Notes under the pieces: model-generated | The model's input: the letters and a program-made list of their open reading frames with translations, nothing else | What the model was told of the DNA's origin: nothing | Databases searched by the model: none | Source of the DNA: Asterias rubens | Taxonomy: Eukaryota | Direction: 5' to 3' | Length of the DNA stretch: 64,000 bases | Assembly: GCF_902459465.1 (NCBI RefSeq) | Contig: NC_047075.1 | Location: 13,764,001-13,828,000 of the forward strand | Shown: positions 1 through 64,000 of the stretch, piece after piece | Layout: each line of letters begins with the position of its first letter | Numbering within the stretch: position 1 is the first letter of the stretch | Position numbers and translations under genes: made by a program

Positions 1-3000
1 AATCTTAAAACGACGGGATTCCCCTGCGAGTTTAGCGTTGGTAAACAAGATTTTTGGGGAATCCGTCCGTAGCGGCGAGTCATGTAACATTGTGTCGCGT
101 CATGTTTTCACGCACAAACATTAAGGAAACATGGGTATTTTGATTGAACTAAAGAGGGTTGGCTTGCGGGGTTAACATTTTTTTGGGTTTACAAATATTA
201 TAATATTAATACCGTAATTATAGTTCGAAATCTTAGGAATTATCTTCCAACCGAGTTAAGCTAAGATTAACTCACAAATTACGTTTCTGATGGTTATGCA
301 TGTTAGCATTGATTAAATTTATAAAGGTTTCTCTCCTTTCTGTGGGAATGCATTTAATGTTATTTATTTATAGGGGGGTTCTTAAATCAAGTTCACTTAC
401 TTATTCTCAAAATAATATTACTGTTAGGCCCCATTTATTTTTTTATTTTAATAACAAGTTCAAAATATTTAATTCCAAAACCTAGGACTATTTACATTTT
501 CATAAAACATTTTTAAAATGTTAACTTAATTTAAGGCATAAATCTTCACACAAATTGTTTGCTGAATCTAACTTGAAAAGTTTAAAGTAACATCTTAAAG
601 ATCCAATAAGTAACACTGAGGCCTACAAACTATAAATAAAGCAGGACTCAATTTAGAGAAGTTTAAAAATTCAATTAATGAAAAAGGGAAAAAACAACTA
701 GCTAAATACAGGTTTACTTTATAAACAATCTTTAATACGTTTATCTTCCAGTACACGCTAGTCCACCAATCAAATATATAAAAAGGAATACCCTACTACC
801 ATTTTTCATATTGCACTTTGCATATTGTTAGTGTCAATGCGGCATGCTCCGTATATGCACAAAATTACTTTCTAAACTTTGTGCTGGTGCATGCTGTCCG
901 TCGCAAAATACTGTTTTGAAATTTTAAACTTTAAGTGTTGCACGCGAGACTGGAAGATAAATTTGTTATAATACTCGTGCTTGTGAAAAGGAAAAATCTA
1001 GCGCGTCTCCATAAAAAGATATGGGATGCAGAAGCGCTATCTTTTTCCGTTTTCCACTTGAGCTTGTGTGATGACTTATAGTAGTTTAGTTTAAGTTCAA
1101 GTTTGCTTTTATAAATTATTATAAAAATGTAAACTTTCTTTAAATACTTTCAGATATAAACTTCATCTCAATTTCCTGGTCACCCAGCCTCAGAAATGGA
1201 CGTTCACCTCAACAATTTTAGTACCTTGTGTAGAGTGTGTGGCAACAAAGTGCAAGAATTTAAGATGAAAAATCTGAAGAAGCCTCTTAAAAAAAGTTCA
1301 ACATATGCAGCTAAGATAAAAGTCAAGTTTAACATTGATGTCACCAGTGATGAAGTTCAACGCCATCCACCATTTTTCTGCCATCTTTGTTATTCCAATT
1401 TATTTTTGCCAACCCCGAGAGACGTACCCAACTACTGGCCCATTCACCCAGAAAGTGGAGAATGCATAATTTGCAAGAGAGCAGAAGCTAACACAGTGTA
1501 GGAGGGTTAGCTGGTTGCACTCCACAGATGAACATGACTGTACCAATCCCGATTCCTCTATCCCAGTTGATGAACAAATCTTCAAACAGATTCTGGGCAG
1601 TAATGTGTCACCTCTTGGGAAAGTAGGGCAGCAGCTGACATCTCACCTTCTAAAAAAATGCATGGATGGAGGAAAAATGGTGCGATTGTCAACCAAAGGA
1701 ACAGTGAGTATTTTGTGCCAAGCCAAGATCTTTTGATCTGTACATAAATAAAATAATTATGTATAATTTCTGATGTGCCCCTTAAGAACTGTTTTGTTTT
1801 ACAAATAAAAATGCATATCTTACCTTTTCATTTTGTGCACTATTAGGCCATGTGTGTTCAGCATGTCCCCACTGCCAACAAGCCCAGCACAGAAGTCAAC
1901 AAGAGAACCATTCAGCGGCGTACAAAATACTTGAAGGAGCAGATGTCCGAAATCAGCGCAGGACCATCTGATGTTCAGCTGGGGCATCTCATCAGTACAG
2001 CCTCCAGGAAATCTCTTCAACAACTTCTTGAAAAGCTGCAGATGAAAACACGAATACCCGCATTAAATGAGATGGCACTCAAAGCAGACTTGGGGTTATC
2101 TTGGGCTGGACTCAAACTGCCACAACCTGTACAACAAGGTGGAACACTTTGACGACAATGACATCACCAAACTTGGTAAGTTAGTTATTTCTCTTGTTTA
2201 CTTTAACTGTGTCCCCTTAAAAATCATGAAGGAACACCATCTATGTATCAGATTAAGGAACATTTGAGGTTTTATTAGTCTTTAAAAAAAATTCTGGAAT
2301 GACAATTTAAAACACTTTGAATTAAGTTTGTATTTTTTTTTTTCTTTTTATAGAGGAAAACATCCAGCAGTTCATGACTTACTTCCGCCCTGCATTTCCA
2401 ACCAAGACCATCCCACCAAAAATGCACATGCTGGAGTGTCACGTCAGCACCTTCATTCACAGCACACATCATGGACTCGGACTGTTAGGGGAACAAGGGG
2501 GAGAATCAATGCATGCAGTCTTCAATACACTCAGCAGAAGATTCAATGGCGCCAAAAACACATCATCACAACATCCAGATTTATACAAGCTACTGTGCAT
2601 CATGAAGGAACACCATCTATGTATCAACCCATCTATATCAAGTCTACGTCCCCAGTCAAGACCACGCAAGCGCAAGAGTAGTAGTAGTACTACTAGTACT
2701 ACCATTACCAAGCCTTCTGAATGATTTAGCGTAAGCATTGATGTATAATACTTAGTAAGCATTTTTATAGCTCCATGGATGGTAATATCTTGTCCTTGCT
2801 CTATCATAATTGTTTTGGCTAGATCAATTTTACCAACAACTTATCTTTTGGTTTTCCAGGCTCCTAAAATTTGATGAATTTCATCATGATGAAAGGTTTA
2901 TTAATATTAATATTTTTAATTGAAAAATGTGTAGGCCTTTATGTTGACAAGTCACTTTATTTATTAAGTCGGGTAAACCATTTTCAATTTTGTTCTTGAA

Positions 3001-3254
3001 CTGATACAAATTAATCATGAACTAACTTTAGTTAGCTTTTTAAGTTACCCAAACTAAAAAAAAGAAGGTTTTATTTACAAAGAGTAAAATACAACAGATT
3101 CCCAGATGCAGGTGCGCACGTTTAAGACATGTTTACACGCTTTGTACAAAGTGAAAACGTAGTAAACGGCGATATTTTGCCATTTTGAAAGGGTGCCCAG
3201 AGGCCATCCCTTATGGTTTGCTCATGTGTAACCAACACCTACATGTTCTACGTG
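1..3254 (+). mobile_element. Non-autonomous Chapaev-like DNA transposon; left end probably just upstream of the window
   Basis: Contains the transposase remnant. Candidate right terminus ...CATGTTCTACGTG at 3254 (CAC...GTG ends are typical of Chapaev). Bases of about 90-220 are weakly similar to the reverse complement of about 2890-3140, suggesting degenerate long TIRs. Confidence 0.45.
1196..2724 (+). pseudogene. Chapaev/N-RAG-TP-type transposase with RAG1-like N-terminal (Chapa/CND) domain; multi-exon, frameshifted, catalytic core deleted
   Basis: ORF 1196-1501 has H-x7-CRVCG-x35-D-x4-H-x4-C-x2-C...W-x-x-H...C-x2-C, matching the RAG1 N-terminal/Chapa zinc-binding pattern. Introns at about 1705-1847 (gtgagt...tag) and 2178-2354 (gtaagt...tag). 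The last exon has PKMHMLECH...GLLGEQGGESMHAVFN, the CMC/Transib-like C-terminal HxxxH plus catalytic-E region. The sequence jumps from LSWAGLK to CHNLYN at about 2116. Confidence 0.8.
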
Positions 3255-3929
3255 AGTTGAACCACCCTTCTATGCTCGAAATTTTTTAAAGAAAATTCAT
3301 GAAAGACCTTAAGCAAGAGTCAGAATGTGGACGACTAATTACCTTTACTCGATCCAGAACATTTGACGGAATATGCTGAAAAAATTATGAACTTTGAAGA
3401 CCTCTTTTTACTCCTTGGGTTTCGGCTAAATCGCCGAAAGTATGACGAAGAGATGAAGCCATGCCTGTAGATTATTTATGGCCCTCGTGGTCTCTCAGGG
3501 ATACATGCTTTGTGTTCATCGATCGAACGATGTTTACTTCCGGAAGTTTGCCAGACAGACAGCGCGACCGTTATTTACGCATGGCCAATTTATGTCAATA
3601 GAGGGCGCTACACAATGACAGACAAATCACGTGACCGCAGAATCTGCTTTACGCGCTGTGTGAAGCGGTGAGCTGCAGTGCAGAGAGTGGTAAAATGTTG
3701 CACCTGGACCCGAATAATACAACTGCATACAAATGTAAGAAATTATTATAAATGTATCAACTAAATGTAATACATGTAACAAACTTGGCCTCCATACTTT
3801 TACACTGAGATTAACACCAGAATTCTCTATACAAATGTAGAGGTCATTACAGGTGACAAGATCAGTGAGTATTTATTTGGCTTCCTGGTTAAGGTTTAAA
3901 TAAATGAGCAGTGCATGTTTTCTGCCAAT

Positions 3930-4221
3930 TTTAAGCATTTAAGCATTTACTCAAAATTGTGATGCAATATACACATACTTCCCGCAAATTCTGGGAAAAG
4001 TTACATTTTTCCACATATAAATCAAATTTTTCAAATTGCGGATTTAACCAAAATTTGAGTTTTTGCGTATTTTTTTAAAACGGTCGCCATGGCAACCCTT
4101 TTTCAAGTGGCTCCCAATTTTAAAATGTTCCATGAGAGATGACCTACAACTCTACCAAAATTCATGCTTGTACGTCAAAACCCACAATTCTTTGCTCTAA
4201 ATGCACATATCTGCCTAACTA
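3930..4221. mobile_element. Terminal inverted repeat end of a DNA transposon (TAG...CTA terminus, Academ-like)
   Basis: Ends ...GCACATATCTGCCTAACTA (4221), which reads TAGTTAGGCAGATATGTGC on the minus strand, and carries a subterminal CCATGGCAAC motif. No partner end in the window. Confidence 0.45.
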
Positions 4222-5887
4222 AATACCTTGCTGCTGTTTTTTATTTCTCAAATTTATAGTGCCTTTTGCATAATTAACTAGAATCTCTCTTTTAGCGAAT
4301 TTGTATTTTTAATGCCCATTAGTGCTTTTATAGTTTTAACTGCTTGTATAGTTCTATATTTTTATACTGCATGCCATATTTTAATAATGTCCATCTGTAA
4401 TGTCCCTTTTTGTCTCTTCGTAAATTGTAGCATCAGGAGATTAACTCGATAGTAATTTAGTTTACTTTTTGTTAATCCTTCAGGGGTGCTGCTTTTTTTG
4501 TTATTGTATTGTATGTTCTTGTTGTTGTTTTCTTCAGTTCTTATTGTCTGTGCTTGAATTTTTGCCTGTGAAATTAATAAATGAAATGAAATAAAAATTA
4601 AATAAAACGACTGTGCCTGCTTTCCAACTATGTGAAAAACTTGGGTCCTTTATGGGCTTAGTCTGCATTTTAGATTGTGAGTGCTAATGGGTGCAAAATC
4701 AAGTTAATTAAGGGAAATCAGTTAATTTCTAAACACATTGTAAACAAATTAGAATTAAGCTTCGTCAAATAGAATTGTGCTCTTCCCGTCATTGTCACCA
4801 CTGTGGCGCAACGGTTTATGCACATGGTGGAAACAAGTATCGAACTTAATACGGTACTAGCAAGTGAGCTAAAAAGTGCCACGTGCAAGTTTGATTGAAT
4901 GGTATAGATTATAAAATTATCAGCGTTTATATAATTACTGTATTGGATTGATTCCTTCTCATTCCTGTGTGTTTTCCTTTCATCTTAAAGTGTACAGTCA
5001 GCTATACAGCAGTTTCAAGAAGGGCTATGGGGTTGCTGTGGGAAGGATGGAAACATAAAAAAAACTTCTGTCCGTCCGTTGTTCGTGTGAAAGGCTTCAC
5101 CAACTCTTACCTTCTTGGATATGAGAAAGCGTTATCAGGTTGACCACGCACCCATATAATCTAATGCAAGAGCTCTGGAATATGACACCATTGACAATTT
5201 GGAGGTTTTTCTTGAGATAGTATCTAGGAAGTCTACTTAGAGTTACTAACTTTTTGATATATTTTCATGATGATAATATCATGACCAAAAATGAAAAAAT
5301 AACTAAAGTTTGCCAAAGAAAAGGTACTAAACTTATTCAAACTTCCGTGTTTGGCTTTCCTTTACTGCATGAAAAGCAGCTAACAGCTAACTTGTATTTC
5401 ACAAAATTATAGCCTAAATAATATAAATTTCAACAACTTTAACTTTAAGAATGCGCAAGCTACACGTTTCACAAAGTGTCAGAAAGTCTCCGCATCAGGA
5501 CAGTTTTTGTTATAGCGCCCTCTCTTGAATCAAAATCTCCAATGTTTCCATGATCATACCAATCGCCATTTTACAAGTCCAAATCCAAACTAATCACGTA
5601 AATTCCTCAAATAATTGCTAAATATCCAGGTTAATCCAATCATCGAACCACTTCTATTCATCACCAAAGTCCCGTGCGTACATCTTAATCAACCACGGGT
5701 ATATGATCAACAATAATCCACTACAATCAAAGTTCAAGTACACCTTCTTTTCACAAAGTGTGATAAATAGTTTACACAGATGGTTAACAGTTATCTCTTT
5801 ATAGACGATTCGTAAGAGGATTTGCAAAGCCACTTCGGCGACTGACAGAGAAGAAGAATACATTTATGTGGACTGAAGAGTGTGAGA

Positions 5888-6200
5888 CATAGAGCTATAC
5901 ATATTTAATGGAGCGCTAACACCCCGTTATACACGCACTAAGGTTTTGAACCTGTGTGGGCGCATCCATGTTTATGTACAAACCAAAACAAAAGCTTGAC
6001 ATTTGTACGGCAATTGTACGGAAATTTGCACGATAGTGCGTTTGTTCTTTGTTATGTGTCATCGAAGCCAAAAATTCAGCAAATGTTAACGCACAATCTG
6101 CTGATCATCTTCACAATCTGCTGATCAGCTTCACAAACTGCGAGCGTCATGTGCATGATGGTTAAAAGGCACGTATTTTTAATTTAGTACGTCAATCAAG
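5888..6200 (+). mobile_element. Truncated copy of the CATAGAG-terminated MITE family (full copy at 35386-35880)
   Basis: CATAGAGCTATACATATT...GAGCGCTAACACCCCGTTATACACGCACTAA is co-linear with 35386 onward for about 300 bp. The right end is missing. Confidence 0.8.
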
Positions 6201-6869
6201 AGGGTACTGAGAAGGTAGCATATTTCAGCAGAACATTGATAAAGAAAATAACTTTTTCGCCAATTTCGCCAAGGGACTGGGGTTTTAATGAGCGCTTCGT
6301 CCAGAGCATGTCCGCTTTGGCGCTGGCGTATTCATGATTTATGCAATCCTTTTGTAAGTGTTCACTTAATTAATAAGCCGCCAGGATCCTGGGGTTTACG
6401 ATGGCAAATGCAGGTTAGTTAAGGACTGCCTCCCTTACCTGTACATTAAAAAGTTTCTGATTTGAGGCGCTCAGATGGCCGATGAGTTTCAAAAGACCAG
6501 AGGGACAGACTATCAAGATAGATGAAAGGGAACAGGCACATACAAATTAGAAACACAGCTTTCGGCTGGTGCAAAACATGGAAATAAAGATGGTTTATTT
6601 CGCCAGCAATTTGATGAATGTGAACAGTATGGCAGAGTCGAGCTTATAGCGACGCAGAGACAAACCATCACTCACACATAGTAGGAGAACCATGAGTCAA
6701 AGGTGAAAAAAACACACCACAAAGTTAATGGTATAATGACAACTTCCGGAACAAGTGTGGGAGATGAGAAGTTACTACAACTACATTGTGCTGTGCTGTG
6801 ATAACAAGTGTTTGGGCTGAAGACGAAAATAAAAATAAGTATGTTGATGATGAGGAATGTATGTGAGCC

Positions 6870-7060
6870 ATAGAATTTAGGGAGTCGCAGTTAAGTGACG
6901 GGCATATTGGACAGGCGGTCCAGTGGGAGAGTTCGGAGACAGGCGTCCAGAATGGAGTAAAGTTTACCGCGACGACACGGCAGTTAATTGTTGTTGGGCG
7001 CAGTGGGACAGTCTATGTGGGATGGAGTGTTGTATAGAAGATGAAGAGTGGTATGAAAGG
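6870..7060 (+). pseudogene. Gypsy pol fragment (RNase H-integrase linker)
   Basis: Frameshifted translation ESQLSDGHIGQAVQW..RRPEWSKV...WAQWDSL..GVLYRR, homologous to the start of ORF 15888 (EAQLNDPSIAWIL...RPAWETI...WNRWDQL...GALYHR). Confidence 0.7.
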
Positions 7061-7249
7061 CTATATGATAACATAGGAACTCCGGCAAGATATAATACAG
7101 CGACTCCATAGTGACCCGAAATTTAGACATTAGGGTAGATTGAAGACTTTAGATAGAATTCCATTAGATTCCATTGGTGGAAAAACATGCATATCTTTCA
7201 TTAGGTGCAGGTGGCAAGTCAGTTTCCACTGGCAACAGGGTCTGTTTGA

Positions 7250-8450
7250 CCATTGCCAATTCAGTTGAGCGAAAGGTTGTCTTCAGCCGACGCACTCTCG
7301 GGAAACTGATTTTGTTGGCTTGCGTCATTCGTCAGCTGATCTACGAAACTTAGTCTCCTCATGCCCTTGCTGTTGTTTGCATTCATGGGTTCCCAAAGAA
7401 TAAGGGTGCCCACAGCTAACTCTGGGTGGCGGACAGAGTGGCCAGTCAGCCTCATCCTTCGTTCCATGATTGACAGATGATTGACGATGCCCTTGGTAGG
7501 GCATCGTAGGGCTTGGAGTTGGGCTTACGGTCATCTTAAATATAGTGCACATCGAGGGCTATCCGTGTATGCCATTCTTGTTTAGACGCCGTCTAGTGCT
7601 CTTTCTTGATGGCTATCAGAGTCCATGTCTTGACTCGATACAGAAGTACAGACTCGACTAGCAACGAACAGCGACTCTTGATGATATCGTTGAGACCAGC
7701 TCCCACAGATGCTTTTGCCAGGAAGGACCTTCCGTTAAAAGCTCTCCTCACGCTTTCTTACTCTCAGTTGATCATATGAGGACGCCAAGGTATTTATTAA
7801 GCTCTTCAATGACCTCTAGGGGAGCTCTTGGGTCTGCCCACTGAACTCACTGTGACTGAGAGGAGAGATTTCGTCAGCATAGTCAAGGCCTGTAATCACT
7901 ACAGCTGGCACACTCCTTTTTCGGCGCTCGGCAAGCGTAGAGCCTATCTCTTCCTCCCTGCCATTGATAGCAGACCTCAAAGCAATCCATGACGAGCACG
8001 AACACGAATAATGCTAGTGTGTCCCCCTGCAGAGCTCCAGCCGTGATTTCAAAGAGGTATGTGGTACCATCTGGGGTGACCACCTTAGCCCACAAATTGT
8101 ACCTTGCAGTGATTGCCTTTTCTGGACTCCATGCTCGAAGGATCTCAATGAGCTTGCATCGGTGTACAGTGTAATTGGCTTTCTTGAAGTCGATGAAGGT
8201 AATGACACATGACTCCGACCAGTATTTGCCTCAGGGCAAGGATCTGCCCAGTTGTGGTTCTCTTTGGATGGAAACCATGAGTCTTAATCAGACGGTTGTA
8301 TGTCTTCATGACAAGAATGATCCCCGGTATAGATCTGAAGGAGAGAGGTGGCCCGATTTGGGTTCTGGTATGATGTTAAGAGTTAAAACCAACTCATCGT
8401 GGGTAGATCTCCCAACTTGTTGGCTTTGTTCCAGTGGGACATCATGAGTA
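7250..8450 (-). mobile_element. Degenerate RTE-like non-LTR retrotransposon fragment (RT domain and C-terminus)
   Basis: Across frameshifts: TFIDFKKA, VVTPDGTT.LFEITAGALQGDTLA.F.F..V.D, LDYADEI (YADD variant), RMRLTGHSVRHPEL...LILWEP, all characteristic of RTE/RTE-X clade ORFs. Confidence 0.8.
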
Positions 8451-8695
8451 GCTCGTTTGCCCAACAATCCAGTCGATTTAAGTCATCGTTCCCCCCCCCC
8501 ATTCTTGAATTTGGGAGTAACTTCGCATACTGTGGAACTTTGCAGATGCCTCAGTAGGTGCCAAATTGCTAGCATCAACATATTTCGAGCTCTGTCAGTC
8601 TGTTACAGCCGCAGAGAGTCGCTGGTCATTGTTTAACTGCGAAGAGGTGGGTTTTGAGGAAAGTTTTGAAAGAAGATGTTGTATTTGCAGTCCTG

Positions 8696-9604
8696 GGGTC
8701 GATTTCACCAACGCGTTTTGGTCATTGCAAACGCCGAAATCGATCGCTAAATCTAAAATCCATCGCAACTTAGCGATGGATTTTTAGCCGACGATTTCAC
8801 TAAAACTTAACGATGAATATACTCGTCGCAAAGTTTTATTTAGCGAAGACAATCTTGCGATGACATGTTAGTGGTCGCAAAGTAAAAGTTCATCGCAAAC
8901 TTATGATACATTGCGCCATTCTGTGCTTATAGCTATAGCGGTGTACGTTTTGACTTTCCGTGATTCGAGTAAAATGAGTGGCGCTACATTATTGTCTTGC
9001 GGTCTTTTAACTGGTAGACTCAGATTGCCGATGACGACTATCAGCGACGCAAGTGCAGCAAAGAGCCCCTTAATATCGGTAAAAAGGAGATACTATATAG
9101 GTTCGATTATTTTAACCATCATTTTTAGAAAAAATGTGTAATGTATTGGAAATTGACAGTGTGAAGCTTAGTATTATTAGACAGATATGTCAGTATTTTC
9201 ATCAATCCCACCGTTACAACAGATTTACGAAAACTGTTTATTCAAATCTAAAATTATAATAGAGGCCATAGGCCTATAAATGCTTTAACCCTTTGTAAAT
9301 GAATGTCTAAACATCGTCCACAATAGTTTGTATGCACCAACATGACAGCGATTTACATATAAACTGCACAATGCCATTTCATTCATTTCGAGGGACGACC
9401 GACGATTTTGTCGCGGGATGTCAAAGGTCACTACTTTTAGCCTCGTACAAACACTTTACTTCCCTTTTAACGTCATCGCAATTGCGATGACTTTAGTGAA
9501 ACGCAGAATTAGCGACATCGCAATTGCGATGGATTTGAGGTTTGCGATCTCATCGCAAGTGTGTTAGCGATGATTGCAAACATAGACGTTAGTGAAATCG
9601 GCCC
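8696..9604. mobile_element. PIF/Harbinger-type MITE, 909 bp
   Basis: TIRs GGGTCGATTTCACCAACG and reverse complement GGGCCGATTTCACTAACG. 3-bp TSD CTG at 8693-8695 and 9605-9607. Many internal CATCGCAA/TTGCGATG motifs. Confidence 0.85.
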
Positions 9605-10667
9605 CTGATGTGGTAGGGAAGACTATTCCACACCTTCCCCGCAGTAACCAAGAAAGAACGTGCTCCCCATGTGTTCTTTGCCATATGTTCTAAGAGGAGA
9701 CGTTGATCAGCTGATCTTAGGTTACTGCGGAAAGGTTATCTGGCTACATTGTTCACCATTGGCATCTGTTATAACTGTTTGCAAGTGATATTTTTTTACA
9801 CTTATGATCAACGGTAACTACTTTAAGGCTTCTTGGGAACTGACAATTCTACATGTGTTTCTAACAATAATTGGTTGGTGTCAGGCCTGAGAAATCTCCG
9901 CTTTAAAGGGGATTGACGCTCTTTTTAATTTTCCCAGTCCGCTTTTTTCTTGGGTTCCGCTTTTTTTCCATTCCTTATTTGTCATGCGGGCTCCGCTTTT
10001 TTCCCGTTCCGTTTTTATCTTCTTTTTTAAAATCCAAAATAGATCGTCAAGCAGCATGTACCTGGAACCAGGACCCACTTTAATTGCGATTTGATTTTGT
10101 TTTTAATTTTTCGTTTAGCGCGATGTCTATTTTACATGTACTTCAATGTCATTGTTCCATTGCACCAATAGACGGTGCTTTACTAAAAAGCCAACACCTT
10201 GAGACAAGATTAGGCACACATGGTTTTCCCCCACACGACGTACGTTGTGTAAGTGTGGATTTTTTTGGCGACAAGTAAAATATATGGCAGTTAACGACGA
10301 GGACTCATCGCGCTTGTGGATTTATTCCTAAAGGAGTGCTACAAAAATAATATTGAAAATGAGGATGCACAACACATTGTTACACAGAAGAATTGTGGCC
10401 TATGTTTCTGTGAATGTATTGTGTTGTCTACGTCTCAGTTTTTAAATGAAGCCATACGCTTTCCTTCTCTTTAGCACACTTTTGTTCCCTCAATATACGC
10501 TGTCCTTCATTCAAGACATAGTTTTCATTTCATCCTAGTTCAGGTGATTGATTTAATATTACTCCGATAACTGAACAAAATCAATTAAACAACTAAAACA
10601 ATGCTTGGTGGAATGATATAAACTCGGGGAATAATTAATATTACGAGGGAACAACATGTTATATTAC

Positions 10668-11724
10668 TGTAACGGAAATTAGTTTACTGTTTATTGTTTT
10701 CACTTGTGTATAATTGTTATTTTCCATCTGTGTATATATTTCCATGTGTTTAGCTTGCTACGGCTGCCGCAGCGCTTATTACAGTTGGGCGCGCGTATTT
10801 ATTTTGCATTGGGCGCTTCCGTATTTCTCACAGTGCTTACCGCGCAGTATTTGGCGTTATTTGGGCTTGTTAAATTAGCGGCGCGGGTTATACAACACAC
10901 TGCAATAGCAGCGTATAGTGCAGCGCATAATTGGGAGTATTTTATAGTGCGGTTTGGCAGCGGGAAGTTCAAGTTGTTGCTAGGTTTATTGTTTATTATA
11001 GGGTCAAGTTATGACAGATCCCAGTGACTTGTCAATTTGCTGGTTACAAGACCAGATTACTTTCTTTGTACTACTCGGCGTCACTGTATAATTTATAATG
11101 TAAACTTGCGGGATCCAGAATTATTTATATTATAATAATAGTGTGTGATCGACAGATCTCTTTTACTTCATATTCGGTAAGATAAAAACCTCTGATTCAC
11201 TTCACGTATATAAAGTGATTTTTGTTGTTTTAGTTATTAAACAATAGTTTCCCTGCTCTACGCCCGGTTAGTAACTGTTCATATAGCACCTCCTTAAGGA
11301 GAGAGCCGAGGTCCAGTAGTTGTTAACGTTTATAAGGGATTATTATTAAATATCCACGTCACCATTTATTGTAAAAATTACTGCCAATTATTTGTTGTAA
11401 ACTGTTGAGCGATTTGTGTGCATTTTTAAGGGCAAGTACTGCTCTTGGTTTATAGACGCAATAAATCCTCTCGTTTTATTATTCCATAATTTATATGTTT
11501 CCCTTGTCTATTATTCTTGCCAGAGTCCTCTGCCTTTAAATGAGGATATATTTTCCTCAAACGAACGTCCCCACAGATTAATATTCAGCTGCTCGAATAT
11601 TTATTTGTTTTAATAAACTTGCGATTTTTGGTCTTTACCAACTTTGACCAAAAGTTCTTGGTTTAAGATCGTTTCCTTTCTAATTGCATCCGAAGGGAAC
11701 AAACAAGAATATATTTCCGCCACA
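10668..11724 (+). repeat. 5' LTR of Gypsy 1
   Basis: Begins TGTAACGGAA, ends ATTTCCGCCACA, is followed by the PBS, and aligns with 20070-21213 with several indels. Confidence 0.95.
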
Positions 11725-11725
11725 A

Positions 11726-11743
11726 TGGTGTCAGAAGTGGGAT
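11726..11743 (+). promoter_or_regulatory. Primer-binding site, complementary to tRNA-Leu(CAA) 3' end
   Basis: TGGTGTCAGAAGTGGGAT, 1 nt after the LTR-terminal CA. tRNA identity is from recalled metazoan tRNA-Leu sequences. Confidence 0.85.
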
Positions 11744-12039
11744 GTTTAAAGGCAAATAAGTAAGAATTTAAGGACTAAGAGTTATAGAAATAGAGGAAAC
11801 ATTATTAAATTCACGATAACTTTACCTCAATTATTGAGCGTGAAGCGTTGGCCGGTACATTTTACAACATATAACAGTACACAGCACCTCCGTTGGAGGC
11901 GCTGTTCAGTTGTCAGTTCACACCTCCGTTGGAGGCTATATAGTCAGGACCTCCGAGGGAGGCGCTATTAATCGCGTGTAACAGAGGCGTGTGTATCATT
12001 GGATGTAGTTGGTCTATTTTATTTTTATTAGCACAATAA

Positions 12040-13703
12040 TAATGGCTAGTCAGTCTAGTCCTAGAGATGTGTCCGCCTCAAATACTGAGGCTGAAACTGT
12101 AGAAATGAGAATTAGTAAGTTGATGCGCCAGGTCGAAATAGAAGAAAGTCAGTTACAACTTTCAATTGATGAAATTTCAGAGCGCCAGCAGCAAATTGAC
12201 AAGTCCCATTTGATTAACGGTACAGACAACTCCCGCTCAATTAATAACGGGGAGGACACTGGTATAACTCATGAACCAGTTGTCAGTAGTCCTGAAAAGG
12301 GCGAAGTTTATTTTAAAGAAAGTGTTGGGAGAATTACCCATCAACCCAGCTTTTTGGCGGGGCAAGCCCGTCCATTAGCTAGCATTCCGTTTCCGTGGCC
12401 TGCAATGGGTACCAATTTAAACGGACGGAATGATAAATCCGGAGGTGTTGTAGCACCTCCGGTAGATGCAACAAGGAGGTGCTTCAAGCCTTCCTGTAAC
12501 GTGCAATCCTGACGAGGAAAGCACAGCGGTTTATTTTAAAGAAGGGGATGGGAGAAATACCAATCTATCCAGCTTTTTGGCGGGGGAAGCCCGTCCATTA
12601 GCTAGTACTCCGTATCCGGGGCCGGCAATGGGCACCAATTTAAACGGAAGGAGTGGAAGTTCTGAAGGTGCTACAACAGTACCGAGAGGTGCACTTCTGT
12701 ATATTATGGATGCGGTGTGGAACACAGTGGAAATCCATGTGGTAACACAGCTATGCTTCTGAACCGGGACAACCAAGTCCATAACCCAGAGGGGAGCAGG
12801 CGTTTTAATGGGGCTACTGGACGCCCTAACATAACGCCTGATCGTTTTGATGGTAAAACGCCCTGGAAAGACTATCGCTGCCATTTTGAGGCTTGCAAAT
12901 TAGCCAATGGTTGGGACGATAACCAAGCTGCTATATTTTTAGCAGCAAGTTTAAAAGGTTTGGCACTTAAGGTGTTAGGCTGTTGTGACATTGTTGAAGG
13001 GCAATCCAAATTACAATACAGGGGATTGCTTAAATCATTGGATGCCCAATTTGGGCCGGGCCAGATGGCAGAAAATTACTAATGGAACTAAGGTCACGCA
13101 GACAGGGTTCAAACGAAACCCTGAGAGTTAGGTCAGGCGGTAAGGGAATTGGTGATCCTTGCCTACCCTGAATTTGGTGAAGAGGGGAGAGATCGCCTTG
13201 CGCGAGCCCATTACACAGACGCTATAGAGCGCCAATCAGTAAGGGAAGGGATATTCAGGGCAAGGCCTAAAACCCTTGATGAAGCTATCAGAGCAGCAAT
13301 GGCCACAGAAAATTTTGAGAAAATGGAATCTCAAAGGGAAGTTGCAAGAAAACCAAACTTCTGCAGGGTCAGTGAAAAGAATGACGATCGAATAGTAGGC
13401 CAAATTCAAATGGTTGTAAACGCACAACTCAATGAATTCAATGGACTGAGAAATCAATATCAAAGTAGAACGTCTGAGTTTCCAGTGCAAAAGGCGTACA
13501 TGTCGTCACATCACGATTATCCAATTTGCTATAATTGCGGGGGAAGAGGATTTTTTGCGAAGAATTGTCTCTCACCAAATATCCGAAGCCTGAAAAAGTT
13601 TTCGGGAAACGAGCAACGGTTGAACCAAAGACCCGAGGGGAAACCGTACAGACAGAATTGGGGTCAAACGGGAATTTCCGAAATGCAAAAGCAGAGGGGA
13701 TAA
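12040..13703 (+). pseudogene. Gypsy 1 gag (fragmented)
   Basis: PDRFDGKTPWKDYRCHFEACKLANGW...LAASLKG capsid motif and a degenerate knuckle CYNCGGRGFFAKNC (H lost). Split across ORFs 12009, 12466, 12717 and 13149. About 12306-12430 is repeated at about 12529-12655. Confidence 0.85.
13604..13610 (+). promoter_or_regulatory. -1 ribosomal frameshift slippery site G GGA AAC (gag to pol)
   Basis: The X XXY YYZ heptamer is in the gag frame, and the overlapping ORF 13535-13972 (protease) is in the -1 frame. Confidence 0.7.
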
Positions 13704-16700
13704 AGAGCGAGTTAACGCCACCCTTTGTAAAGCCAACACAAGGTTTGTATGTTCAAGGCGTCGTTTGCACGACTAACGTTCACTTTCTTATTGACAAGGG
13801 CTCAACAGATACACTTATTTCGAGCTCTGTATTGTACAAAATTCCAGAAGAAAAACGGCCGATGCTTAAACATGATGATGTGCACGTGCGTCAGGCAAAT
13901 GGTAGCCTAATGGGTAACATGGGACCTTCCAGTTCCCGCAATATTAGGTATGGATTTCTTTTTAGAAGCTAGAGTAATTTTAGATTTTCATTCTCTAGAA
14001 CTTAATGTCAATTGAGAGAAAACAAAGTGCAAGGACCAAACCGGTTCCTCATTCTGTTACCGTGTAGTAGTAGAAACAACTATAACAGTACCCGCAGGGC
14101 ACGAAGTTGTAGTGCCCGGTTGCATTAAGACCGATCACGAAGAAGCATAGGCATGATAGAACCCATAGAAAATGGAGGGGAACTAACAAATAGAGGATTG
14201 GTGCTTGCGAGAACACTTGTCAAAACAGGACAAGGCACCGTGGGTTTAAGGGATTTTAAAAACCCAGGGGTGGACAAACGAGAAGTACGCTGTGGTATGA
14301 CAGCTGGAATTTTCACAACAGTTGACGATTTAGATATAGAGTATGTGAAGGAAAACGATCTGATTGAAATGCAAAAAGGAAATTGCGACGTTGAGGTGCC
14401 AACGCACCTCAATGACCTTTTACACCGCACTGTCAGCAACCTATCGCCACAGTATCAATCAAGAGGTGGTAAAACTGTTGACAGATTTTGGAGTTATTTT
14501 CTCAAAGGGAGACGGGGACATAGGTAGGGCTGGCTTAGTAAAATACGGCATCGATACAGGCCGCGCCCATCCCCTAAGACAAAGGTTGCGAAGACAGCCT
14601 GTTTGCAATCAAGAAGAAATCTCACGGCAGGTAGATAATCTACTTGACCGGGGTGTAATAGAAACGTCGGACAGCCCTTGGGCGTCCAATGTTGTAGTAC
14701 TAGTAACAAAGAAAGACGGGTCAAAGCGTTTTTGCGTGGATTACAGGGGTCTCAATTCTGTAACAATAAAGGATGCATATCCAGTTCCCAGAATTGATGA
14801 CACCCTTGATGCCTTTTCCGGGGCAGCATGGTTTTCAACATTGGACCTTTCCTCCGGATACTGGCAAGTTGAATAAGACAATGAGGCCAAACAAAAATCA
14901 GCGTTTGTGGTAAGAGGCGGGCTATACAGCTGGAATGTCATGCCTTTCGGTCTGTGTAATGCCCCTGCCACTTCCGAAAGACTGATGGAAAGAGTGGTTG
15001 CCGGCCTCCAATGGCAAACACTGTTAGTTTATCTTGATGACGTGATTGTTTACGGGATGCTAACCTCAAGTTAAAACCTGGGAAGTGTTTCCTTTTCATG
15101 AAGAGTGTGAAGTATCTCGGACGCGTAGTATCCGTAAATGGCATAGCCACAGACCAATACAAAGTAGAGACGATCAAAAACTGGCCAACCCCTGCAAATG
15201 TCAAAGAGGTTAGAAGTTTCTTGGGTCTCGCCTCGTACTATAGACGATTCATAAGAGGGTTTGCTGACATTGCAAAGCCGCTCCACAGTCTTACAGAAAA
15301 ATCCAGAGACTTTGTATGGACGAAGATTGTGAGAGGTCTTTTGAAACCCTCCAGACACGCTTACAAGAGGCGCCAATACTTGCTTATTCTCAATCTGAGG
15401 GACAATACATCCTTGACACAGATGCGAGTGGTGTTGGTATCGGTGCTGTACTTTCACAAGAACAGCAAGGGACCGAAAGAGTAATCGCATATGCCAGCAG
15501 AACACTTTCAAGGCAAGAACGAAATTATTGCGTAACTCGAAGAGAACTCCTTGCAGTTTTATATTTCCCAAGGCATTTTAAACAATACCTTTACGAAAAC
15601 AGTTTAATAGTCATGGTTTATGGTTCCCTTCGCTGGCTAACAAATTTCCGAAATCCGGAAGGTCAGCTGGCCAGATGGCTAGAGATTATTGCCGAATATG
15701 ACTACACTATCATTCATAGGCCAGGATTGAAGCATGGGAATGCGGATGGTCTATCGAGAAAACCCTGTCGCCAGTGCGGTATGCTCTCAAACGAGGAAGT
15801 TTAGATGACACAAGTGAAACTAGAGGTTCTGAAGAAAGGTAAGAGGCACATGCCAGAATTACATCCACAGTTCCCAGCATTACACGCGTGAATTTAAAAG
15901 AGGCGCAGTTAAATGACCCTTCTATCGCATGGATACTTGAAGCTAAATCTCAATCAGTAAATAGGCCTGCTTGGGAAACAATTGATCTTACATCAATTAT
16001 AGTAAAGACATACTGGAACCGTTGGGACCAATTGCACATTTTGAATGGGGCACTGTACCACAGATGGGAAAGTGACGATGGTAAACAAATACGTCGGCAA
16101 GTGGTATTGCCCAAATCATTGACAGATACCGTGATAATAAAATCACATGCAGGAAAAACAAGTGGACATCTTGGAGTAAAAAGAAAGTTTTCCCGAGTGA
16201 AGTTCCACTATTTCTGGTACGGAATGAGGGCCGATGTCCGATCGTGCTTAAGAAAATGTGAGAGGTGTGCAAAGAGAAAATCGCCACCAAAGCGAAATAG
16301 AGCACCCCTCCAACAAATGAAAGTTTGCTTTCCAATGCAGAGAGTTGCGTTAGACATTATGGGACCCATACCCGAGACAGAAGATGGTAATCGCTGGATT
16401 TTGGTAGTGGGTGATTATTTCACAAAGTGGATAGAGGCTTATCCACTTGTTGACACAAGAGCCGAAACTGTCGCAAAGAAATTGGTGACAGAATTTATAT
16501 GTAGATTTGGAGTCCCCTCAGAGTTACACTCCGATCAAGGGAGGAATTTTGAGGCAAATGTGTTTGCCGGGGTATGTGATTTGTCAGGCATACACAAAAC
16601 CAGAACGACTCCTTACAACCTTAAATCTGATGGGTTGATCGAGAGATTTAATAGAACTCTCATCAATATTATTGCCACTATGATAGAACCAAACCAAAAG

Positions 16701-17099
16701 CAAAAAGACTGGGATTTACAACTGCCGTATGCTACTTTTGCATACCGTTCCACCCTGCAAGAGAGTACGGGAGAGACTCCCAACATGATGATGTTAGGGA
16801 GGGAAACGTCTCTGCCAATAGATCTCATTAATGAGTTCCCAAAACATGAGTTGGGTGAAGAATTAGACTATGCAGAAGAACTTAGAGATAGAATTCAGAG
16901 TGCCCATGAGCGCGCCTCTGAACATCTTAAGGCCAGTGCAAGGAGACAAAACCAGGGGTATGACCGCAATGTCAGTGGTCGATCTTTGAAAGAGGGTGAT
17001 TTTGTATGGGTTTATAACTTTGCTAAGAAGAAGGGCGTCTGCCCAGACGTTGTGTATCGTTTACAAAGAAGCAAACACTCGAAGAAACGGGTCATATGA
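13604..17099 (+). pseudogene. Gypsy 1 pol (protease, RT, RNase H, integrase) with many frameshifts and stops
   Basis: PR FLIDKGST (DTG mutated); RT RFCVDYR.LN, DLSSGYWQV, YLDD near 15030; RH DTDASGVGIGAVLSQ, YCVTRRELLA; IN H-x-H...C-x2-C, LDIMGP, HSDQGRNF, GLIERFNRT. Confidence 0.95.
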
Positions 17100-17460
17100 C
17101 CGTTTAAAGATATATGAGGGGAGCCCATTAAGGCGTGGACCCAGCCCAATTTGGAAGTAGAAGTTCTCACTCCGCCGACAGCGCCAACCAATGGCACGGA
17201 ATTAGAAGATGTATATGTTAATAATTCCTTTCCAGAAGAAGGAGAGCGGATAGAAGTCCCTCCCTTTGCAAATGACTTAGATAATGGACCGATCCCTACA
17301 AATGACTTTGACGTGAATAATGTCAGAGGTTCACTCCATGATCAGTCATTGGCACCTCGGGGCGAAAGATACCCACAGAGGAGACATCATTTGTTACCAG
17401 TAAGGTACCGATAGAACAAACGGTTAAACAAAGGAAATTTTCTCATTTTGTGTTTTCCAG

Positions 17461-18392
17461 ATGGATTGTCCCACTCCAGATGATCTGTATCCCACTAGGC
17501 TTATAAGATGCCGCAAGTGCCCAAAGGTTTTCATGCAGATGAGAAGTCTGCACCGCCATTTGAAGACCGCCCATGGGCCAAAGCAATGGTCCTGCCAGCA
17601 GTGCAAATTTATTTGCGGCAGACGAGATAATCTTCGGAGGCACTATGGTAGGGTCCACCCTTCCAATATGGATGAGCTGGCCGGCATCACCCCTCAGGCG
17701 GAAGTCGCCAGCGGCCATAACCAGGACGGTCGGCAACGCCAGTTTACAGAGAAGCGCTGGGGCACCCAAGCGAGTCAGCAGTTACAAAGGCCCCAAGCGC
17801 CAAGAAGAGGCAGCAACCCACCAGCTACCCAGAGCCAATGCCCCGAAGTGTCTCCAACTTTGCAGCCAGTAGTAACTTCATGCCCGCCGCCGACCTCAGC
17901 AGAAGGAAATCCAATGTTGGCCAACCCTCTCACCAGTTTGTGGCTTCCCGGCGACGAGTTGCTGGTAGACGAAATGTCACTTTCACCTACCGCCTCCTTG
18001 AACTTCTTCTCGGAGGAATTGTACTCCGAGGGACATTGGATGGAGATACGTCCGAGTTTAGCCATTCCCGACGAATCCCCCAGCACCATCACATCCCCCC
18101 AACAGTCACAACCTTTCCCGACGAGGCCCCCAACACCATCACATCCCTCCCAACAGTCACAACCGCAGCACCACCAACATCCGTTAATGCGACGACCACC
18201 CCACAACCAATAGAGCAGCAGTCTATTTCGTTCGAGTTGGAAAATGGCACTACCTTGACGACGGCCAAGAAGGTTAAGAAGAGTCTTCTTGACGAGGCTT
18301 TAGCAGGGAAGATTGTCAGAGTTACAGAGACGGTCACAAAGACATATATGACAGGCAAATTGAGTGAACTCAAAACGCGTTCGGGTGTATAA
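17461..18392 (+). CDS. Accessory ORF3 of Gypsy 1: two C2H2 zinc fingers plus Pro/Thr-rich tail; single -1 deletion near 18095
   Basis: CRKCPKVF...LHRHLKTAH and CQQCKFIC...LRRHYGRVH. The ATG directly follows TTTTCTCATTTTGTGTTTTCCAG. ORFs 17461-18213 and 17838-18392 join if one base is restored in the first copy of a 2x ~45-bp repeat. Confidence 0.7.
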
Positions 18393-20530
18393 CTTAAATG
18401 AGGAATAACTTGTATTCAAACTTTTAATTTCCGCGGATTTCATCCAACTTTAATTTTGAGACTGTTCTTTTATTAAGGCTTTGGTTAAGAGCGTTTAAAG
18501 CGTTTTGTATTTTTCTTGACCATCGAGAAGTGGAGGTAGTATAAATAATGTTGTATATAATTTCTGCTCAGCAGTAAACTAATTGTGTTTTTGTTCATGT
18601 GTTTTTGGCCTTTTTGAACAGAGACTGTTCAGGCCTCGATTGGGGCTGTGTAACGGAAGTTTGTTTACTGTTTATTGTTTACCTTGTGTATAATTGTTAT
18701 TTTCCATCTGTGTATATATTTCCATGTGTTTAGCTGGCTACGGCTGCCGCAGCGTTTATTACAGTTGGGCGCACCATGGGTGCACGCATGCTTCAGCGAT
18801 CTATGCAGTTGGGCGCGCGTATTTATTTTGCATTGGGCGCTTCCGTATTTCTCACAGTGCTTACCGCGCAGTATTTGGCGTTACTTGGGCTTGTTAAATT
18901 AGCGGCGCGGGTTATCTTTTTTTTAGGGCGCTTTTACAACACACTGCAATAGTAGCGTATAGTGCAGCGCATAATTGGGCGTATTTTCTAGCGCGGTTTG
19001 GTAGCGGGAAGTTCAAGTAGTTGCTAGGTTTATTGTTTATTGTTTAAATTATAGGGTCAAGTTATGACCGATCCCAGTGACTTGTCAATTTGCTGGTTAC
19101 AAGACCAGACCCCTCAGGCGGAAGTCGCCAGCGGCCATAACCAGGACGGTCGGCAACGCCAGTTTACAGAGAAGCGCTGGGGCACCCAAGCGAGTCAGCA
19201 GTTACAAAGGCCCCAAGCGCCAAGAAGAGGCAGCAACCCACCAGCTACCCAGAGCCAATGCCCCGAAGTGTCTCCAACTTTGCAGCCAGTAGTAACTTCA
19301 TGCCCGCCGCCGACCTCAGCAGAAGGAAATCCAATGTTGGCCAACCCTCTCACCAGTTTGTGGCTTCCCGGCGACGAGTTGCTGGTAGACGAAATGTCAC
19401 TTTCACCTACCGCCTCCTTGAACTTCTTCTCGGAGGAATTGTACTCCGAGGGACATTGGATGGAGATACGTCCGAGTTTAGCCATTCCCGACGAGTCCCC
19501 CAGCACCATCACATCCCCCCAACAGTCACAACCTTTCCCGACGAGGCCCCCAACACCATCACATCCCTCCCAACAGTCACAACCGCAGCACCACCAACAT
19601 CCGTTAATGCGACGACCACCCCACAACCAATAGAGCAGCAGTCTATTTCGTTCGAGTTGGAAAATGGCACTACCTTGACGACGGCCAAGAAGGTTAAGAA
19701 GAGTCTTCTTGACGAGGCTTTAGCAGGGAAGATTGTCAGAGTTACAGAGACGGTCACAAAGACATATATGACAGGCAAATTGAGTGAACTCAAAACGCGT
19801 TCGGGTGTATAACTTAAATGAGGAATAACTTGTATTCAAACTTTTAATTTCCGCGGATTTCATCCAACTTTAATTTTGAGACTGTTCTTTTATTAAGGCT
19901 TTGGTTAAGAGCGTTTAAAGCGTTTTGTATTTTTCTTGACCATCGAGAAGTGGAGGTAGTATAAATAATGTTGTATATAATTTCTGCTCAGCAGTAAACT
20001 AATTGTGTTTTTGTTCATGTGTTTTTTGGCCTTTTTGAACAGAGACTGTTCAGGCCTCGATTGGGGCTGTGTAACGGAAGTTTGTTTACTGTTTATTGTT
20101 TACCTTGTGTATAATTGTTATTTTCCATCTGTGTATATATTTCCATGTGTTTAGCTGGCTACGGCTGCCGCAGCGTTTATTACAGTTGGGCGCACCATGG
20201 GTGCACGCATGCTTCAGCGATCTATGCAGTTGGGCGCGCGTATTTATTTTGCATTGGGCGCTTCCGTATTTCTCACAGTGCTTACCGCGCAGTATTTGGC
20301 GTTACTTGGGCTTGTTAAATTAGCGGCGCGGGTTATCTTTTTTTTAGGGCGCTTTTACAACACACTGCAATAGTAGCGTATAGTGCAGCGCATAATTGGG
20401 CGTATTTTCTAGCGCGGTTTGGCAGCGGGAAGTTCAAGTAGTTGCTAGGTTTATTGTTTATTGTTTAAATTATAGGGTCAAGTTATGACCGATCCCAGTG
20501 ACTTGTCAATTTGCTGGTTACAAGACCAGA
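17690..20530 (+). repeat. Near-perfect tandem duplication: 17690-19109 and 19110-20530
   Basis: Junction ...AAGACCAGA|CCCCTCAGG. I see only two substitutions and one T indel between copies. The unit covers most of ORF3, the PPT and the first ~460 bp of the 3' LTR. Confidence 0.95.
18649..19109 (+). repeat. Partial (5' part) copy of Gypsy 1 LTR created by the duplication
   Basis: TGTAACGG start after GAACAGAGACTGTTC...GATTGGGGC; breaks off at the duplication junction. Confidence 0.9.
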
Positions 20531-21213
20531 TTACTTTCTTTGTACTACTCGGCGTCACTGTATAATTTCCAATGTAAACTTGCGGGATCCAGAATTATTT
20601 ATATTATAATAATATCGTGTGATCGAAAGATCTCTTTTACTTCATATTCGGTAAGATAAAAACCTCTGATTCACTTCACGTATATAAAGTGATTTTTGTT
20701 GTTCTAGTTATTAAATAATAGTTTCCTTGCTCTACGTGATATATCGGACACCTCACGGAGGCCCGCTTAGTAACTGTTCATATAGCACCTCCTTATAGAG
20801 AGAGCCGAGGTCCAGTAGTTGTTAACGTTTATAAAGGGATTACTATTAATTATCCACGTCACCATTTATTGTGAAAATTACTGCCAATTATTTGTTGTAA
20901 ACTGTTGAGCGATTTGTGTGCATTTTTAAGGGCAAGTACTGCTCTTGGTTTATAGACGCAATAAATCCTCTCGTTTTATTGTTCCAGAATTGATATCTGT
21001 TTCCATTGTCTATTATTCTTGCCAGAGTCCTCTGCCTTTAAATGAATATATATTTTCCTCAAACGAACGTCCCCACAGATTAATATTTAGCCGCTCGAAT
21101 ATTTATTTGTTTAAACTTGCGATTTTTGGTCTTTGACCAAAAGTTCGTGGTTTAACATCGTTTCCTTTATAATTGCATCCGAAGGGAACAAACAAGAATA
21201 TATTTCCGCCACA
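20070..21213 (+). repeat. Complete 3' LTR of Gypsy 1
   Basis: TGTAACGG...ATTTCCGCCACA, homologous to 10668-11724. Confidence 0.95.
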
Positions 21214-22477
21214 TTTTTAATACTTGTAGTTGTCTCTCTCTTTACATTGTCAACAATGATAGAGCCCTATTGACAAGTTGGAAAAATGTACTTTTACATC
21301 CCAAATCCCATACCCATTAACATCATAATTGCAGTGCACCTCGGCATTCTGAATTTTGGGGGCTAAAGTGGAAGTCGCATAGTATGGCAGATTATACATC
21401 GAGCCATTCTTTTGCAGCGACTCTATTTTTACCAACACCATGGTAACTTGGCTTCCACAACGCAGTGAATCAGCCCGTGTATCAATGAAATATTGCACTA
21501 GAGGGTTTGATTATCGCAACTACGTGCATATTGGGAAGTCTACTCCCAATCCTTACACATACAGTAAAGATGGAACATGGTGAATTAAAAAAAAAGTTTA
21601 TTTGAATCGTTATTTTTAAGGTTTATATTACAATACTTGTTAACATGTTTGCTCCATCAGCACTAGAAAAAGGAGATCTCACTAAACCTCACTTTGATTG
21701 AAGACTCTTTTCAAGATTTATATCTAATCATGTTTTTGTATTTAAAGGGACACAATGGCTTCATTGAGCTTTTAATGCTCTACAAGACGAGTGGACGCTA
21801 ACATTACTCCAAAAGAATGGAAAAGACACTTCCTTAAAGAAACCATATGTTTTCGGACATCATCCCTGCTACCATGATCTGGTCCACCAGCTGCCGTGGC
21901 CAGTCTTTGAGTTTGATGTTCTCCATAGATGCACCGCCAAAAGCTCTACTTCATCTGCTTTATCTTTGTGTCAACTTCCTCGAATCCATATAGGTGATTC
22001 ACCCGTGTGTGCTTTTACAGGACCTCGAAATGACTTGGCCCAACCCTTTGATCACCCTCATACACCTTTAGGCGATCAGAATACACTAGTTGGTGGATGA
22101 TTAAGGACAAATGCTGAAAAAGGTTTGAAAAAGAACCAGTAAAACTGCAATGATCTATTTTCACTTACCTGTGGCACTGGTTAGCAAGTACTCATGTCCT
22201 TTTATCATTAGTACAGTTTCAATTCGTCCCTCCAGTTCATTTTGAAATGCGTGTATAATTATAGATTCTATATAAACTTAAAACCATATTTTATCTAAAA
22301 CTTTCCCATTAACACAACTACAACAATTATTTTTTTAAGACGGAATGAAAATAGAGAAACGGTCTATAAACTTACATACGCGTGTCACTGACATATCTCT
22401 CTTCCTAAGGTGTTGGTTCTATAAGACATACAACAACTGAATTGACATTTCATACCCAAAACTTAAACCATTTTAAT

Positions 22478-22523
22478 AGTCTCCTGATGATGATTAGAGC
22501 AAGCTAGTCGAACCGTTGAGACC
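22478..22523 (+). ncRNA. Minimal type I hammerhead ribozyme motif (Penelope-like element tail), core mutated
   Basis: Stem I GTCTC/GAGAC, core CTGATGA, stem II GATTAG/CTAGTC, then GAAC (consensus GAAA), CG and TT cleavage site. Confidence 0.65.
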
Positions 22524-22584
22524 AATTAAGAACTGACTCCGCGGTAGTACAGTTCATCATTAGTCCCAACCTGTTTTCTATACA

Positions 22585-22891
22585 GTGTCATGGCCGAGCG
22601 GTTAAGAGCACCGGATTCAAGCAGGGTTTGATCAGCAGGGTGTGGGTTCGGATCCCGGTCGTGACACTTGCTACATAAAATTGGGGAGGTAGTGCTCTCT
22701 GCTCTACCGGCCAGGCTTCGAATTGATGATACCCAAGCCTACATCCATTTTGGACTGTAAAGGGGTTAACCCTATTTCAGCCCTAGGAGTAGGTGGCAAC
22801 GGCCTCTGGAAAAAATAATTGTAGCCCACACCTTGAAGTGGCCTTCAGGCCTTGTGTGTCGGGTGACTTGCATAAAATAAAATTAAAAAAA
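22585..22891 (+). mobile_element. tRNA-derived SINE
   Basis: A box TGGCCGAGCGG (22591), B box GGTTCGGATCC, non-tRNA body and A-rich tail. A second family member lies at 38596-38924. Confidence 0.85.
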
Positions 22892-23058
22892 CGCCCGATT
22901 TCAACTCTACCTGGCAAGTAGATACGCACATGGTCAATTCCACCGTCACTCACATTACATTTAGCAACTGTAACGCTGCTTAAGCCTCTCACTACTTCCT
23001 AAGTGTTTGATCAATCTGATTCATAAAAATCATACAACAACTTTGGGCTGAGGGCCAC

Positions 23059-24451
23059 TCATTTGTTAAAAGAAAACAATCTAAATGTTGCTTCAGTTTT
23101 TAGAAACGTGCGTTTTATTGGCCGTCCCTCACCCGGATAGCCTACCTGGTCATATTCTACCATCACCCAGTCCTTAACTTCCACCCATTTATCTCCATTC
23201 AAAGCATTTTCCACATCACTATTCACTATACCATCATTTCCCACATTACCATCATTATCGCTATATGGTGATTGGATTTCACCATCATCATCACTTTCCA
23301 CATCACTATCATCACCGTTACAAGAGTTAACACTTTCATCAGAATCCCTTGTGAGAAAGGATGTGTTAGGCTTGCCATCAACAACTTGCACGTGGTGGAT
23401 TCTGCTGATGCCCAGTACAGGCGGTACGAGAGAGAAAATCTTTCAGTCTGAGGTGGTCATTTCTCTCCTCAATATGATCAGATGTCATCTAGAATACTTT
23501 CGCAGTGGGCATGCTCTGAGCAGCTGCTTCAAACATTTCAGTTTTGTCCACAAGACTTTTCGTTTTATTCACTCTTCCCCAGACGTGACGTTTCACTGAT
23601 CCTCCAATCCCATCGTTATGCATGTTTTGTGATTATTCTCTAGTGCTGAAAGTGATGCAAGAACAAACCTGTTCTTGAACTGAGAACTTTGGCATCAGAC
23701 CAAATGGAAACAGACGTAACATTTTCTGTAAGATCGTGTAGTAGCCTGTCAACATAAGCGATCATAGTCTCTTTGATGTTTACAAGATTATCAAGATTAT
23801 CAGAGACAATAACCTGGTGGTGAATGGTACCGCATTACCAAAAGCTGCAGTGAACATGCTTACCTAGTTTTGCTTCCAATGAGCACTTTGTATTTCATCT
23901 TGTGCAACACAAGTATAGTTTTCAGAAAAAGTCCACTTGGAGCAGAGCTTTGGAGGCATCGTAAAGGTCAGATTCTATGACAATCGAGTCTCTTTCTATC
24001 TTGTATGAAGCTGTCTGCTGTCTTTTGACGTGACAGTGCTCCAGAAACTGATGGAGAATGGAGCTGATGTGATCCATCAGGTCGCCAGTAGTGCCCTCAT
24101 CTGGAACTTTACACAGCTTGCTTTCATCATTTTTCTTCCACACATACCAAGACGCATCAAATGTCTCCTGAAGAACATCGTGGTAAGTCGAAGTTAACCC
24201 TTGGCCATTTCTGCATGTTTCGCACATATTCAACCAACGGTCCTTTGAAACAGGGTCACACAGGAAGGTATCGGGAAGAGACTGCATGTGTATACAATGA
24301 AACTGGTGAATACCTTTTGTAGAGCATTGACTGCTATGATGAAGTTTTCATGATATCGGCACAGACAAACAGTGTGTGGAAATTTGCTGCTCATACGTTT
24401 TTGGGGCCCAAACATTAAAAAATAGATGTTTTGGAGTGAATGGTATTTCAA
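23059..24451 (-). pseudogene. Degenerate DNA transposase, Sola2-like
   Basis: CLCRYHEN, LCDP...C..C, HCHVKRQQ, LLQVDF[SEN].....IQSAHW, IWSD..SSQ-like region, and an acidic C-terminus ending in WVMVEYD..YPG. The DF.EN/SD motif set is as I recall for Sola2. Confidence 0.6.
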
Positions 24452-24498
24452 AGAGTATCACCCGCTCTAACGAAAAAAAGGTTAACTTTTACTTTTAA

Positions 24499-24855
24499 AG
24501 GGTCTATGTAACTTTTGTAGGACAAAAAACACAATGTCCACAGATTTACACTAAACTTACAGTTTGAAGATAATGATAATAGAAAGCTGCCCTGAAGATA
24601 TTACGTGCTGAGGTGCTATAGTTTTTAGGAAATGAGTTTAACAACGTCATGGAAATAATTTTCATCTCATGAGACGAAAATTGTTTTAATCATTTACAAA
24701 CGTATTTTTATGACATTCGTTTACTCATTTCTCAAAAACTACAGCACCTCAGTAGGTAATAGTTGAGGGGAAGCTTTCCATTATCATTATCTTCAAACCC
24801 TGGAAGTTTAAGGACAAGTAAATGTATGTACTTTTTGAAAAAGTACCCAAATCCA
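24499..24855. mobile_element. TTAA-flanked (Kolobok-type) MITE
   Basis: TTAA at 24495-24498 and 24856-24859. About 140-bp imperfect inverted arms sharing TTTGAAGATAATGATAAT...CTGAGGTGCT...AAATGAG. Confidence 0.75.
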
Positions 24856-25108
24856 TTAAGGGTCAGGACGGAACCATGACAAAAATTGTAAACGTTTCTT
24901 ATAAACACATACAAATTTGCCACGTGAGATATTGTCGGGATCCCGACATTAACTTATTTTCAGCACATTGTTTCACTGCTACTAATAATTGGCGGACTTT
25001 TCGAGCAACGGCTTAAATGAAAGCTTGTAACTTCTTCGACCAAAATACTTGAATTTTAAATAAAACAATTTGGGTCAAATCGGCCAAAAATCTGACTTGT
25101 CTCTTTAA

Positions 25109-25301
25109 AGACACTGGACACCTTTGGGTTTTTTGAAAGACCATCATCTTGAGTGAGAAATTACTTCTTTCTCAAAAACCACATTACTTTAGAAGGAGCC
25201 GTTTTCACAATGATTAACAATTATCGACAGCTCTCCATTACTTGTTTTATACCCAGCAAGATTTATGCTAACATTATTTTGACCAATAGTGTCCAGTGAC
25301 T
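25109..25301. mobile_element. TTAA-flanked (Kolobok-type) MITE, internally deleted
   Basis: TTAA|AGACACTGGACAC ... GTGTCCAGTGACT|TTAA. Confidence 0.75.
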
Positions 25302-26895
25302 TTAAGCTCAACATTGAACTCGCTTGTTCGTTAATATTAAAAGGACACACACGTATTAGGCCGGTTGCTTATAATACACAGTGATATGTAGACTGGTATG
25401 CTACATCGAAAAACGATGATATAAACAAAGCATTCGTCTGCAAAAGTGCGTGACAATGTCACAAAGATTTGACGGTTGCAATGGCTGGAAAGGCGTATAC
25501 ACTGGCCTTTGACTGATTTGGGTTTTTATATAATTGTTTTCTAAAACTACGTGATACTTTGATGATTTTTTTTTTACATCAACCATCTAAACAAATTATA
25601 TCGATGATTCTACACCACTATAAAATACGTAAAAAGGTGAGCCGGTGTGTCCCTTTGATCAGAAAAAAGGGTAGAACACTACACTTTGTGGTCTGGTCGG
25701 TAGTTGTTGTTTTTTTATTTGAAAACAGTGGCAAGACACTCAACACTAAAAGATGTTCATAAAGTTTGGAAATAATTTGCTACCAACATTTTAAAGTTTC
25801 ACCTGCCCTTCTCCGGTTACACTTAAAATGGTAAGCTCTTTGGCTGAAAAAAAAATCTGCCAACAGCAGTTTAACTAAGCGACCAGCTTTCCCCTTTGGC
25901 TCCAACTAAAATCCCTGAATACCTTAAATAACAAAATAAAACACCTGTAGATTAAACAGTTTTGGTATTTGTGTGCTTATTTTGTGTGACGTGTTTTTAT
26001 ACCCCGACAGCCAAGCAAAAACGGTAATAAAAACTCTCCTGCGTATCTCAACAGAAGGACCAGAGCCTGTTCAGTTTGACCCACAGCCTGTAGTTTCCAG
26101 GTGGTGGAGTAGCTGTATCACATCCCGACTACCCAACATATAAAAGCACGAACTCAGCGGACACCAACACAGCAAGTTGGGGAGATGCCAACCGATGATG
26201 ACTCCGAGTCACTAGATTCAGAACAGGAGTGGTAATCTGTTTGGTAATCTGTTTTAAGTGTTATGATGAATATAAAATTGTAGTACCCACTGTTGGCTCA
26301 GTCATTGCATCGTAAAATCGTAAACAAAATACACTAGTGGTAACGTTACAAGTATCCTGGTCTTATTTATTATTTATTGTTTACTCTTCTTTATGTTACT
26401 TTTTTCTTAATGTTAGTTTTTACAACTATTATAGCGTTGTCTTTACAAAGCAAGTAAACAGTGACAATGACATAAAGATGGGTTGGAAAATTTACCACCA
26501 TCTTGAAATCAGAGGAAAATATACATAAGTCATCAACAAATATAGGTTTGAAAATGGCCTTGGTGCCCTTTCAGTTGGGCTTGGTGCCCCTTTCTTTTGT
26601 GCAGCTTTTGAGGCCAAGTGGCCCTGACCCTCTGAAGCTAAAGATGGAGGCCTGGATTAATTAAAAAAGTAAAGCTATCTCAGCTTTGAAACTTTATGGA
26701 ATTGTAGGTCTTCATGCATTATCAACAGAAATGTAAAACAAAACAAAAAAAAATGTTTAAAAAAATCCTGTAGCACGCAGTGTGCTACTTCGTCGAAGCG
26801 CTCTAATTGCTCAGGGTTCGATGTATGTTGATGGTTTAATTTCTTATATTTTTAATATTTCAATTTTATGGGTTTAGGCTCTTAGACCAGGAGCC

Positions 26896-29496
26896 CAAAA
26901 CATTTATTCAAGTAAAAAAAGCCGAAGCTGTCGCCCCGTTGGATGAAAGAGTCTTACCAGGAAATCACACAAATACACTGCTGCCAGATTTTGGGCGTGG
27001 CCTAAGGTCCCAAATGAGGTAATTAGTGGCGCCATTACAGGAAAACGCGTTTTTGACGATATCTCAAAAACTATACATGGTAATATCAAAATTGTTGTCG
27101 CTACACCCTCGTTTTCATGTTCAATCCTTACAATGAACACATTTGAAGTGCCAGAAAATGTATAGTTTGACAACAATCATCTAAATGTCAGACATTACCA
27201 GAAACCTAAAAAAAAAAATTCGACATTGCAAAAGTGGTCTACAACTTTGTTCTTGGCACTAAAACATTGTGTAAACGATTTAATGATGTGTTTTATTTGA
27301 GAAAAAAACAAATGAACAAGTACATCTTTCAACTATTGTAAGTTATATCGCCTAGTGGAGACATTAAACTCAAACAAAACAACAAACTGCATGGAACTTG
27401 CATAAAGTTTACACGTTGTACTTGATTGAAATGCTGGTTAACTAAATATGGATATTGCCCATTTCAAAACAATTTGTAATTGTTCTCATGATAAATACAA
27501 GACACATCAACAGCTCATCAACCCACATGGACACTGGCAGGACGTGGACGTAGATGCTTTGAAGGGATTGAGAAGCTAATCCCACCATTTCTCGCCTGAC
27601 TGAAAAAGGCTAAATTTAAGCCGACTGCATCTGAAGTCATCCGGAGTGAAATGAAAAGGATACGGCTAGAGAAACTCTTGTCAGTCTGCAACCAGGGGAG
27701 GGACCAGCTAATCAGCTTAAGCCATACAGAATTAAACATGACAACGCTGACATGAATGCAGTCACTGACACATTGAACAACACATGCAACCCATTTGCCA
27801 TGTCCTGCTGATCTCCTCAATGTCTCATCAGGAAGAGCAGCGAAGAAGGAGACAAAGACGTTTCTCCTTGGACCACTTAAACGAGGAGAAGAAACCTGCC
27901 TGAAGTTCGTGGATGACTGTTCGTGGATGGGTCGCGTAACATGGATTAAAAGTTGAACTTTGCTGCAGGGAACATGAAGAAGTCAAAGACTACATGTAAG
28001 AGAGTGGTTGGCGCAGAAGGAGTCAGAGATGTCTTTGGACGAATGGTAGTTGTTACGGCCAAGATGACCATTGCATTCAACTTGCCCCACATTCTAAGCT
28101 ACCCAGTCACTGATATGCCCCTTTCTCTTGCCCATAGCCAAAACACTCCCCTCAAGACGAACAAAGCAGCGCTGACAAAAACACCTGAAAGCAGACAAGA
28201 AGTTGCACCTGTGAACACCAGTATTCCTTCATTAAAAGCCACGGTTATCGATGGTGGCATTATCATTCATGAGACTATACTGCAGCATAGTGAATCCACG
28301 TACCATGGCTATTAAGATCTTTTGAAGGTTTGCTCGAGTCGTGGAGACATCATGTTTCTTTAGAAAGGGTAAAGTAAAGTAAAGCCCTTACAGACTAAAG
28401 TCCGATCCAGCCCATGTTCTGGCAATGCGATCTCCCTGACGAATCCGAAGTAGACATTCAGCTGTTACAACCATTGTCTGCTCGCCGACATCAATGAAGC
28501 GAGATACAATGCTTTCATAGGCATAAGTGGCGGTAATGAGAAGCAACCCCTTGCAAACATAAAATAGGAAAATTGGGCCTCTCTTCCATCATGCAGTAAC
28601 ACACTTGAAAATCACATCAGGAGGGCAAGAGTCTCTCAATGATCAACCTGATGACACGGAGAGAGCCGAACCTGCAACCGATGCTAGCTCTGAGGGCGAC
28701 AGCGCTTGGAGTGAAGAAAACGAAGATTTATTTATAAATTTATTTATTTCTTGTTTATCCTGGGAAATCCATTCAGTAAGAAAAACTCACTGATCTTCCA
28801 TGGATCCCAGCTAACAACAATCTACAGAAGTGAACTAATAAGATAAAATATTAAAAATTTACACAGAAAAACATTGCACATTCATTTAAAAAAAGCACTA
28901 GATCCAAGCACACATACATTTTGTGAACTACAAAAAACGTTTTTAAATAGGACGAATAAAATTAAAGGGTGAAAAATACACATCCATTAAAAACACACAA
29001 CCAAAAACAAAGAAACAGATGAACCACAATGGAGTAATAACAAAAGCCAGGAGATGGGAGTGATGAGTGATGGACCGAGAATATGGTTAATACAGTGATG
29101 CCCGAACAACCTCAGATAAACATTTAACATTTTAGACACCATAAAATTGTTGTAAATGTAGTATTTTAGCATAGTTGTAAGCAAATTCTGCGGTACTGTA
29201 GTATATACATGTAGTTTTCCAAATTATTGTTAAAAAATATAGGTTTTCCGGTAATTTTGTCTCACATTAAGATGATTTTGGCAAGATTTACATTTTCTGG
29301 CACTACAAATGTGTTCATTGTAAAGATTGACCATGACAAAAATGTGTGTAGAGACACTTTTTGGATAATACCATATATGTAGTTTTTGACATATCGTCAA
29401 AAACCGGCAGCAATGCATTTTTCTGATATCCTGATAAGATCCTTTCATCCAATGGAAACGACAGCTTCGGCCATTTTCACTTGAATAAATGTTCTA
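26896..29496 (+). mobile_element. Internally deleted Academ-like (AcademX) DNA transposon
   Basis: About 270-bp imperfect TIRs: 26896-27210 versus the reverse complement of 29230-29496 (TAGAACATTTATTCAAGT...GCCGAAGCTGTCG...TTGGATGAAAG). The right end is CTA. Confidence 0.7.
27953..28600 (+). pseudogene. Academ-like transposase fragment (start of XPG/PIN-like domain)
   Basis: RDVFGRMVV...ILSYPVTDMPLSLAH...LKTNKAAL...LKATVIDGG. A later fragment INEARYNAF precedes SLPSCS. Confidence 0.55.
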
Positions 29497-30414
29497 TGCT
29501 CCTGCTCTATCTGCATTAAAGGGACAAACCGGCTCACCGTTTACGCAATTTAGGGCTGTAGAATCATAAATAATGTTTTCATAGATGGTTGCTTTAAATA
29601 AGACAATCAAAATGTCACGTACTTAGCGAACAATTATTTAAAAACCTAAAAGGGCAGCGTGTACGAGTTTCCAGCCGTTGCCACTGTCAAATCTTCGTGA
29701 CGTCGTCGCACAATGTTGTAACTAAACTGGTGTTTTGGTTATAGCAACGTTTTACTACGACGCAGCATAAGGATCCAGTCTATCCATAAATTATAATCGA
29801 CCAGCATCAAGTAACTAAAAGATCAGGCAAATCCCTCGACGATGGAGGTAGTCGTGCTTCGATGTACATCCAAAGATCGTCACGAAGAACACAAAAAACT
29901 AACCAAGAATATGATGGGACAGTGACAAGTAAATAAAGCATTCCTGGCACCAACTAGGCCTACAACTGCATAGCCATGATGCAGTTTGGAATGCCATCGT
30001 GGCGTACATGCTCCCGATGTGCTACTCCTAGAACTAATTGCGGTTTCGTCTGGCTATCGGCTCCCATAACGGGAGACGATAGCCGGACGAAATCGAGTAC
30101 CAACGTGCCAGGACCCAATTTCATAATGCCTGTAGGCCGATAGAGGCACAGAAACTTGCTTAGCACAAAATAGTATATTGCATAGCAGAAACTTATACCA
30201 GCCAAATTTTACTTAAATTCGAAATGTTGTGAACTTGCGGCTGGTGCCCGACTAAATTTTTGAATAGTAAAGAAATTTTGTAAGCTGTATTTTCTGCTAA
30301 ACAGATAAAACTGATCAACAGGCCCTGTTATTCACAGTGAAACATTTTGTAATCTCGGGGGGGGGGGGGGGGTGTCGTGAGGGATTCAAAAGCGTCCTTG
30401 TGAGAATGTATTTT

Positions 30415-30835
30415 GAAACATAAGCCGGGCTTGACTCGGGATTGAAAGCGTATAAGCGTAGCTGAGTAGCTGCGTAGCTTGGAACGTAATCATTTCTTTT
30501 AGAACGTAAGCATATTTTAGAACATAAGCGTAGCTGGGTATCTTGGAACGTAAACGTAGCAGCGTATGGAACGTAAGCGTAACTTGACTCAGGATTGAAA
30601 GCGTACCTTTTGTTATTATAGCATAACTTGAAGAAACGTAAGAGTATCGTGTAATTTAAGCATAGCTGAGAACCTGTGTAGCTTAGAACGTAACCTTATC
30701 TTGTGGTCCGTAAGCATATCTTGGAATGTAAGCGTAGCTGGGTATCTTGGAACGTAAACGTAGCTGCGTATGGAACGTAAGCGTAGCGACTCAGGATTGA
30801 GAGCGTACCTATCGTTATTATAGCGTAACTAGTGA
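30415..30835. repeat. Complex tandem repeat built from GGAACGTAAGCGTAGC-like subunits, higher-order period of about 205 bp
   Basis: TAAGCGTAGCTGGGTATCTTGGAACGTAAACGTAGC...GACTCAGGATTGA.AGCGTACC occurs at about 30524 and about 30729. Confidence 0.8.
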
Positions 30836-30949
30836 AGTAACATTAGCGTTTATTTTAATTAGATGTTTTTAAATTGGAAGTTTAAGCAGCTGATCAATGT
30901 TTGACACTCTTGAAAGAAATATTCTTAATGTTTACATCAAAATAGCATA

Positions 30950-31400
30950 CCCCAGACAGATTCGTTGACACCCTTTTCAGTGACCAGCATCATTCCAGAA
31001 TAACTGTAAATTGACCATCTTTTGAAACATCATAAAAACGCCATTGGCCCAAATTCAAAGAACACCCTAATTTTCTCCGATATGCCTTGCTTTAATACCA
31101 CCGGTAGCACCCTTCCGGCTAACATCACTGTTTCCAAACTTCGTCCCGACATTGTCATAATCAATACCCAAACAAAACACGTCAATCTGGTTGAGCTGAC
31201 AGTGCCATCTGAACAAAACATATCCGAGGCTCATGAACGAAAACACAAAAAGTACGCCAACCTGGTAGCCGACATCTCACAAAATGGGTACAATTGCAAC
31301 CTCACCTGCATTGAAATTGGGTCATTGCTCATTCACTAAAACTAAAGCTCCTTAGTCTCTCAAAAAGGAACTTAGTAAAATATGCTCGTACGAGAAATAC
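30950..31400 (+). pseudogene. 3' fragment of an RLE-clade non-LTR retrotransposon (HERO/NeSL-like restriction-like endonuclease)
   Basis: LRPDIVII...VNLVELTVPSEQNISEAHERKHKKY..L...GY......IEIGS, the PD-(D/E)xK RLE signature. Confidence 0.8.
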
Positions 31401-32790
31401 ACGCCCACTGCTTTAACTGGAATGTTTGCCCATTCAACATTTAAGGGCTTTAAACGGATCGAAAAGCTTGAGAATACTTTTAGCGTATTGTTCATCTGCC
31501 AGCTCATCTGCTACAGCACAACTATTGTCATCTGCTTACTGAATCTTTTATAATGTCCCTACCGTTAACAGAAACACCCTAAATTTTTGCACCTTTCCTA
31601 ACGGTGTAGGAGAGAATCTCTTTAAAAACAGGTATGGTCCGAGTGGGTCTCCTTGTCTCACTCCTCTACCCACGGGAAAGTACGCTGAACTGAAGAAACG
31701 AAACCTGGTTTGCAGATAAAAAGTTTGGAGAGGAACAATAAATTATCATGTTTAAGTACTTTTCGGAAAATAATTGTTCACCAGATTGAGGTTGCCAACT
31801 ATTACTTTAACCATGCTATGGGTTGCGGTGGCAGTTATTGACAGGACGGGCTGATTGTAAAAGATGGTTTATAACGAAAAGATCCCCTAATAATTGAATA
31901 TATATATAACGATTGTTATGAACTCGGGGGACTATTAAAAATATCTGGTCATGCTAACTTTATAAGAAATTGCATAATAGCCCCAACTGACCGATTTGCC
32001 TGTCTGGCTGGCAGGCTGAAAGTGTGAGCAAGGTTTACGAAATGAGGGTTCTCTGTCAGTATACAAAGCTAAATATAAAATTTAATGAACAACTTTGTAA
32101 TTTTGTAATAAAATATTTACCTGCCTGTACCTCAGATAAGTCATATCTTTCAATGCTGATGCCCACTTTTTCAGCGAGATCTGCCAGTGACAGGATAAGA
32201 GGTGTATAGTGGTTACATCATTCTGCATTATCAGAACTGAGAAAGGCTTTGGTCGTGTTTAAATGTCTTCGTTTCAGCTCAAGCACTTCTTTTACTGATA
32301 GCACGCTCCACCAATTCTGGACGCATGGCTGGATCAGATGGACGAAGCATGACATAACAACATAACAAGAGAAAGAAAAGTGTTATTTTTTTTTGTAATA
32401 AGATTTTCATCATAATAAATAACTCCATATTTTTTTTTCATTTTTTTTTCTGTGTACTTATTTAATAATTAAATATGACGAGTCAGTAATACAAATGCAA
32501 ATGACTAAAAGAGTTTTCAATGATTGTTTGTATTTCACGTTGATTGATTACATTCGTGCACTATATTTTCATTATTCCAACACAATACTCGATTTGAACA
32601 ATAAGGCAAACTTATCAAACGTTTTTCGTAATTTCGAACTGTCTAGTGTGTAATTTGTCCTACTATTTGTATACTATTTCAATCACTGTTTATTAAACTT
32701 GATTAAAATAACTTGACTTTCGATACAAGTTACTGTTTAATTACAAGTACATGTCGAGATGTTATGAGTCAGTTCAGGTAAATAGTTGCT

Positions 32791-33900
32791 CACGGTCAAA
32801 AAATGATTTTTTTTTATACTTTGTGGGTGGAAGGGCCTTGGGCTGCAAGTAACCAAAATTGCATTTTCAATTCCATACATAGCCCGTTGCCATGGTTACG
32901 GCTCATTTTGTTTTTTGGCCATTTTAGGCCGATTTTGGGGTTTGAAAAACTGGTTTTTAGCTCATTTACAACTCCACCCCACCGAAATGCAAAATTATTT
33001 CAAAAAACCTTGTATATCACTACAAAGTGTCATCCTTGGCCTTCCTTGAGAAAAAAATTATTGCTTTAAATATCATCCTTGTGCTATTTTTGCATCGTGC
33101 ATTACAGTATGTTTTTAGAACTTGCAAAATCGCCATTTTTACCCTATTTTTTGACCACAAAATGTCAATTTGCCAGGGGTCTCAGAAAATTTTCCTTTTG
33201 ACTGTGGTTAGGGCCAACATTGGTCTTTTCATATCTGGTGAGAAAAACTTGGGCAATTGTATCCTGTTGTGACAGTACTGCCTCAAAACTAGACTTTTTT
33301 CCCCAAAACGTGAAAAAATGCTTTTAAAGGGTCTTTTCAAATAATATTGACATACGTGTCCACGTTGAAAAAAAGATCATTTTTCTTATACTTTGTGGAT
33401 GGTAGGGACTTGGGGTCCAAATAAACAAAATTTACATTTCAAATCATTATATAATACGTTGCCATGGTAACAGTTCATTTGTGTTTAGGCCACTTTTGGG
33501 GGTCTGAAAACTGTTTTTTAGTTAATATTTACAACTCTACCCCACCAAAAAAACTAAAATATTTCATAAAACCTTTTCCATCACTACAAATTATCATCCT
33601 TGGCTTTACTTGAGACAAAAAAGTTATGCTATAAATTTAACCTTTGTGCTATTTTTAGAGCGTGCATTAGAGTGTGTTTTTAGAACTTGCAAAATGAACA
33701 TTTTTACCATATTTTTGCCCTCATTTTTTTTTTCTTTTCAGGAGAACATTTTCCTTTCGGTTTTGAATAGGGCCAAAATTGGTCTTTTTATTTCTTGTAA
33801 AAAAAGCTTAGGCAATTGTATCCTGATGTAACAGTACTGTCTCAAAAATAGACCCTTTCCCCCAAAAACATGGAGAAATGCATTTTGAAATATTTGCTTC
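32791..33900 (+). repeat. Two diverged tandem ~570-bp units, each beginning CACG (transposon-end-like); partial third copy near 34240-34330
   Basis: 32791 CACGGTCAAAAAAATGATTTT...ATACTTTGTGGGTGG and 33361 CACGTTGAAAAAAAGATCATTTT...ATACTTTGTGGATGG are co-linear over the whole unit. Confidence 0.7.
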
Positions 33901-34951
33901 ATTTTGAATTTATAACAGAAAGAAGTAATACTTCCCTCAATCTGGCAGATCTTCATAAGCACTCTGTAGGCTTAGTGCATTACCCAACATTGATCAGGAC
34001 TTGTTGATGACCTAAATTTTAGAATATGCCCCACCTCTGCCCCACCCCAATCATATTTCTTGACATTGCATAAAACAAAGTTTTGTGAACGGCGGCTCTT
34101 TTTTGGAAGTAAGATTTTTGAATTCCCTTTACAAATCAAGAAAGTTTGTGCAGTCTAAATTTGTTTTGGTTCTCAGAATATTTCCCTTTTGGTTGTGATT
34201 GGGCTATCATTATGGTTTGCATGTCTGCTGGGGCGAAACACTTTGGTGTTGTGACACTTCTGCATCAAACATGGTAATTTTTCCAAAAACAAGAAAAATG
34301 CATTTTGAAGATATCCCTTAGTTTGAATTAATAAAACACAAAAACGAACATGATTGTTAAACAATCTGGCACTGTTTCCATGCTCTTTAAAGTAGCAAGT
34401 ACAACGTTTTTATTTGTAAGCCATAACCATGCTTTGCCACAGAGAGTTCTTGTTTTGTCATGACTACTTTACCAAGTTGTACAGGTATGATTCACATTGC
34501 AAGAAGAGAAGTAGTGCGATGAGCATTCTTTACAAGTTGTCGTACATGGCCTTATAACAGTCTCCTTGGTCTCCTGCCTGCTACCAAACTAAAAACATTT
34601 TCATCCCAATCAGAACAAAGAGGCTCTAAAAGTGCGCAAATACTGTCTCCAAAGTATCTAAATGGCCATTCACCTGCTTTGGCCTTCTGTAAGCAGTTCC
34701 CCCACCCATTTTGCAAACAATAACAGAGTTGGTTTATTTTTAACGTGATAAACAATTCAGCAGGTAATGTTTGACAATGTTTTTTGTTCATCGTTCTCAG
34801 AGACATTTAACAAATATGAGTTAGTAAGATAGTGAATGGAAAAAAATAATCAAACTAGGACAAATAAACTTTTGTCACTGCAATTGCATCTTACTTATTT
34901 ATGTTGAGCAGGTGCAAGTATTTACAACTTCTATCAATGTTGTTTCATTAA

Positions 34952-35169
34952 AGGAACACGTTGCCTTGGTTCGGTCGAGTTGGTGTTTAAAAAGCGTTTG
35001 TAACCGTTTATTTCAAAATGCACAGATTAGAAAGGTATTTTAAAAGTAGAATACAATGATCCACACAAGTATCACCCAAAAACATGTTTCTAACCATATG
35101 CATTTTATAACAAACGGTTACAAACGCATTTCAAAGACCAACTTGACCGATCCCAGACAACATGTTTCT
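34952..35169. mobile_element. TTAA-flanked (Kolobok-type) MITE
   Basis: TTAA|AGGAACACGTTGCCTTGG..TCGGTCGAGTTGGT ... ACCAACTTGACCGATCC..ACAACATGTTTCT|TTAA. Confidence 0.8.
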
Positions 35170-35385
35170 TTAAATGATCTCTTACGCTCATTTTGCAAAT
35201 CGTCAGTATCATTGTTTTTAACAACACTTTTATGCGGAGGCTTTTTAATTTTCCACATTTGTGTTGGACATGATTGGATGCTCCAAACCATCTGCATCAC
35301 AGAAACTATATTGTTTATGATCTCTATCTCTATGAAAAGTTTTACATTTGGTAGCAGGCAGGGACCAAGGAGAGTAGGCCCTGTA

Positions 35386-35880
35386 CATAGAGCTATATAT
35401 ATTGACTAGAGCGCTAACACCTCGTTATACACGCACTAAAGTTTTGAAGCCATGTGGGTGCATCCTTGTTTATGTACAAACCAATACAAAAGCTTGAAAT
35501 TTTGTACGGCAATTGTACGGCTATTTGCATGATCGTGCGTCTGTTCTTTTTTATGTGCCATCGAAGCAAAAAATGCAGTAAATGTGAACGCACAATCTGC
35601 TGATCAGCGCCCAAACTGCGAGTGTCATCTGCGTCATGATTAAAAGGTGCGTTTACTTTTTTTAGTACGGCAATCAAGTCGAAGTTGCGGTTTTCATAGC
35701 GCGGACGTACGCGAGTGGACAGCTGCGTCCGTATACGCACACGCAGAATGTAAAATAATCGCGGCAATGTGTGTTCTCTTAAAATTCCGAATTCACGCAA
35801 CACATCAAACATGTCTGCGCCCAGGGTGGCTTCAAAATGCAGAGCAAGTTAGCGCTCTAGTCAATATATATAGCTCTATG
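35386..35880. mobile_element. 495-bp MITE with 33-bp TIRs and 8-bp TSD (hAT- or P-type)
   Basis: TIR CATAGAGCTATATATATTGACTAGAGCGCTAAC, perfect at both ends. TSD GCCCTGTA at 35378-35385 and 35881-35888. Confidence 0.92.
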
Positions 35881-36877
35881 GCCCTGTATTAAAGACAACT
35901 TGTAAAAAATGCTCATCGCACTCTACTTGCAATGGGAATAATACCTGTACAATAGGTAAAATAGCCAAATCAAGAACTCTCAGTGGCAAAGCATTGGTTA
36001 TGGCTTGGTTGGATACCATTATGTTAAATATAAACTTTGTATTCAATACTCAAAGGGCATTGAAACAGTGTCAGACTTTTACAAGCATGCATTGATTTTG
36101 AAAAAAAATTACTATACTATTGAGCCAGGTAGTGTGACAACAGGAAACCCAAGTGTTTCTCCCAGAAGACATGAAAACACCAATAATCGCCCCAATCACA
36201 ACTGAAAGGGAACACTTTCAAAAAAGAGGCGCTATTCACAAAACATTGTTTTATGCAATTACAAGGAATATGATTGGGGCTGGGCCGGGCAAATTCTAAA
36301 ATGTATGTCATCAATAATAAAATAAGCATGTTTTTTCACAATTTTCTCAGATGACAGATTGAGATCAAACAATTTTTACAGGTTGTGTTTTCCCATGTAT
36401 GTTTTGTATCACACAAAGTAAGAACTTTGCAGTATCAGCTTTACCAATCCTCTATTTTACCTTTAAGTGTGGGCTTGAACAGTTTCGCATACGTTCCAAG
36501 TGAGGACTCAGGAGAAAGTTTTAAGTGTTGTTCACAAAATCAAAGGAATATATTTAATTTTTTTGGAACAAAAGTATAGATTATCATTTTCAACAAAAAT
36601 AATAATAACACAAAAGGGTAGTGTTTTGCTGGGAGGTCTGTATTTCAAATTATAAAAAATGCATTGCAGTGAAAGTATAAAACTGCAGGGTGGAGTTACT
36701 TTTTGAGTGCGCGGAATCTAAGGCCACTGACCTTTGTCCTTATAGCCTGCTTTATTTGAACTGCCGTTGTTGTCGTCTCTGACGTGTTCTTCAGAGTGAA
36801 ATCTGTTAAAAGCATTTTTAAAAAAACATGTCATATATATATATTAGAACATCACTACTTACAGCCTCGTCTCCAAG

Positions 36878-37054
36878 CAGCGGTGTAGCCAGAATTTTTT
36901 CAGTAGGGGCACAGAGGGGATTGGCTTTCAGGGGGTGGGGGGGGGGGGGGGGGCAGCAGGGGAAAATCATGTCAATATTAGCTCTTTTGGGAGGGCACCT
37001 GGGAGGCACTTGAAATTTCTGGGGCCCCCAGGCCCCACCTTGGCTACGCTACTG
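36878..37054. mobile_element. hAT-type MITE
   Basis: TIRs CAGCGGTGTAGCCAG and CAGTAGCGTAGCCAAG (reverse complement). TSD TCTCCAAG/TCTCCAAT (7 of 8). Confidence 0.8.
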
Positions 37055-37861
37055 TCTCCAATATTGCGTTCATCTTCGCAACTTTAAAGGTACATAAATA
37101 AATAGAATATATGGAACCGTTTTTAACATGATATTTCACTCATACAGTTGAAATCTTTTGGTTTCCTTAACATAAATATTATACTTCAAATCAGTTTTTT
37201 TATTAGTTTTTTTTTCTTCTAATGATTATATTGTTCTCTCATCTTGTTTTTACATGTTATTAATATCTCCAAGGTTAATTCAACATTTTATACACAAAAT
37301 TCCCCCTCCATTCTGTAAATTTTACGAACAATTTATAAGTTTCAAAAAGTTTGTTTTCCTCTACATGTATTTTTGGTTTTAGTTTTTCTTTTTTTCTTAA
37401 GAGGTGTAGCTTATGAAATAGCGAAAGTAAAATTATACTTTATACTTTATAGTCGGCATCTGATTGAAGAATAGTTTTTATGCTTTGTGTGGGTTGTTGA
37501 TTTAATCTAATCGATATCACTTGAAAAGGTTTAACTTAACTGTCCAGTTTATGAAAGAATATGCTTTTTCATAGTCTTTTTCTCCCTTAAGATGTATACC
37601 CACCCAATTTATGAAAACAAATTTAAACAAATTCATCAGGGCAACCATTCAGAAGACTTATTTCTGTTTTATTAAAACGACAATACAGTCAACTCTGGTT
37701 GTTCTGCATATAGAGAGCAAATTCTGAGGTCCAAGGTCTGAAGTGGTCTTTGTGTTTCTTTGTTTCGCTGTCCTTTTATAACGACATTCCTCTTATAAAG
37801 AGGTAACTTGGTCGGTCCCATGGACTTTGTATGCCAATAAGTTTGCTTGGACAATACTTAC

Positions 37862-40800
37862 CAATTAATGCCTCCAAAATGTCTTTGGGAATCTTTCTCA
37901 TTGTTCCCATTGTTGTTAACTCCTCATTCGTGAAGAAAGCATTAACTAGGGTACAAGCCATCTTAGTACCTGATTTTCCAGCTTTTCTCATGGCTGAAGA
38001 GATGTTTAGCGGGTACACATAGACCCGAGTTCCCGGAGTTAGTTCAATCATCTGAGCGAATCAAAAGAAAAATGAACAGCTCAGTAAAGTATGTGGTGTA
38101 ATAACCTTTCTGTGAGTTGGGATTGTTCTGAAAAGAATCATTTGTTTTCAACTCAACAGCAAATCATAACGATGGCCTCAATCAGGAATTATCTATATTT
38201 TCACTGAAGTAGCTACTCCTGTGACTGTAGAATGAAAAGCTGAAGGTTCTTTCAAATCTACCAATTGTGTTAATTTGTACACTTACTTGGTGCATTGCTG
38301 CAATGTCTGGATGTAGTTTTCCAGGCCGAGGTGCAGTATTTGCGTTGGTCGATGTACTTCCTGCATACAGATAAAAGTTCATAAAAACAGGAACACTGTA
38401 GATATCACAATTATAAACTGAACTCAAACACTATTTTCAGAAAAGATGTTTTGCTTATTGCTGTTTTTATACCTCTGTGTTGATGACTGTAGGGTGGAAA
38501 TGAAATGTTATTACAACAGCTGTATGGCTTCAATTCGTTGTTACAAAAAGTCATCAAAAAGATGAAAATCGTGCAATACACACGAAAACCAAGTGTTTTG
38601 TTTTTATTTTTGCAAGTCGCCCATCACAAGGCCAGATGGCCACTCAAGAGAGGGCTACAAATCAACTGTTTTCCAGGGCTGTTGCCACCTACTCCTGGAG
38701 CTGAAACAGGGTTGCCCCTTTTAGAGTTTGTAAGGTTTTGTAGGCTTTATAGGTATCATCTAAGCGGAGCCTGGCTGAAAGAGCACAATGTACTACCTCC
38801 CCAACTTTTACGAAGCAATTATGGTTAAGCACACAAGTGGTATGACCCGGATTAAAACCCTTACTCTGTCGCATGCTACACCAGAGCATGGGTCCGGTGA
38901 GCTAAACCGCTCGGCCATGCCTCGAACAACATGACAGGGCAATCTATGATCGCAAAAGGTCATTTTCACAAAACCTGTGATGTAAAGGTAAAAAGACAAA
39001 GATTTCTTTCAAAATTTTTCAAAAAGCCTAATTTCTGGCAAATAGCCAAAAAATAGCAATTTTGTTTAACGTTCACACATGATCGGATCCCATTCTCTGC
39101 TGGAGTTTTGCATCGCCATATTAATTTGTGCTATTTAAGGAAAATATTTCAACTTACTCTGATAGTGGGCAACCTGATCCCCAAGGTTATAGCAGGTCTC
39201 TTGAAGACTTCTTATCTTTTCTTCCAAAGATAAAATTTGATCGTACAGTGTCAGGTTCTCGTCTTTTAACTTCCTCATTTCTATGTTTAATGCACATAAT
39301 ACAAATAAAACATGAAGTTAAGTTAATGCGCAAAATTTAATGCATTCCACGCCTTGAATGCAACACAAGCACAAAACAAAATTGATTAGGGGAACACATA
39401 CAGAACAGGTTTGAAAAAATACCTTCCCCATTAGCGTTGATGAATGATGTTCGTCTTGGACATTTGCCACCAACTGTAGGCCGATCTCTATCGTTCTGTT
39501 TGTCCAATCTAGTTTTGTTTTTTGTTTTTCGAGCTCAGCCAGGTAAGATCGCTCTTTTTCAAGGTATTTGGAAATGTTACCTATGTGAGTTGATATAAAA
39601 AAAATGACAACAAACTTGAGTTTAAAGTGCATCAGTTAAACAAATTTCATGATCACAAACATTTTTTACATGCAAGAGCCATTGCATGTCCATAAAAGAA
39701 CTTTTGGATTGAGCATATTAAACATTTTACCATGTGCTTAAAATTGATAAGCACAAAACAAAATTGGTTAAGGGAACTCATACAGAACAGGTTTGAAAAC
39801 ATACCTTCCTCATTAGTGCTGATGAATGATGTCTGTCTTGGACATTTGCCACCAACTGTAGGCCGATCTCCATTGTTCTGTTTGTCCAATGTAGTTTTTT
39901 TTTTTTTTTTTTCGAGCTCAGCCAGGTAAGATCGCTCATTTTCAAGGTTACCTATGTGAGTTGATATAAAAAGCCAACAACAAACTTGACTGTAAAGCGC
40001 ATCAGTTAAAAAAAATTTATGGTCACAAACATTTTTAGTATGCATGAGCCTATTGCATGTCCATGATCAGGCATATTGAACACTTTGCAATTAAATTGTT
40101 TTTACAAGTTAAACTCAAAATGTGCTTAGCCTATACCTTTTACTTATTATTACTTGTATACTGGGCAATGGTTTGAAATAAAACAAGGGCTTGTTTAAAT
40201 GAATTCATTAAAAATAGTCTAAAATGTACACCAACGACATGGTCTTCAACATGGTCTTCAGCACTCTGTTCAGATCCCTCTGATAAAAAAATTTGAGAAA
40301 AAAGAGTTTGCAGAACTTTTCTTCCAGTACTCCTATATTTGCAACCTGTACCACCACAAATGTTACTACAATTAACATTAAGTCAGTTACAAGCAGTTTT
40401 GTGTCAACACAAACTAGCCAAAATGATGACAGCATTTGTGACAAAACTATTTTATTCGAGGATTAAGTTAAGTACATTAACAGTAAACTTTCATACTGCA
40501 AATGCATTAAATTTACATGTTTTGTTTTCTTTAATTAAAAATTACAAAAGATTTGTATGATATATTTACCGCTATCAGTATCACTGTCCTGATTTTGCCC
40601 GAGCTGTTCAAAGAGGGCCTTCTCCTTCACAATGTATTGCGAGATGTTACTCGGGCCAGCTTTTAAACATAAAAATGTTTACTGTTATTTTGAATTTGTA
40701 AGAATTTTTTCTCATCTATTGCACTCTTTGTACATGTACATGTACATGTTGTCTTGAAAAAATAGGTGAGGGACTTTTTAATAATTAGGCTTTGAAGGTA

Positions 40801-42830
40801 TAGTATAGGATTGGTTTTGGCATGAATGTATTATTCCAATCAACTAGTTTTCAAATATACATCTAACAAAGTTTGAAAATTTCATCAAGAACTGTCTGAA
40901 CGTTTTCGAGAAACACCAGGGCAAGCCCCTTCTCTTAATAATGAACAGTTTCTGTTCTGTTAAGTTATTTTGTACATGTTTTTACGGAGTTAATTTTTGG
41001 TAAACAACCCAAATCAGCTGTTAAGTTTTTAAATAGATCTTCAGATACAGTTTTCTCATATGACAGCATTTCAGAGGAAAATATCTCACAGAAAAATTGG
41101 TTCTAGTATGGACCCCATAAATAGCAAGCTTTCAGACTGGAACTAAACAATGATTTTTTTCATCCTAAACAATCCTGTATAATAATCTTTAACCAATATT
41201 ACATTCTTTGAACTGACAGTTGAGTTACATATTTACAAAATAACCATGCAGTGACACTTTTAGCCAAGTACACTGTTTTGCTTAAAATAAAAAAAACAAT
41301 ATTGAAAACATCGAACATGGCATTCCTCCTTAGTCTGACCCTGAGCAAATATTACACTATGTAAATAATTGTGCCATGCTCTTATTACAAAATAAATAAA
41401 ATTTTTGTGCATTAAGAAACTCACCTTTGCCACTGGTCTTCTCTGCAGCAACCTTCTTCTTGGACACTGTACAGTTCAGATAAATTGCAAAAAGCATGTC
41501 CTAATACAAAATTTGTATTTATCATCATTATGTACTTTCATTCATTCATTGACAAAAAAATATAGGTATGTAATCGAATTGACATTGTATCTTTCATTTC
41601 CACCACATTGCTTATTTATAACCAAAGCCATTTTGATAATTGTAGATCTGTATCGTGATTCCTGTTATTGTTTTAGTTAGGCATTTATGTGTGTATGTCT
41701 AGAACAATTACTCACCTTTGGATTTGGGGTGTGGTTTTTCTGCCTGGTCTTTCGTACCTGTGAAGTGGTGAGCAAAATACAAGAACAAAAGCTGAAGATG
41801 CATACATGTTTTATACCAACACATACTTGTACGCCACAAACTTGTAAATTTACTTAATGTGCAGTCAACACCTGTCCTGGGTTTCAGATACTGTTTTAAA
41901 TTATGGCATCAAAATACTTCATTAGGATTATCAAGGAGACCATATAGTGCAGGAAATTAGTATGTTATTCACAAATTCGGCATAACATATGAAAACCTAC
42001 CATTTATCTTCCTTTTGGGTGGTTTCCCTTCCAGTCTCTGTTTTTCTTTTTGGAGGAATTCTTTGTTTTCTAAAGAAAAAAAAAAAAAGTAATAATAACC
42101 AAGGCTGTTGAATTCTTGAAAACAACTAATTCACACAAGACAATGTACATGCAGATTCAGTGACGTCGCACAAAATTGTAGGGCCTAACGATACTTCATT
42201 AATGATGCCGCTCTTCATAACCCGATAGCGTAGACCTACTATTAAAATATGGTCAAACGGGGTCAACAAAACATAAGTAAATCATGGTAGGCCCAAGTAA
42301 ACCTTGAGGTTTTTTTTTGTAAATGCATGGTGGTCATGGTCATGGTGCTATAGCCCCATTTTGTTGTCAATAGATTACTTTATATCCTTAGGCACGTGCC
42401 AGTGGAGTGCTATTGTACAAGCAGATGACATTCCTGGTTGAATTTTTTTGAAATATTGCAAATTTGTTTGGGGAGAAAATTGTTTTGCTTTTTGACGTTA
42501 ACACTTACAGTTAACACATTAACGTAAAAGTTTCAAAATAAACAGGTACACGGATGCAGTCACACAAGTAGCCGATAATGGACGTTTACTGCCAACATGC
42601 TGCTATTGGAATTGCCCGAGTAAATCTCATTTCACATACGTAAAGCAAGGACTCCTAAGTTTATTGTCGTTAGGCCTACTTCAACTGTGTTTATGTTTAA
42701 ATAATAACTTCATAAATTTTACTTTACCGGTGTTCCCAGGTTTTCGATCACTCGTCGTTCACATGGAGCATGCATGGAGAGAAGGTGTGTTGCTTCGCCT
42801 CAGTACTTGCTATACATTTTAAGAACACGG
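37862..42830 (-). CDS. Multi-exon gene (or pseudogene) encoding charged/coiled-coil segments and a BEN-domain-like region
   Basis: Short exons with clean AG/GT sites near 42070-41990 (ENKEFLQKEKQRLEGKPPKRKIN), 41755-41715, 41470-41425, 40650-40570, 39951-39805, 39580-39423 and 38355-38285. Exon 38051-37862 reads IELTPGTRVYVYPLNISSAMRKAGKSGTKMACTLVNAFFTNEEL...IPKDILEALI. Start and last exon are uncertain. Confidence 0.5.
38596..38924 (-). mobile_element. tRNA-derived SINE, same family as 22585-22891, in an intron
   Basis: The reverse complement begins GGCATGGCCGAGCGGTTTAG and shares GGAGTAGGTGGCAAC and GACTTGCA-A-rich tail with the first copy. Confidence 0.85.
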
Positions 42831-43409
42831 GGAACAAGACCATTTTATTTTTGCGAAATTTGTTTTTTGCGTTGGGGATATCGTTCACCCAAAGTATCAC
42901 ATAATTGGTGTCCTGATTATTAAAAAAAGTACAATATTGGAATTTTTTTCACTCCATACTGTGTGAATGGTCAATCTCAAACGTGAAAGGATGCATCATC
43001 AAGCTTCTGGATGATTGTGAACGAGGCCGTGGACGTCACGAGTTCGTGATCAATCAATGGTCGTAATAGAAACCTCGTTTTCACGGTGTTGTGCTTTATA
43101 CGTAAACTGGCCATGTGACATACCTCAACCAATTGAAACAAAAGGCGCGAGTAACGTTTAGGAGACATAAAACTTTATGAGATTATGTTCGGGTTGCATA
43201 CGTATTTTACAAAGGGTTCAATTTTAACGTTATTTAAAACAGTTGAGAACAGTTTGTGTTTTTTCGAAATATTGAACAATCCAAGATCTGCAGCACAATG
43301 TCAACGAGGGATAGCAACACTTCCAGTCGACATAGAAACACTTCCAAACCATCGCGATTTTCAGATGAACCAGGTAGGTAATTCCTTACACAAAACTTTC
43401 ATCCAAAAT

Positions 43410-43610
43410 TGTAATGTAAACAAGGTCAAATATTTTTAACTTTGACCTTCCATAAGTCTGGTTTTCATGAACCGATCCCCACAAGTCTATTTGGATAGAG
43501 CTCTGTTTTATGAGACAATCATTTTGATACTTTACTTGTGGGGATCGGTTCATGAAAACCGGACTTATGGAAGGTCAAAGTTAAAAATATTTGACCTTGT
43601 TTACATTACA
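43410..43610. repeat. Long inverted repeat, 77-bp arms (1 mismatch), 47-bp spacer
   Basis: 43410-43486 versus 43534-43610. Confidence 0.95.
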
Positions 43611-44676
43611 GTTTTTTGTGACCCTGTACCAGCGCAGCGTTTTTGCGATTGCGCACAACGGACAATTCCAACTCGCGTAAAAAAGGGCCGTATGAACATG
43701 TTTGACAATCAAGCGCGAAAAAGCGCGACAACTAATAGTTTTAATTCAAAAAGTAATTACATTATTAAATACTCAACTAACTGTCATTTTTGGTTCATTA
43801 TGGGGCCCTAAGAGGATAACTACTTACAGTTCACAATGAATTTGAGCGCAGAAAACAACATTTATTGTGATTTTACGGAACGTTTTTCACAAATACTTCA
43901 ACAAAACGGACGCCGAAATTACATATCAATCGCGAGAGAAAAACCATATCTTGAAAGTAGTTCCGTTTATTTTTATGAATGAAACGATTAACATGGGTTA
44001 AATCTATATCCCTCCGCACCACCGATCTCTCTATAGCGCTGTACCCGTTGGGGTGGTCACAGTTTCCCATTAACAAAAAGCGGCTGCGCGGTGAACAGCG
44101 CCCTCACTGGGAAGTGATTGACACTAACTTACCCCATCCATCAATGACCAGAATCTATTTTAGGCATTATATAAAGTAATTATAGAACATTTTCATTCTG
44201 TAAAAGATGGAATGTTCCATTCAGCTTGGCTCCGCCTCATTGAATGGAATATTCCATCTTTCAACACATGAAAATGTTCTTGTTACCTTGTAATGAAACT
44301 CATAAACAATCATTATTTGTATACTAAATTAGTTAATTAATGGTGGTGTCAATTCGAGGGTAAAAGTTTAGCGAGTTCATGTGGTGGGTACATTAGGCCC
44401 CTATTGTGTCCAAATTTCGGGTAAAATCTGAATGAACTGTCGTTCGTAAAACCAAATGGGTGGCGCGCATGTGACTGACAATCACACATTACAGCGGTGG
44501 TCACCAGCAACTGTCAAATGGAGCATTTTTCAGTCACCATTTGTTTTGGCTATGCATGTAGTGTCCATTATTCGAATTATAACAAATTTTATATTATAGG
44601 ACTATAGGCTGAAATGATATTGAACTTTGCAATTTACTTTAATTCACAGGTGTAACAACTTTCAGTTTCCATCATC

Positions 44677-47600
44677 ATGAGCGAAACAGTGCCAGGCAAT
44701 GGCTTACCATCAAGTAGGAAACGTCATTACAGGGACTACTTATCACAACCAAATGCTAATATTCCAAAGACTACACAATGGCGCATCAGTATTGGAACAT
44801 GTGACACAGAAGAGATGGATGGAATGGAGTCATGTATGTCACCGATGGATCAAGATATATCTGATGGAAGTGAAGTTGATACATCACAAAATTGTATTCG
44901 TTCTAGTGACCCTGATGATCAGCACAGTGAACTTTTTACAGAAGAGGATGTATCATCAATACAGTTTGATAGTGAAAGTGAAGGAGGCCAAGATGACCAT
45001 GAGAACTTTGATGAAAACTTTGTGAACTGTGAAACCATAGAGTCCGACTCTGAGGATGAAGTGGACAAACCGGATAGCACCAGCAACTTCAGTGATGCTG
45101 ATCAATACATCTACCCGGGTGCCCAAAAAACCATTGCAACAAGTATGCTTTTGACTGTAGCATTTGTATGTAGGCATGGCATTTCTGGGCAGGCACTGCT
45201 GGACCTCCTGACATATATGGAACTACACTGCATGGCTGGTAATCTGTGCGCTGGCTCAATGAAGTTGCTGCGACAGTTTTTCAGAAGTAGCAGAGCACCA
45301 ATGGAGTGTCATTTTTATTGTTCTAACACTACATGCAAACTTTATTTTGGGAATGACAAGGACAAAGTACCAAGCGTATGTAAAGCTTGTAACTCAAGGC
45401 AAGACAAAGAATCACCACGTTACTTCCTGATGAATCCTTGATTTGTCATTGAAGAACTTTTTTGCAAGTAAGTTAAAATCATTGTACTTTGTATAATTTT
45501 TATCTTAATAACTATTTTTTTCTCAGTGTGAAATGCAGGTGTAGTGTGCTAGTTTGATGTACATCAAACATGGCCCTGTGGCTCATAAAACACACCACAT
45601 ATACTGGAAAGAGCAGTGGAAACTAAAACCAATGTTTGAAACTTTGTATTAGTCCTATAATTTTACTGAAATTGTTGTAAGAAGCAGACCTGTTCACAAT
45701 ATACAATTGAATAATACTACATGTATGAACATGTATGCATTAGCATGTCCAAGAAAAAAAATAATACTTGCTCCATAAGATCAAGTGATAAAGGTTCAGA
45801 AAACTTTATATTACAGTACTACAGTGCTTTTCATGAACCAGTTTATTTGATGCTGAGATGCTCTACTGAACACTTTTTGTACTTAACACTGAGAAACTTG
45901 AGAGCACTCATGACTTTTAATGACTTGTAATAGTTTTTGAAAGAAAAATATCGGCAGATAAAAAAGGAAATGCGATCATTTCCTATTTTTACACCAACAA
46001 AAAAGTAGCTGACAGTTTTAAAACTTTACCCTCTTGAACATAAACATTTGCATGGGTGCTTAAAGAGAGTAAAGCTTAATTGAATGGATTGTATTTTTGA
46101 TACATTTTCTTTAAGGAGTTGAAGTGACCCTACCAGATGGATGTCAGAAGATTGTAAAGGCAATTGTGTTGAGCTCTGTGTTTGATTCTCCAGCACGCTG
46201 CCTCTTTCAGAACTTCACTCAATTCAATGGCTATTCAGGATGCCCGTTTTGTTTGACTGTGGGGGAGACAGTACAAACCAGTGCACGAGGCCACACACAA
46301 ACCTACCCATTTGATTTGAATTCTGATACAGGTCATGGACCTCCAAGGAAACATAAGAATACGACAGAATTTTTGCAAGAGATGCATAATCACATGCTGA
46401 GAACAGGGAAAAAAACATTACATGGTGTCAAAGGGTACAGTTGTTTTATTTTTGTTAAGAAGTTTGATATAATCCGTAGTGTAGCATTATACTATGTGCA
46501 TGGTGTTATGCTTGGTGTTGTAAAAATGTGCACAAAACTTTGGTTTGACAGTTCGTTTAGAGGGAAACCATTCAGTATTTACAAAAAGTTGAAAGATGTT
46601 GATATCAGACTTATGAATATTAAACCTCCTAACTGTATTACAAGACCCCCAAGACCCATTTCCTCACACATCAAATTCTGGAAAGCTTCCGAATATCGGT
46701 CATTTGTACTTTATTATTCAATTCCCTGTCTCTGGGGAATTTTACCATCAGAATTCTTTGAACATTTGCTTTTACTTGTGCAAGCTTTACTTCTACTTCT
46801 GTCAGACAGTATAAGTGTGATCGACTTGAAAACTGCAAATACACTTCTAAAGCTTTACTGTTTGAAGATTGGTCAACTGTATGGTGCAAGGTATCGTACC
46901 TCTAATGTACATAGTTTATTACATTATACCGATAAGGTACGTGATCTTGGGCCACTTTGGTGTAACTCTTGCTTTCCATATGAGGATTTTAATGGGGATA
47001 TTTCTAAATTGTTTCATGGCACAAGAGGTGTACAAACGCAGGTTTTGTCAGCTGTCGCAATCAATCAGCAAATACCACTTTTAGCTCTAAATTTAAAAAA
47101 AGGGTCACAAGAGTTTGAATTTTATAACGCGATGGTCTCACATGGCAGAAACATAAAACTAAGGGAAGAGCTTTCTGAAGGGACTTATCTAGTTGGTTCA
47201 TTTACGGCAACACATGACTCTGGTGATTATTTTGCAGTTTTATTTCAAAAATATGGTCAAATTAAAAATACAAAGTATTTCAAAAGAGTTTCTATCAGGA
47301 GAGTTGTATATCATAGTAAAAGTTATAAAATAGTAACAAAAAGAAACAGTTTCACCATAATGTTCCAGGCGAATGACAAACAAATGTTTGGTATGGTGTG
47401 TATATATGTAAAGTTTTTCCTGCAATGTGTAAACCAAACTTCCTGTTCAGGTAAATGTAAATGCAAATTGCCTAAATATGCCGCCATTGTTGAAGGGTTG
47501 AAGCCAGATGAAACGCTGCAGTTGACAGGTAATACCCTTAGCAATACTGTAACCAAATGTATTGTGCCAGTTGTAAAAAATTACAGAAAGTTGGTGGTGG

Positions 47601-47701
47601 TAGAACTCAAAGATATCCTTCAGAAATGTGTCTGGTTAGATGTTGGGCTAACACAAAATAACTTAATTGCTGTTTTTCCAAACACTTATGAGAAAGACTA
47701 A
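44677..47701 (+). pseudogene. CMC/EnSpm (Transposase_21-like) transposase, at least two exons, defective
   Basis: Exon 1: acidic N-terminus, RHGIS...LDLL, HFYC..C. Exon 2 from about 46116: FDSPAR..QN..QFNGYSGCPFC, HGVKG, YVHGVMLG (usual D-x-x-H Asp replaced), FWKASEYR, NVHSLLH, LGPLW..SCFPYE..NG. Exon 1 has a stop at 45439-45441, and the expected nTDG..WP..ELP segment is not visible. Confidence 0.85.
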
Positions 47702-48589
47702 GGGTATGTACTAGGCGTTTTATTAAAGCTCACTTATTATGTTACAAACTGTTGACACTACTACCGTACACCTTTTATTTAAAATTGGAGGATGTTTCTA
47801 CAATTGTTAATGAGTGCTCATCATTTATAATCTTAATTTTATAAGCTGTCTGTCTAAATTTTGAAACTTTCTTGTAAAACCTAAACTTTGGCTAAAAATA
47901 CATGTAGGAGAACTTCAGTTCTTTATTAACAAGTTTTTGTAACTCTGATTTTTTGTATGCTTTTATGTGACCTCACATGTATTTGTCAAGCATGTATGCA
48001 AATAAGTTTTTAGAAGTTTTAACTGTTGTAGACTCGAATAACACCTCAAAAGCAGCAATATTGTAGGACAGACCCTATGCGCGTGAAGCAAGTATCAATG
48101 AAGCACGCAGCATTCCTGGTTTGATTTTTATGGCACGCACATGCCCACAGACGCTTTGTTGTAAGTCAGACAGTTGAGTCGTATAGTCATTTTTGATACG
48201 GTCTAAATATGAAACATTTACCTGTCATTTTCTTAACATTTGATAATTGTTTGTAATTTTTCTGAGGATTGTTTATTTACATGTAGCATACCCATAAACC
48301 ACACAACAGGTCAGAATATAATTGTTTCACAGATTCCTTATAACCAGTCCAGCATCATTACAGTATACAATGAACCTTGTCGTATAATAAAACGGATAGT
48401 TTTGAGACTTTGTGCAAAAAATATAATCTGTGGTTTCATCTCAGGTTTTCATTAAGTTAAAATCAGAACATACGTAAACCAACATTTGACTTATTGTGTG
48501 TTAATGATATCACACTTCACATATATTATTTGCGTTAAAAAGTTAATGCAAACTCATTTAACATTTTCAGCTGATTTTTGTATGAGGGT

Positions 48590-48964
48590 TAGTCATGCAT
48601 GTAGGATTTAATTCTGTTTGGTACAAATTTCAGAAAACAAGACAGCAGGATTCAGAGGAAAATTTCAAAATCAACCTGAAAACAGGACCACAGGCTTCAG
48701 AAAAATTCAAAAAAAAACAGTCAGAAAATAGCACAGCAGGCTTCAAAAATTTTTTAAGTCCCCCCAAAACAGTAAGAAAACACAGTGACTTGGGAAAAAC
48801 AGTGAATGAAAAACAGGGTGTATGAAAAACAGGGTGAAAACAGGGTCTAAACTTGTAGTATTTCCATGCAAACAGGATAAAAACATGTTCTTATCCTGTT
48901 TTTGAAGACAAAAACAGGATAAAAACCTGTTTGAAACAGACAAAAAATAGGATTTTGTACAGCG
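48590..48964. mobile_element. Right terminus of the CMC/EnSpm element with subterminal AAACAGG repeats
   Basis: Ends ...GGATTTTGTACAGCG (CGCTGTACAAAA on the minus strand, resembling CACTGTAAAA EnSpm ends), preceded by many AAACAGG(A/G)T units. Confidence 0.6.
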
Positions 48965-48997
48965 ATTTCCGCGAGGGTATCTCCGTACCTCTACAAA

Positions 48998-49015
48998 TGG
49001 CGACGAGGATGGGAT
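48998..49015 (+). promoter_or_regulatory. Primer-binding site complementary to tRNA-Ser(GCU) 3' end
   Basis: TGGCGACGAGGATGGGAT, 2 nt after ...CTACA. tRNA identity is from recalled sequences. Confidence 0.85.
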
Positions 49016-49250
49016 GCTGAGTCACAACGCTGTGAGAGACCTAGTCAGCAAAGACACAGGCATAACTGAGGACACTTATTGAGCATGTGGAGACGAGTTG
49101 GCTTAGTATACCTGCAAGACCTATTAGATGATTAGGTAGGCCCTATATATATACCTATTTCTATGGTTCAAAATTACTGTTCAAAGCAATATTTTCCCTC
49201 TGTCTGGGCTTCTCCTGTTGTATAAATATATTTTGTTTTAAAGTGCAGTC

Positions 49251-50276
49251 ATGGCACTCCCAGACGGAGTAGCTGAGGCCATTCTTCAGTCAAACCAAGC
49301 GTTAGCTGAGACACTCGCAGGAGCATTTCAAAATCTTAGATACCAGAGAGTGTCTACTATTAAGTTGACAAAATTTTGTGGCAGTCCAACGAAAGTCGGA
49401 GACCAGACCATAAAAGAATGGCTCAGTGATTTGAGCACTTATGTACGACAGGCGGGGCTCAGGGATGTTGAGAAATTGAGCACAGCTCTGGATTTTTTAG
49501 GAGGTGTAGCTAAGGAAGAGGTTTTGTGTACACCTATCCATGATAGAGATGATTTCGAAAAGCTTTCAGCCCTCCTGGTGAAGCGATTCGGTTCACCAGA
49601 GAGTGTTCAGTCTTTAACTGGTACCCTATACTCCCGCACTCAACTACATGGTGAAACTTTGGCTGATTTTAGTCGGGCCCTGATAAGGCTACATGATCGA
49701 ATGGAGAATGTAGCAGTTAACGCGCAGGAAAAGGATGCCTTAGCCCAACTCAGGAAGAGTACTCTAAAAGAACAATTTGTGAGAGGTGTACTTGACATAT
49801 CAGTCAGACGCGAGCTGCGCAAATTGCTTTTAGGCCAGGCGGATCTCAGTTTCACTGATTTGCGTGAGTTTGCCTTAGAGTTGTTTCCGGACGCGGAACA
49901 ATTCTGCGAAGAAAGAAGCTCTGTTGATTGTAATACTGCTTTGGCGTATAAGGCTGCTGCAGCCCCCAGCGACTCTAAAGTTTCTGACTTACTTGAAAGC
50001 CAAAAGCGACTTGTTGATACTATGCAAAAACTAGTTGAACAACAGACCAGTATGACTACCAAAATGCAGAGTATGTCTGAGGGTATAGAGAGTCTGGTAG
50101 CTGCACAGCGTAGAAGCCAAATAAAGTGCACATTCTGCCACAGAACTGGGCATACAACAGAAAACTGTTTCAAACGCAAACGACTTGAAAATAAGAAAGC
50201 TAACGAACAAGCAGACAAACCACAGGAAACCGAGAAGCCGGGAAATGTGAATCCTCCGCCACAGAGAGCACTGTGA
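49251..50276 (+). CDS. gag: Gypsy 2 Gag, intact 341 aa
   Basis: KLTKFCG...EWL capsid region, LYSRTQ..GETL..FS, and CCHC knuckle CTFCHRTGHTTENC. Confidence 0.9.
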   Translation: MALPDGVAEAILQSNQALAETLAGAFQNLRYQRVSTIKLTKFCGSPTKVGDQTIKEWLSDLSTYVRQAGLRDVEKLSTALDFLGGVAKEEVLCTPIHDRDDFEKLSALLVKRFGSPESVQSLTGTLYSRTQLHGETLADFSRALIRLHDRMENVAVNAQEKDALAQLRKSTLKEQFVRGVLDISVRRELRKLLLGQADLSFTDLREFALELFPDAEQFCEERSSVDCNTALAYKAAAAPSDSKVSDLLESQKRLVDTMQKLVEQQTSMTTKMQSMSEGIESLVAAQRRSQIKCTFCHRTGHTTENCFKRKRLENKKANEQADKPQETEKPGNVNPPPQRAL

Positions 50277-50282
50277 CGGGGG
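50240..50282 (+). promoter_or_regulatory. -1 frameshift signal: G GGA AAT plus downstream stem-loop
   Basis: The heptamer is in the gag frame and pol is open in the -1 frame from this point. CCGCCACAG pairs with CTGTGACGG (8 of 9) starting about 9 nt downstream. Confidence 0.7.
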
Positions 50283-53200
50283 CAGATAATACTAAGGTGC
50301 CCATGGTTCAGATGCCATTTGAGACTGAGGTGTTAAATTGTGAAAATGGGAATGATAATGTGCTACTAAGCGAAATAAACCTTAATGCAACGGAAGTTCG
50401 CCGTAAACTCTTAGCCAAATCCCCCACCGCGTCTGTAATTGTAAATGGCATCCCGACTAGGTGTTTACTTGATACGGGGGCAGAAACCTCATTATTGTCT
50501 GCTAAATTTTACCGCGAGCACATCAAAAACACCACAGAGAGACTGCAACCAGTGGGTACACTCATAAAGCTCATAGGAGCCAATGATTTAGAAATTCCCG
50601 TCCAAGGTTACATTGAGACCTCATTGGAGGTATTTGGCTATGAGTTTAATGCTAGTTTTTTAGTGTCTAAAGACAGCGAGTCACCTGTGAATACTGGTCG
50701 CTAAGAGCATTGTCCTGTGTTGCTTGGTTGCAATATATTGAGACACATAGCCTCGAGATTAAATGCAATTAGCACACTGCAATTAGAGCCAGATTGGGAT
50801 CTCGCACTACGCTGGGTTCAGACCAATATATCTGTTGATCAAACTAGTAGTAGCACTGGTCAGTGTGATACAAATGTAGAGTTATGTACAGACTCACGAA
50901 TTGTCATTCCCCCAGGAATGATTAACAAAGTAAAGTGTGTCTTAGGGGGGACCCCACCGACATCAGAGGGTAAAGAATATTATATTCAGCCAACTCCATT
51001 GTGCATGTCAAACAATGGAAGCTTTAGACAAGTCCATTCAGGGCAAGATAGTGATCCATCAACTTTGTGTTATGTACTTGAAGGTATTGGGCAATTTAAA
51101 GGTGCTTTTAGTGAGATATACATAGCAAATGCTAGTACAGAGCCCTTAGTAATTCCAGCTTTTACTCAGGTCGCAGCTATGACTGCAGTTACCCCTGTAG
51201 AGCAGATTTTTCTGGAAAAGAATTCAGATGGGTTTGATGTATCCGTGCACCGTGTTGTCACAGATTTTGTACATGTAGATGAGTCTATTGATTCAAGTAA
51301 TGTTGATGATGCTGATTGTTCTGTTGATCCTGGGAAGAAAGTGCAGGAGTCTGAATCGGAATTGTTTACATTCTCTGATGGGTCAAGTTTCGCTTTACCG
51401 CCTGGTCTTACTCTAAAACACCTTGCTTACCAAGATGCTAGCGCAGCTGCTGAATTAATAAGAAAACATTCAGATGTGTTTACCAGTCACCCATTTGATC
51501 TGGGGTATTGCGACCTCATTCCACATGAAATCAGGTTGCACGATGACACGCCAGTTAATCTACCTTATCGGCGAGTCATCCCCATTCAGATGGGGGAAGT
51601 TAAACAGTTGTTACAAGATCTTTTGGATCGGGGCATTATTCGTCGGTCATCGAGTCCCTATGCCAGCCCGATCATGTTAGTACGCAAAAAGAATGGCCAA
51701 CTGAGACTGTGTATAGACTATAGATGCCTCAATGCGAAAACAGCAAAGGACTCATTTCCTTTGCCTCGGATAGAAGAGACCCTTGAGGCACTCGGTGGGG
51801 CAAAAGTGTTTTCCTCTTTAGACATGGCTCATGGGTATTTTCAAGTTGCGATGCATGCTGACTCGATAGAGAAAACTGCAATAAGAGTCCCCTGGGGACT
51901 TTATGAGTTCCTCCGCTTGCCACAAGGTCTTATTAACAGCCCTAGTACGTTTCAGCGGATAATGGAACACATATTTGGGGATTTGAATCTATCTGAGTTG
52001 ATTTTATATCTAGATGATCTGTTGGTTTTTTCGTCCAGTATTGGGGATTACATTCAGCGGCTCGAGAGAGTTTTCATGCGTTTTAAGCAGTTTGGCCTAA
52101 AGCTTAACGGTTCCAAGTGCCAGCTATTTAGATCATCTGTATTGCATTTGGGACATGTGGTTGATAGCAATGGTGTGTCAGTGGACCCTGATAAGACCGA
52201 ACGTGTGAGGTCTTGGCCTACCCCAATAAGCACCGCGCAACTTAGATCATTCCTAGGCTTAGCATCCTATTATAGGCGGTTTGTGCGAGATTTCGCCAAA
52301 ATTGCCTCGCCGCTCCATGTTCTCACCGGTAAGACCCAAGAAAAAGCAGGGAAGGCCAACACCCCACTCGTTTGGTCTACAGAGGCAGACTTGGCATTCA
52401 CTACTCTAAAAAAGGCACTGTGCGAGGCACCAGTATTATCCTACCCTTGTTTTGGGCATGATTTTGTCTTAGAGATAGATGCTTCGGCAAAAGGGCTACG
52501 GGCTTGTCTGTGTCAGGCTGATGATGATGGTAAGCTCCATCCAGTGGCCTATGCGAGCAGAGGCTTGCGAGGGGCGGAGAAAAACTACACAGAGCTGTCT
52601 AGTTTCAAACTTGAATTTCTGGCCCTCAAATGGGCCGTGTCAGAAAAATTCCGCGACTACCTACTAGGTCACCATACTATAGTTTGGACAGATCATAATC
52701 CCTTGTCTCATCTGAAGACAGCAAAACTCGGGGCCACTGAACAACGCTGGATGGCCCAGTTGGCACCCTTTGATATTGAGATCAAATATAGATCAGGCAA
52801 ATCAAACCGATGTGCTGATGCACTCAGTCGCTATCCTTATGATACTGACAAAGTAGTTTCTGATGCACAACAGTGTAACCTTAGTGTGGAGGGGACGCAA
52901 TTGAGGTCCATTCAAGTTTCACAGACATTGCTTGAGAAAGGTTCCAATGACATACCGGTACCGGACGAGTGCACAGGTTCTTGGTCAACGGTTTTCCCCT
53001 CATTTTCACATGCCGAATTGGCATTGCTCCAACAAGAGGATAAAGCCCTCAAAGTGGTTTGGAGTTGTTGGAAAAGACGTTTGGAACCTGGTCAGGAAAT
53101 GAATAACAATGAACCTCTTACACCTGAGGCTAAGAGCTGGTTGAAAGAGTGGCATAGGTTGATTGAGGGCAAGGGAGTACTTTATAGGTCAATTTCTGAC

Positions 53201-54540
53201 ATTGGACTGGGAACAGTCCCTCAGCTTCTTGTTCCGCTCAAACTTCGCCAAATGATCATAGAGGCAGCCCATGATAAATGGGGACACCAGGGAGTTAACA
53301 GAACACTGGCGTTTATCAAACAACGCTGTTATTGGCCTGGTATGACTGGTCAGGTTAGAAGTCATATTCAAAATTGTTTTCAGTGCACTGTGACAAAAAC
53401 TACTACCCCGACGGTACGCCCACCATTTACTAGCATTCCAGCCACTAGAGCGCCTTGCGATAGATTTTGTAAAACTAGATGCAGGCAAGGGCAACATTGA
53501 GGATGTTCTAGTTCTAACAGACTCATTCACTAAATTTGCTCAGGCCATACCATGTAAAAATCAGACTGCACCCACAGTAGCCCGTGCATTAAGAGATCAC
53601 TGGTTTTGTCACTACGGGATCCCAGCGCAAATTCATTCAGATCAGGGAAAGAACTTTGAAAGTCAGTTGATCAGGGAACTTTGTTCTTTGTACAATATCA
53701 CAAAGACTCGAACTACAGCATACCACCCGCAAGGGAACGGTCAAACTGAGAGGTTTAATCGGACCCTTTGTAGCCTAATCAAATCCCTAGATGCTAAAAG
53801 TTGGTATTCGTGGCCAGGTAGAGCTCCTCCCACATTTAGTGTTCATATATAACACAACCCCCCACAGCATCACAGGCTATATGCCATACACTTTAATGTT
53901 TGGTCGTGATCCAGTTGTCCCTATAGATCAACTATTGAGTAACACTCGGTCTGACTGGAGTGAGCCTGCGATAAAGAAGCAAGCACAGATAATTAAGGCG
54001 ACACACCAGCTCGTTAAAGAGCGCCTTACCAAGGCAGCCGCCGCAAATAAGAGAAATTATGACAAATGCGCAAGAGCTGGAAAAATTTCTGTTGGTGATC
54101 GAGTTCTGGTTAAACAAATGGCACACAAAGAGAGGCATAAGCTTGCTAACATCTTCTATGAACAGACATATGTAGTGGTGCAATGTAATGTAGATGGGGA
54201 CCTTTTCCTTGTTCGTCCTGCAGAAGGTGGAAATTCTAAGTACCCTAAAAGAGTCAGAGGACCCATTGCAAGGGTTACCAGGTCTGTTTTCATCAGACCC
54301 ACCTCACTCTGAACCCCTACTAGATTCAGATGACAGTTGGGTTATTACCTATGACCAAAAGCGGCCTGCGCTCCCACATGATGCACAACCAAATGGGCAA
54401 AAGGAAAGAGTACCATCTCGTACAAATGCGCCAATCCAACCTTCTAGTCATGCCCTCTCTGAGAACACAGCGGGGCCCCGGCGCTCACAACGTCTTCAAG
54501 CAAAACGTTGGGGGAAATGGCCAAATAGTATTACCTAAAT
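50240..54540 (+). pseudogene. pol: Gypsy 2 pol (PR-RT-RH-IN), disrupted
   Basis: PR LLDTGAETS; in-frame TAA at 50702; RT LCIDYR.LN, LDMAHGYFQV, LYLDDLL; RH EIDAS, YASRGL, KLEFLAL, WTDHNPL; IN AHDKWGHQG..C..C, HSDQGKNFE, GQTERFNRT. Frameshifts near 53430 and 53815. Confidence 0.95.
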
Positions 54541-55028
54541 GGTTCATTATCTCTCGGAACACTGAAGTCGTTCCATTGTTTGATTGTTTGTTTAGTAGGC
54601 AGATTATTTGCTTGTCAGCTAGTCGAGTTAGAAGACATATTTGAGTTGTGATAACTTATTTTTAAAGGTGTGATGTTAATGATTAATAAACTGGTTTTTT
54701 TTGTGTATTGACAGTTGCCGGACAGCCAGTTGAGTTTGAGGGTTGCCTCTTGAAGGTGTAGGTTCCTTACCACCTCTACCTCTCTGCTGGTATAGCCGAA
54801 CCCAGACCTTTCCGTTTGATTGGACTAGTAGGAGGTGCTTGGCAACAGAGACTGCCTCCTGTAGGTGTTTGGTACGCTATCCTACTCTGTCTCCTTGCAC
54901 TTTCGCTGTCTCTTTAATAGAAAGGTGACTATACATATTTTTACTTTTTCAATAATTAGTGCTTCACAGTTTTCTGAGCACATGATTTCATTGTTTTCAT
55001 TTTGTGCTACACTATTCGACATTATACA

Positions 55029-55622
55029 ATGTCTGCGCAGATATCGGTATTTTTGTATGGCCATTCTTTTCCTGCGCGTTTAATGCGGCAAGCTCGAGAA
55101 CAGGGCAAAAATGCCAAATCCTTGCTTGGTTTGAGTGACTATTTTAATATTTTTGTAGAAGGGCATCCGGGACTTACCTATCGAAGGATTTTAGGTAATC
55201 TCCCTCATTACTTCTCTGAACTCAAGTCCAAGAGTTTTGATATTTTGCTTATCGATTTGGGCACAAATGATTTGTGTAATCCTGACGACCCACCAGAAAT
55301 CCTTTTTCAGCATGTAGTACAATTTATCGACCAGCTCAGGGCTCATGACATTTCTCCGCAGAAGGTTGTGTTTTTGTCTGTGATTAAGCGGTTCTCTATT
55401 TCCCGTAGAGGCCAGGTTTCATTGACAACCTTTAATCACAGGGTCAAAAAGTTTAATAATCTACTTGCCTCCAAGCTCAAAGATTACCCTGATATGGGGT
55501 TATACAATCAACGGAGGCTTAACCACCCTCGTTTTCTGCGGGATGGTTGTCACCCCAACCCAGGGGGAATGCAGAGGTATTTCCGAGGGGTCAAGGAAGC
55601 TATTTATCGTTGTAAATTGTAA
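55029..55622 (+). CDS. SGNH/GDSL-family hydrolase (esterase), 197 aa, accessory ORF of Gypsy 2
   Basis: All four SGNH blocks are in order: FLYGHSF (Ser), GHPGLT (Gly), DLGTNDL (Asn), RDGCHP (Asp-x-x-His). Uninterrupted ORF. Confidence 0.88.
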   Translation: MSAQISVFLYGHSFPARLMRQAREQGKNAKSLLGLSDYFNIFVEGHPGLTYRRILGNLPHYFSELKSKSFDILLIDLGTNDLCNPDDPPEILFQHVVQFIDQLRAHDISPQKVVFLSVIKRFSISRRGQVSLTTFNHRVKKFNNLLASKLKDYPDMGLYNQRRLNHPRFLRDGCHPNPGGMQRYFRGVKEAIYRCKL

Positions 55623-56429
55623 GGTATTACTGTGATACTACGTGCATTTTTGAATGACTGTTATGCCAAACATTTGTTTTGATTCATTTTTACTGAGACT
55701 GCAAGAGTGCTGGATCTATCAAATTTACCCTTAGTAGGTTTTTGGGACGAAACCCATTATTGGTTTCCTGTACTTGCGCAGTGTCACATTTTTAAGTAAA
55801 CCAGTTGATGATTCTAGTTGAGATATTTGTGGATGCATCCACAACTCGTTTTTTATGTAATTTGCATACTGATGTTAGATGCACATCAGGCTTTGTGCAT
55901 TGTATTACCATTATTTGCTTTTAAGCTATGTAAACTTCCAAATGTGAGTTTATTGTATGCTTATATTATTTTGTATGACATATTGATTGTATTTTGTAGT
56001 AACTATGATTGTGTCATTGGCGAGGACACACATCCAGGAAATTGTGGGAAGGTTTATTGTCGTGCAGAGGGCCAAAGGTTTCACACACAGGTAGAAGATC
56101 ACTCTGTGATGTATTCTTTCTAAAAATGATGCGAAAGACTTTGAAGTTGAAATTAACTTCCTGTGTCTACGAAGAAAGTTTATTATTTAAATCATGCTTA
56201 TTTTGTCCACTGCAGATCATTCGAAGCTTTGTTTCTGACTGGTTGATGGAAAACTGAGTAAAGAAGAAAAAAAATAAATCTAAAAACAAATCTGATAGTT
56301 TTGTGTAGGTTACTGTTTTTTTCCTTGTTAACAATTAGAAAGTTAAAAGTAAAGTTCCTTGTGTTTGTTAATAGGATTATTGCATCTTATGGATCGTTCG
56401 AGGGCGACTGATCCTTTAAGCAGGGAAAT

Positions 56430-57300
56430 TGTGGGGAAATGGACCCATTATTATTTGCAACTTTATTTAAGGTCAGTAGAGGGCGGTGTTTCCCGCTAAG
56501 TCATCATTTTCGCGGACTGGGCCTCTTGATACCTATTTACCGTCATAAAGAAGTTTCTTTTCGCAACACTAAAATAGTGCAACGTTTTATTGAAATAACT
56601 ACTTTTATCAAGATATTGTATTGAAAAGTTGTTCCATATTCAGACTGTGAGTAATGGAACTTAATCTAACCACAAATGTATGATTCTTGGACGTGTGAAT
56701 GTAAAATAAATTAAGTGTTGTGGTCAGCGTAACAATTACGCTATTATCAAGCCAAGAATCTGTTTTTTCCCCGTGTTCTTCATCTTCAACCTTGTCAGTA
56801 TTTTATCATAGACCGTCAGATTATCTGGTGAGTTTTATATTACGTTTTAAACCGATTTAAAAGGTGCATTTTCACTGTCGAAACAATGAGGGTCGTATCA
56901 CTATCATGAGACATTTTTGATTGCTTTTATATGAAACTACATGCACATGTACACGTATACACAGAACAAGGGTTATACGCATAGTAATGGCGTTGCCATT
57001 GAGGATCATGTATTCTGAGTTACAGTATACACTCCCTGTACTTATATGTATTAAATGTACTACATGTACCTGTAACTAGTCTCTATTTATATATTGTATT
57101 CTCCTGTCCTTGTACACAGGCGGTCTTTTTGTATCAATGGTTTGTGGATGCAAATAAAGAAAATCAGAAGATCAAATATTGAAGAAGTGTCTGCTGACTG
57201 ATGAATGACTGGACTCAGCAATTCCTTTTTTTATTAATAAAGAGGGGACCAGGGCCAAGGACTCCCTCAAGTGGCAGGGGGTTATCTCCGTACCTCTACA
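56430..57300 (+). repeat. 3' LTR of Gypsy 2 (left boundary inferred)
   Basis: Preceded by hairpin GGATC..TCGAGGGCGA..GATCC and purine tract AAGCAGGGAAA. TGT start, AATAAA at about 57152 and 57235, ends CTCTACA. Alternative starts at about 56042 or 54757 cannot be excluded. Confidence 0.7.
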
Positions 57301-58610
57301 TTTATGTTTACATAGGGGTCTTTGCACCAGGCGCGCCACTACTCTATACTGCCCCTCTTCGGTTTCTTCGCAAACTAGACTGAAAACTGTGACTTTCACT
57401 TTGAATAATTCTTCAAAGTGATGCAGGTCTTCTAAACAGACACCTTCAGTTGGGCGCTTTTTCATTTCTTTGGTGTATCTATCTACGCGGTACATGGTGC
57501 GGGTTTCTAGGGCGGTCGCAGAGTAGCCTTGTTTTAGCGCGAGACATCTAAACAAACAAAAATTATCCCGGTATCTTGCACCGGAGTTACGACTTCTGAT
57601 TAGATTGTTTAAACCCACATTGTTTGAGATGTAATCGGGTAGTTCATGTGGCGCTGCACCTATGTAGAACAAGGGCATTTTGTTTGCATAAACGGTGACG
57701 TTAGTGATATCGGCAACGACCCACTTTGTGTCTGGACGCGTGTGTAGGGTGTGTTGTAGTACGTCCATATCGCATACTTTTTGGACGAAGTTTTCAAAAT
57801 CGTCTTCTGAAGCTATAGTGATGGGGTGGGTTAAAAAAAGGCCGTTGTTAAAACTAGAATGGTAATAACGCAATTCGCCAGACTCTATATTTCGTAAAAC
57901 AAACCCAAAGGACAGGTTCAGTTTTACTCTACACGAAAAAGTTGGGAAAATACCCCTTAACCCCTCGACCAGTGGTACGCCATTTGTGAGCAAGGGTTGG
58001 CGCCGTCCCCAAACGTAAATTGTAAACATCTTGAGTCTGACAGCGGTACAGATAATGGGTCCTAATACTACCCCAGTTTCTACGATAAAGAGATATCATC
58101 TCATTATCCCTATTGTTATTATTTTGGGGAATCGAAAACGCGATTGAGTCTTCGGGAACTAGACTGGCGGCTTGGGGCGGCGCAGGTTGTGAATTATGTG
58201 GAAGAGGGTCATTTCTCTGGGGTTGGCGAGAGTCGTGTCTTTTTACATGGCGCTTAAAACTTACTGAGTTGGTAAATGTTTTTCCACATGTGGTGCAATC
58301 CCTCTTATACCCAGAATGAACTTCTTGGTGCTGTTTTAGAGTGTATTTTCGGGCACATGACTTTCCACAAGTATCACAAGTAAACCTATTACTGGCAAGA
58401 CCGTTAGTTTTACTTAAATACGACCTATTACTAACCGACTTTTTCTTCTCACGCCGGAATGTAGGCTCTTTGTCAGGGGTTCTCCGTCTCTTCGATCTTG
58501 CAATCTTCTTTCCACGTGACGGCGCCTTGTCAGGTGTTCTCCGTCTCTTGGGTCTCACGAAGTGTGTTCTTTTGCCAGATGATACATTTGCACCCTTTCC
58601 TTTCTGCGGC
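57301..58610 (-). pseudogene. Polinton/Maverick-like gene: basic repeats, two C2H2 fingers and protein-primed PolB N-terminal region; frameshifted and truncated by Gypsy 2
   Basis: CDTCGKSC...LKQHQEVH and CTTCGKTF...FKRHVKRH; after a frameshift near 58000, KLNLSFGFVLRNIESGELRYYHSS.NN...RPDTKWVV..ITNVT.Y..K...IG...LPDYI.NN...DNFCLFRCLAL, which I recognise from invertebrate Polinton pPolB N-termini. Confidence 0.7.
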
Positions 58611-58846
58611 TGTAAATAAAATATAAAATAAAAATAAAATTAAACAGTGAACTCAGAATGATCAGAGATATATAGTTGTTACTTTTTTGAAATAGGTACA
58701 TAACATGTAACAAGTCTCGTACTTCACGTTAAAACATGGTAAAAATGGTTTTTCCCCGGAACACTCCCAGCCAAAATTCTGAAGAAAAAAAAAAAAGGAA
58801 AAAAAAAAAAATCCTGTAGCCGCTGTTTAAACAATAAACTCTTGTT

Positions 58847-59402
58847 CTATATATGCATACAACACGATTTCGATACACAGATTACACACATATTGTGTGT
58901 GTTCTGTATCGGGGTTGAGTGGTAAATAAGTTTTCTTACCGTGTCAAACGATCTCTTAGGATGTGGAGGTGGCGTTTCTGGGATTCTATCTGGCCAAAAA
59001 GAACAGCCGGGTTGTGGTGGCGTAACCACTCTGCTCAGCTCCGGTGTGTCCGAGGAACTGTCTGACCAGGACAATCGGTCGGGTTCGGTGGAGGTCTGTT
59101 GCCGGTGACGCTGTAAAGAACAGGAAAAACAATCTCAATAAGGCTTCTAAAATTTAACGAGTGTCAGTTTCTACAGGGATTAGTTGTCATTAAATTATTA
59201 AGTTGTTTTCTTTTTGTTCTGTTTTTTGACTTACCTCTTGGATGGTCGCGATTTCCATTTCATCTATCTCCCTGACTTGACTCGCCGTGAAGTCTGGGCT
59301 CCATTCAACCGTCTGCAACGACGCTTCACTTTCCATTCGATCAATCCGCTCCATTTGAGTGACCGTAAAGTCAGGACCCCACTCATAGTTTTTCTGAGAC
59401 AT
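58847..59402 (-). CDS. Small two-exon ORF (143 aa) of unknown function
   Basis: Exon 1 59402-59235 (168 nt), intron 59234-59111 (GTAAGT...TTTACAG), exon 2 59110-58847 in phase 0. Contains a duplicated motif EW(G/S)PDFT..Q...ID.ME. Confidence 0.55.
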
Positions 59403-59760
59403 GGTACTGAAACTTTGTTTCGCCAAGGGTGTCACTATACAGCGCTGATGATCGTGTGGACTGTGCAGCGCTGATGGTATGTGCACGGGTGCAGCGCCGA
59501 CGATGTTTACCCGGTGCAGCGCCGATGATGTGTGAGTGGTCTACCGACTGACACCGCCGTTTTACCCCAAAAACATTTCGTAAAACAAAACCCAAAAAAT
59601 AATTAAATAAAAAAAGAATAAAGAAAGAAAAAAAAAACAAGATGCAAGAGGGCAGCAAGAAAATAATTAAATTAAATTAAAACGCTAGTTCAACTAAACA
59701 CATAACACTAGTCCATACACCTTGTAGACGCTTCCGTCAAAGTTAATTGTGTAATAAACA

Positions 59761-59977
59761 CAAACATTGGCGCCTTCCTTCGTAATTACACAAACAAAAG
59801 ACACTTCTCCGTTCACCTGGTCACACATCCGATGAACCTATTAAAGTCTGTAAAAACAAACATTGGCGCCTTCCTTCGTAATTACACAAACAAAAGACAC
59901 TACTCCGTTCACCTTGTCACATATCCGTTGAATTTAATCACTTAATAAGTTAAGACATAAGCGCCTTCCTTCGTAAT
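59761..59977 (+). repeat. 96-bp direct repeats (2 full plus 1 partial)
   Basis: GCGCCTTCCTTCGTAAT at 59770, 59866 and 59961. Confidence 0.9.
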
Positions 59978-60554
59978 ACATAACACCAAATACAATGATG
60001 ACCCCGGTCTACTAAGACGGGATGGCACTAGAGACAAAGGGCGAGATAAATAAATTTGAATCTGCATACACGCATTTACACGAACACATTATAATCCTCG
60101 ACCAACCCTTTTTATTTCTCCACGACGGCTTGCTTGTCAGACGTCGTGGAAATCAACCGCTTTGTTTTCACTTCGTGAAAATACAACCGAGACGTAGACG
60201 TCTCGGTTGTGCTGGGTGGTTTTGTGATGTGGCGCTTCGTGATTTAAAAAAATCACTAACACACCGCGAACTGAGTACAAACAATAACGGTTTGCACTCA
60301 GTTACACTGTCGTGAGACAACTACTGCGGTGTTTTTCAAACACCACTCAACATAATGCCATGCATAATGTTAACCCCCCTCCCCCACGTATCAGCCCTTC
60401 GGGCCAAACCCCTCACCACTGCGTGGCTCGCCCTAATTACATTAGCCCACCTCCACCAGGGTCGACACACCTCACTTCCAGTCCGGCAAAACAACATTGA
60501 AAACAAGCCATATTTGCTTGCCGGACTGCGATTAGGTGTGCGTTCCTTCTTCAT

Positions 60555-60813
60555 TACTACTCCTGCAGTTTTACTATATCGCAAACAAAGCAATTTCCTG
60601 TCCTGGAATGTTTTGGCCAGTCCTTTTGAATGGTCTGGTTATACCCCTGTTTCTCTGGACCACAGTCCCTAGATGCAGCTTTAGTATGCCTCACATTCCG
60701 TGCACATTTTTTACAAACAGCAGATGGATGTACATCTGGCGAGTCTCTCCAATTCTATTTGTACAGATTCTACAAATCTTTTCCAAAGATACCTGATGGA
60801 ACTTAAAACTCAT
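60555..60813 (-). pseudogene. RAG1-CND/Chapa-like zinc-binding domain remnant
   Basis: MSFKFHQVSLEKICRICTNR then, after a frameshift, DVHPSAVCKKC...DWPKHSRTGNCFVCD. The linker is shortened. Confidence 0.65.
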
Positions 60814-62981
60814 GGTTGTAAACGAAATAAACGAACATAAAGCTTTTGTTTGACTGAAACATGTCTGATTATTTGAGTGTAATCGGGAGTCAATATTGTA
60901 GAGAAGAAACCCTTTCAAAATGTCTAGGATTAGCGCGCCTCTAAACTGGTACCCGCACGCCCCTTGCACCGTAGCATTTTGACGCACACCAGTGTAATTT
61001 CCGTGAAGTTGACCATCAAGAAGTGAAATAAACCTTTTTGTTTTAATTTTAATCTGGCCCTCAGAGTCATGTCCCAGAAATTGTAATAGTATTTTTGAAG
61101 ATGTTGAAGCCTCATTCGAATGTTGAAATTACCAATAAAAACTAAACCACCGGATTTCAATTTTTTTTTGAAGCATTTTTCAACTTGCTAAATCGTACGG
61201 AGAACGAAAAAGACGTCGCACAAAACAAGTCAAATAAACGTCATAATTCTCTTTTTCAGTACAAATACACAGAAAACTTTATTATTTCTTCAAGAAAATA
61301 CAATTCCTCAAACAAATTACGAATAAAAATAACATGCATTGGTTTTTGAAAGGCTTAAACGGGGTTGGTCTGTCACGGAAATTTCGACGTCCAAAAATGA
61401 ACGCCGCCATGTTGTTTACTTTATCAACGAGTAAGCTATGGAGTAATTAAAGACGAACACACACATTTCCTCAACTTCAGTTGCGCGCAACCTATGGTAG
61501 TGAAACAGCCGTGGAGTATGTTCCTATAGTCATTGCATCCCCACTATTTCATTTAACATCAACAACAATACATGAAATCTGTCACTTTGTAAAACTGGAT
61601 AACAATTATTGAAATTGAACATGGAACACAATATTCCTGAAATACAAATGTTTCAAACATTTAATTATTTTCAACACTGACAAATTTGTAAAAGTGATTA
61701 ACAATAGATAGTTCCAATAGACGCCACCTTAAAAGGCAACTTGTCTTTTAGCTTTGAGCTGTGTAGAGATCTCCTGGTTCATCGACTAATCAAGCAATAT
61801 AAACACCTGTGTGCCTCACACAGTTGTGCATTCAAAAATGGTTTATGAAGTCAGATTCGGGATGCTCATGGATGTCCCCCACACCATCGTTGTTATGCGG
61901 CCAGAAGTAGAGTCCTTCTCTGTTTCTCTCCATGAATTTCAAGGAAAAGCGTTCTCCACCACGATTTTCCAGCACCTATCAACAATAAAGAATATAGAGC
62001 AACTGCATTTAGGCAAGGTTCGTGTCAATACTGTGGCATACTATAAAATAACAGAACAATATGAATCACCGATTCAAAAGATGTGTGTTTTCATAATTTC
62101 ACTTTGTACTATATTTACCAGAGCGATGTATATTGTCATCAAACTTTGCGTCTTCCTTCCTTTGGTTGACTCGAACCGAACTGCAACATAATTGCCGACA
62201 TCAGCAGACCTGGATAACATGTAACAGTAAAATGTGATACAAGTGCTAAGCGGTTATTAACGTACTTTAAGGGAAGTGTTTAAGCTTCTTTGTACATATG
62301 AAGGTGACAAAGCAACACATTTTCAATTATCAGTGCTGAAACTTCACAGAGGTATTTTATAAAATTTCCTCCGAGATCCATATTCTTTGCCTTGATGCCC
62401 ATTGAAACATTCCCATGTTGCATAATTTGATTTTGCCAAGGAATTGTTTACCCCTCCAAGAGCGAAGTTTCAGCCCGGTACTTGTATGTATTTAATATGT
62501 ATTTGGGTTATGTCCATGAAGTTGGGATAAATGGGGTAAAATGCAATCTAACATATTTTAGTTAAAATTTTTAACTAAATTAACCAACAAATACCACAAA
62601 TTGTTTTCTTAGATGAAAGCCAGTAAGTGGAAGATTAAGACAGTGAACAAATTTTTAAAAATAATAATCAATAATTTGATCAAATTTGTCAAAAACTGTT
62701 GGTGTCCAGTACCAATTTTTAATGAAACACTGTGACATCAAAACAGTATAATTTAAAACCTTGTATTTTACATGGAGTGAAATGAGAAAAATGAATTAAA
62801 CCATACAAACATATTAACTGTAGATCGCTCTTATTTGCTGATGTTTCGATGTGTCTGTGTGCATTGCTGATTTCCAGCACGGAGCGGCCAATTTCCGGAG
62901 AGCCGATGCTACGCGCGGTGTCCATGAAAAAATGCGCGTAGGATCGGGTCCTTCCACTTCCGTGCAAATTTTTGTGAACGT

Positions 62982-63542
62982 TTACTTAAACGAGTTTTGG
63001 TCTACGGTTACGAGAATATACTGCAAAGAATTTGTGCTAAATAAACATTCAAAATGTACCCAAGTGTTCATGTCTAGAACGAAAGTATATCGCTGCATCG
63101 ATCTCGTGTCCAAGCACTGAAATGTAGCATCGGTATAAACACGCAGCGCCAGCGGGCAAACACCACACCCCTTAAAAATGGAACCGTCCAAAATGCCTTG
63201 GGGACGGCCCAGCGTCGGTCCGGCTGCGTAGGATAGCATCGCCACTGTTTCACATCGATGATTTGTGTTGAAAATCATCAAAAGTGAGTATGATTTTTGC
63301 TTTACATAGTATGTTTGTTTGTTTTGTGTACGGGAACATAGATATTTGCCAACAAAATTGTTCTTTTGAAGTACTGTGTTTGGTTTTGTTTCGTGTAGTC
63401 GAAAATTGACACGGTGTACGCAGTAGCAACGTGCTGCTCTGAAACGAGTCAACTCGACCTGTATGTATTCTAACGCACTAACCAATTCGTCATGCAAATT
63501 GGTCAACTTGTACGCAAACTGTTTTTCTCGTTCACATACCAA
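62982..63542 (-). CDS. Hypothetical 186-aa ORF, possibly Polinton-associated
   Basis: Longest ORF in the last 3 kb, with protein-like composition. No motif recognised. Confidence 0.3.
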   Translation of the reverse strand: MVCEREKQFAYKLTNLHDELVSALEYIQVELTRFRAARCYCVHRVNFRLHETKPNTVLQKNNFVGKYLCSRTQNKQTYYVKQKSYSLLMIFNTNHRCETVAMLSYAAGPTLGRPQGILDGSIFKGCGVCPLALRVYTDATFQCLDTRSMQRYTFVLDMNTWVHFECLFSTNSLQYILVTVDQNSFK

Positions 63543-63563
63543 CTCGCACGGTTATTTTTATCG

Positions 63564-63852
63564 TAGGCCAAACGAAAAAGTGGTTTGGTTTCCTATTACC
63601 CTACTCTATCTAAAAAATCACGCTTTTATTCAACAAAAGAACAAAAATTAAAACTTATGGTGCCCACCCTACCCTTTTATTTCTGTTGACATCCTTCTGT
63701 AATTTTTTATTTATTTTTGTTGAATTTTTAAAAGTTTCTTCTTAAATGAATTTGTAATTAAAACCATCTTCTTTCTTGTGTTAAGTTCAGACATTCTTAA
63801 ACTTCAATGTAACCTTAATAAGAAACAGCTATTTATTATTTTTTTTTGGCCT
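63564..63852. mobile_element. Probable MITE with AGGCCAAA termini
   Basis: AGGCCAAACGAAAAAG..GTTTCCTATT versus reverse complement AGGCCAAAAAAAAA..GTTTCTTATT. No clear TSD. Confidence 0.45.
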
Positions 63853-64000
63853 TGGAATTTGGATACTTTTAACTACATGTCGCTCCAAAGGCCTTAATTT
63901 TACTGCAGGAAGTAACATTCCATTAACTGTTGCTGTGGTTAGGTTATTTTTTGATCCAACATCAATTTAACTAGCATACAAAAATACACACAAAAACAAA

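Follow-up and report, generated by a model that had tools for sequence, protein, structure and literature searches.

The window, by which we mean the whole stretch of 64,000 nucleotides from Asterias rubens that was analysed, contains a decayed, near-single-copy Ty3/Gypsy LTR retrotransposon, whose features lie on the plus strand unless stated otherwise. Protease, reverse transcriptase (RT), RNase H and integrase (IN) follow one another in the Ty3/Gypsy order, and an LTR pair with TG...CA ends, a tRNA primer site and a polypurine tract (PPT) are all present. The 5' LTR (10668..11724), which differs from the 3' LTR by 37 mismatches over 1043 aligned bases, is followed by a primer binding site (PBS; 11726..11743) complementary to the 3' end of host tRNA-Leu(CAG), a site common to the window element and sister families F1-F4 and F6. 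A leader array of predicted target sites (11824..11990, eight GAGG[C/T] words, no strand assigned) precedes a broken gag with a CCHC knuckle (12042..13703) and a broken pol (13604..17414), both of which are interrupted by several frameshifts and stops. A splice acceptor made of a pyrimidine tract and CAG (17438..17460) abuts the ATG of a third open reading frame, ORF3, whose first frame (17461..18213) encodes two C2H2 fingers, the helix that follows them and a disordered linker; an internal tandem repeat (18062..18150) is the site of the frame change in the window copy, and the C-terminal domain, a short helix plus beta-hairpin, lies in the second frame (18168..18392). A polypurine-tract-like end, GATTGGGGCTG (18638..18648), resembles the tracts of the sister families and borders the first copy of the 3' LTR (18649..19109), which is shortened because 17689-19109 has been tandemly duplicated. 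The duplicate (19109..20530) contains the 3' part of ORF3, the PPT and the start of the LTR, and the full 3' LTR occupies 20070..21213. This duplication, 1421 bp at 99.8% identity, was overlooked by the earlier note on this DNA, and its LTR-to-17689 joint is also present in a contig of run X3.

The window copy is flanked by TTAC and TTTT, without an intact target duplication, and a DNA search of the genome with the window element returned its own copy, its own duplicate, one distant fragment and a few LTR pieces. The 5' part of gag contains a direct repeat (12306-12470 and 12529-12693, 81% identical), and elsewhere in the window a 236-codon frame on the minus strand (57932-58639) encodes a basic, repetitive stretch followed by two C2H2 fingers that differ in type from those of ORF3. 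Where the genome carries a pattern complementary to the PBS, ARAGORN called no tRNA at three of five loci. One tandem array (G000:C2:13.346-13.369 Mb) has 36 matches to the tRNA-Leu 3' pattern at ~190-bp spacing, with no tRNA called at the locus tested, and the 11 matches of a second array (C19:7.166-7.169 Mb) are tRNA-Leu-CAG genes.

The two-finger C2H2 frame that had been placed between integrase and PPT is present as described, spanning 250 aa (17461-18213) between the end of the integrase frame at 17414 and the PPT at 18638-18648. Its Pro/Thr-rich stretch, previously taken for the protein tail, is internal: the conserved C-terminal part continues in a second frame (17721-18392), and the true end is the helix and beta-hairpin domain. 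The duplicated unit held responsible for the frame change was given as 45 bp; the repeat units (18062-18100 and 18112-18150) actually lie 50 nt apart. A natural public record of the window family, P0009, reads without interruption from the fingers through the C-terminal domain, over 293 aa, and the ~310 aa obtained by restoring one base is therefore not the natural length of ORF3.

AlphaFold predicted both fingers at pLDDT 87-97, with high confidence extending to the helix that follows them, a long disordered linker and, at the end, a short helix and long beta-hairpin. The fingers have Cys2His2 spacing and a beta-beta-alpha fold, with recognition helices QMRSLHR and RRDNLRR in the window copy, and the nearest Foldseek rows for the finger model were DNA-bound C2H2 proteins, none at E <=0.001. 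Classical DNA-binding C2H2 pairs are joined by a TGEKP-type linker; the interfinger linker of ORF3 is mostly H-G-P-x(3-4)-C and not of that type. Pfam matches in ORF3 are confined to the zinc fingers, and the C-terminal domain, which is doubled in sea-urchin and several other ORF3 relatives, matched no fold clearly (best Z 2.4, rmsd 5.0, 49 aligned), a result that establishes neither a new nor a known fold. In keeping with the earlier claim that the protein has no signal peptide or transmembrane segment, the maximum 19-residue hydropathy was <=1.29 in all 15 ORF3 proteins. Within the linker, three short motifs are conserved among 30 ORF3 proteins (GKPRGM-like in 27, LSLSP-like in 26 and APATVS-like in seven), and a CtBP-type PLDLS/VLDLT motif is found in seven of the 30, compared with a mean of 0.5 after shuffling; the window family has neither the CtBP-type nor the GKPRGM motif. 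Two of the first three motifs may resemble stretches of the histone H3 tail. PXDLS is described as the motif of the CtBP corepressor in PMC1693901, and its presence in some families points to repression as a candidate function there.

Expression of ORF3 from a spliced RNA had been proposed from a strong acceptor at its ATG and a donor just after the PBS. The acceptor is supported: TTTTCTCATTTTGTGTTTTCCAG, 85% pyrimidine, stands directly before the ATG, and in 10 of 10 ORF3 starts examined a pyrimidine tract followed by YAG precedes the ATG at a distance of 0-32 bases. Pyrimidine content before the YAG is at least 65% in all ten and at least 75% in five, compared with 4 of 401 internal ATGs. 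RefSeq model P0004 (C24) enters an F5 copy at the acceptor equivalent to 17461, and in run X3 a single contig, at depth 11 and with 98 letters on the short side, connects 15838 with 17461 across GT..AG ends; the joints listed come from contigs of three public runs, type not on record, and depth was not used. As for the donor, the letters AA/GTAAGA exist where they had been read (GTAAGA at 11760..11765), but the site is weak (2.9 bits, own matrix) and is one of nine in the element, and 75 in the window, that score as high. It has no conserved counterpart after the PBS in the sister families, and the proposed junction of 11759 to 17461 was not recovered, as no listed joint uses this donor. The strongest donor of the element, AAG/GTAAGA (15836..15844, GT at 15839), overlaps a stop of the decayed integrase frame; none of the six sister families has a conserved donor in this linker region, and the 15839 donor is probably specific to the window family or copy. 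We considered a pol-ORF3 fusion through 15839 in the window copy and rejected it, given the stops in the in-phase upstream frame and the missing conserved donor in sister families. Candidate donors of the intact families are located in their LTRs, and among the joints listed no GT..AG joint enters the F1 ORF3 acceptor.

To place ORF3 among related elements, we examined the loci of the 29 best integrase matches and of 20 lower ones, picked by hand so that each apparent family was represented about once. When these loci are regrouped by integrase identity, 20 have at least 53%, and 16 of those carry ORF3 homology downstream of the integrase; of the 29 with at most 50%, none does. Genome searches gave 62 finger matches and 151 integrase matches in the same places, and a decayed locus picked by its fingers (integrase 41%) also has ORF3. 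On the earlier question of whether the gene always sits between IN and LTR, it recurs in that position at related loci and is not confined to the window copy. In an integrase tree of elements from the Asterias rubens genome, all eight ORF3-bearing rows fall in one 11-row clade (support 97/96), whose remaining rows are two near-copies of family F6 and a third on a long branch; F1 and F4 are sisters, as are F2 and F6. LTR pairs of F1-F6 are 98-100% identical, F1-F5 have open pol frames of 1295-1791 codons, and ORF3 is intact in young families. Exact 4-bp target duplications flank 10 of 11 ORF3-bearing sister copies, the eleventh having one mismatch. ORF3 has no ends of its own, as a separate insertion would: it is enclosed by LTR pairs that are 98-100% identical and flanked by 4-bp target duplications.

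Five unsaturated comparisons of ORF3 gave dN/dS values of 0.33 (p 1e-6), 0.26 (0.007), 0.38 (0.008), 0.39 (0.01) and 0.13 (0.001); seven near-identical pairs gave no significant signal (0-1.54), and comparisons between families were saturated or nearly so. The dN/dS check among copies suggested earlier accordingly yields purifying selection (0.13-0.39), and neutral decay in all copies is not borne out. Judged by these alignments, ORF3 is a real cargo of one Gypsy clade, under purifying selection. Outside Asterias, the Patiria relative P0003 has an ORF3 58% identical over its length, which extends the gene to two sea-star genera, and other relatives occur in the sea urchin Diadema and in Acanthaster, where RefSeq model P0032 fuses ORF3 to RT and integrase and so ties it to Gypsy pol in a second species. 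A search with the window protein alone returned only its own allele; the relatives needed alignments, and a profile of the C-terminal half gave 42 hits, ten of which were looked up for names.

The DNA that the fingers would be expected to bind can be predicted from their helices. Finger 2 of most families carries R, D, N and R at helix positions -1, 2, 3 and 6, and GAG-G was noted as the predicted site, R-x-D-N-x-x-R reading GAG, before any words were counted. With finger 2 predicted to read the 5' triplet and finger 1 the 3' triplet, the site of the window family would be GAG-G(C/T)N. Table 1 of PMC1920264, the part of that source used here, pairs the selected fingers RSDNLTR, RSDNLKV and RSDSLTR with GAG, AAG and GTG, and valine at position 6 is described there as having no strong base preference. 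In LTR plus leader, GAGG[C/T] occurred 11 times compared with 2.4 expected in the window element, 12 compared with 4.1 in F1, 15 compared with 4.1 in F2 and 14 compared with 4.8 in F4, each at p 0.003, the floor of 300 shuffles. The excess is absent in F3, F5 and F6, which have differing helices, and of 11 LTRs from elements that lack ORF3, none has a p of 0.05 or below. Among ~135 4-mers, GAGG ranks 1, 2, 2 and 1 in the window element, F1, F2 and F4, and 1 of 136 in a fifth family with the same helix, examined afterwards; it ranks 4th in F7, an LTR without ORF3 (10 compared with 5.9). The window LTR by itself is not enriched for GAGG[C/T] (3 compared with 1.7). Its leader has eight sites in 317 bp, or 25 per kb as against 2.3-2.4 per kb in the window flanks, and six of the eight form three inverted pairs, CCTCC-N3-GGAGG, at 11887, 11923 and 11950.

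Where the helix differs, other words stand out. F3 (helix RKDNLKV) is enriched for TAAGG (11 compared with 1.8) and F6 (helix RRETINR) for GTGGTT (9 compared with 1.7, fourth among F6 6-mers), while F2 is enriched for GAGGTT (9 compared with 0.7) and shares with F6 both the finger-1 helix xxQGLWR and the GTT triplet. These words of F2, F3 and F6 were picked post hoc from the LTR ranking, and pol is their sole independent test. There, against a synonymous-codon shuffle that keeps protein and codon usage, each family's own word was found in excess: 19 compared with 10.3 in F1, 15 with 4.6 in F2, 17 with 9.5 in F3, 19 with 11.7 in F4 and 5 with 1.8 in F6 (p 0.003-0.027), as set against 2 of 140 control tests at p 0.05 in 14 families without ORF3. 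No copy of the predicted GCG-GAG word is present in F5, where the ranking singles out no word either. Altogether the helix contact residues (-1, 2, 3 and 6) match the enriched word in seven of eight families (window, F1, F2, F3, F4, F6 and L107), F5 being the failure; because the families are related (F1-F4 and F2-F6 as sisters), clear helix-to-word changes number only two. L107 (G000:C1:1.986 Mb) is a short LTR element without RT and integrase, in which protease sequence runs into the finger ORF and the 3' LTR has seven GAGGGG words compared with 0.4 expected.

We consider it probable that the two-finger ORF3 protein binds a family-specific word repeated in its own element and so acts as a self-regulator of transcription or chromatin. 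The earlier reading, in which ORF3 is a DNA-binding regulator encoded by the element and no envelope, is independently supported by the agreement of helix and family word. On this model, a spliced mRNA would give rise to a small nuclear protein whose two fingers are predicted to read a 5-6-bp word, specificity would come from the density of short words, as for VANC21, the C-terminal hairpin may join several ORF3 copies on clustered sites, and short motifs in the disordered linker may recruit host cofactors. We tentatively favor a net effect that is activating or anti-silencing, because sites have accumulated even at synonymous pol positions. Selection should favor such gains only where a copy profits from being bound, and under a repressor it would favor site loss. 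The CtBP-type motif would argue the other way, and a net effect of repression or timing, although the less likely sign, accounts for a smaller part of our confidence in self-regulation.

An alternative that we hold improbable is that the target of ORF3 is the element's RNA and that the protein governs how the full-length transcript is spliced or exported from the nucleus, in the manner of Rev or of CERV from Cer1. In F1, F2 and F4 most of the words are in sense orientation and follow the likely start, a pattern that RNA binding would equally give, and in F1, F2, F4 and F6 they fall mainly on the sense strand inside the transcribed part; the inverted pairs of the window could form RNA hairpins, and Cer1 provides a precedent for a spliced 3' ORF that acts in export (PMC10309623). 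Nonetheless, the words agree with the code by which C2H2 helices read double-stranded DNA, and both strands carry them in the window leader and F3, where inverted pairs occur, so that double-stranded DNA fits as the target. Both strands are enriched at these two places, the minus strand is enriched in F2 pol as well (4 compared with 0.9, p 0.01), and ORF3 lacks the C4 loop seen in CERV.

Slightly less probable still is binding to words on the new cDNA, with ORF3 tethering it to chromatin or carrying it into the nucleus and so acting at integration. A copy with sites in both LTR and pol would itself gain from such binding, and the conserved short linear motifs could bind chromatin factors; against this, ORF3 has its own acceptor and ATG outside the Gag-Pol polyprotein, which leaves particle entry unexplained, and CtBP-type motifs fit transcription control (PMC1693901). 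We give little credence to a third explanation, that the words are host-factor sites or by-products of LTR duplication or base composition and that ORF3 is kept for another job, such as a corepressor decoy. F5 shows no match, the words are short, LTRs often contain duplications and independent changes are few, but the enrichment holds under both the dinucleotide and the synonymous-codon control, is seen in two separate regions and follows the residues of the helix, and families without ORF3 do not show it. The idea that ORF3 merely rides along, as a fragment of host sequence or a separate insertion in neutral decay, is largely refuted: the window copy and several others are broken, four of the 20 close loci have no ORF3 and related modules occur in host genes, yet the gene is intact in young families with dN/dS well below 1, has no ends of its own and remains 58% identical over its length between two sea-star genera in P0003.

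Self-regulation through repeated words has its closest counterpart in the VANC proteins of Arabidopsis VANDAL transposons, for which binding and loss of DNA methylation were shown experimentally and VANC21 motifs are arrayed in one orientation at high density, according to the parts of PMC5735166 consulted. As with VANC in that account, a transposon-encoded, sequence-specific factor is accompanied in its cognate element by many short family-specific motifs, mostly in one orientation, and protein and target diverge together between families. The two differ in that VANC belongs to plant DNA transposons, whereas the present element is an animal LTR retrotransposon with a C2H2 pair and sites that extend into pol, and in that binding is here only predicted. 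CERV of the C. elegans element Cer1, as described in the portion of PMC10309623 used, is a 517-aa protein encoded by five exons with a C4-type cysteine loop, is required for RNA export and has no homologues outside nematodes. Like ORF3, CERV is encoded by a 3' ORF of a Ty3/Gypsy element and is not an envelope; it is translated from a spliced mRNA and regulates Cer1. Unlike it, ORF3 is 250-480 aa long, carries two C2H2 fingers and matches a DNA code. ORF3 shares with errantiviral and retroviral env its position between pol and 3' LTR and an acceptor of its own, but, unlike env, is without a signal peptide or transmembrane segment. The Tas protein of foamy viruses is reportedly an element-encoded nuclear factor from the 3' region that acts on its own LTR; Tas and other transactivators of complex retroviruses are said to belong to vertebrate retroviruses and not to be C2H2 proteins, whereas the window element is Ty3/Gypsy and its ORF3 a C2H2 pair. 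ORF3 types known from rotifer LTR elements comprise env-like, GDSL, DEDDy, coiled-coil and TM forms (PMC5408684 and PMC13524379, in the main text of each), and neither 'zinc finger' nor 'C2H2' appears in either main text. We found no published Gypsy family with a C2H2 third gene or with helix-word covariation among the paper listings searched, which include few subscription journals or Repbase reports. The element is Ty3/Gypsy, is not env-bearing and is a member of neither the VANC nor the CERV family; by analogy it would work most like VANC, and ORF3 is likely a family-specific, self-targeting DNA-binding regulator of the kind that the plant VANC proteins represent.

Modules of the ORF3 type are also found in host genes of this genome, in which one such gene product is matched at 99% identity by a named Asterias protein, as befits a sea-star host. 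An 898-codon exon (L101:5487-8180, minus strand; G000:C3:20.25 Mb) encoding the C-terminal domain and three finger pairs of the ORF3 type is embedded in a UBX-domain gene, which presumably has the layout of UBXN4, between a coiled-coil exon and the UBX exons, with a splice acceptor and no pol nearby. It is an alternative last exon, with named isoforms in Asterias, Acanthaster and Patiria (P0019-P0021). Two more host-like sets each combine one finger pair with the C-terminal domain: a pair from Acanthaster and Patiria (P0033 and P0034), and a 237-aa gene (L105:2620-3330, P0018, with P0025 and P0055) whose locus contains no integrase. The RRDNL helix is mostly retained in the units of the UBX gene and in the Acanthaster/Patiria pair. 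A tree of 34 finger pairs (68 columns, long branches, with P0032 and P0050 omitted for pattern mismatch) puts the host copies in three places and does not give the direction of capture; the species range of the two kinds suggests host capture of the module, named host versions being confined to sea stars and element-type ORF3 reaching sea urchins.

Animal Ty3/Gypsy elements have been treated as simple, borrowing the transcription factors of their hosts, and C2H2 proteins have been seen as a host weapon. Here the C2H2 gene is carried by the element, and its target is readable from the protein and found in the element; what is new is that finger helices predict words and that the enriched word changes where the helix changes. 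A broader reading, which we put forward as a possibility short of our main proposal, is that an echinoderm-wide Ty3/Gypsy lineage encodes a re-programmable C2H2 transcription factor, its helices and words co-evolving per family, down to synonymous pol codons, as a private switch, and that sea-star hosts took the module three times, kept the GAG-reading helix in two and may police the same elements with the resulting proteins. VANC-like self-targeting becomes directly testable in animals, with the family pairs F2/F6 and F1/F3 as natural specificity controls, and conserved host genes with the same module bear on the origin of host zinc-finger regulators.

Other reading frames accompany some of these elements. 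In the leaders between PBS and gag, examined at L089, L087, L107 and L081, F6 and L107 have two short ORFs (54-61 aa) and F4 has one (95 aa), each encoding a hydrophobic segment followed by basic residues; none is present in the window copy. Small membrane ORFs are reported for MDG1-group elements in the part of PMC11952523 consulted, and the leader ORFs of F6, L107 and F4 recall them but have almost no ectodomain and no myristoylation motif. At G000:C5:3.14 Mb, RefSeq model P0022 joins BCAS3-like exons to an ORF3 copy.

What the first reader, a model, noticed from the sequence alone, without database searches (positions are those of the whole stretch)
54900..55622. Intact SGNH hydrolase carried by an LTR retrotransposon in the env position
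Seen: a 197-aa ORF between integrase and PPT with the full S-G-N-H catalytic set, uninterrupted although pol has a stop and frameshifts. Acceptor-like tracts lie upstream (TTTTTACTTTTTCAATAATTAG, CTTCACAG near 54960-54970) and a donor-like TAG|GTAGGC lies at 49136. Known: SGNH esterases occur in ORF1 of CR1/L2/RTE-X LINEs and in Ngaro tyrosine-recombinase elements, where lipid or membrane interaction has been proposed. Inference: a Gypsy lineage using an esterase instead of Env, for example for membrane or particle trafficking or deacylation. I cannot say whether this is already catalogued in Repbase.
Basis: partly seen in the sequence, partly recalled or inferred. Interest (0 to 1): 0.75.

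Follow-up and report, generated by a model that had tools for sequence, protein, structure and literature searches.

The report
Esterase gene carried by Gypsy retrotransposon
A dead copy of a Gypsy-type jumping gene carries, where retroviruses keep their envelope gene, an intact small esterase gene that is a conserved part of a large family of such elements in marine animals; a similar arrangement was reported in rotifers in 2017.

Summary
Window 55029-55622 (+) encodes a 197-aa SGNH/GDSL hydrolase (Pfam 5e-11) with Ser13, Gly48, Asn80, Asp172 and His175. It lies between the pol stop (54538) and the polypurine tract (56418).

It belongs to the element. At least eight divergent lineages show gag-pol-SGNH in the same order, mostly with intact pol. 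The pol and SGNH trees agree within the main clade. The catalytic residues are kept in 102-108 of 111 full-length relatives (median 27% identity). Synonymous sites are saturated while 71% of residues are retained.

The window copy is dead. Pol has three frameshifts and one stop, and only about 21 nt of the 5' LTR remain. An unbroken ORF3 here is expected by chance (P about 0.57).

The protein has no signal peptide or membrane segment and is basic. It is therefore an accessory cytoplasmic esterase, not an Env substitute in function.

An LTR retrotransposon with a GDSL ORF3 is already published for bdelloid rotifers (PMC5408684). This looks like a new, large, marine (probably echinoderm) member of that kind.

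The parts
48975..48995 (+). Remnant of the 5' LTR (last ~21 nt only); the rest of the 5' LTR is missing from the window
   Evidence: It is 95% identical to 57280-57300, the end of the 3' LTR. No other match to the 3' LTR occurs anywhere in the window.
48998..49016 (+). Primer-binding-site-like sequence starting TGGCG, 2 nt after the LTR end
   Evidence: It is in the same position as a 20-nt sequence that is nearly identical in L001, L008, L020 and L015. The window version differs after the first 8 nt. The primer tRNA was not identified.
49017..49250 (+).
   Evidence: A GTGAGAG motif also occurs in the leaders of L001 and L008. No RNA evidence is available.
49251..50276 (+). gag, intact, 341 aa
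   Evidence: It is 41-46% identical to the gag of L008 and L001 over its full length and has the same length as L008 gag.
50273..54538 (+). pol (protease, RT, RNase H, integrase), broken by three frameshifts and one in-frame stop
   Evidence: Pfam finds RVP, RVT_1, RT_RNaseH, RT_RNaseH_2 and Integrase_H2C2. It is colinear with the intact pol of L008 (1437 aa) and L001 (1426 aa) from end to end. Domain bounds: PR about 50417-50572, RT about 51680-52159, RNase H about 52373-52771, IN zinc domain about 53231-53401. No dUTPase or chromodomain is present.
   Evidence: The motif occurs twice here and nowhere else in the window (0.02 expected). It is conserved in L024 and L008. The acceptor-like tracts are not conserved.
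55029..55622 (+). ORF3: 197-aa SGNH/GDSL hydrolase, intact (stop codon included)
55623..56417 (+). Non-coding stretch between ORF3 and the polypurine tract
   Evidence: No conserved ORF. The 86-aa ORF that follows ORF3 in L001 has no match here.
56418..56429 (+). Polypurine tract (AAGCAGGGAAAT)
   Evidence: The motif AAGCAGGGAA-N-TTGT is conserved at the same place in L001, L008, L015 and L020-L022.
56430..57300 (+). 3' LTR, 871 nt, TGT...ACA ends
   Evidence: The start is fixed by the conserved PPT/TTGT junction. The end is fixed by the match to the 5' LTR remnant. Its first ~100 nt resemble the L001 LTR start.

Best explanation
ORF3 is a genuine accessory gene of a clade of Ty3/Gypsy LTR retrotransposons of marine animals. 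The host here is probably an echinoderm. It encodes a small, basic, cytoplasmic SGNH esterase with a complete Ser-His-Asp triad and oxyanion hole.

Shown:
- The gene has travelled with gag and pol through long divergence.
- It is under strong purifying selection on the catalytic residues.
- It lacks any secretion or membrane signal.
- The window copy is a dead, 5'-truncated insertion whose ORF3 is intact simply because it is short.

Inferred:
- The enzyme acts inside the cell on an acyl ester, most likely a lipid or another membrane-associated substrate. It would help the particle or ribonucleoprotein associate with or cross membranes, as proposed for the esterase of CR1/L2 LINE ORF1 proteins and for the GDSL ORF3 of rotifer Vesta elements.
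- It is translated from a subgenomic RNA, either spliced or started inside the element. The twice-repeated conserved motif in the pol-ORF3 spacer is a candidate control element for this.
For: Identity. Pfam GDSL hit 5e-11. AF2 model pLDDT 94 with an SGNH fold and TM about 0.7 to PAF-AH Ib and Bacteroides acylhydrolases.

Part of the element. The order gag-pol-SGNH on one strand is seen in L001-L006, L008-L011, L012, L013, L014, L020-L021 and the loci of P0016 and P0195. PPT and PBS motifs bracket the same unit. Families have 11-16 members at 90% or more identity spread over Mb-scale contigs.

Co-divergence. Pol and SGNH NJ trees give the same two subclades. SGNH identity (47-54%) tracks pol identity (54-57%) and exceeds gag identity (37-46%).

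Selection.
- Ser 108, Gly48 108, Asn80 107, Asp172 102 and His175 106 out of 111 full-length relatives with median 27% identity.
- Between the window and L024, pN is 0.18 and pS is 0.75, which is saturated.

Size of the family. 1461 cluster representatives at E<=1e-3 and 337 at E<=1e-10, nearly all stand-alone proteins of about 200 aa.

Not Env-like. Maximum KD(19) is 0.65-1.53 in ten members, a median of 12 residues precede the Ser, and net charge is +5 to +14.

Analogy. [quoted passage not shown] GDSL ORF3 occurs in Vesta elements (PMC5408684).
Against: - No substrate, activity or transcript has been observed, so the lipid or membrane role is by analogy only.
- The solved LINE esterase did not appear among sequence-profile hits (E<=1) or among the top 50 fold hits. 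The analogy therefore does not rest on close kinship.
- One relative (P0008, locus L007) has no recognisable gag or pol within 10 kb upstream. Distant relatives (L016-L019) sit on contigs too short or too degenerate to show an element.
- No splice site is conserved convincingly.
- The host assignment rests only on the best named hits to transposon proteins.
Confidence: 0.8

Rival explanations
1. The ORF is private to this copy. It would be a host gene or another insertion that landed between pol and the 3' LTR and is unrelated to the element family.
For: The window copy is rearranged at its 5' end, and other transposons lie nearby (a Transposase_21-like ORF at 46124-47701).
Against: The same ORF sits in the same place in at least eight lineages with 23-65% pol identity, most with intact pol. 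No repeat or target duplication flanks the ORF.
Confidence: 0.01
2. At this locus the ORF has been kept by the host as a domesticated gene while the rest of the element decays.
For: Gag and ORF3 are intact while pol has four breaks and the 5' LTR is nearly gone. A solitary relative without pol exists (L007).
Against: At pol's break rate, ORF3 escapes damage with P about 0.57. A 98%-identical protein (P0001) exists on another contig, which fits a young multicopy family. An out-of-frame upstream ATG at 54982 overlaps the start. There is no evidence of an orthologous locus in other species.
Confidence: 0.04
3. The protein works as an envelope-type or receptor-destroying surface enzyme, like the haemagglutinin-esterases of some enveloped viruses, and lets particles leave or enter cells.
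For: It occupies the env slot. SGNH esterases serve as receptor-destroying enzymes in some viruses (general knowledge). A 2026 survey found no env-carrying Gypsy elements in echinoderms (PMC13524379), so the slot is otherwise empty there.
Against: There is no signal peptide, no membrane segment and no sequons in the window protein. The catalytic Ser is at residue 13. No haemagglutinin-esterase of an animal virus is among the top 50 hits in the viral fold library; the hits are phage tail enzymes and giant-virus SGNH proteins.
Confidence: 0.04
4. The fold serves mainly as a basic nucleic-acid- or membrane-binding module, as in the SGNH-like OSK domain of Oskar, and catalysis is secondary.
For: All members are basic, with K+R exceeding D+E by 5-14. 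One distant relative gives a weak OSK-domain hit (P0101). The LINE esterase has low turnover and binds liposomes without needing its active site (PMC3905857).
Against: The triad and oxyanion residues are kept in 92-97% of 111 relatives at median 27% identity. That is hard to explain without catalysis. The OSK domain lacks these residues (PMC3905857).
Confidence: 0.1

Closest known systems
GDSL esterase/lipase ORF3 of Vesta LTR retrotransposons of bdelloid rotifers (Rodriguez, Kenefick and Arkhipova 2017, PMC5408684)
   Same: A Ty3/Gypsy-like LTR element with gag, pol and a third ORF between pol and the 3' LTR. That ORF encodes a stand-alone SGNH/GDSL hydrolase with intact catalytic residues and no coiled-coil or transmembrane domain. 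An auxiliary, possibly membrane-related role was proposed.
   Different: The rotifer lineages are described as rotifer-specific and as encoding a dUTPase in pol. No dUTPase is found here or in the relatives. The hosts here are marine, and named hits point to echinoderms. Block I reads G-H-S rather than G-D-S in 103 of 111 members. Whether the two esterases share one origin could not be tested, because no Vesta sequence could be obtained with these tools.
Esterase domain of ORF1 proteins of CR1, L2 and RTEX LINEs (Kapitonov and Jurka 2003; ZfL2-1 structure, Schneider et al. 2013, PMC3905857)
   Same: A retroelement-borne SGNH hydrolase with a conserved active site and a basic surface. A role in membrane targeting was proposed.
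   Different: In LINEs it is a domain inside ORF1p, upstream of pol and joined to a coiled coil. Here it is a separate ~200-aa protein downstream of pol. The solved LINE esterase was not among the PDB sequence-profile hits (E<=1) or the top 50 fold hits.
SGNH hydrolase ORF of Ngaro tyrosine-recombinase retrotransposons (Goodwin and Poulter 2004; Xenopus families, PMC9210276)
   Same: A separate SGNH ORF placed after the enzymatic genes of a retroelement, with unproven function.
   Different: Ngaro elements use a tyrosine recombinase and split direct repeats. This element has a DDE integrase, LTR, PBS and PPT. Kinship of the two esterases was not tested.
Texim SGNH hydrolases of fish, also reported in amphioxus, Oikopleura and sea urchins (PMC4021074)
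   Same: Small animal SGNH proteins related to PAF-AH and CR1 esterases, with a patchy distribution and an association with transposons (Helitrons) in fish. Echinoderm members are listed.
   Different: Fish texim genes have introns and no linked reverse transcriptase. Whether the echinoderm 'texim-like' sequences are in fact ORF3s of this Gypsy clade is an open lead that was not tested.
PAF acetylhydrolase Ib catalytic subunits and Bacteroides GDSL acylhydrolases (PDB 1wab, 1fxw, 4iyj, 4hf7)
   Same: They are the best structural and sequence matches: a single-domain SGNH fold of about 200 residues, TM about 0.7.
   Different: Only 14-20% identity. They are cellular enzymes that are not linked to mobile elements.

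Membership tests
SGNH/GDSL hydrolase superfamily | Block I with the nucleophile Ser (G-x-S) | tested here: met
   G11-H12-S13. Ser is kept in 108 of 111 relatives.
SGNH/GDSL hydrolase superfamily | Block II Gly and block III G-x-N-D (oxyanion hole) | tested here: met
   G48 is kept in 108 of 111. G78-T-N80-D81, with N kept in 107 of 111.
SGNH/GDSL hydrolase superfamily | Block V D-x-x-H (acid and base of the triad) | tested here: met
   D172-G-C-H175. D is kept in 102 and H in 106 of 111.
SGNH/GDSL hydrolase superfamily | Three-layer alpha/beta/alpha fold with five parallel strands | tested here: met
   AF2 model pLDDT 94 with strands and helices alternating. 176 PDB chains match at E<=1e-3, all named SGNH/GDSL enzymes among the top hits.
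SGNH/GDSL hydrolase superfamily | Esterase activity | not testable with these tools
   No biochemical data.
Ty3/Gypsy LTR retrotransposon | pol domain order PR-RT-RNase H-IN with a DDE integrase | tested here: met
   Pfam domains in that order in the window (the IN core by homology to relatives) and in the intact pol of L008, L013 and L020.
Ty3/Gypsy LTR retrotransposon | Two long terminal repeats with TG...CA ends | tested here: inconclusive
   The 3' LTR at 56430-57300 has TGT...ACA ends. Only ~21 nt of the 5' LTR are left, so this copy is truncated. Relatives assemble as circular units, as expected when two LTRs collapse.
Ty3/Gypsy LTR retrotransposon | PBS next to the 5' LTR and PPT next to the 3' LTR | tested here: met
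   Conserved TGGCG... and AAGCAGGGAA motifs at the expected junctions in the window and in four to six relatives. The primer tRNA was not identified.
Ty3/Gypsy LTR retrotransposon | Target-site duplication | not testable with these tools
   The 5' end of the copy is missing.
Vesta clade of bdelloid LTR retrotransposons | dUTPase domain in pol (PMC5408684) | tested here: not met
   No dUTPase hit in the window pol pieces, in the pol of L008, L013 or L020, or among the precomputed Pfam domains of 120 pol relatives.
Vesta clade of bdelloid LTR retrotransposons | pol groups with Vesta in a phylogeny; rotifer host | not tested
   No Vesta sequence was available. Named relatives are from echinoderms, fishes and cnidarians.
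Retroviral or errantiviral Env | Signal peptide, transmembrane anchor, fusion peptide, glycosylation | tested here: not met
   Maximum KD(19) 0.65, Ser13 inside the first strand, no N-x-S/T sequons.
Retroviral or errantiviral Env | Expression from a spliced subgenomic RNA | not testable with these tools
   Only motif scans were possible. Candidate sites are at chance density and are not conserved.
LINE ORF1p esterase (CR1/L2/RTEX) | Esterase fused to a coiled coil within ORF1, upstream of pol | tested here: not met
   This is a stand-alone ORF downstream of pol. Of the 150 best profile hits, nearly all are 190-240 aa without other Pfam domains.

The most novel reading that the evidence does not exclude
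In echinoderms, a phylum in which a 2026 survey found no envelope-carrying Gypsy elements, and in other marine animals, a pool of small catalytic esterase genes is shared and exchanged among distantly related retroelement lineages. Here, pol identity of 23% sits against esterase identity of about 40%. The esterase would supply a non-envelope route for particles to cross or remodel membranes, or would disarm an acylated host factor. That would make it a new class of retroelement accessory function rather than a curiosity of rotifers.
Probability: 0.12. Interest if true: 0.8.

Novelty: new member of a known kind. Interest (0 to 1): 0.42.

Why it matters
Accessory genes of LTR retrotransposons are rare and poorly understood. 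SGNH esterases have now turned up in LINEs, Penelope-like elements, Ngaro elements and rotifer LTR elements.

This finding adds a large, old and strongly selected clade in marine animals: hundreds of 50%-identity clusters, intact elements in Tara Oceans metagenomes and in Mb-scale assemblies. Recurrent recruitment of one enzyme fold by unrelated retroelements argues for a real, still unknown step in retroelement biology that involves an acyl ester.

The clade offers many natural sequence variants for comparative and structural study. It also suggests that some 'orphan' SGNH genes annotated in animal genomes may be retrotransposon ORF3s.

Tried and rejected
- **LTR pair around the element.** The repeat finder and self-BLAST found none. 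It was resolved only by comparing with relatives and by a sensitive search that found the 21-nt remnant.
- **dN/dS.** Every pair with DNA is saturated at synonymous sites (pS 0.75-0.94), so no ratio could be computed. Only pN against pS is given. Contigs fetched by exact protein identity cannot be used for dN/dS, because dN is zero by construction.
- **RNA structure in the conserved spacer motif.** RNAalifold gave -3.3 kcal/mol and no covariation. Rejected.
Not conserved and at chance density.
- **Rfam and tRNA scans of the window.** Nothing found, so there is no host marker and no tRNA to match the PBS.
- **Viral contig collection.** No relative.
- **Context of distant relatives P0083, P0157 and P0066.** The contigs are too short or lack pol.
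- **DNA of the 98% relative P0001 and of the P0016 and P0195 loci.** Not retrievable.
- **GenBank prefix JACSEG of three related contigs.** Not found in the paper library.
- **Kinship with Vesta, Ngaro, LINE and Texim esterases.** Could not be tested, because none came back as a named hit and no sequence could be fetched.
- **The second Gypsy element in the window (10.7-21.2 kb).** Checked for an esterase and has none.
Full report
**1. The observation**

The window holds an ORF at 55002-55622 (+). From its first ATG at 55029 it encodes 197 residues. Pfam assigns it to Lipase_GDSL_2 (E 5.1e-11, above the curated cut-off) and to Lipase_GDSL.

An alignment with 15 relatives shows G11-H12-S13, G48, G78-x-N80-D81 and D172-x-x-H175 as invariant. 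AlphaFold2 with that alignment gives mean pLDDT 94 and pTM 0.90, with alternating strands and helices. Foldseek finds 176 PDB chains at E<=1e-3. The named ones at the top are SGNH/GDSL enzymes: PAF acetylhydrolase Ib, Bacteroides acylhydrolases, sialate O-acetylesterase and acetyl-xylan esterases, at TM about 0.7.

The window contains no N.

**2. The element around it**

Upstream on the same strand lie:
- a 341-aa gag-like ORF (49251-50276);
- pol pieces with protease, RT, RNase H and the integrase zinc domain.

Compared with the intact pol proteins of two relatives (1437 and 1426 aa), the window pol runs from 50273 to its stop at 54538. It is interrupted by three frameshifts and one in-frame stop. 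Gag and ORF3 are unbroken.

Only the longest uninterrupted pol ORF was used as a query.

No LTR pair was found by repeat search or self-BLAST. Comparison with relatives then revealed three junction features:
- A conserved junction, AAGCAGGGAA-N-TTGT, at window 56418-56432, which is the polypurine tract followed by the LTR start. It occurs in L001, L008, L015 and L020-L022.
- A conserved 20-nt TGGCG... sequence upstream of gag in four relatives, with a diverged counterpart at window 48998.
- A sensitive search showing that 48975-48995 equals 57280-57300.

The copy therefore spans 48975-57300. It has an 871-nt 3' LTR (56430-57300, TGT...ACA) and only the last ~21 nt of the 5' LTR. It is a dead, 5'-truncated insertion.

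At four breaks per 4.27 kb of pol, a 594-nt ORF stays unbroken with probability about 0.57.

**3. Is ORF3 part of the family?**

The word-based protein search returned 21 relatives of 35-98% identity, nearly all 190-210 aa. None came from NCBI-annotated proteomes.

Their genomic contexts are as follows.

| Relative | Loci | Identity to window ORF3 | Arrangement |
|---|---|---|---|
| P0006 | L001-L006 | 50% | gag 355 aa, pol 1426 aa, SGNH 199 aa |
| P0004 | L008-L011 | 54% | gag 341, pol 1437, SGNH 197 |
| P0184 | L020-L023 | 47% | gag 340, pol 1429, SGNH 209 |
| P0016 | no DNA | 38% | gag, pol 1411, SGNH 206, on a 4.7-Mb contig |
| P0195 | no DNA | not measured | gag 477, pol 1381, SGNH 200 |
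| – | L013 | 39% | pol 1585-aa ORF, then SGNH |
| – | L012, L014 | – | pol C-terminus, then SGNH |
| – | L015 | – | SGNH, PPT, LTR, PBS, gag |

Several metagenome contigs carry 119-nt terminal overlaps and are circular permutations of one unit (7930 or 8795 nt). That is what assemblers produce when two LTRs collapse. Three families have 11-16 members at 90% or more identity scattered over Mb-scale contigs.

One relative (P0008, L007) has no recognisable gag or pol within 10 kb upstream.

**4. Selection and co-divergence**

Across nine lineages, NJ trees of pol (875 columns) and SGNH (194 columns) recover the same two subclades. Against the window, SGNH identity is 47-54%, pol 54-57% and gag 37-46%. 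ORF3 is thus about as constrained as pol and more constrained than gag.

Synonymous sites are saturated in every pair (pS 0.75-0.94). Non-synonymous change is 0.18 for the window against L024. No ratio can be computed, but the contrast is that of purifying selection.

I used the exhaustive profile search because the word search cannot see longer or shorter kin, and because the relation to LINE and Ngaro fusions was open. It found 1461 cluster representatives at E<=1e-3 and 337 at E<=1e-10. Nearly all are stand-alone proteins of about 200 residues. The few longer ones have N-terminal extensions without Pfam domains, and one hit (P0102) is a PPR-protein false positive.

In 111 full-length members with median 27% identity to the window protein, the shares are:
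- Ser 108, Gly48 108, Asn80 107, Asp172 102, His175 106;
- the residue before the Ser is His in 103, so block I reads G-H-S rather than G-D-S;
- Arg121 is kept in 109.

**5. An outlier**

The L013 pol is Gypsy-type (RT, RNase H, IN zinc domain and IN core). It is only 22-25% identical to all the others. Its SGNH is 35-43% identical, no further away than the two main subclades are from each other.

This fits transfer of ORF3 between distant Gypsy lineages, as Rodriguez et al. proposed for rotifer ORF3s. Unequal rates could also explain it. This is inference.

**6. What the protein is not**

It has no hydrophobic segment (maximum Kyte-Doolittle 19-residue mean 0.65, and 0.83-1.53 in nine relatives). 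The window protein has no N-x-S/T sequon. Its first strand begins at residue 5, and a median of 12 residues precede the Ser across the family. It cannot be a secreted or membrane-anchored Env.

All members are basic, with K+R exceeding D+E by 5-14.

In the viral fold library the top 50 matches are phage tail enzymes and giant-virus SGNH proteins. No haemagglutinin-esterase of an animal virus is among them.

I had the ZfL2-1 ORF1p esterase in mind as a comparator. It did not come back in the PDB sequence-profile search at E<=1 or among the top 50 fold hits.

**7. Expression**

The 490-nt pol-ORF3 spacer aligns with that of L024 (71% protein identity). Y-rich-plus-YAG motifs occur at 1.8 per kb on this strand. 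An out-of-frame ATG at 54982 lies between these sites and the start codon.

The donor-like AG|GTRRG at 49136 is rarer (0.14 per kb), but it was picked after the fact. A GTGAGAG motif 34 nt after the start of the PBS-like sequence has counterparts in the leaders of L001 and L008.

What is conserved in the spacer is a ~45-nt motif, core TGCCT-YY-T-N-W-AGGTG. It is present twice, 109 nt apart, in the window (from 54744 and from 54853; 0.02 matches expected by chance). It occurs twice in L024 and once in L008. It shows no covarying RNA structure. It may be a control element for ORF3 and remains unexplained.

**8. Comparison with what is known**

- GDSL/SGNH ORF3s between pol and the 3' LTR were described in Vesta LTR retrotransposons of bdelloid rotifers. 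They have intact catalytic residues, no coiled-coil or transmembrane domains, and a proposed auxiliary role at membranes. The same paper noted related ORFs in Penelope-like Athena elements (PMC5408684; PMC6431247).
- SGNH esterases are also known in ORF1 of CR1, L2 and RTEX LINEs. There the ZfL2-1 domain is weakly active and binds negatively charged lipids through surface charge (PMC3905857).
- They are also known in Ngaro elements (PMC9210276).
- The rotifer lineages encode a dUTPase in pol. None is found here.
- Named relatives of the window's pol and of the neighbouring transposase are from echinoderms: Apostichopus, Holothuria, Lytechinus and Asterias at 50-66% identity. The host is therefore probably an echinoderm, though this is unproven.
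- A 2026 survey found env-carrying Gypsy elements in most animal phyla but not in Echinodermata, and it does not mention esterase ORFs (PMC13524379).
- 'Texim-like' SGNH sequences were reported from sea urchins (PMC4021074). Whether they are these ORF3s is an untested lead.

**9. Verdict**

The ORF is a real, selected accessory gene of a Gypsy clade in the env slot. It is not Env-like, the splice model has no support, and the arrangement has a published precedent. I file it as a new member of a known kind.

- No contig looked human.
- Two slips:
  - The PBS call rests only on position and on conservation among relatives.
  - These are not repeated here and nothing was done with them.

Noticed in passing
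window 10698-21213: A second, unrelated Gypsy-type LTR element. Its LTRs lie at about 10698-11724 and 20099-21213 (92-97% identical). It contains a perfect 1421-nt tandem duplication (17689-19408 and 18602-20322). Its pol is about 36% identical to the L008 pol and is broken. ORFs after the integrase show only a C2H2 finger hit and no esterase.
   Followed up: partly
window 46124-47701 (+): A 525-aa ORF with no Pfam hit of its own. It is 66% identical to an Asterias amurensis protein and 33-45% identical to many marine-invertebrate proteins whose longer forms carry Transposase_21 (PF02992) and DUF1258. It is probably part of a DNA transposon. It lies just upstream of the truncated 5' end of the element.
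   Followed up: partly
window 48560-48975: The stretch abutting the 5' LTR remnant is rich in repeated AAAACAGG units and holds a 52-nt inverted repeat (48881-48932). It may be the sequence that replaced the rest of the 5' LTR.
   Followed up: no
window 54744-54790 and 54853-54897; L024 about 213-255 and 326-370; L008 about 6446-6485: A conserved ~45-nt motif repeated in the pol-ORF3 spacer of three lineages. It has no covarying RNA structure and its function is unknown.
   Followed up: partly
window 57172-58558 (-): Two overlapping minus-strand ORFs (285 and 209 aa). The second has C2H2 zinc fingers (E 1.9e-09). The first overlaps the end of the 3' LTR.
   Followed up: no
window 59696-59994: A tandem repeat with a period of 96 nt, copies 83-94% identical.
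   Followed up: no
window 5887-6107 and 35385-35606; also 30453-30785, 32808-33867, 39367-40050: Dispersed and short-range direct repeats (74-91% identical), probably other repeat families.
   Followed up: no
L013 4935-5125: Four tandem 43-nt repeats in the pol-ORF3 spacer of the divergent lineage. They are not obviously homologous to the window motif. The L013 pol also has about 300 extra residues between RNase H and the integrase.
   Followed up: no
L019 3406-5448: A distant SGNH relative (27% identity) is followed by three tandem 109-aa ORFs with a period of 523 nt. No pol lies within 3.4 kb upstream, and contig coverage is 103x.
   Followed up: no
L007 10001-10633: A 48%-identical SGNH relative has no recognisable gag or pol in the 10 kb upstream. 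It may be a solitary, non-autonomous or domesticated copy.
   Followed up: partly
L001, L002, L008 (ends): Metagenome contigs carry exact 119-nt terminal overlaps and are circular permutations of one unit. This fits assembly collapse of two LTRs, although one-LTR circles or tandem arrays would look the same.
   Followed up: partly
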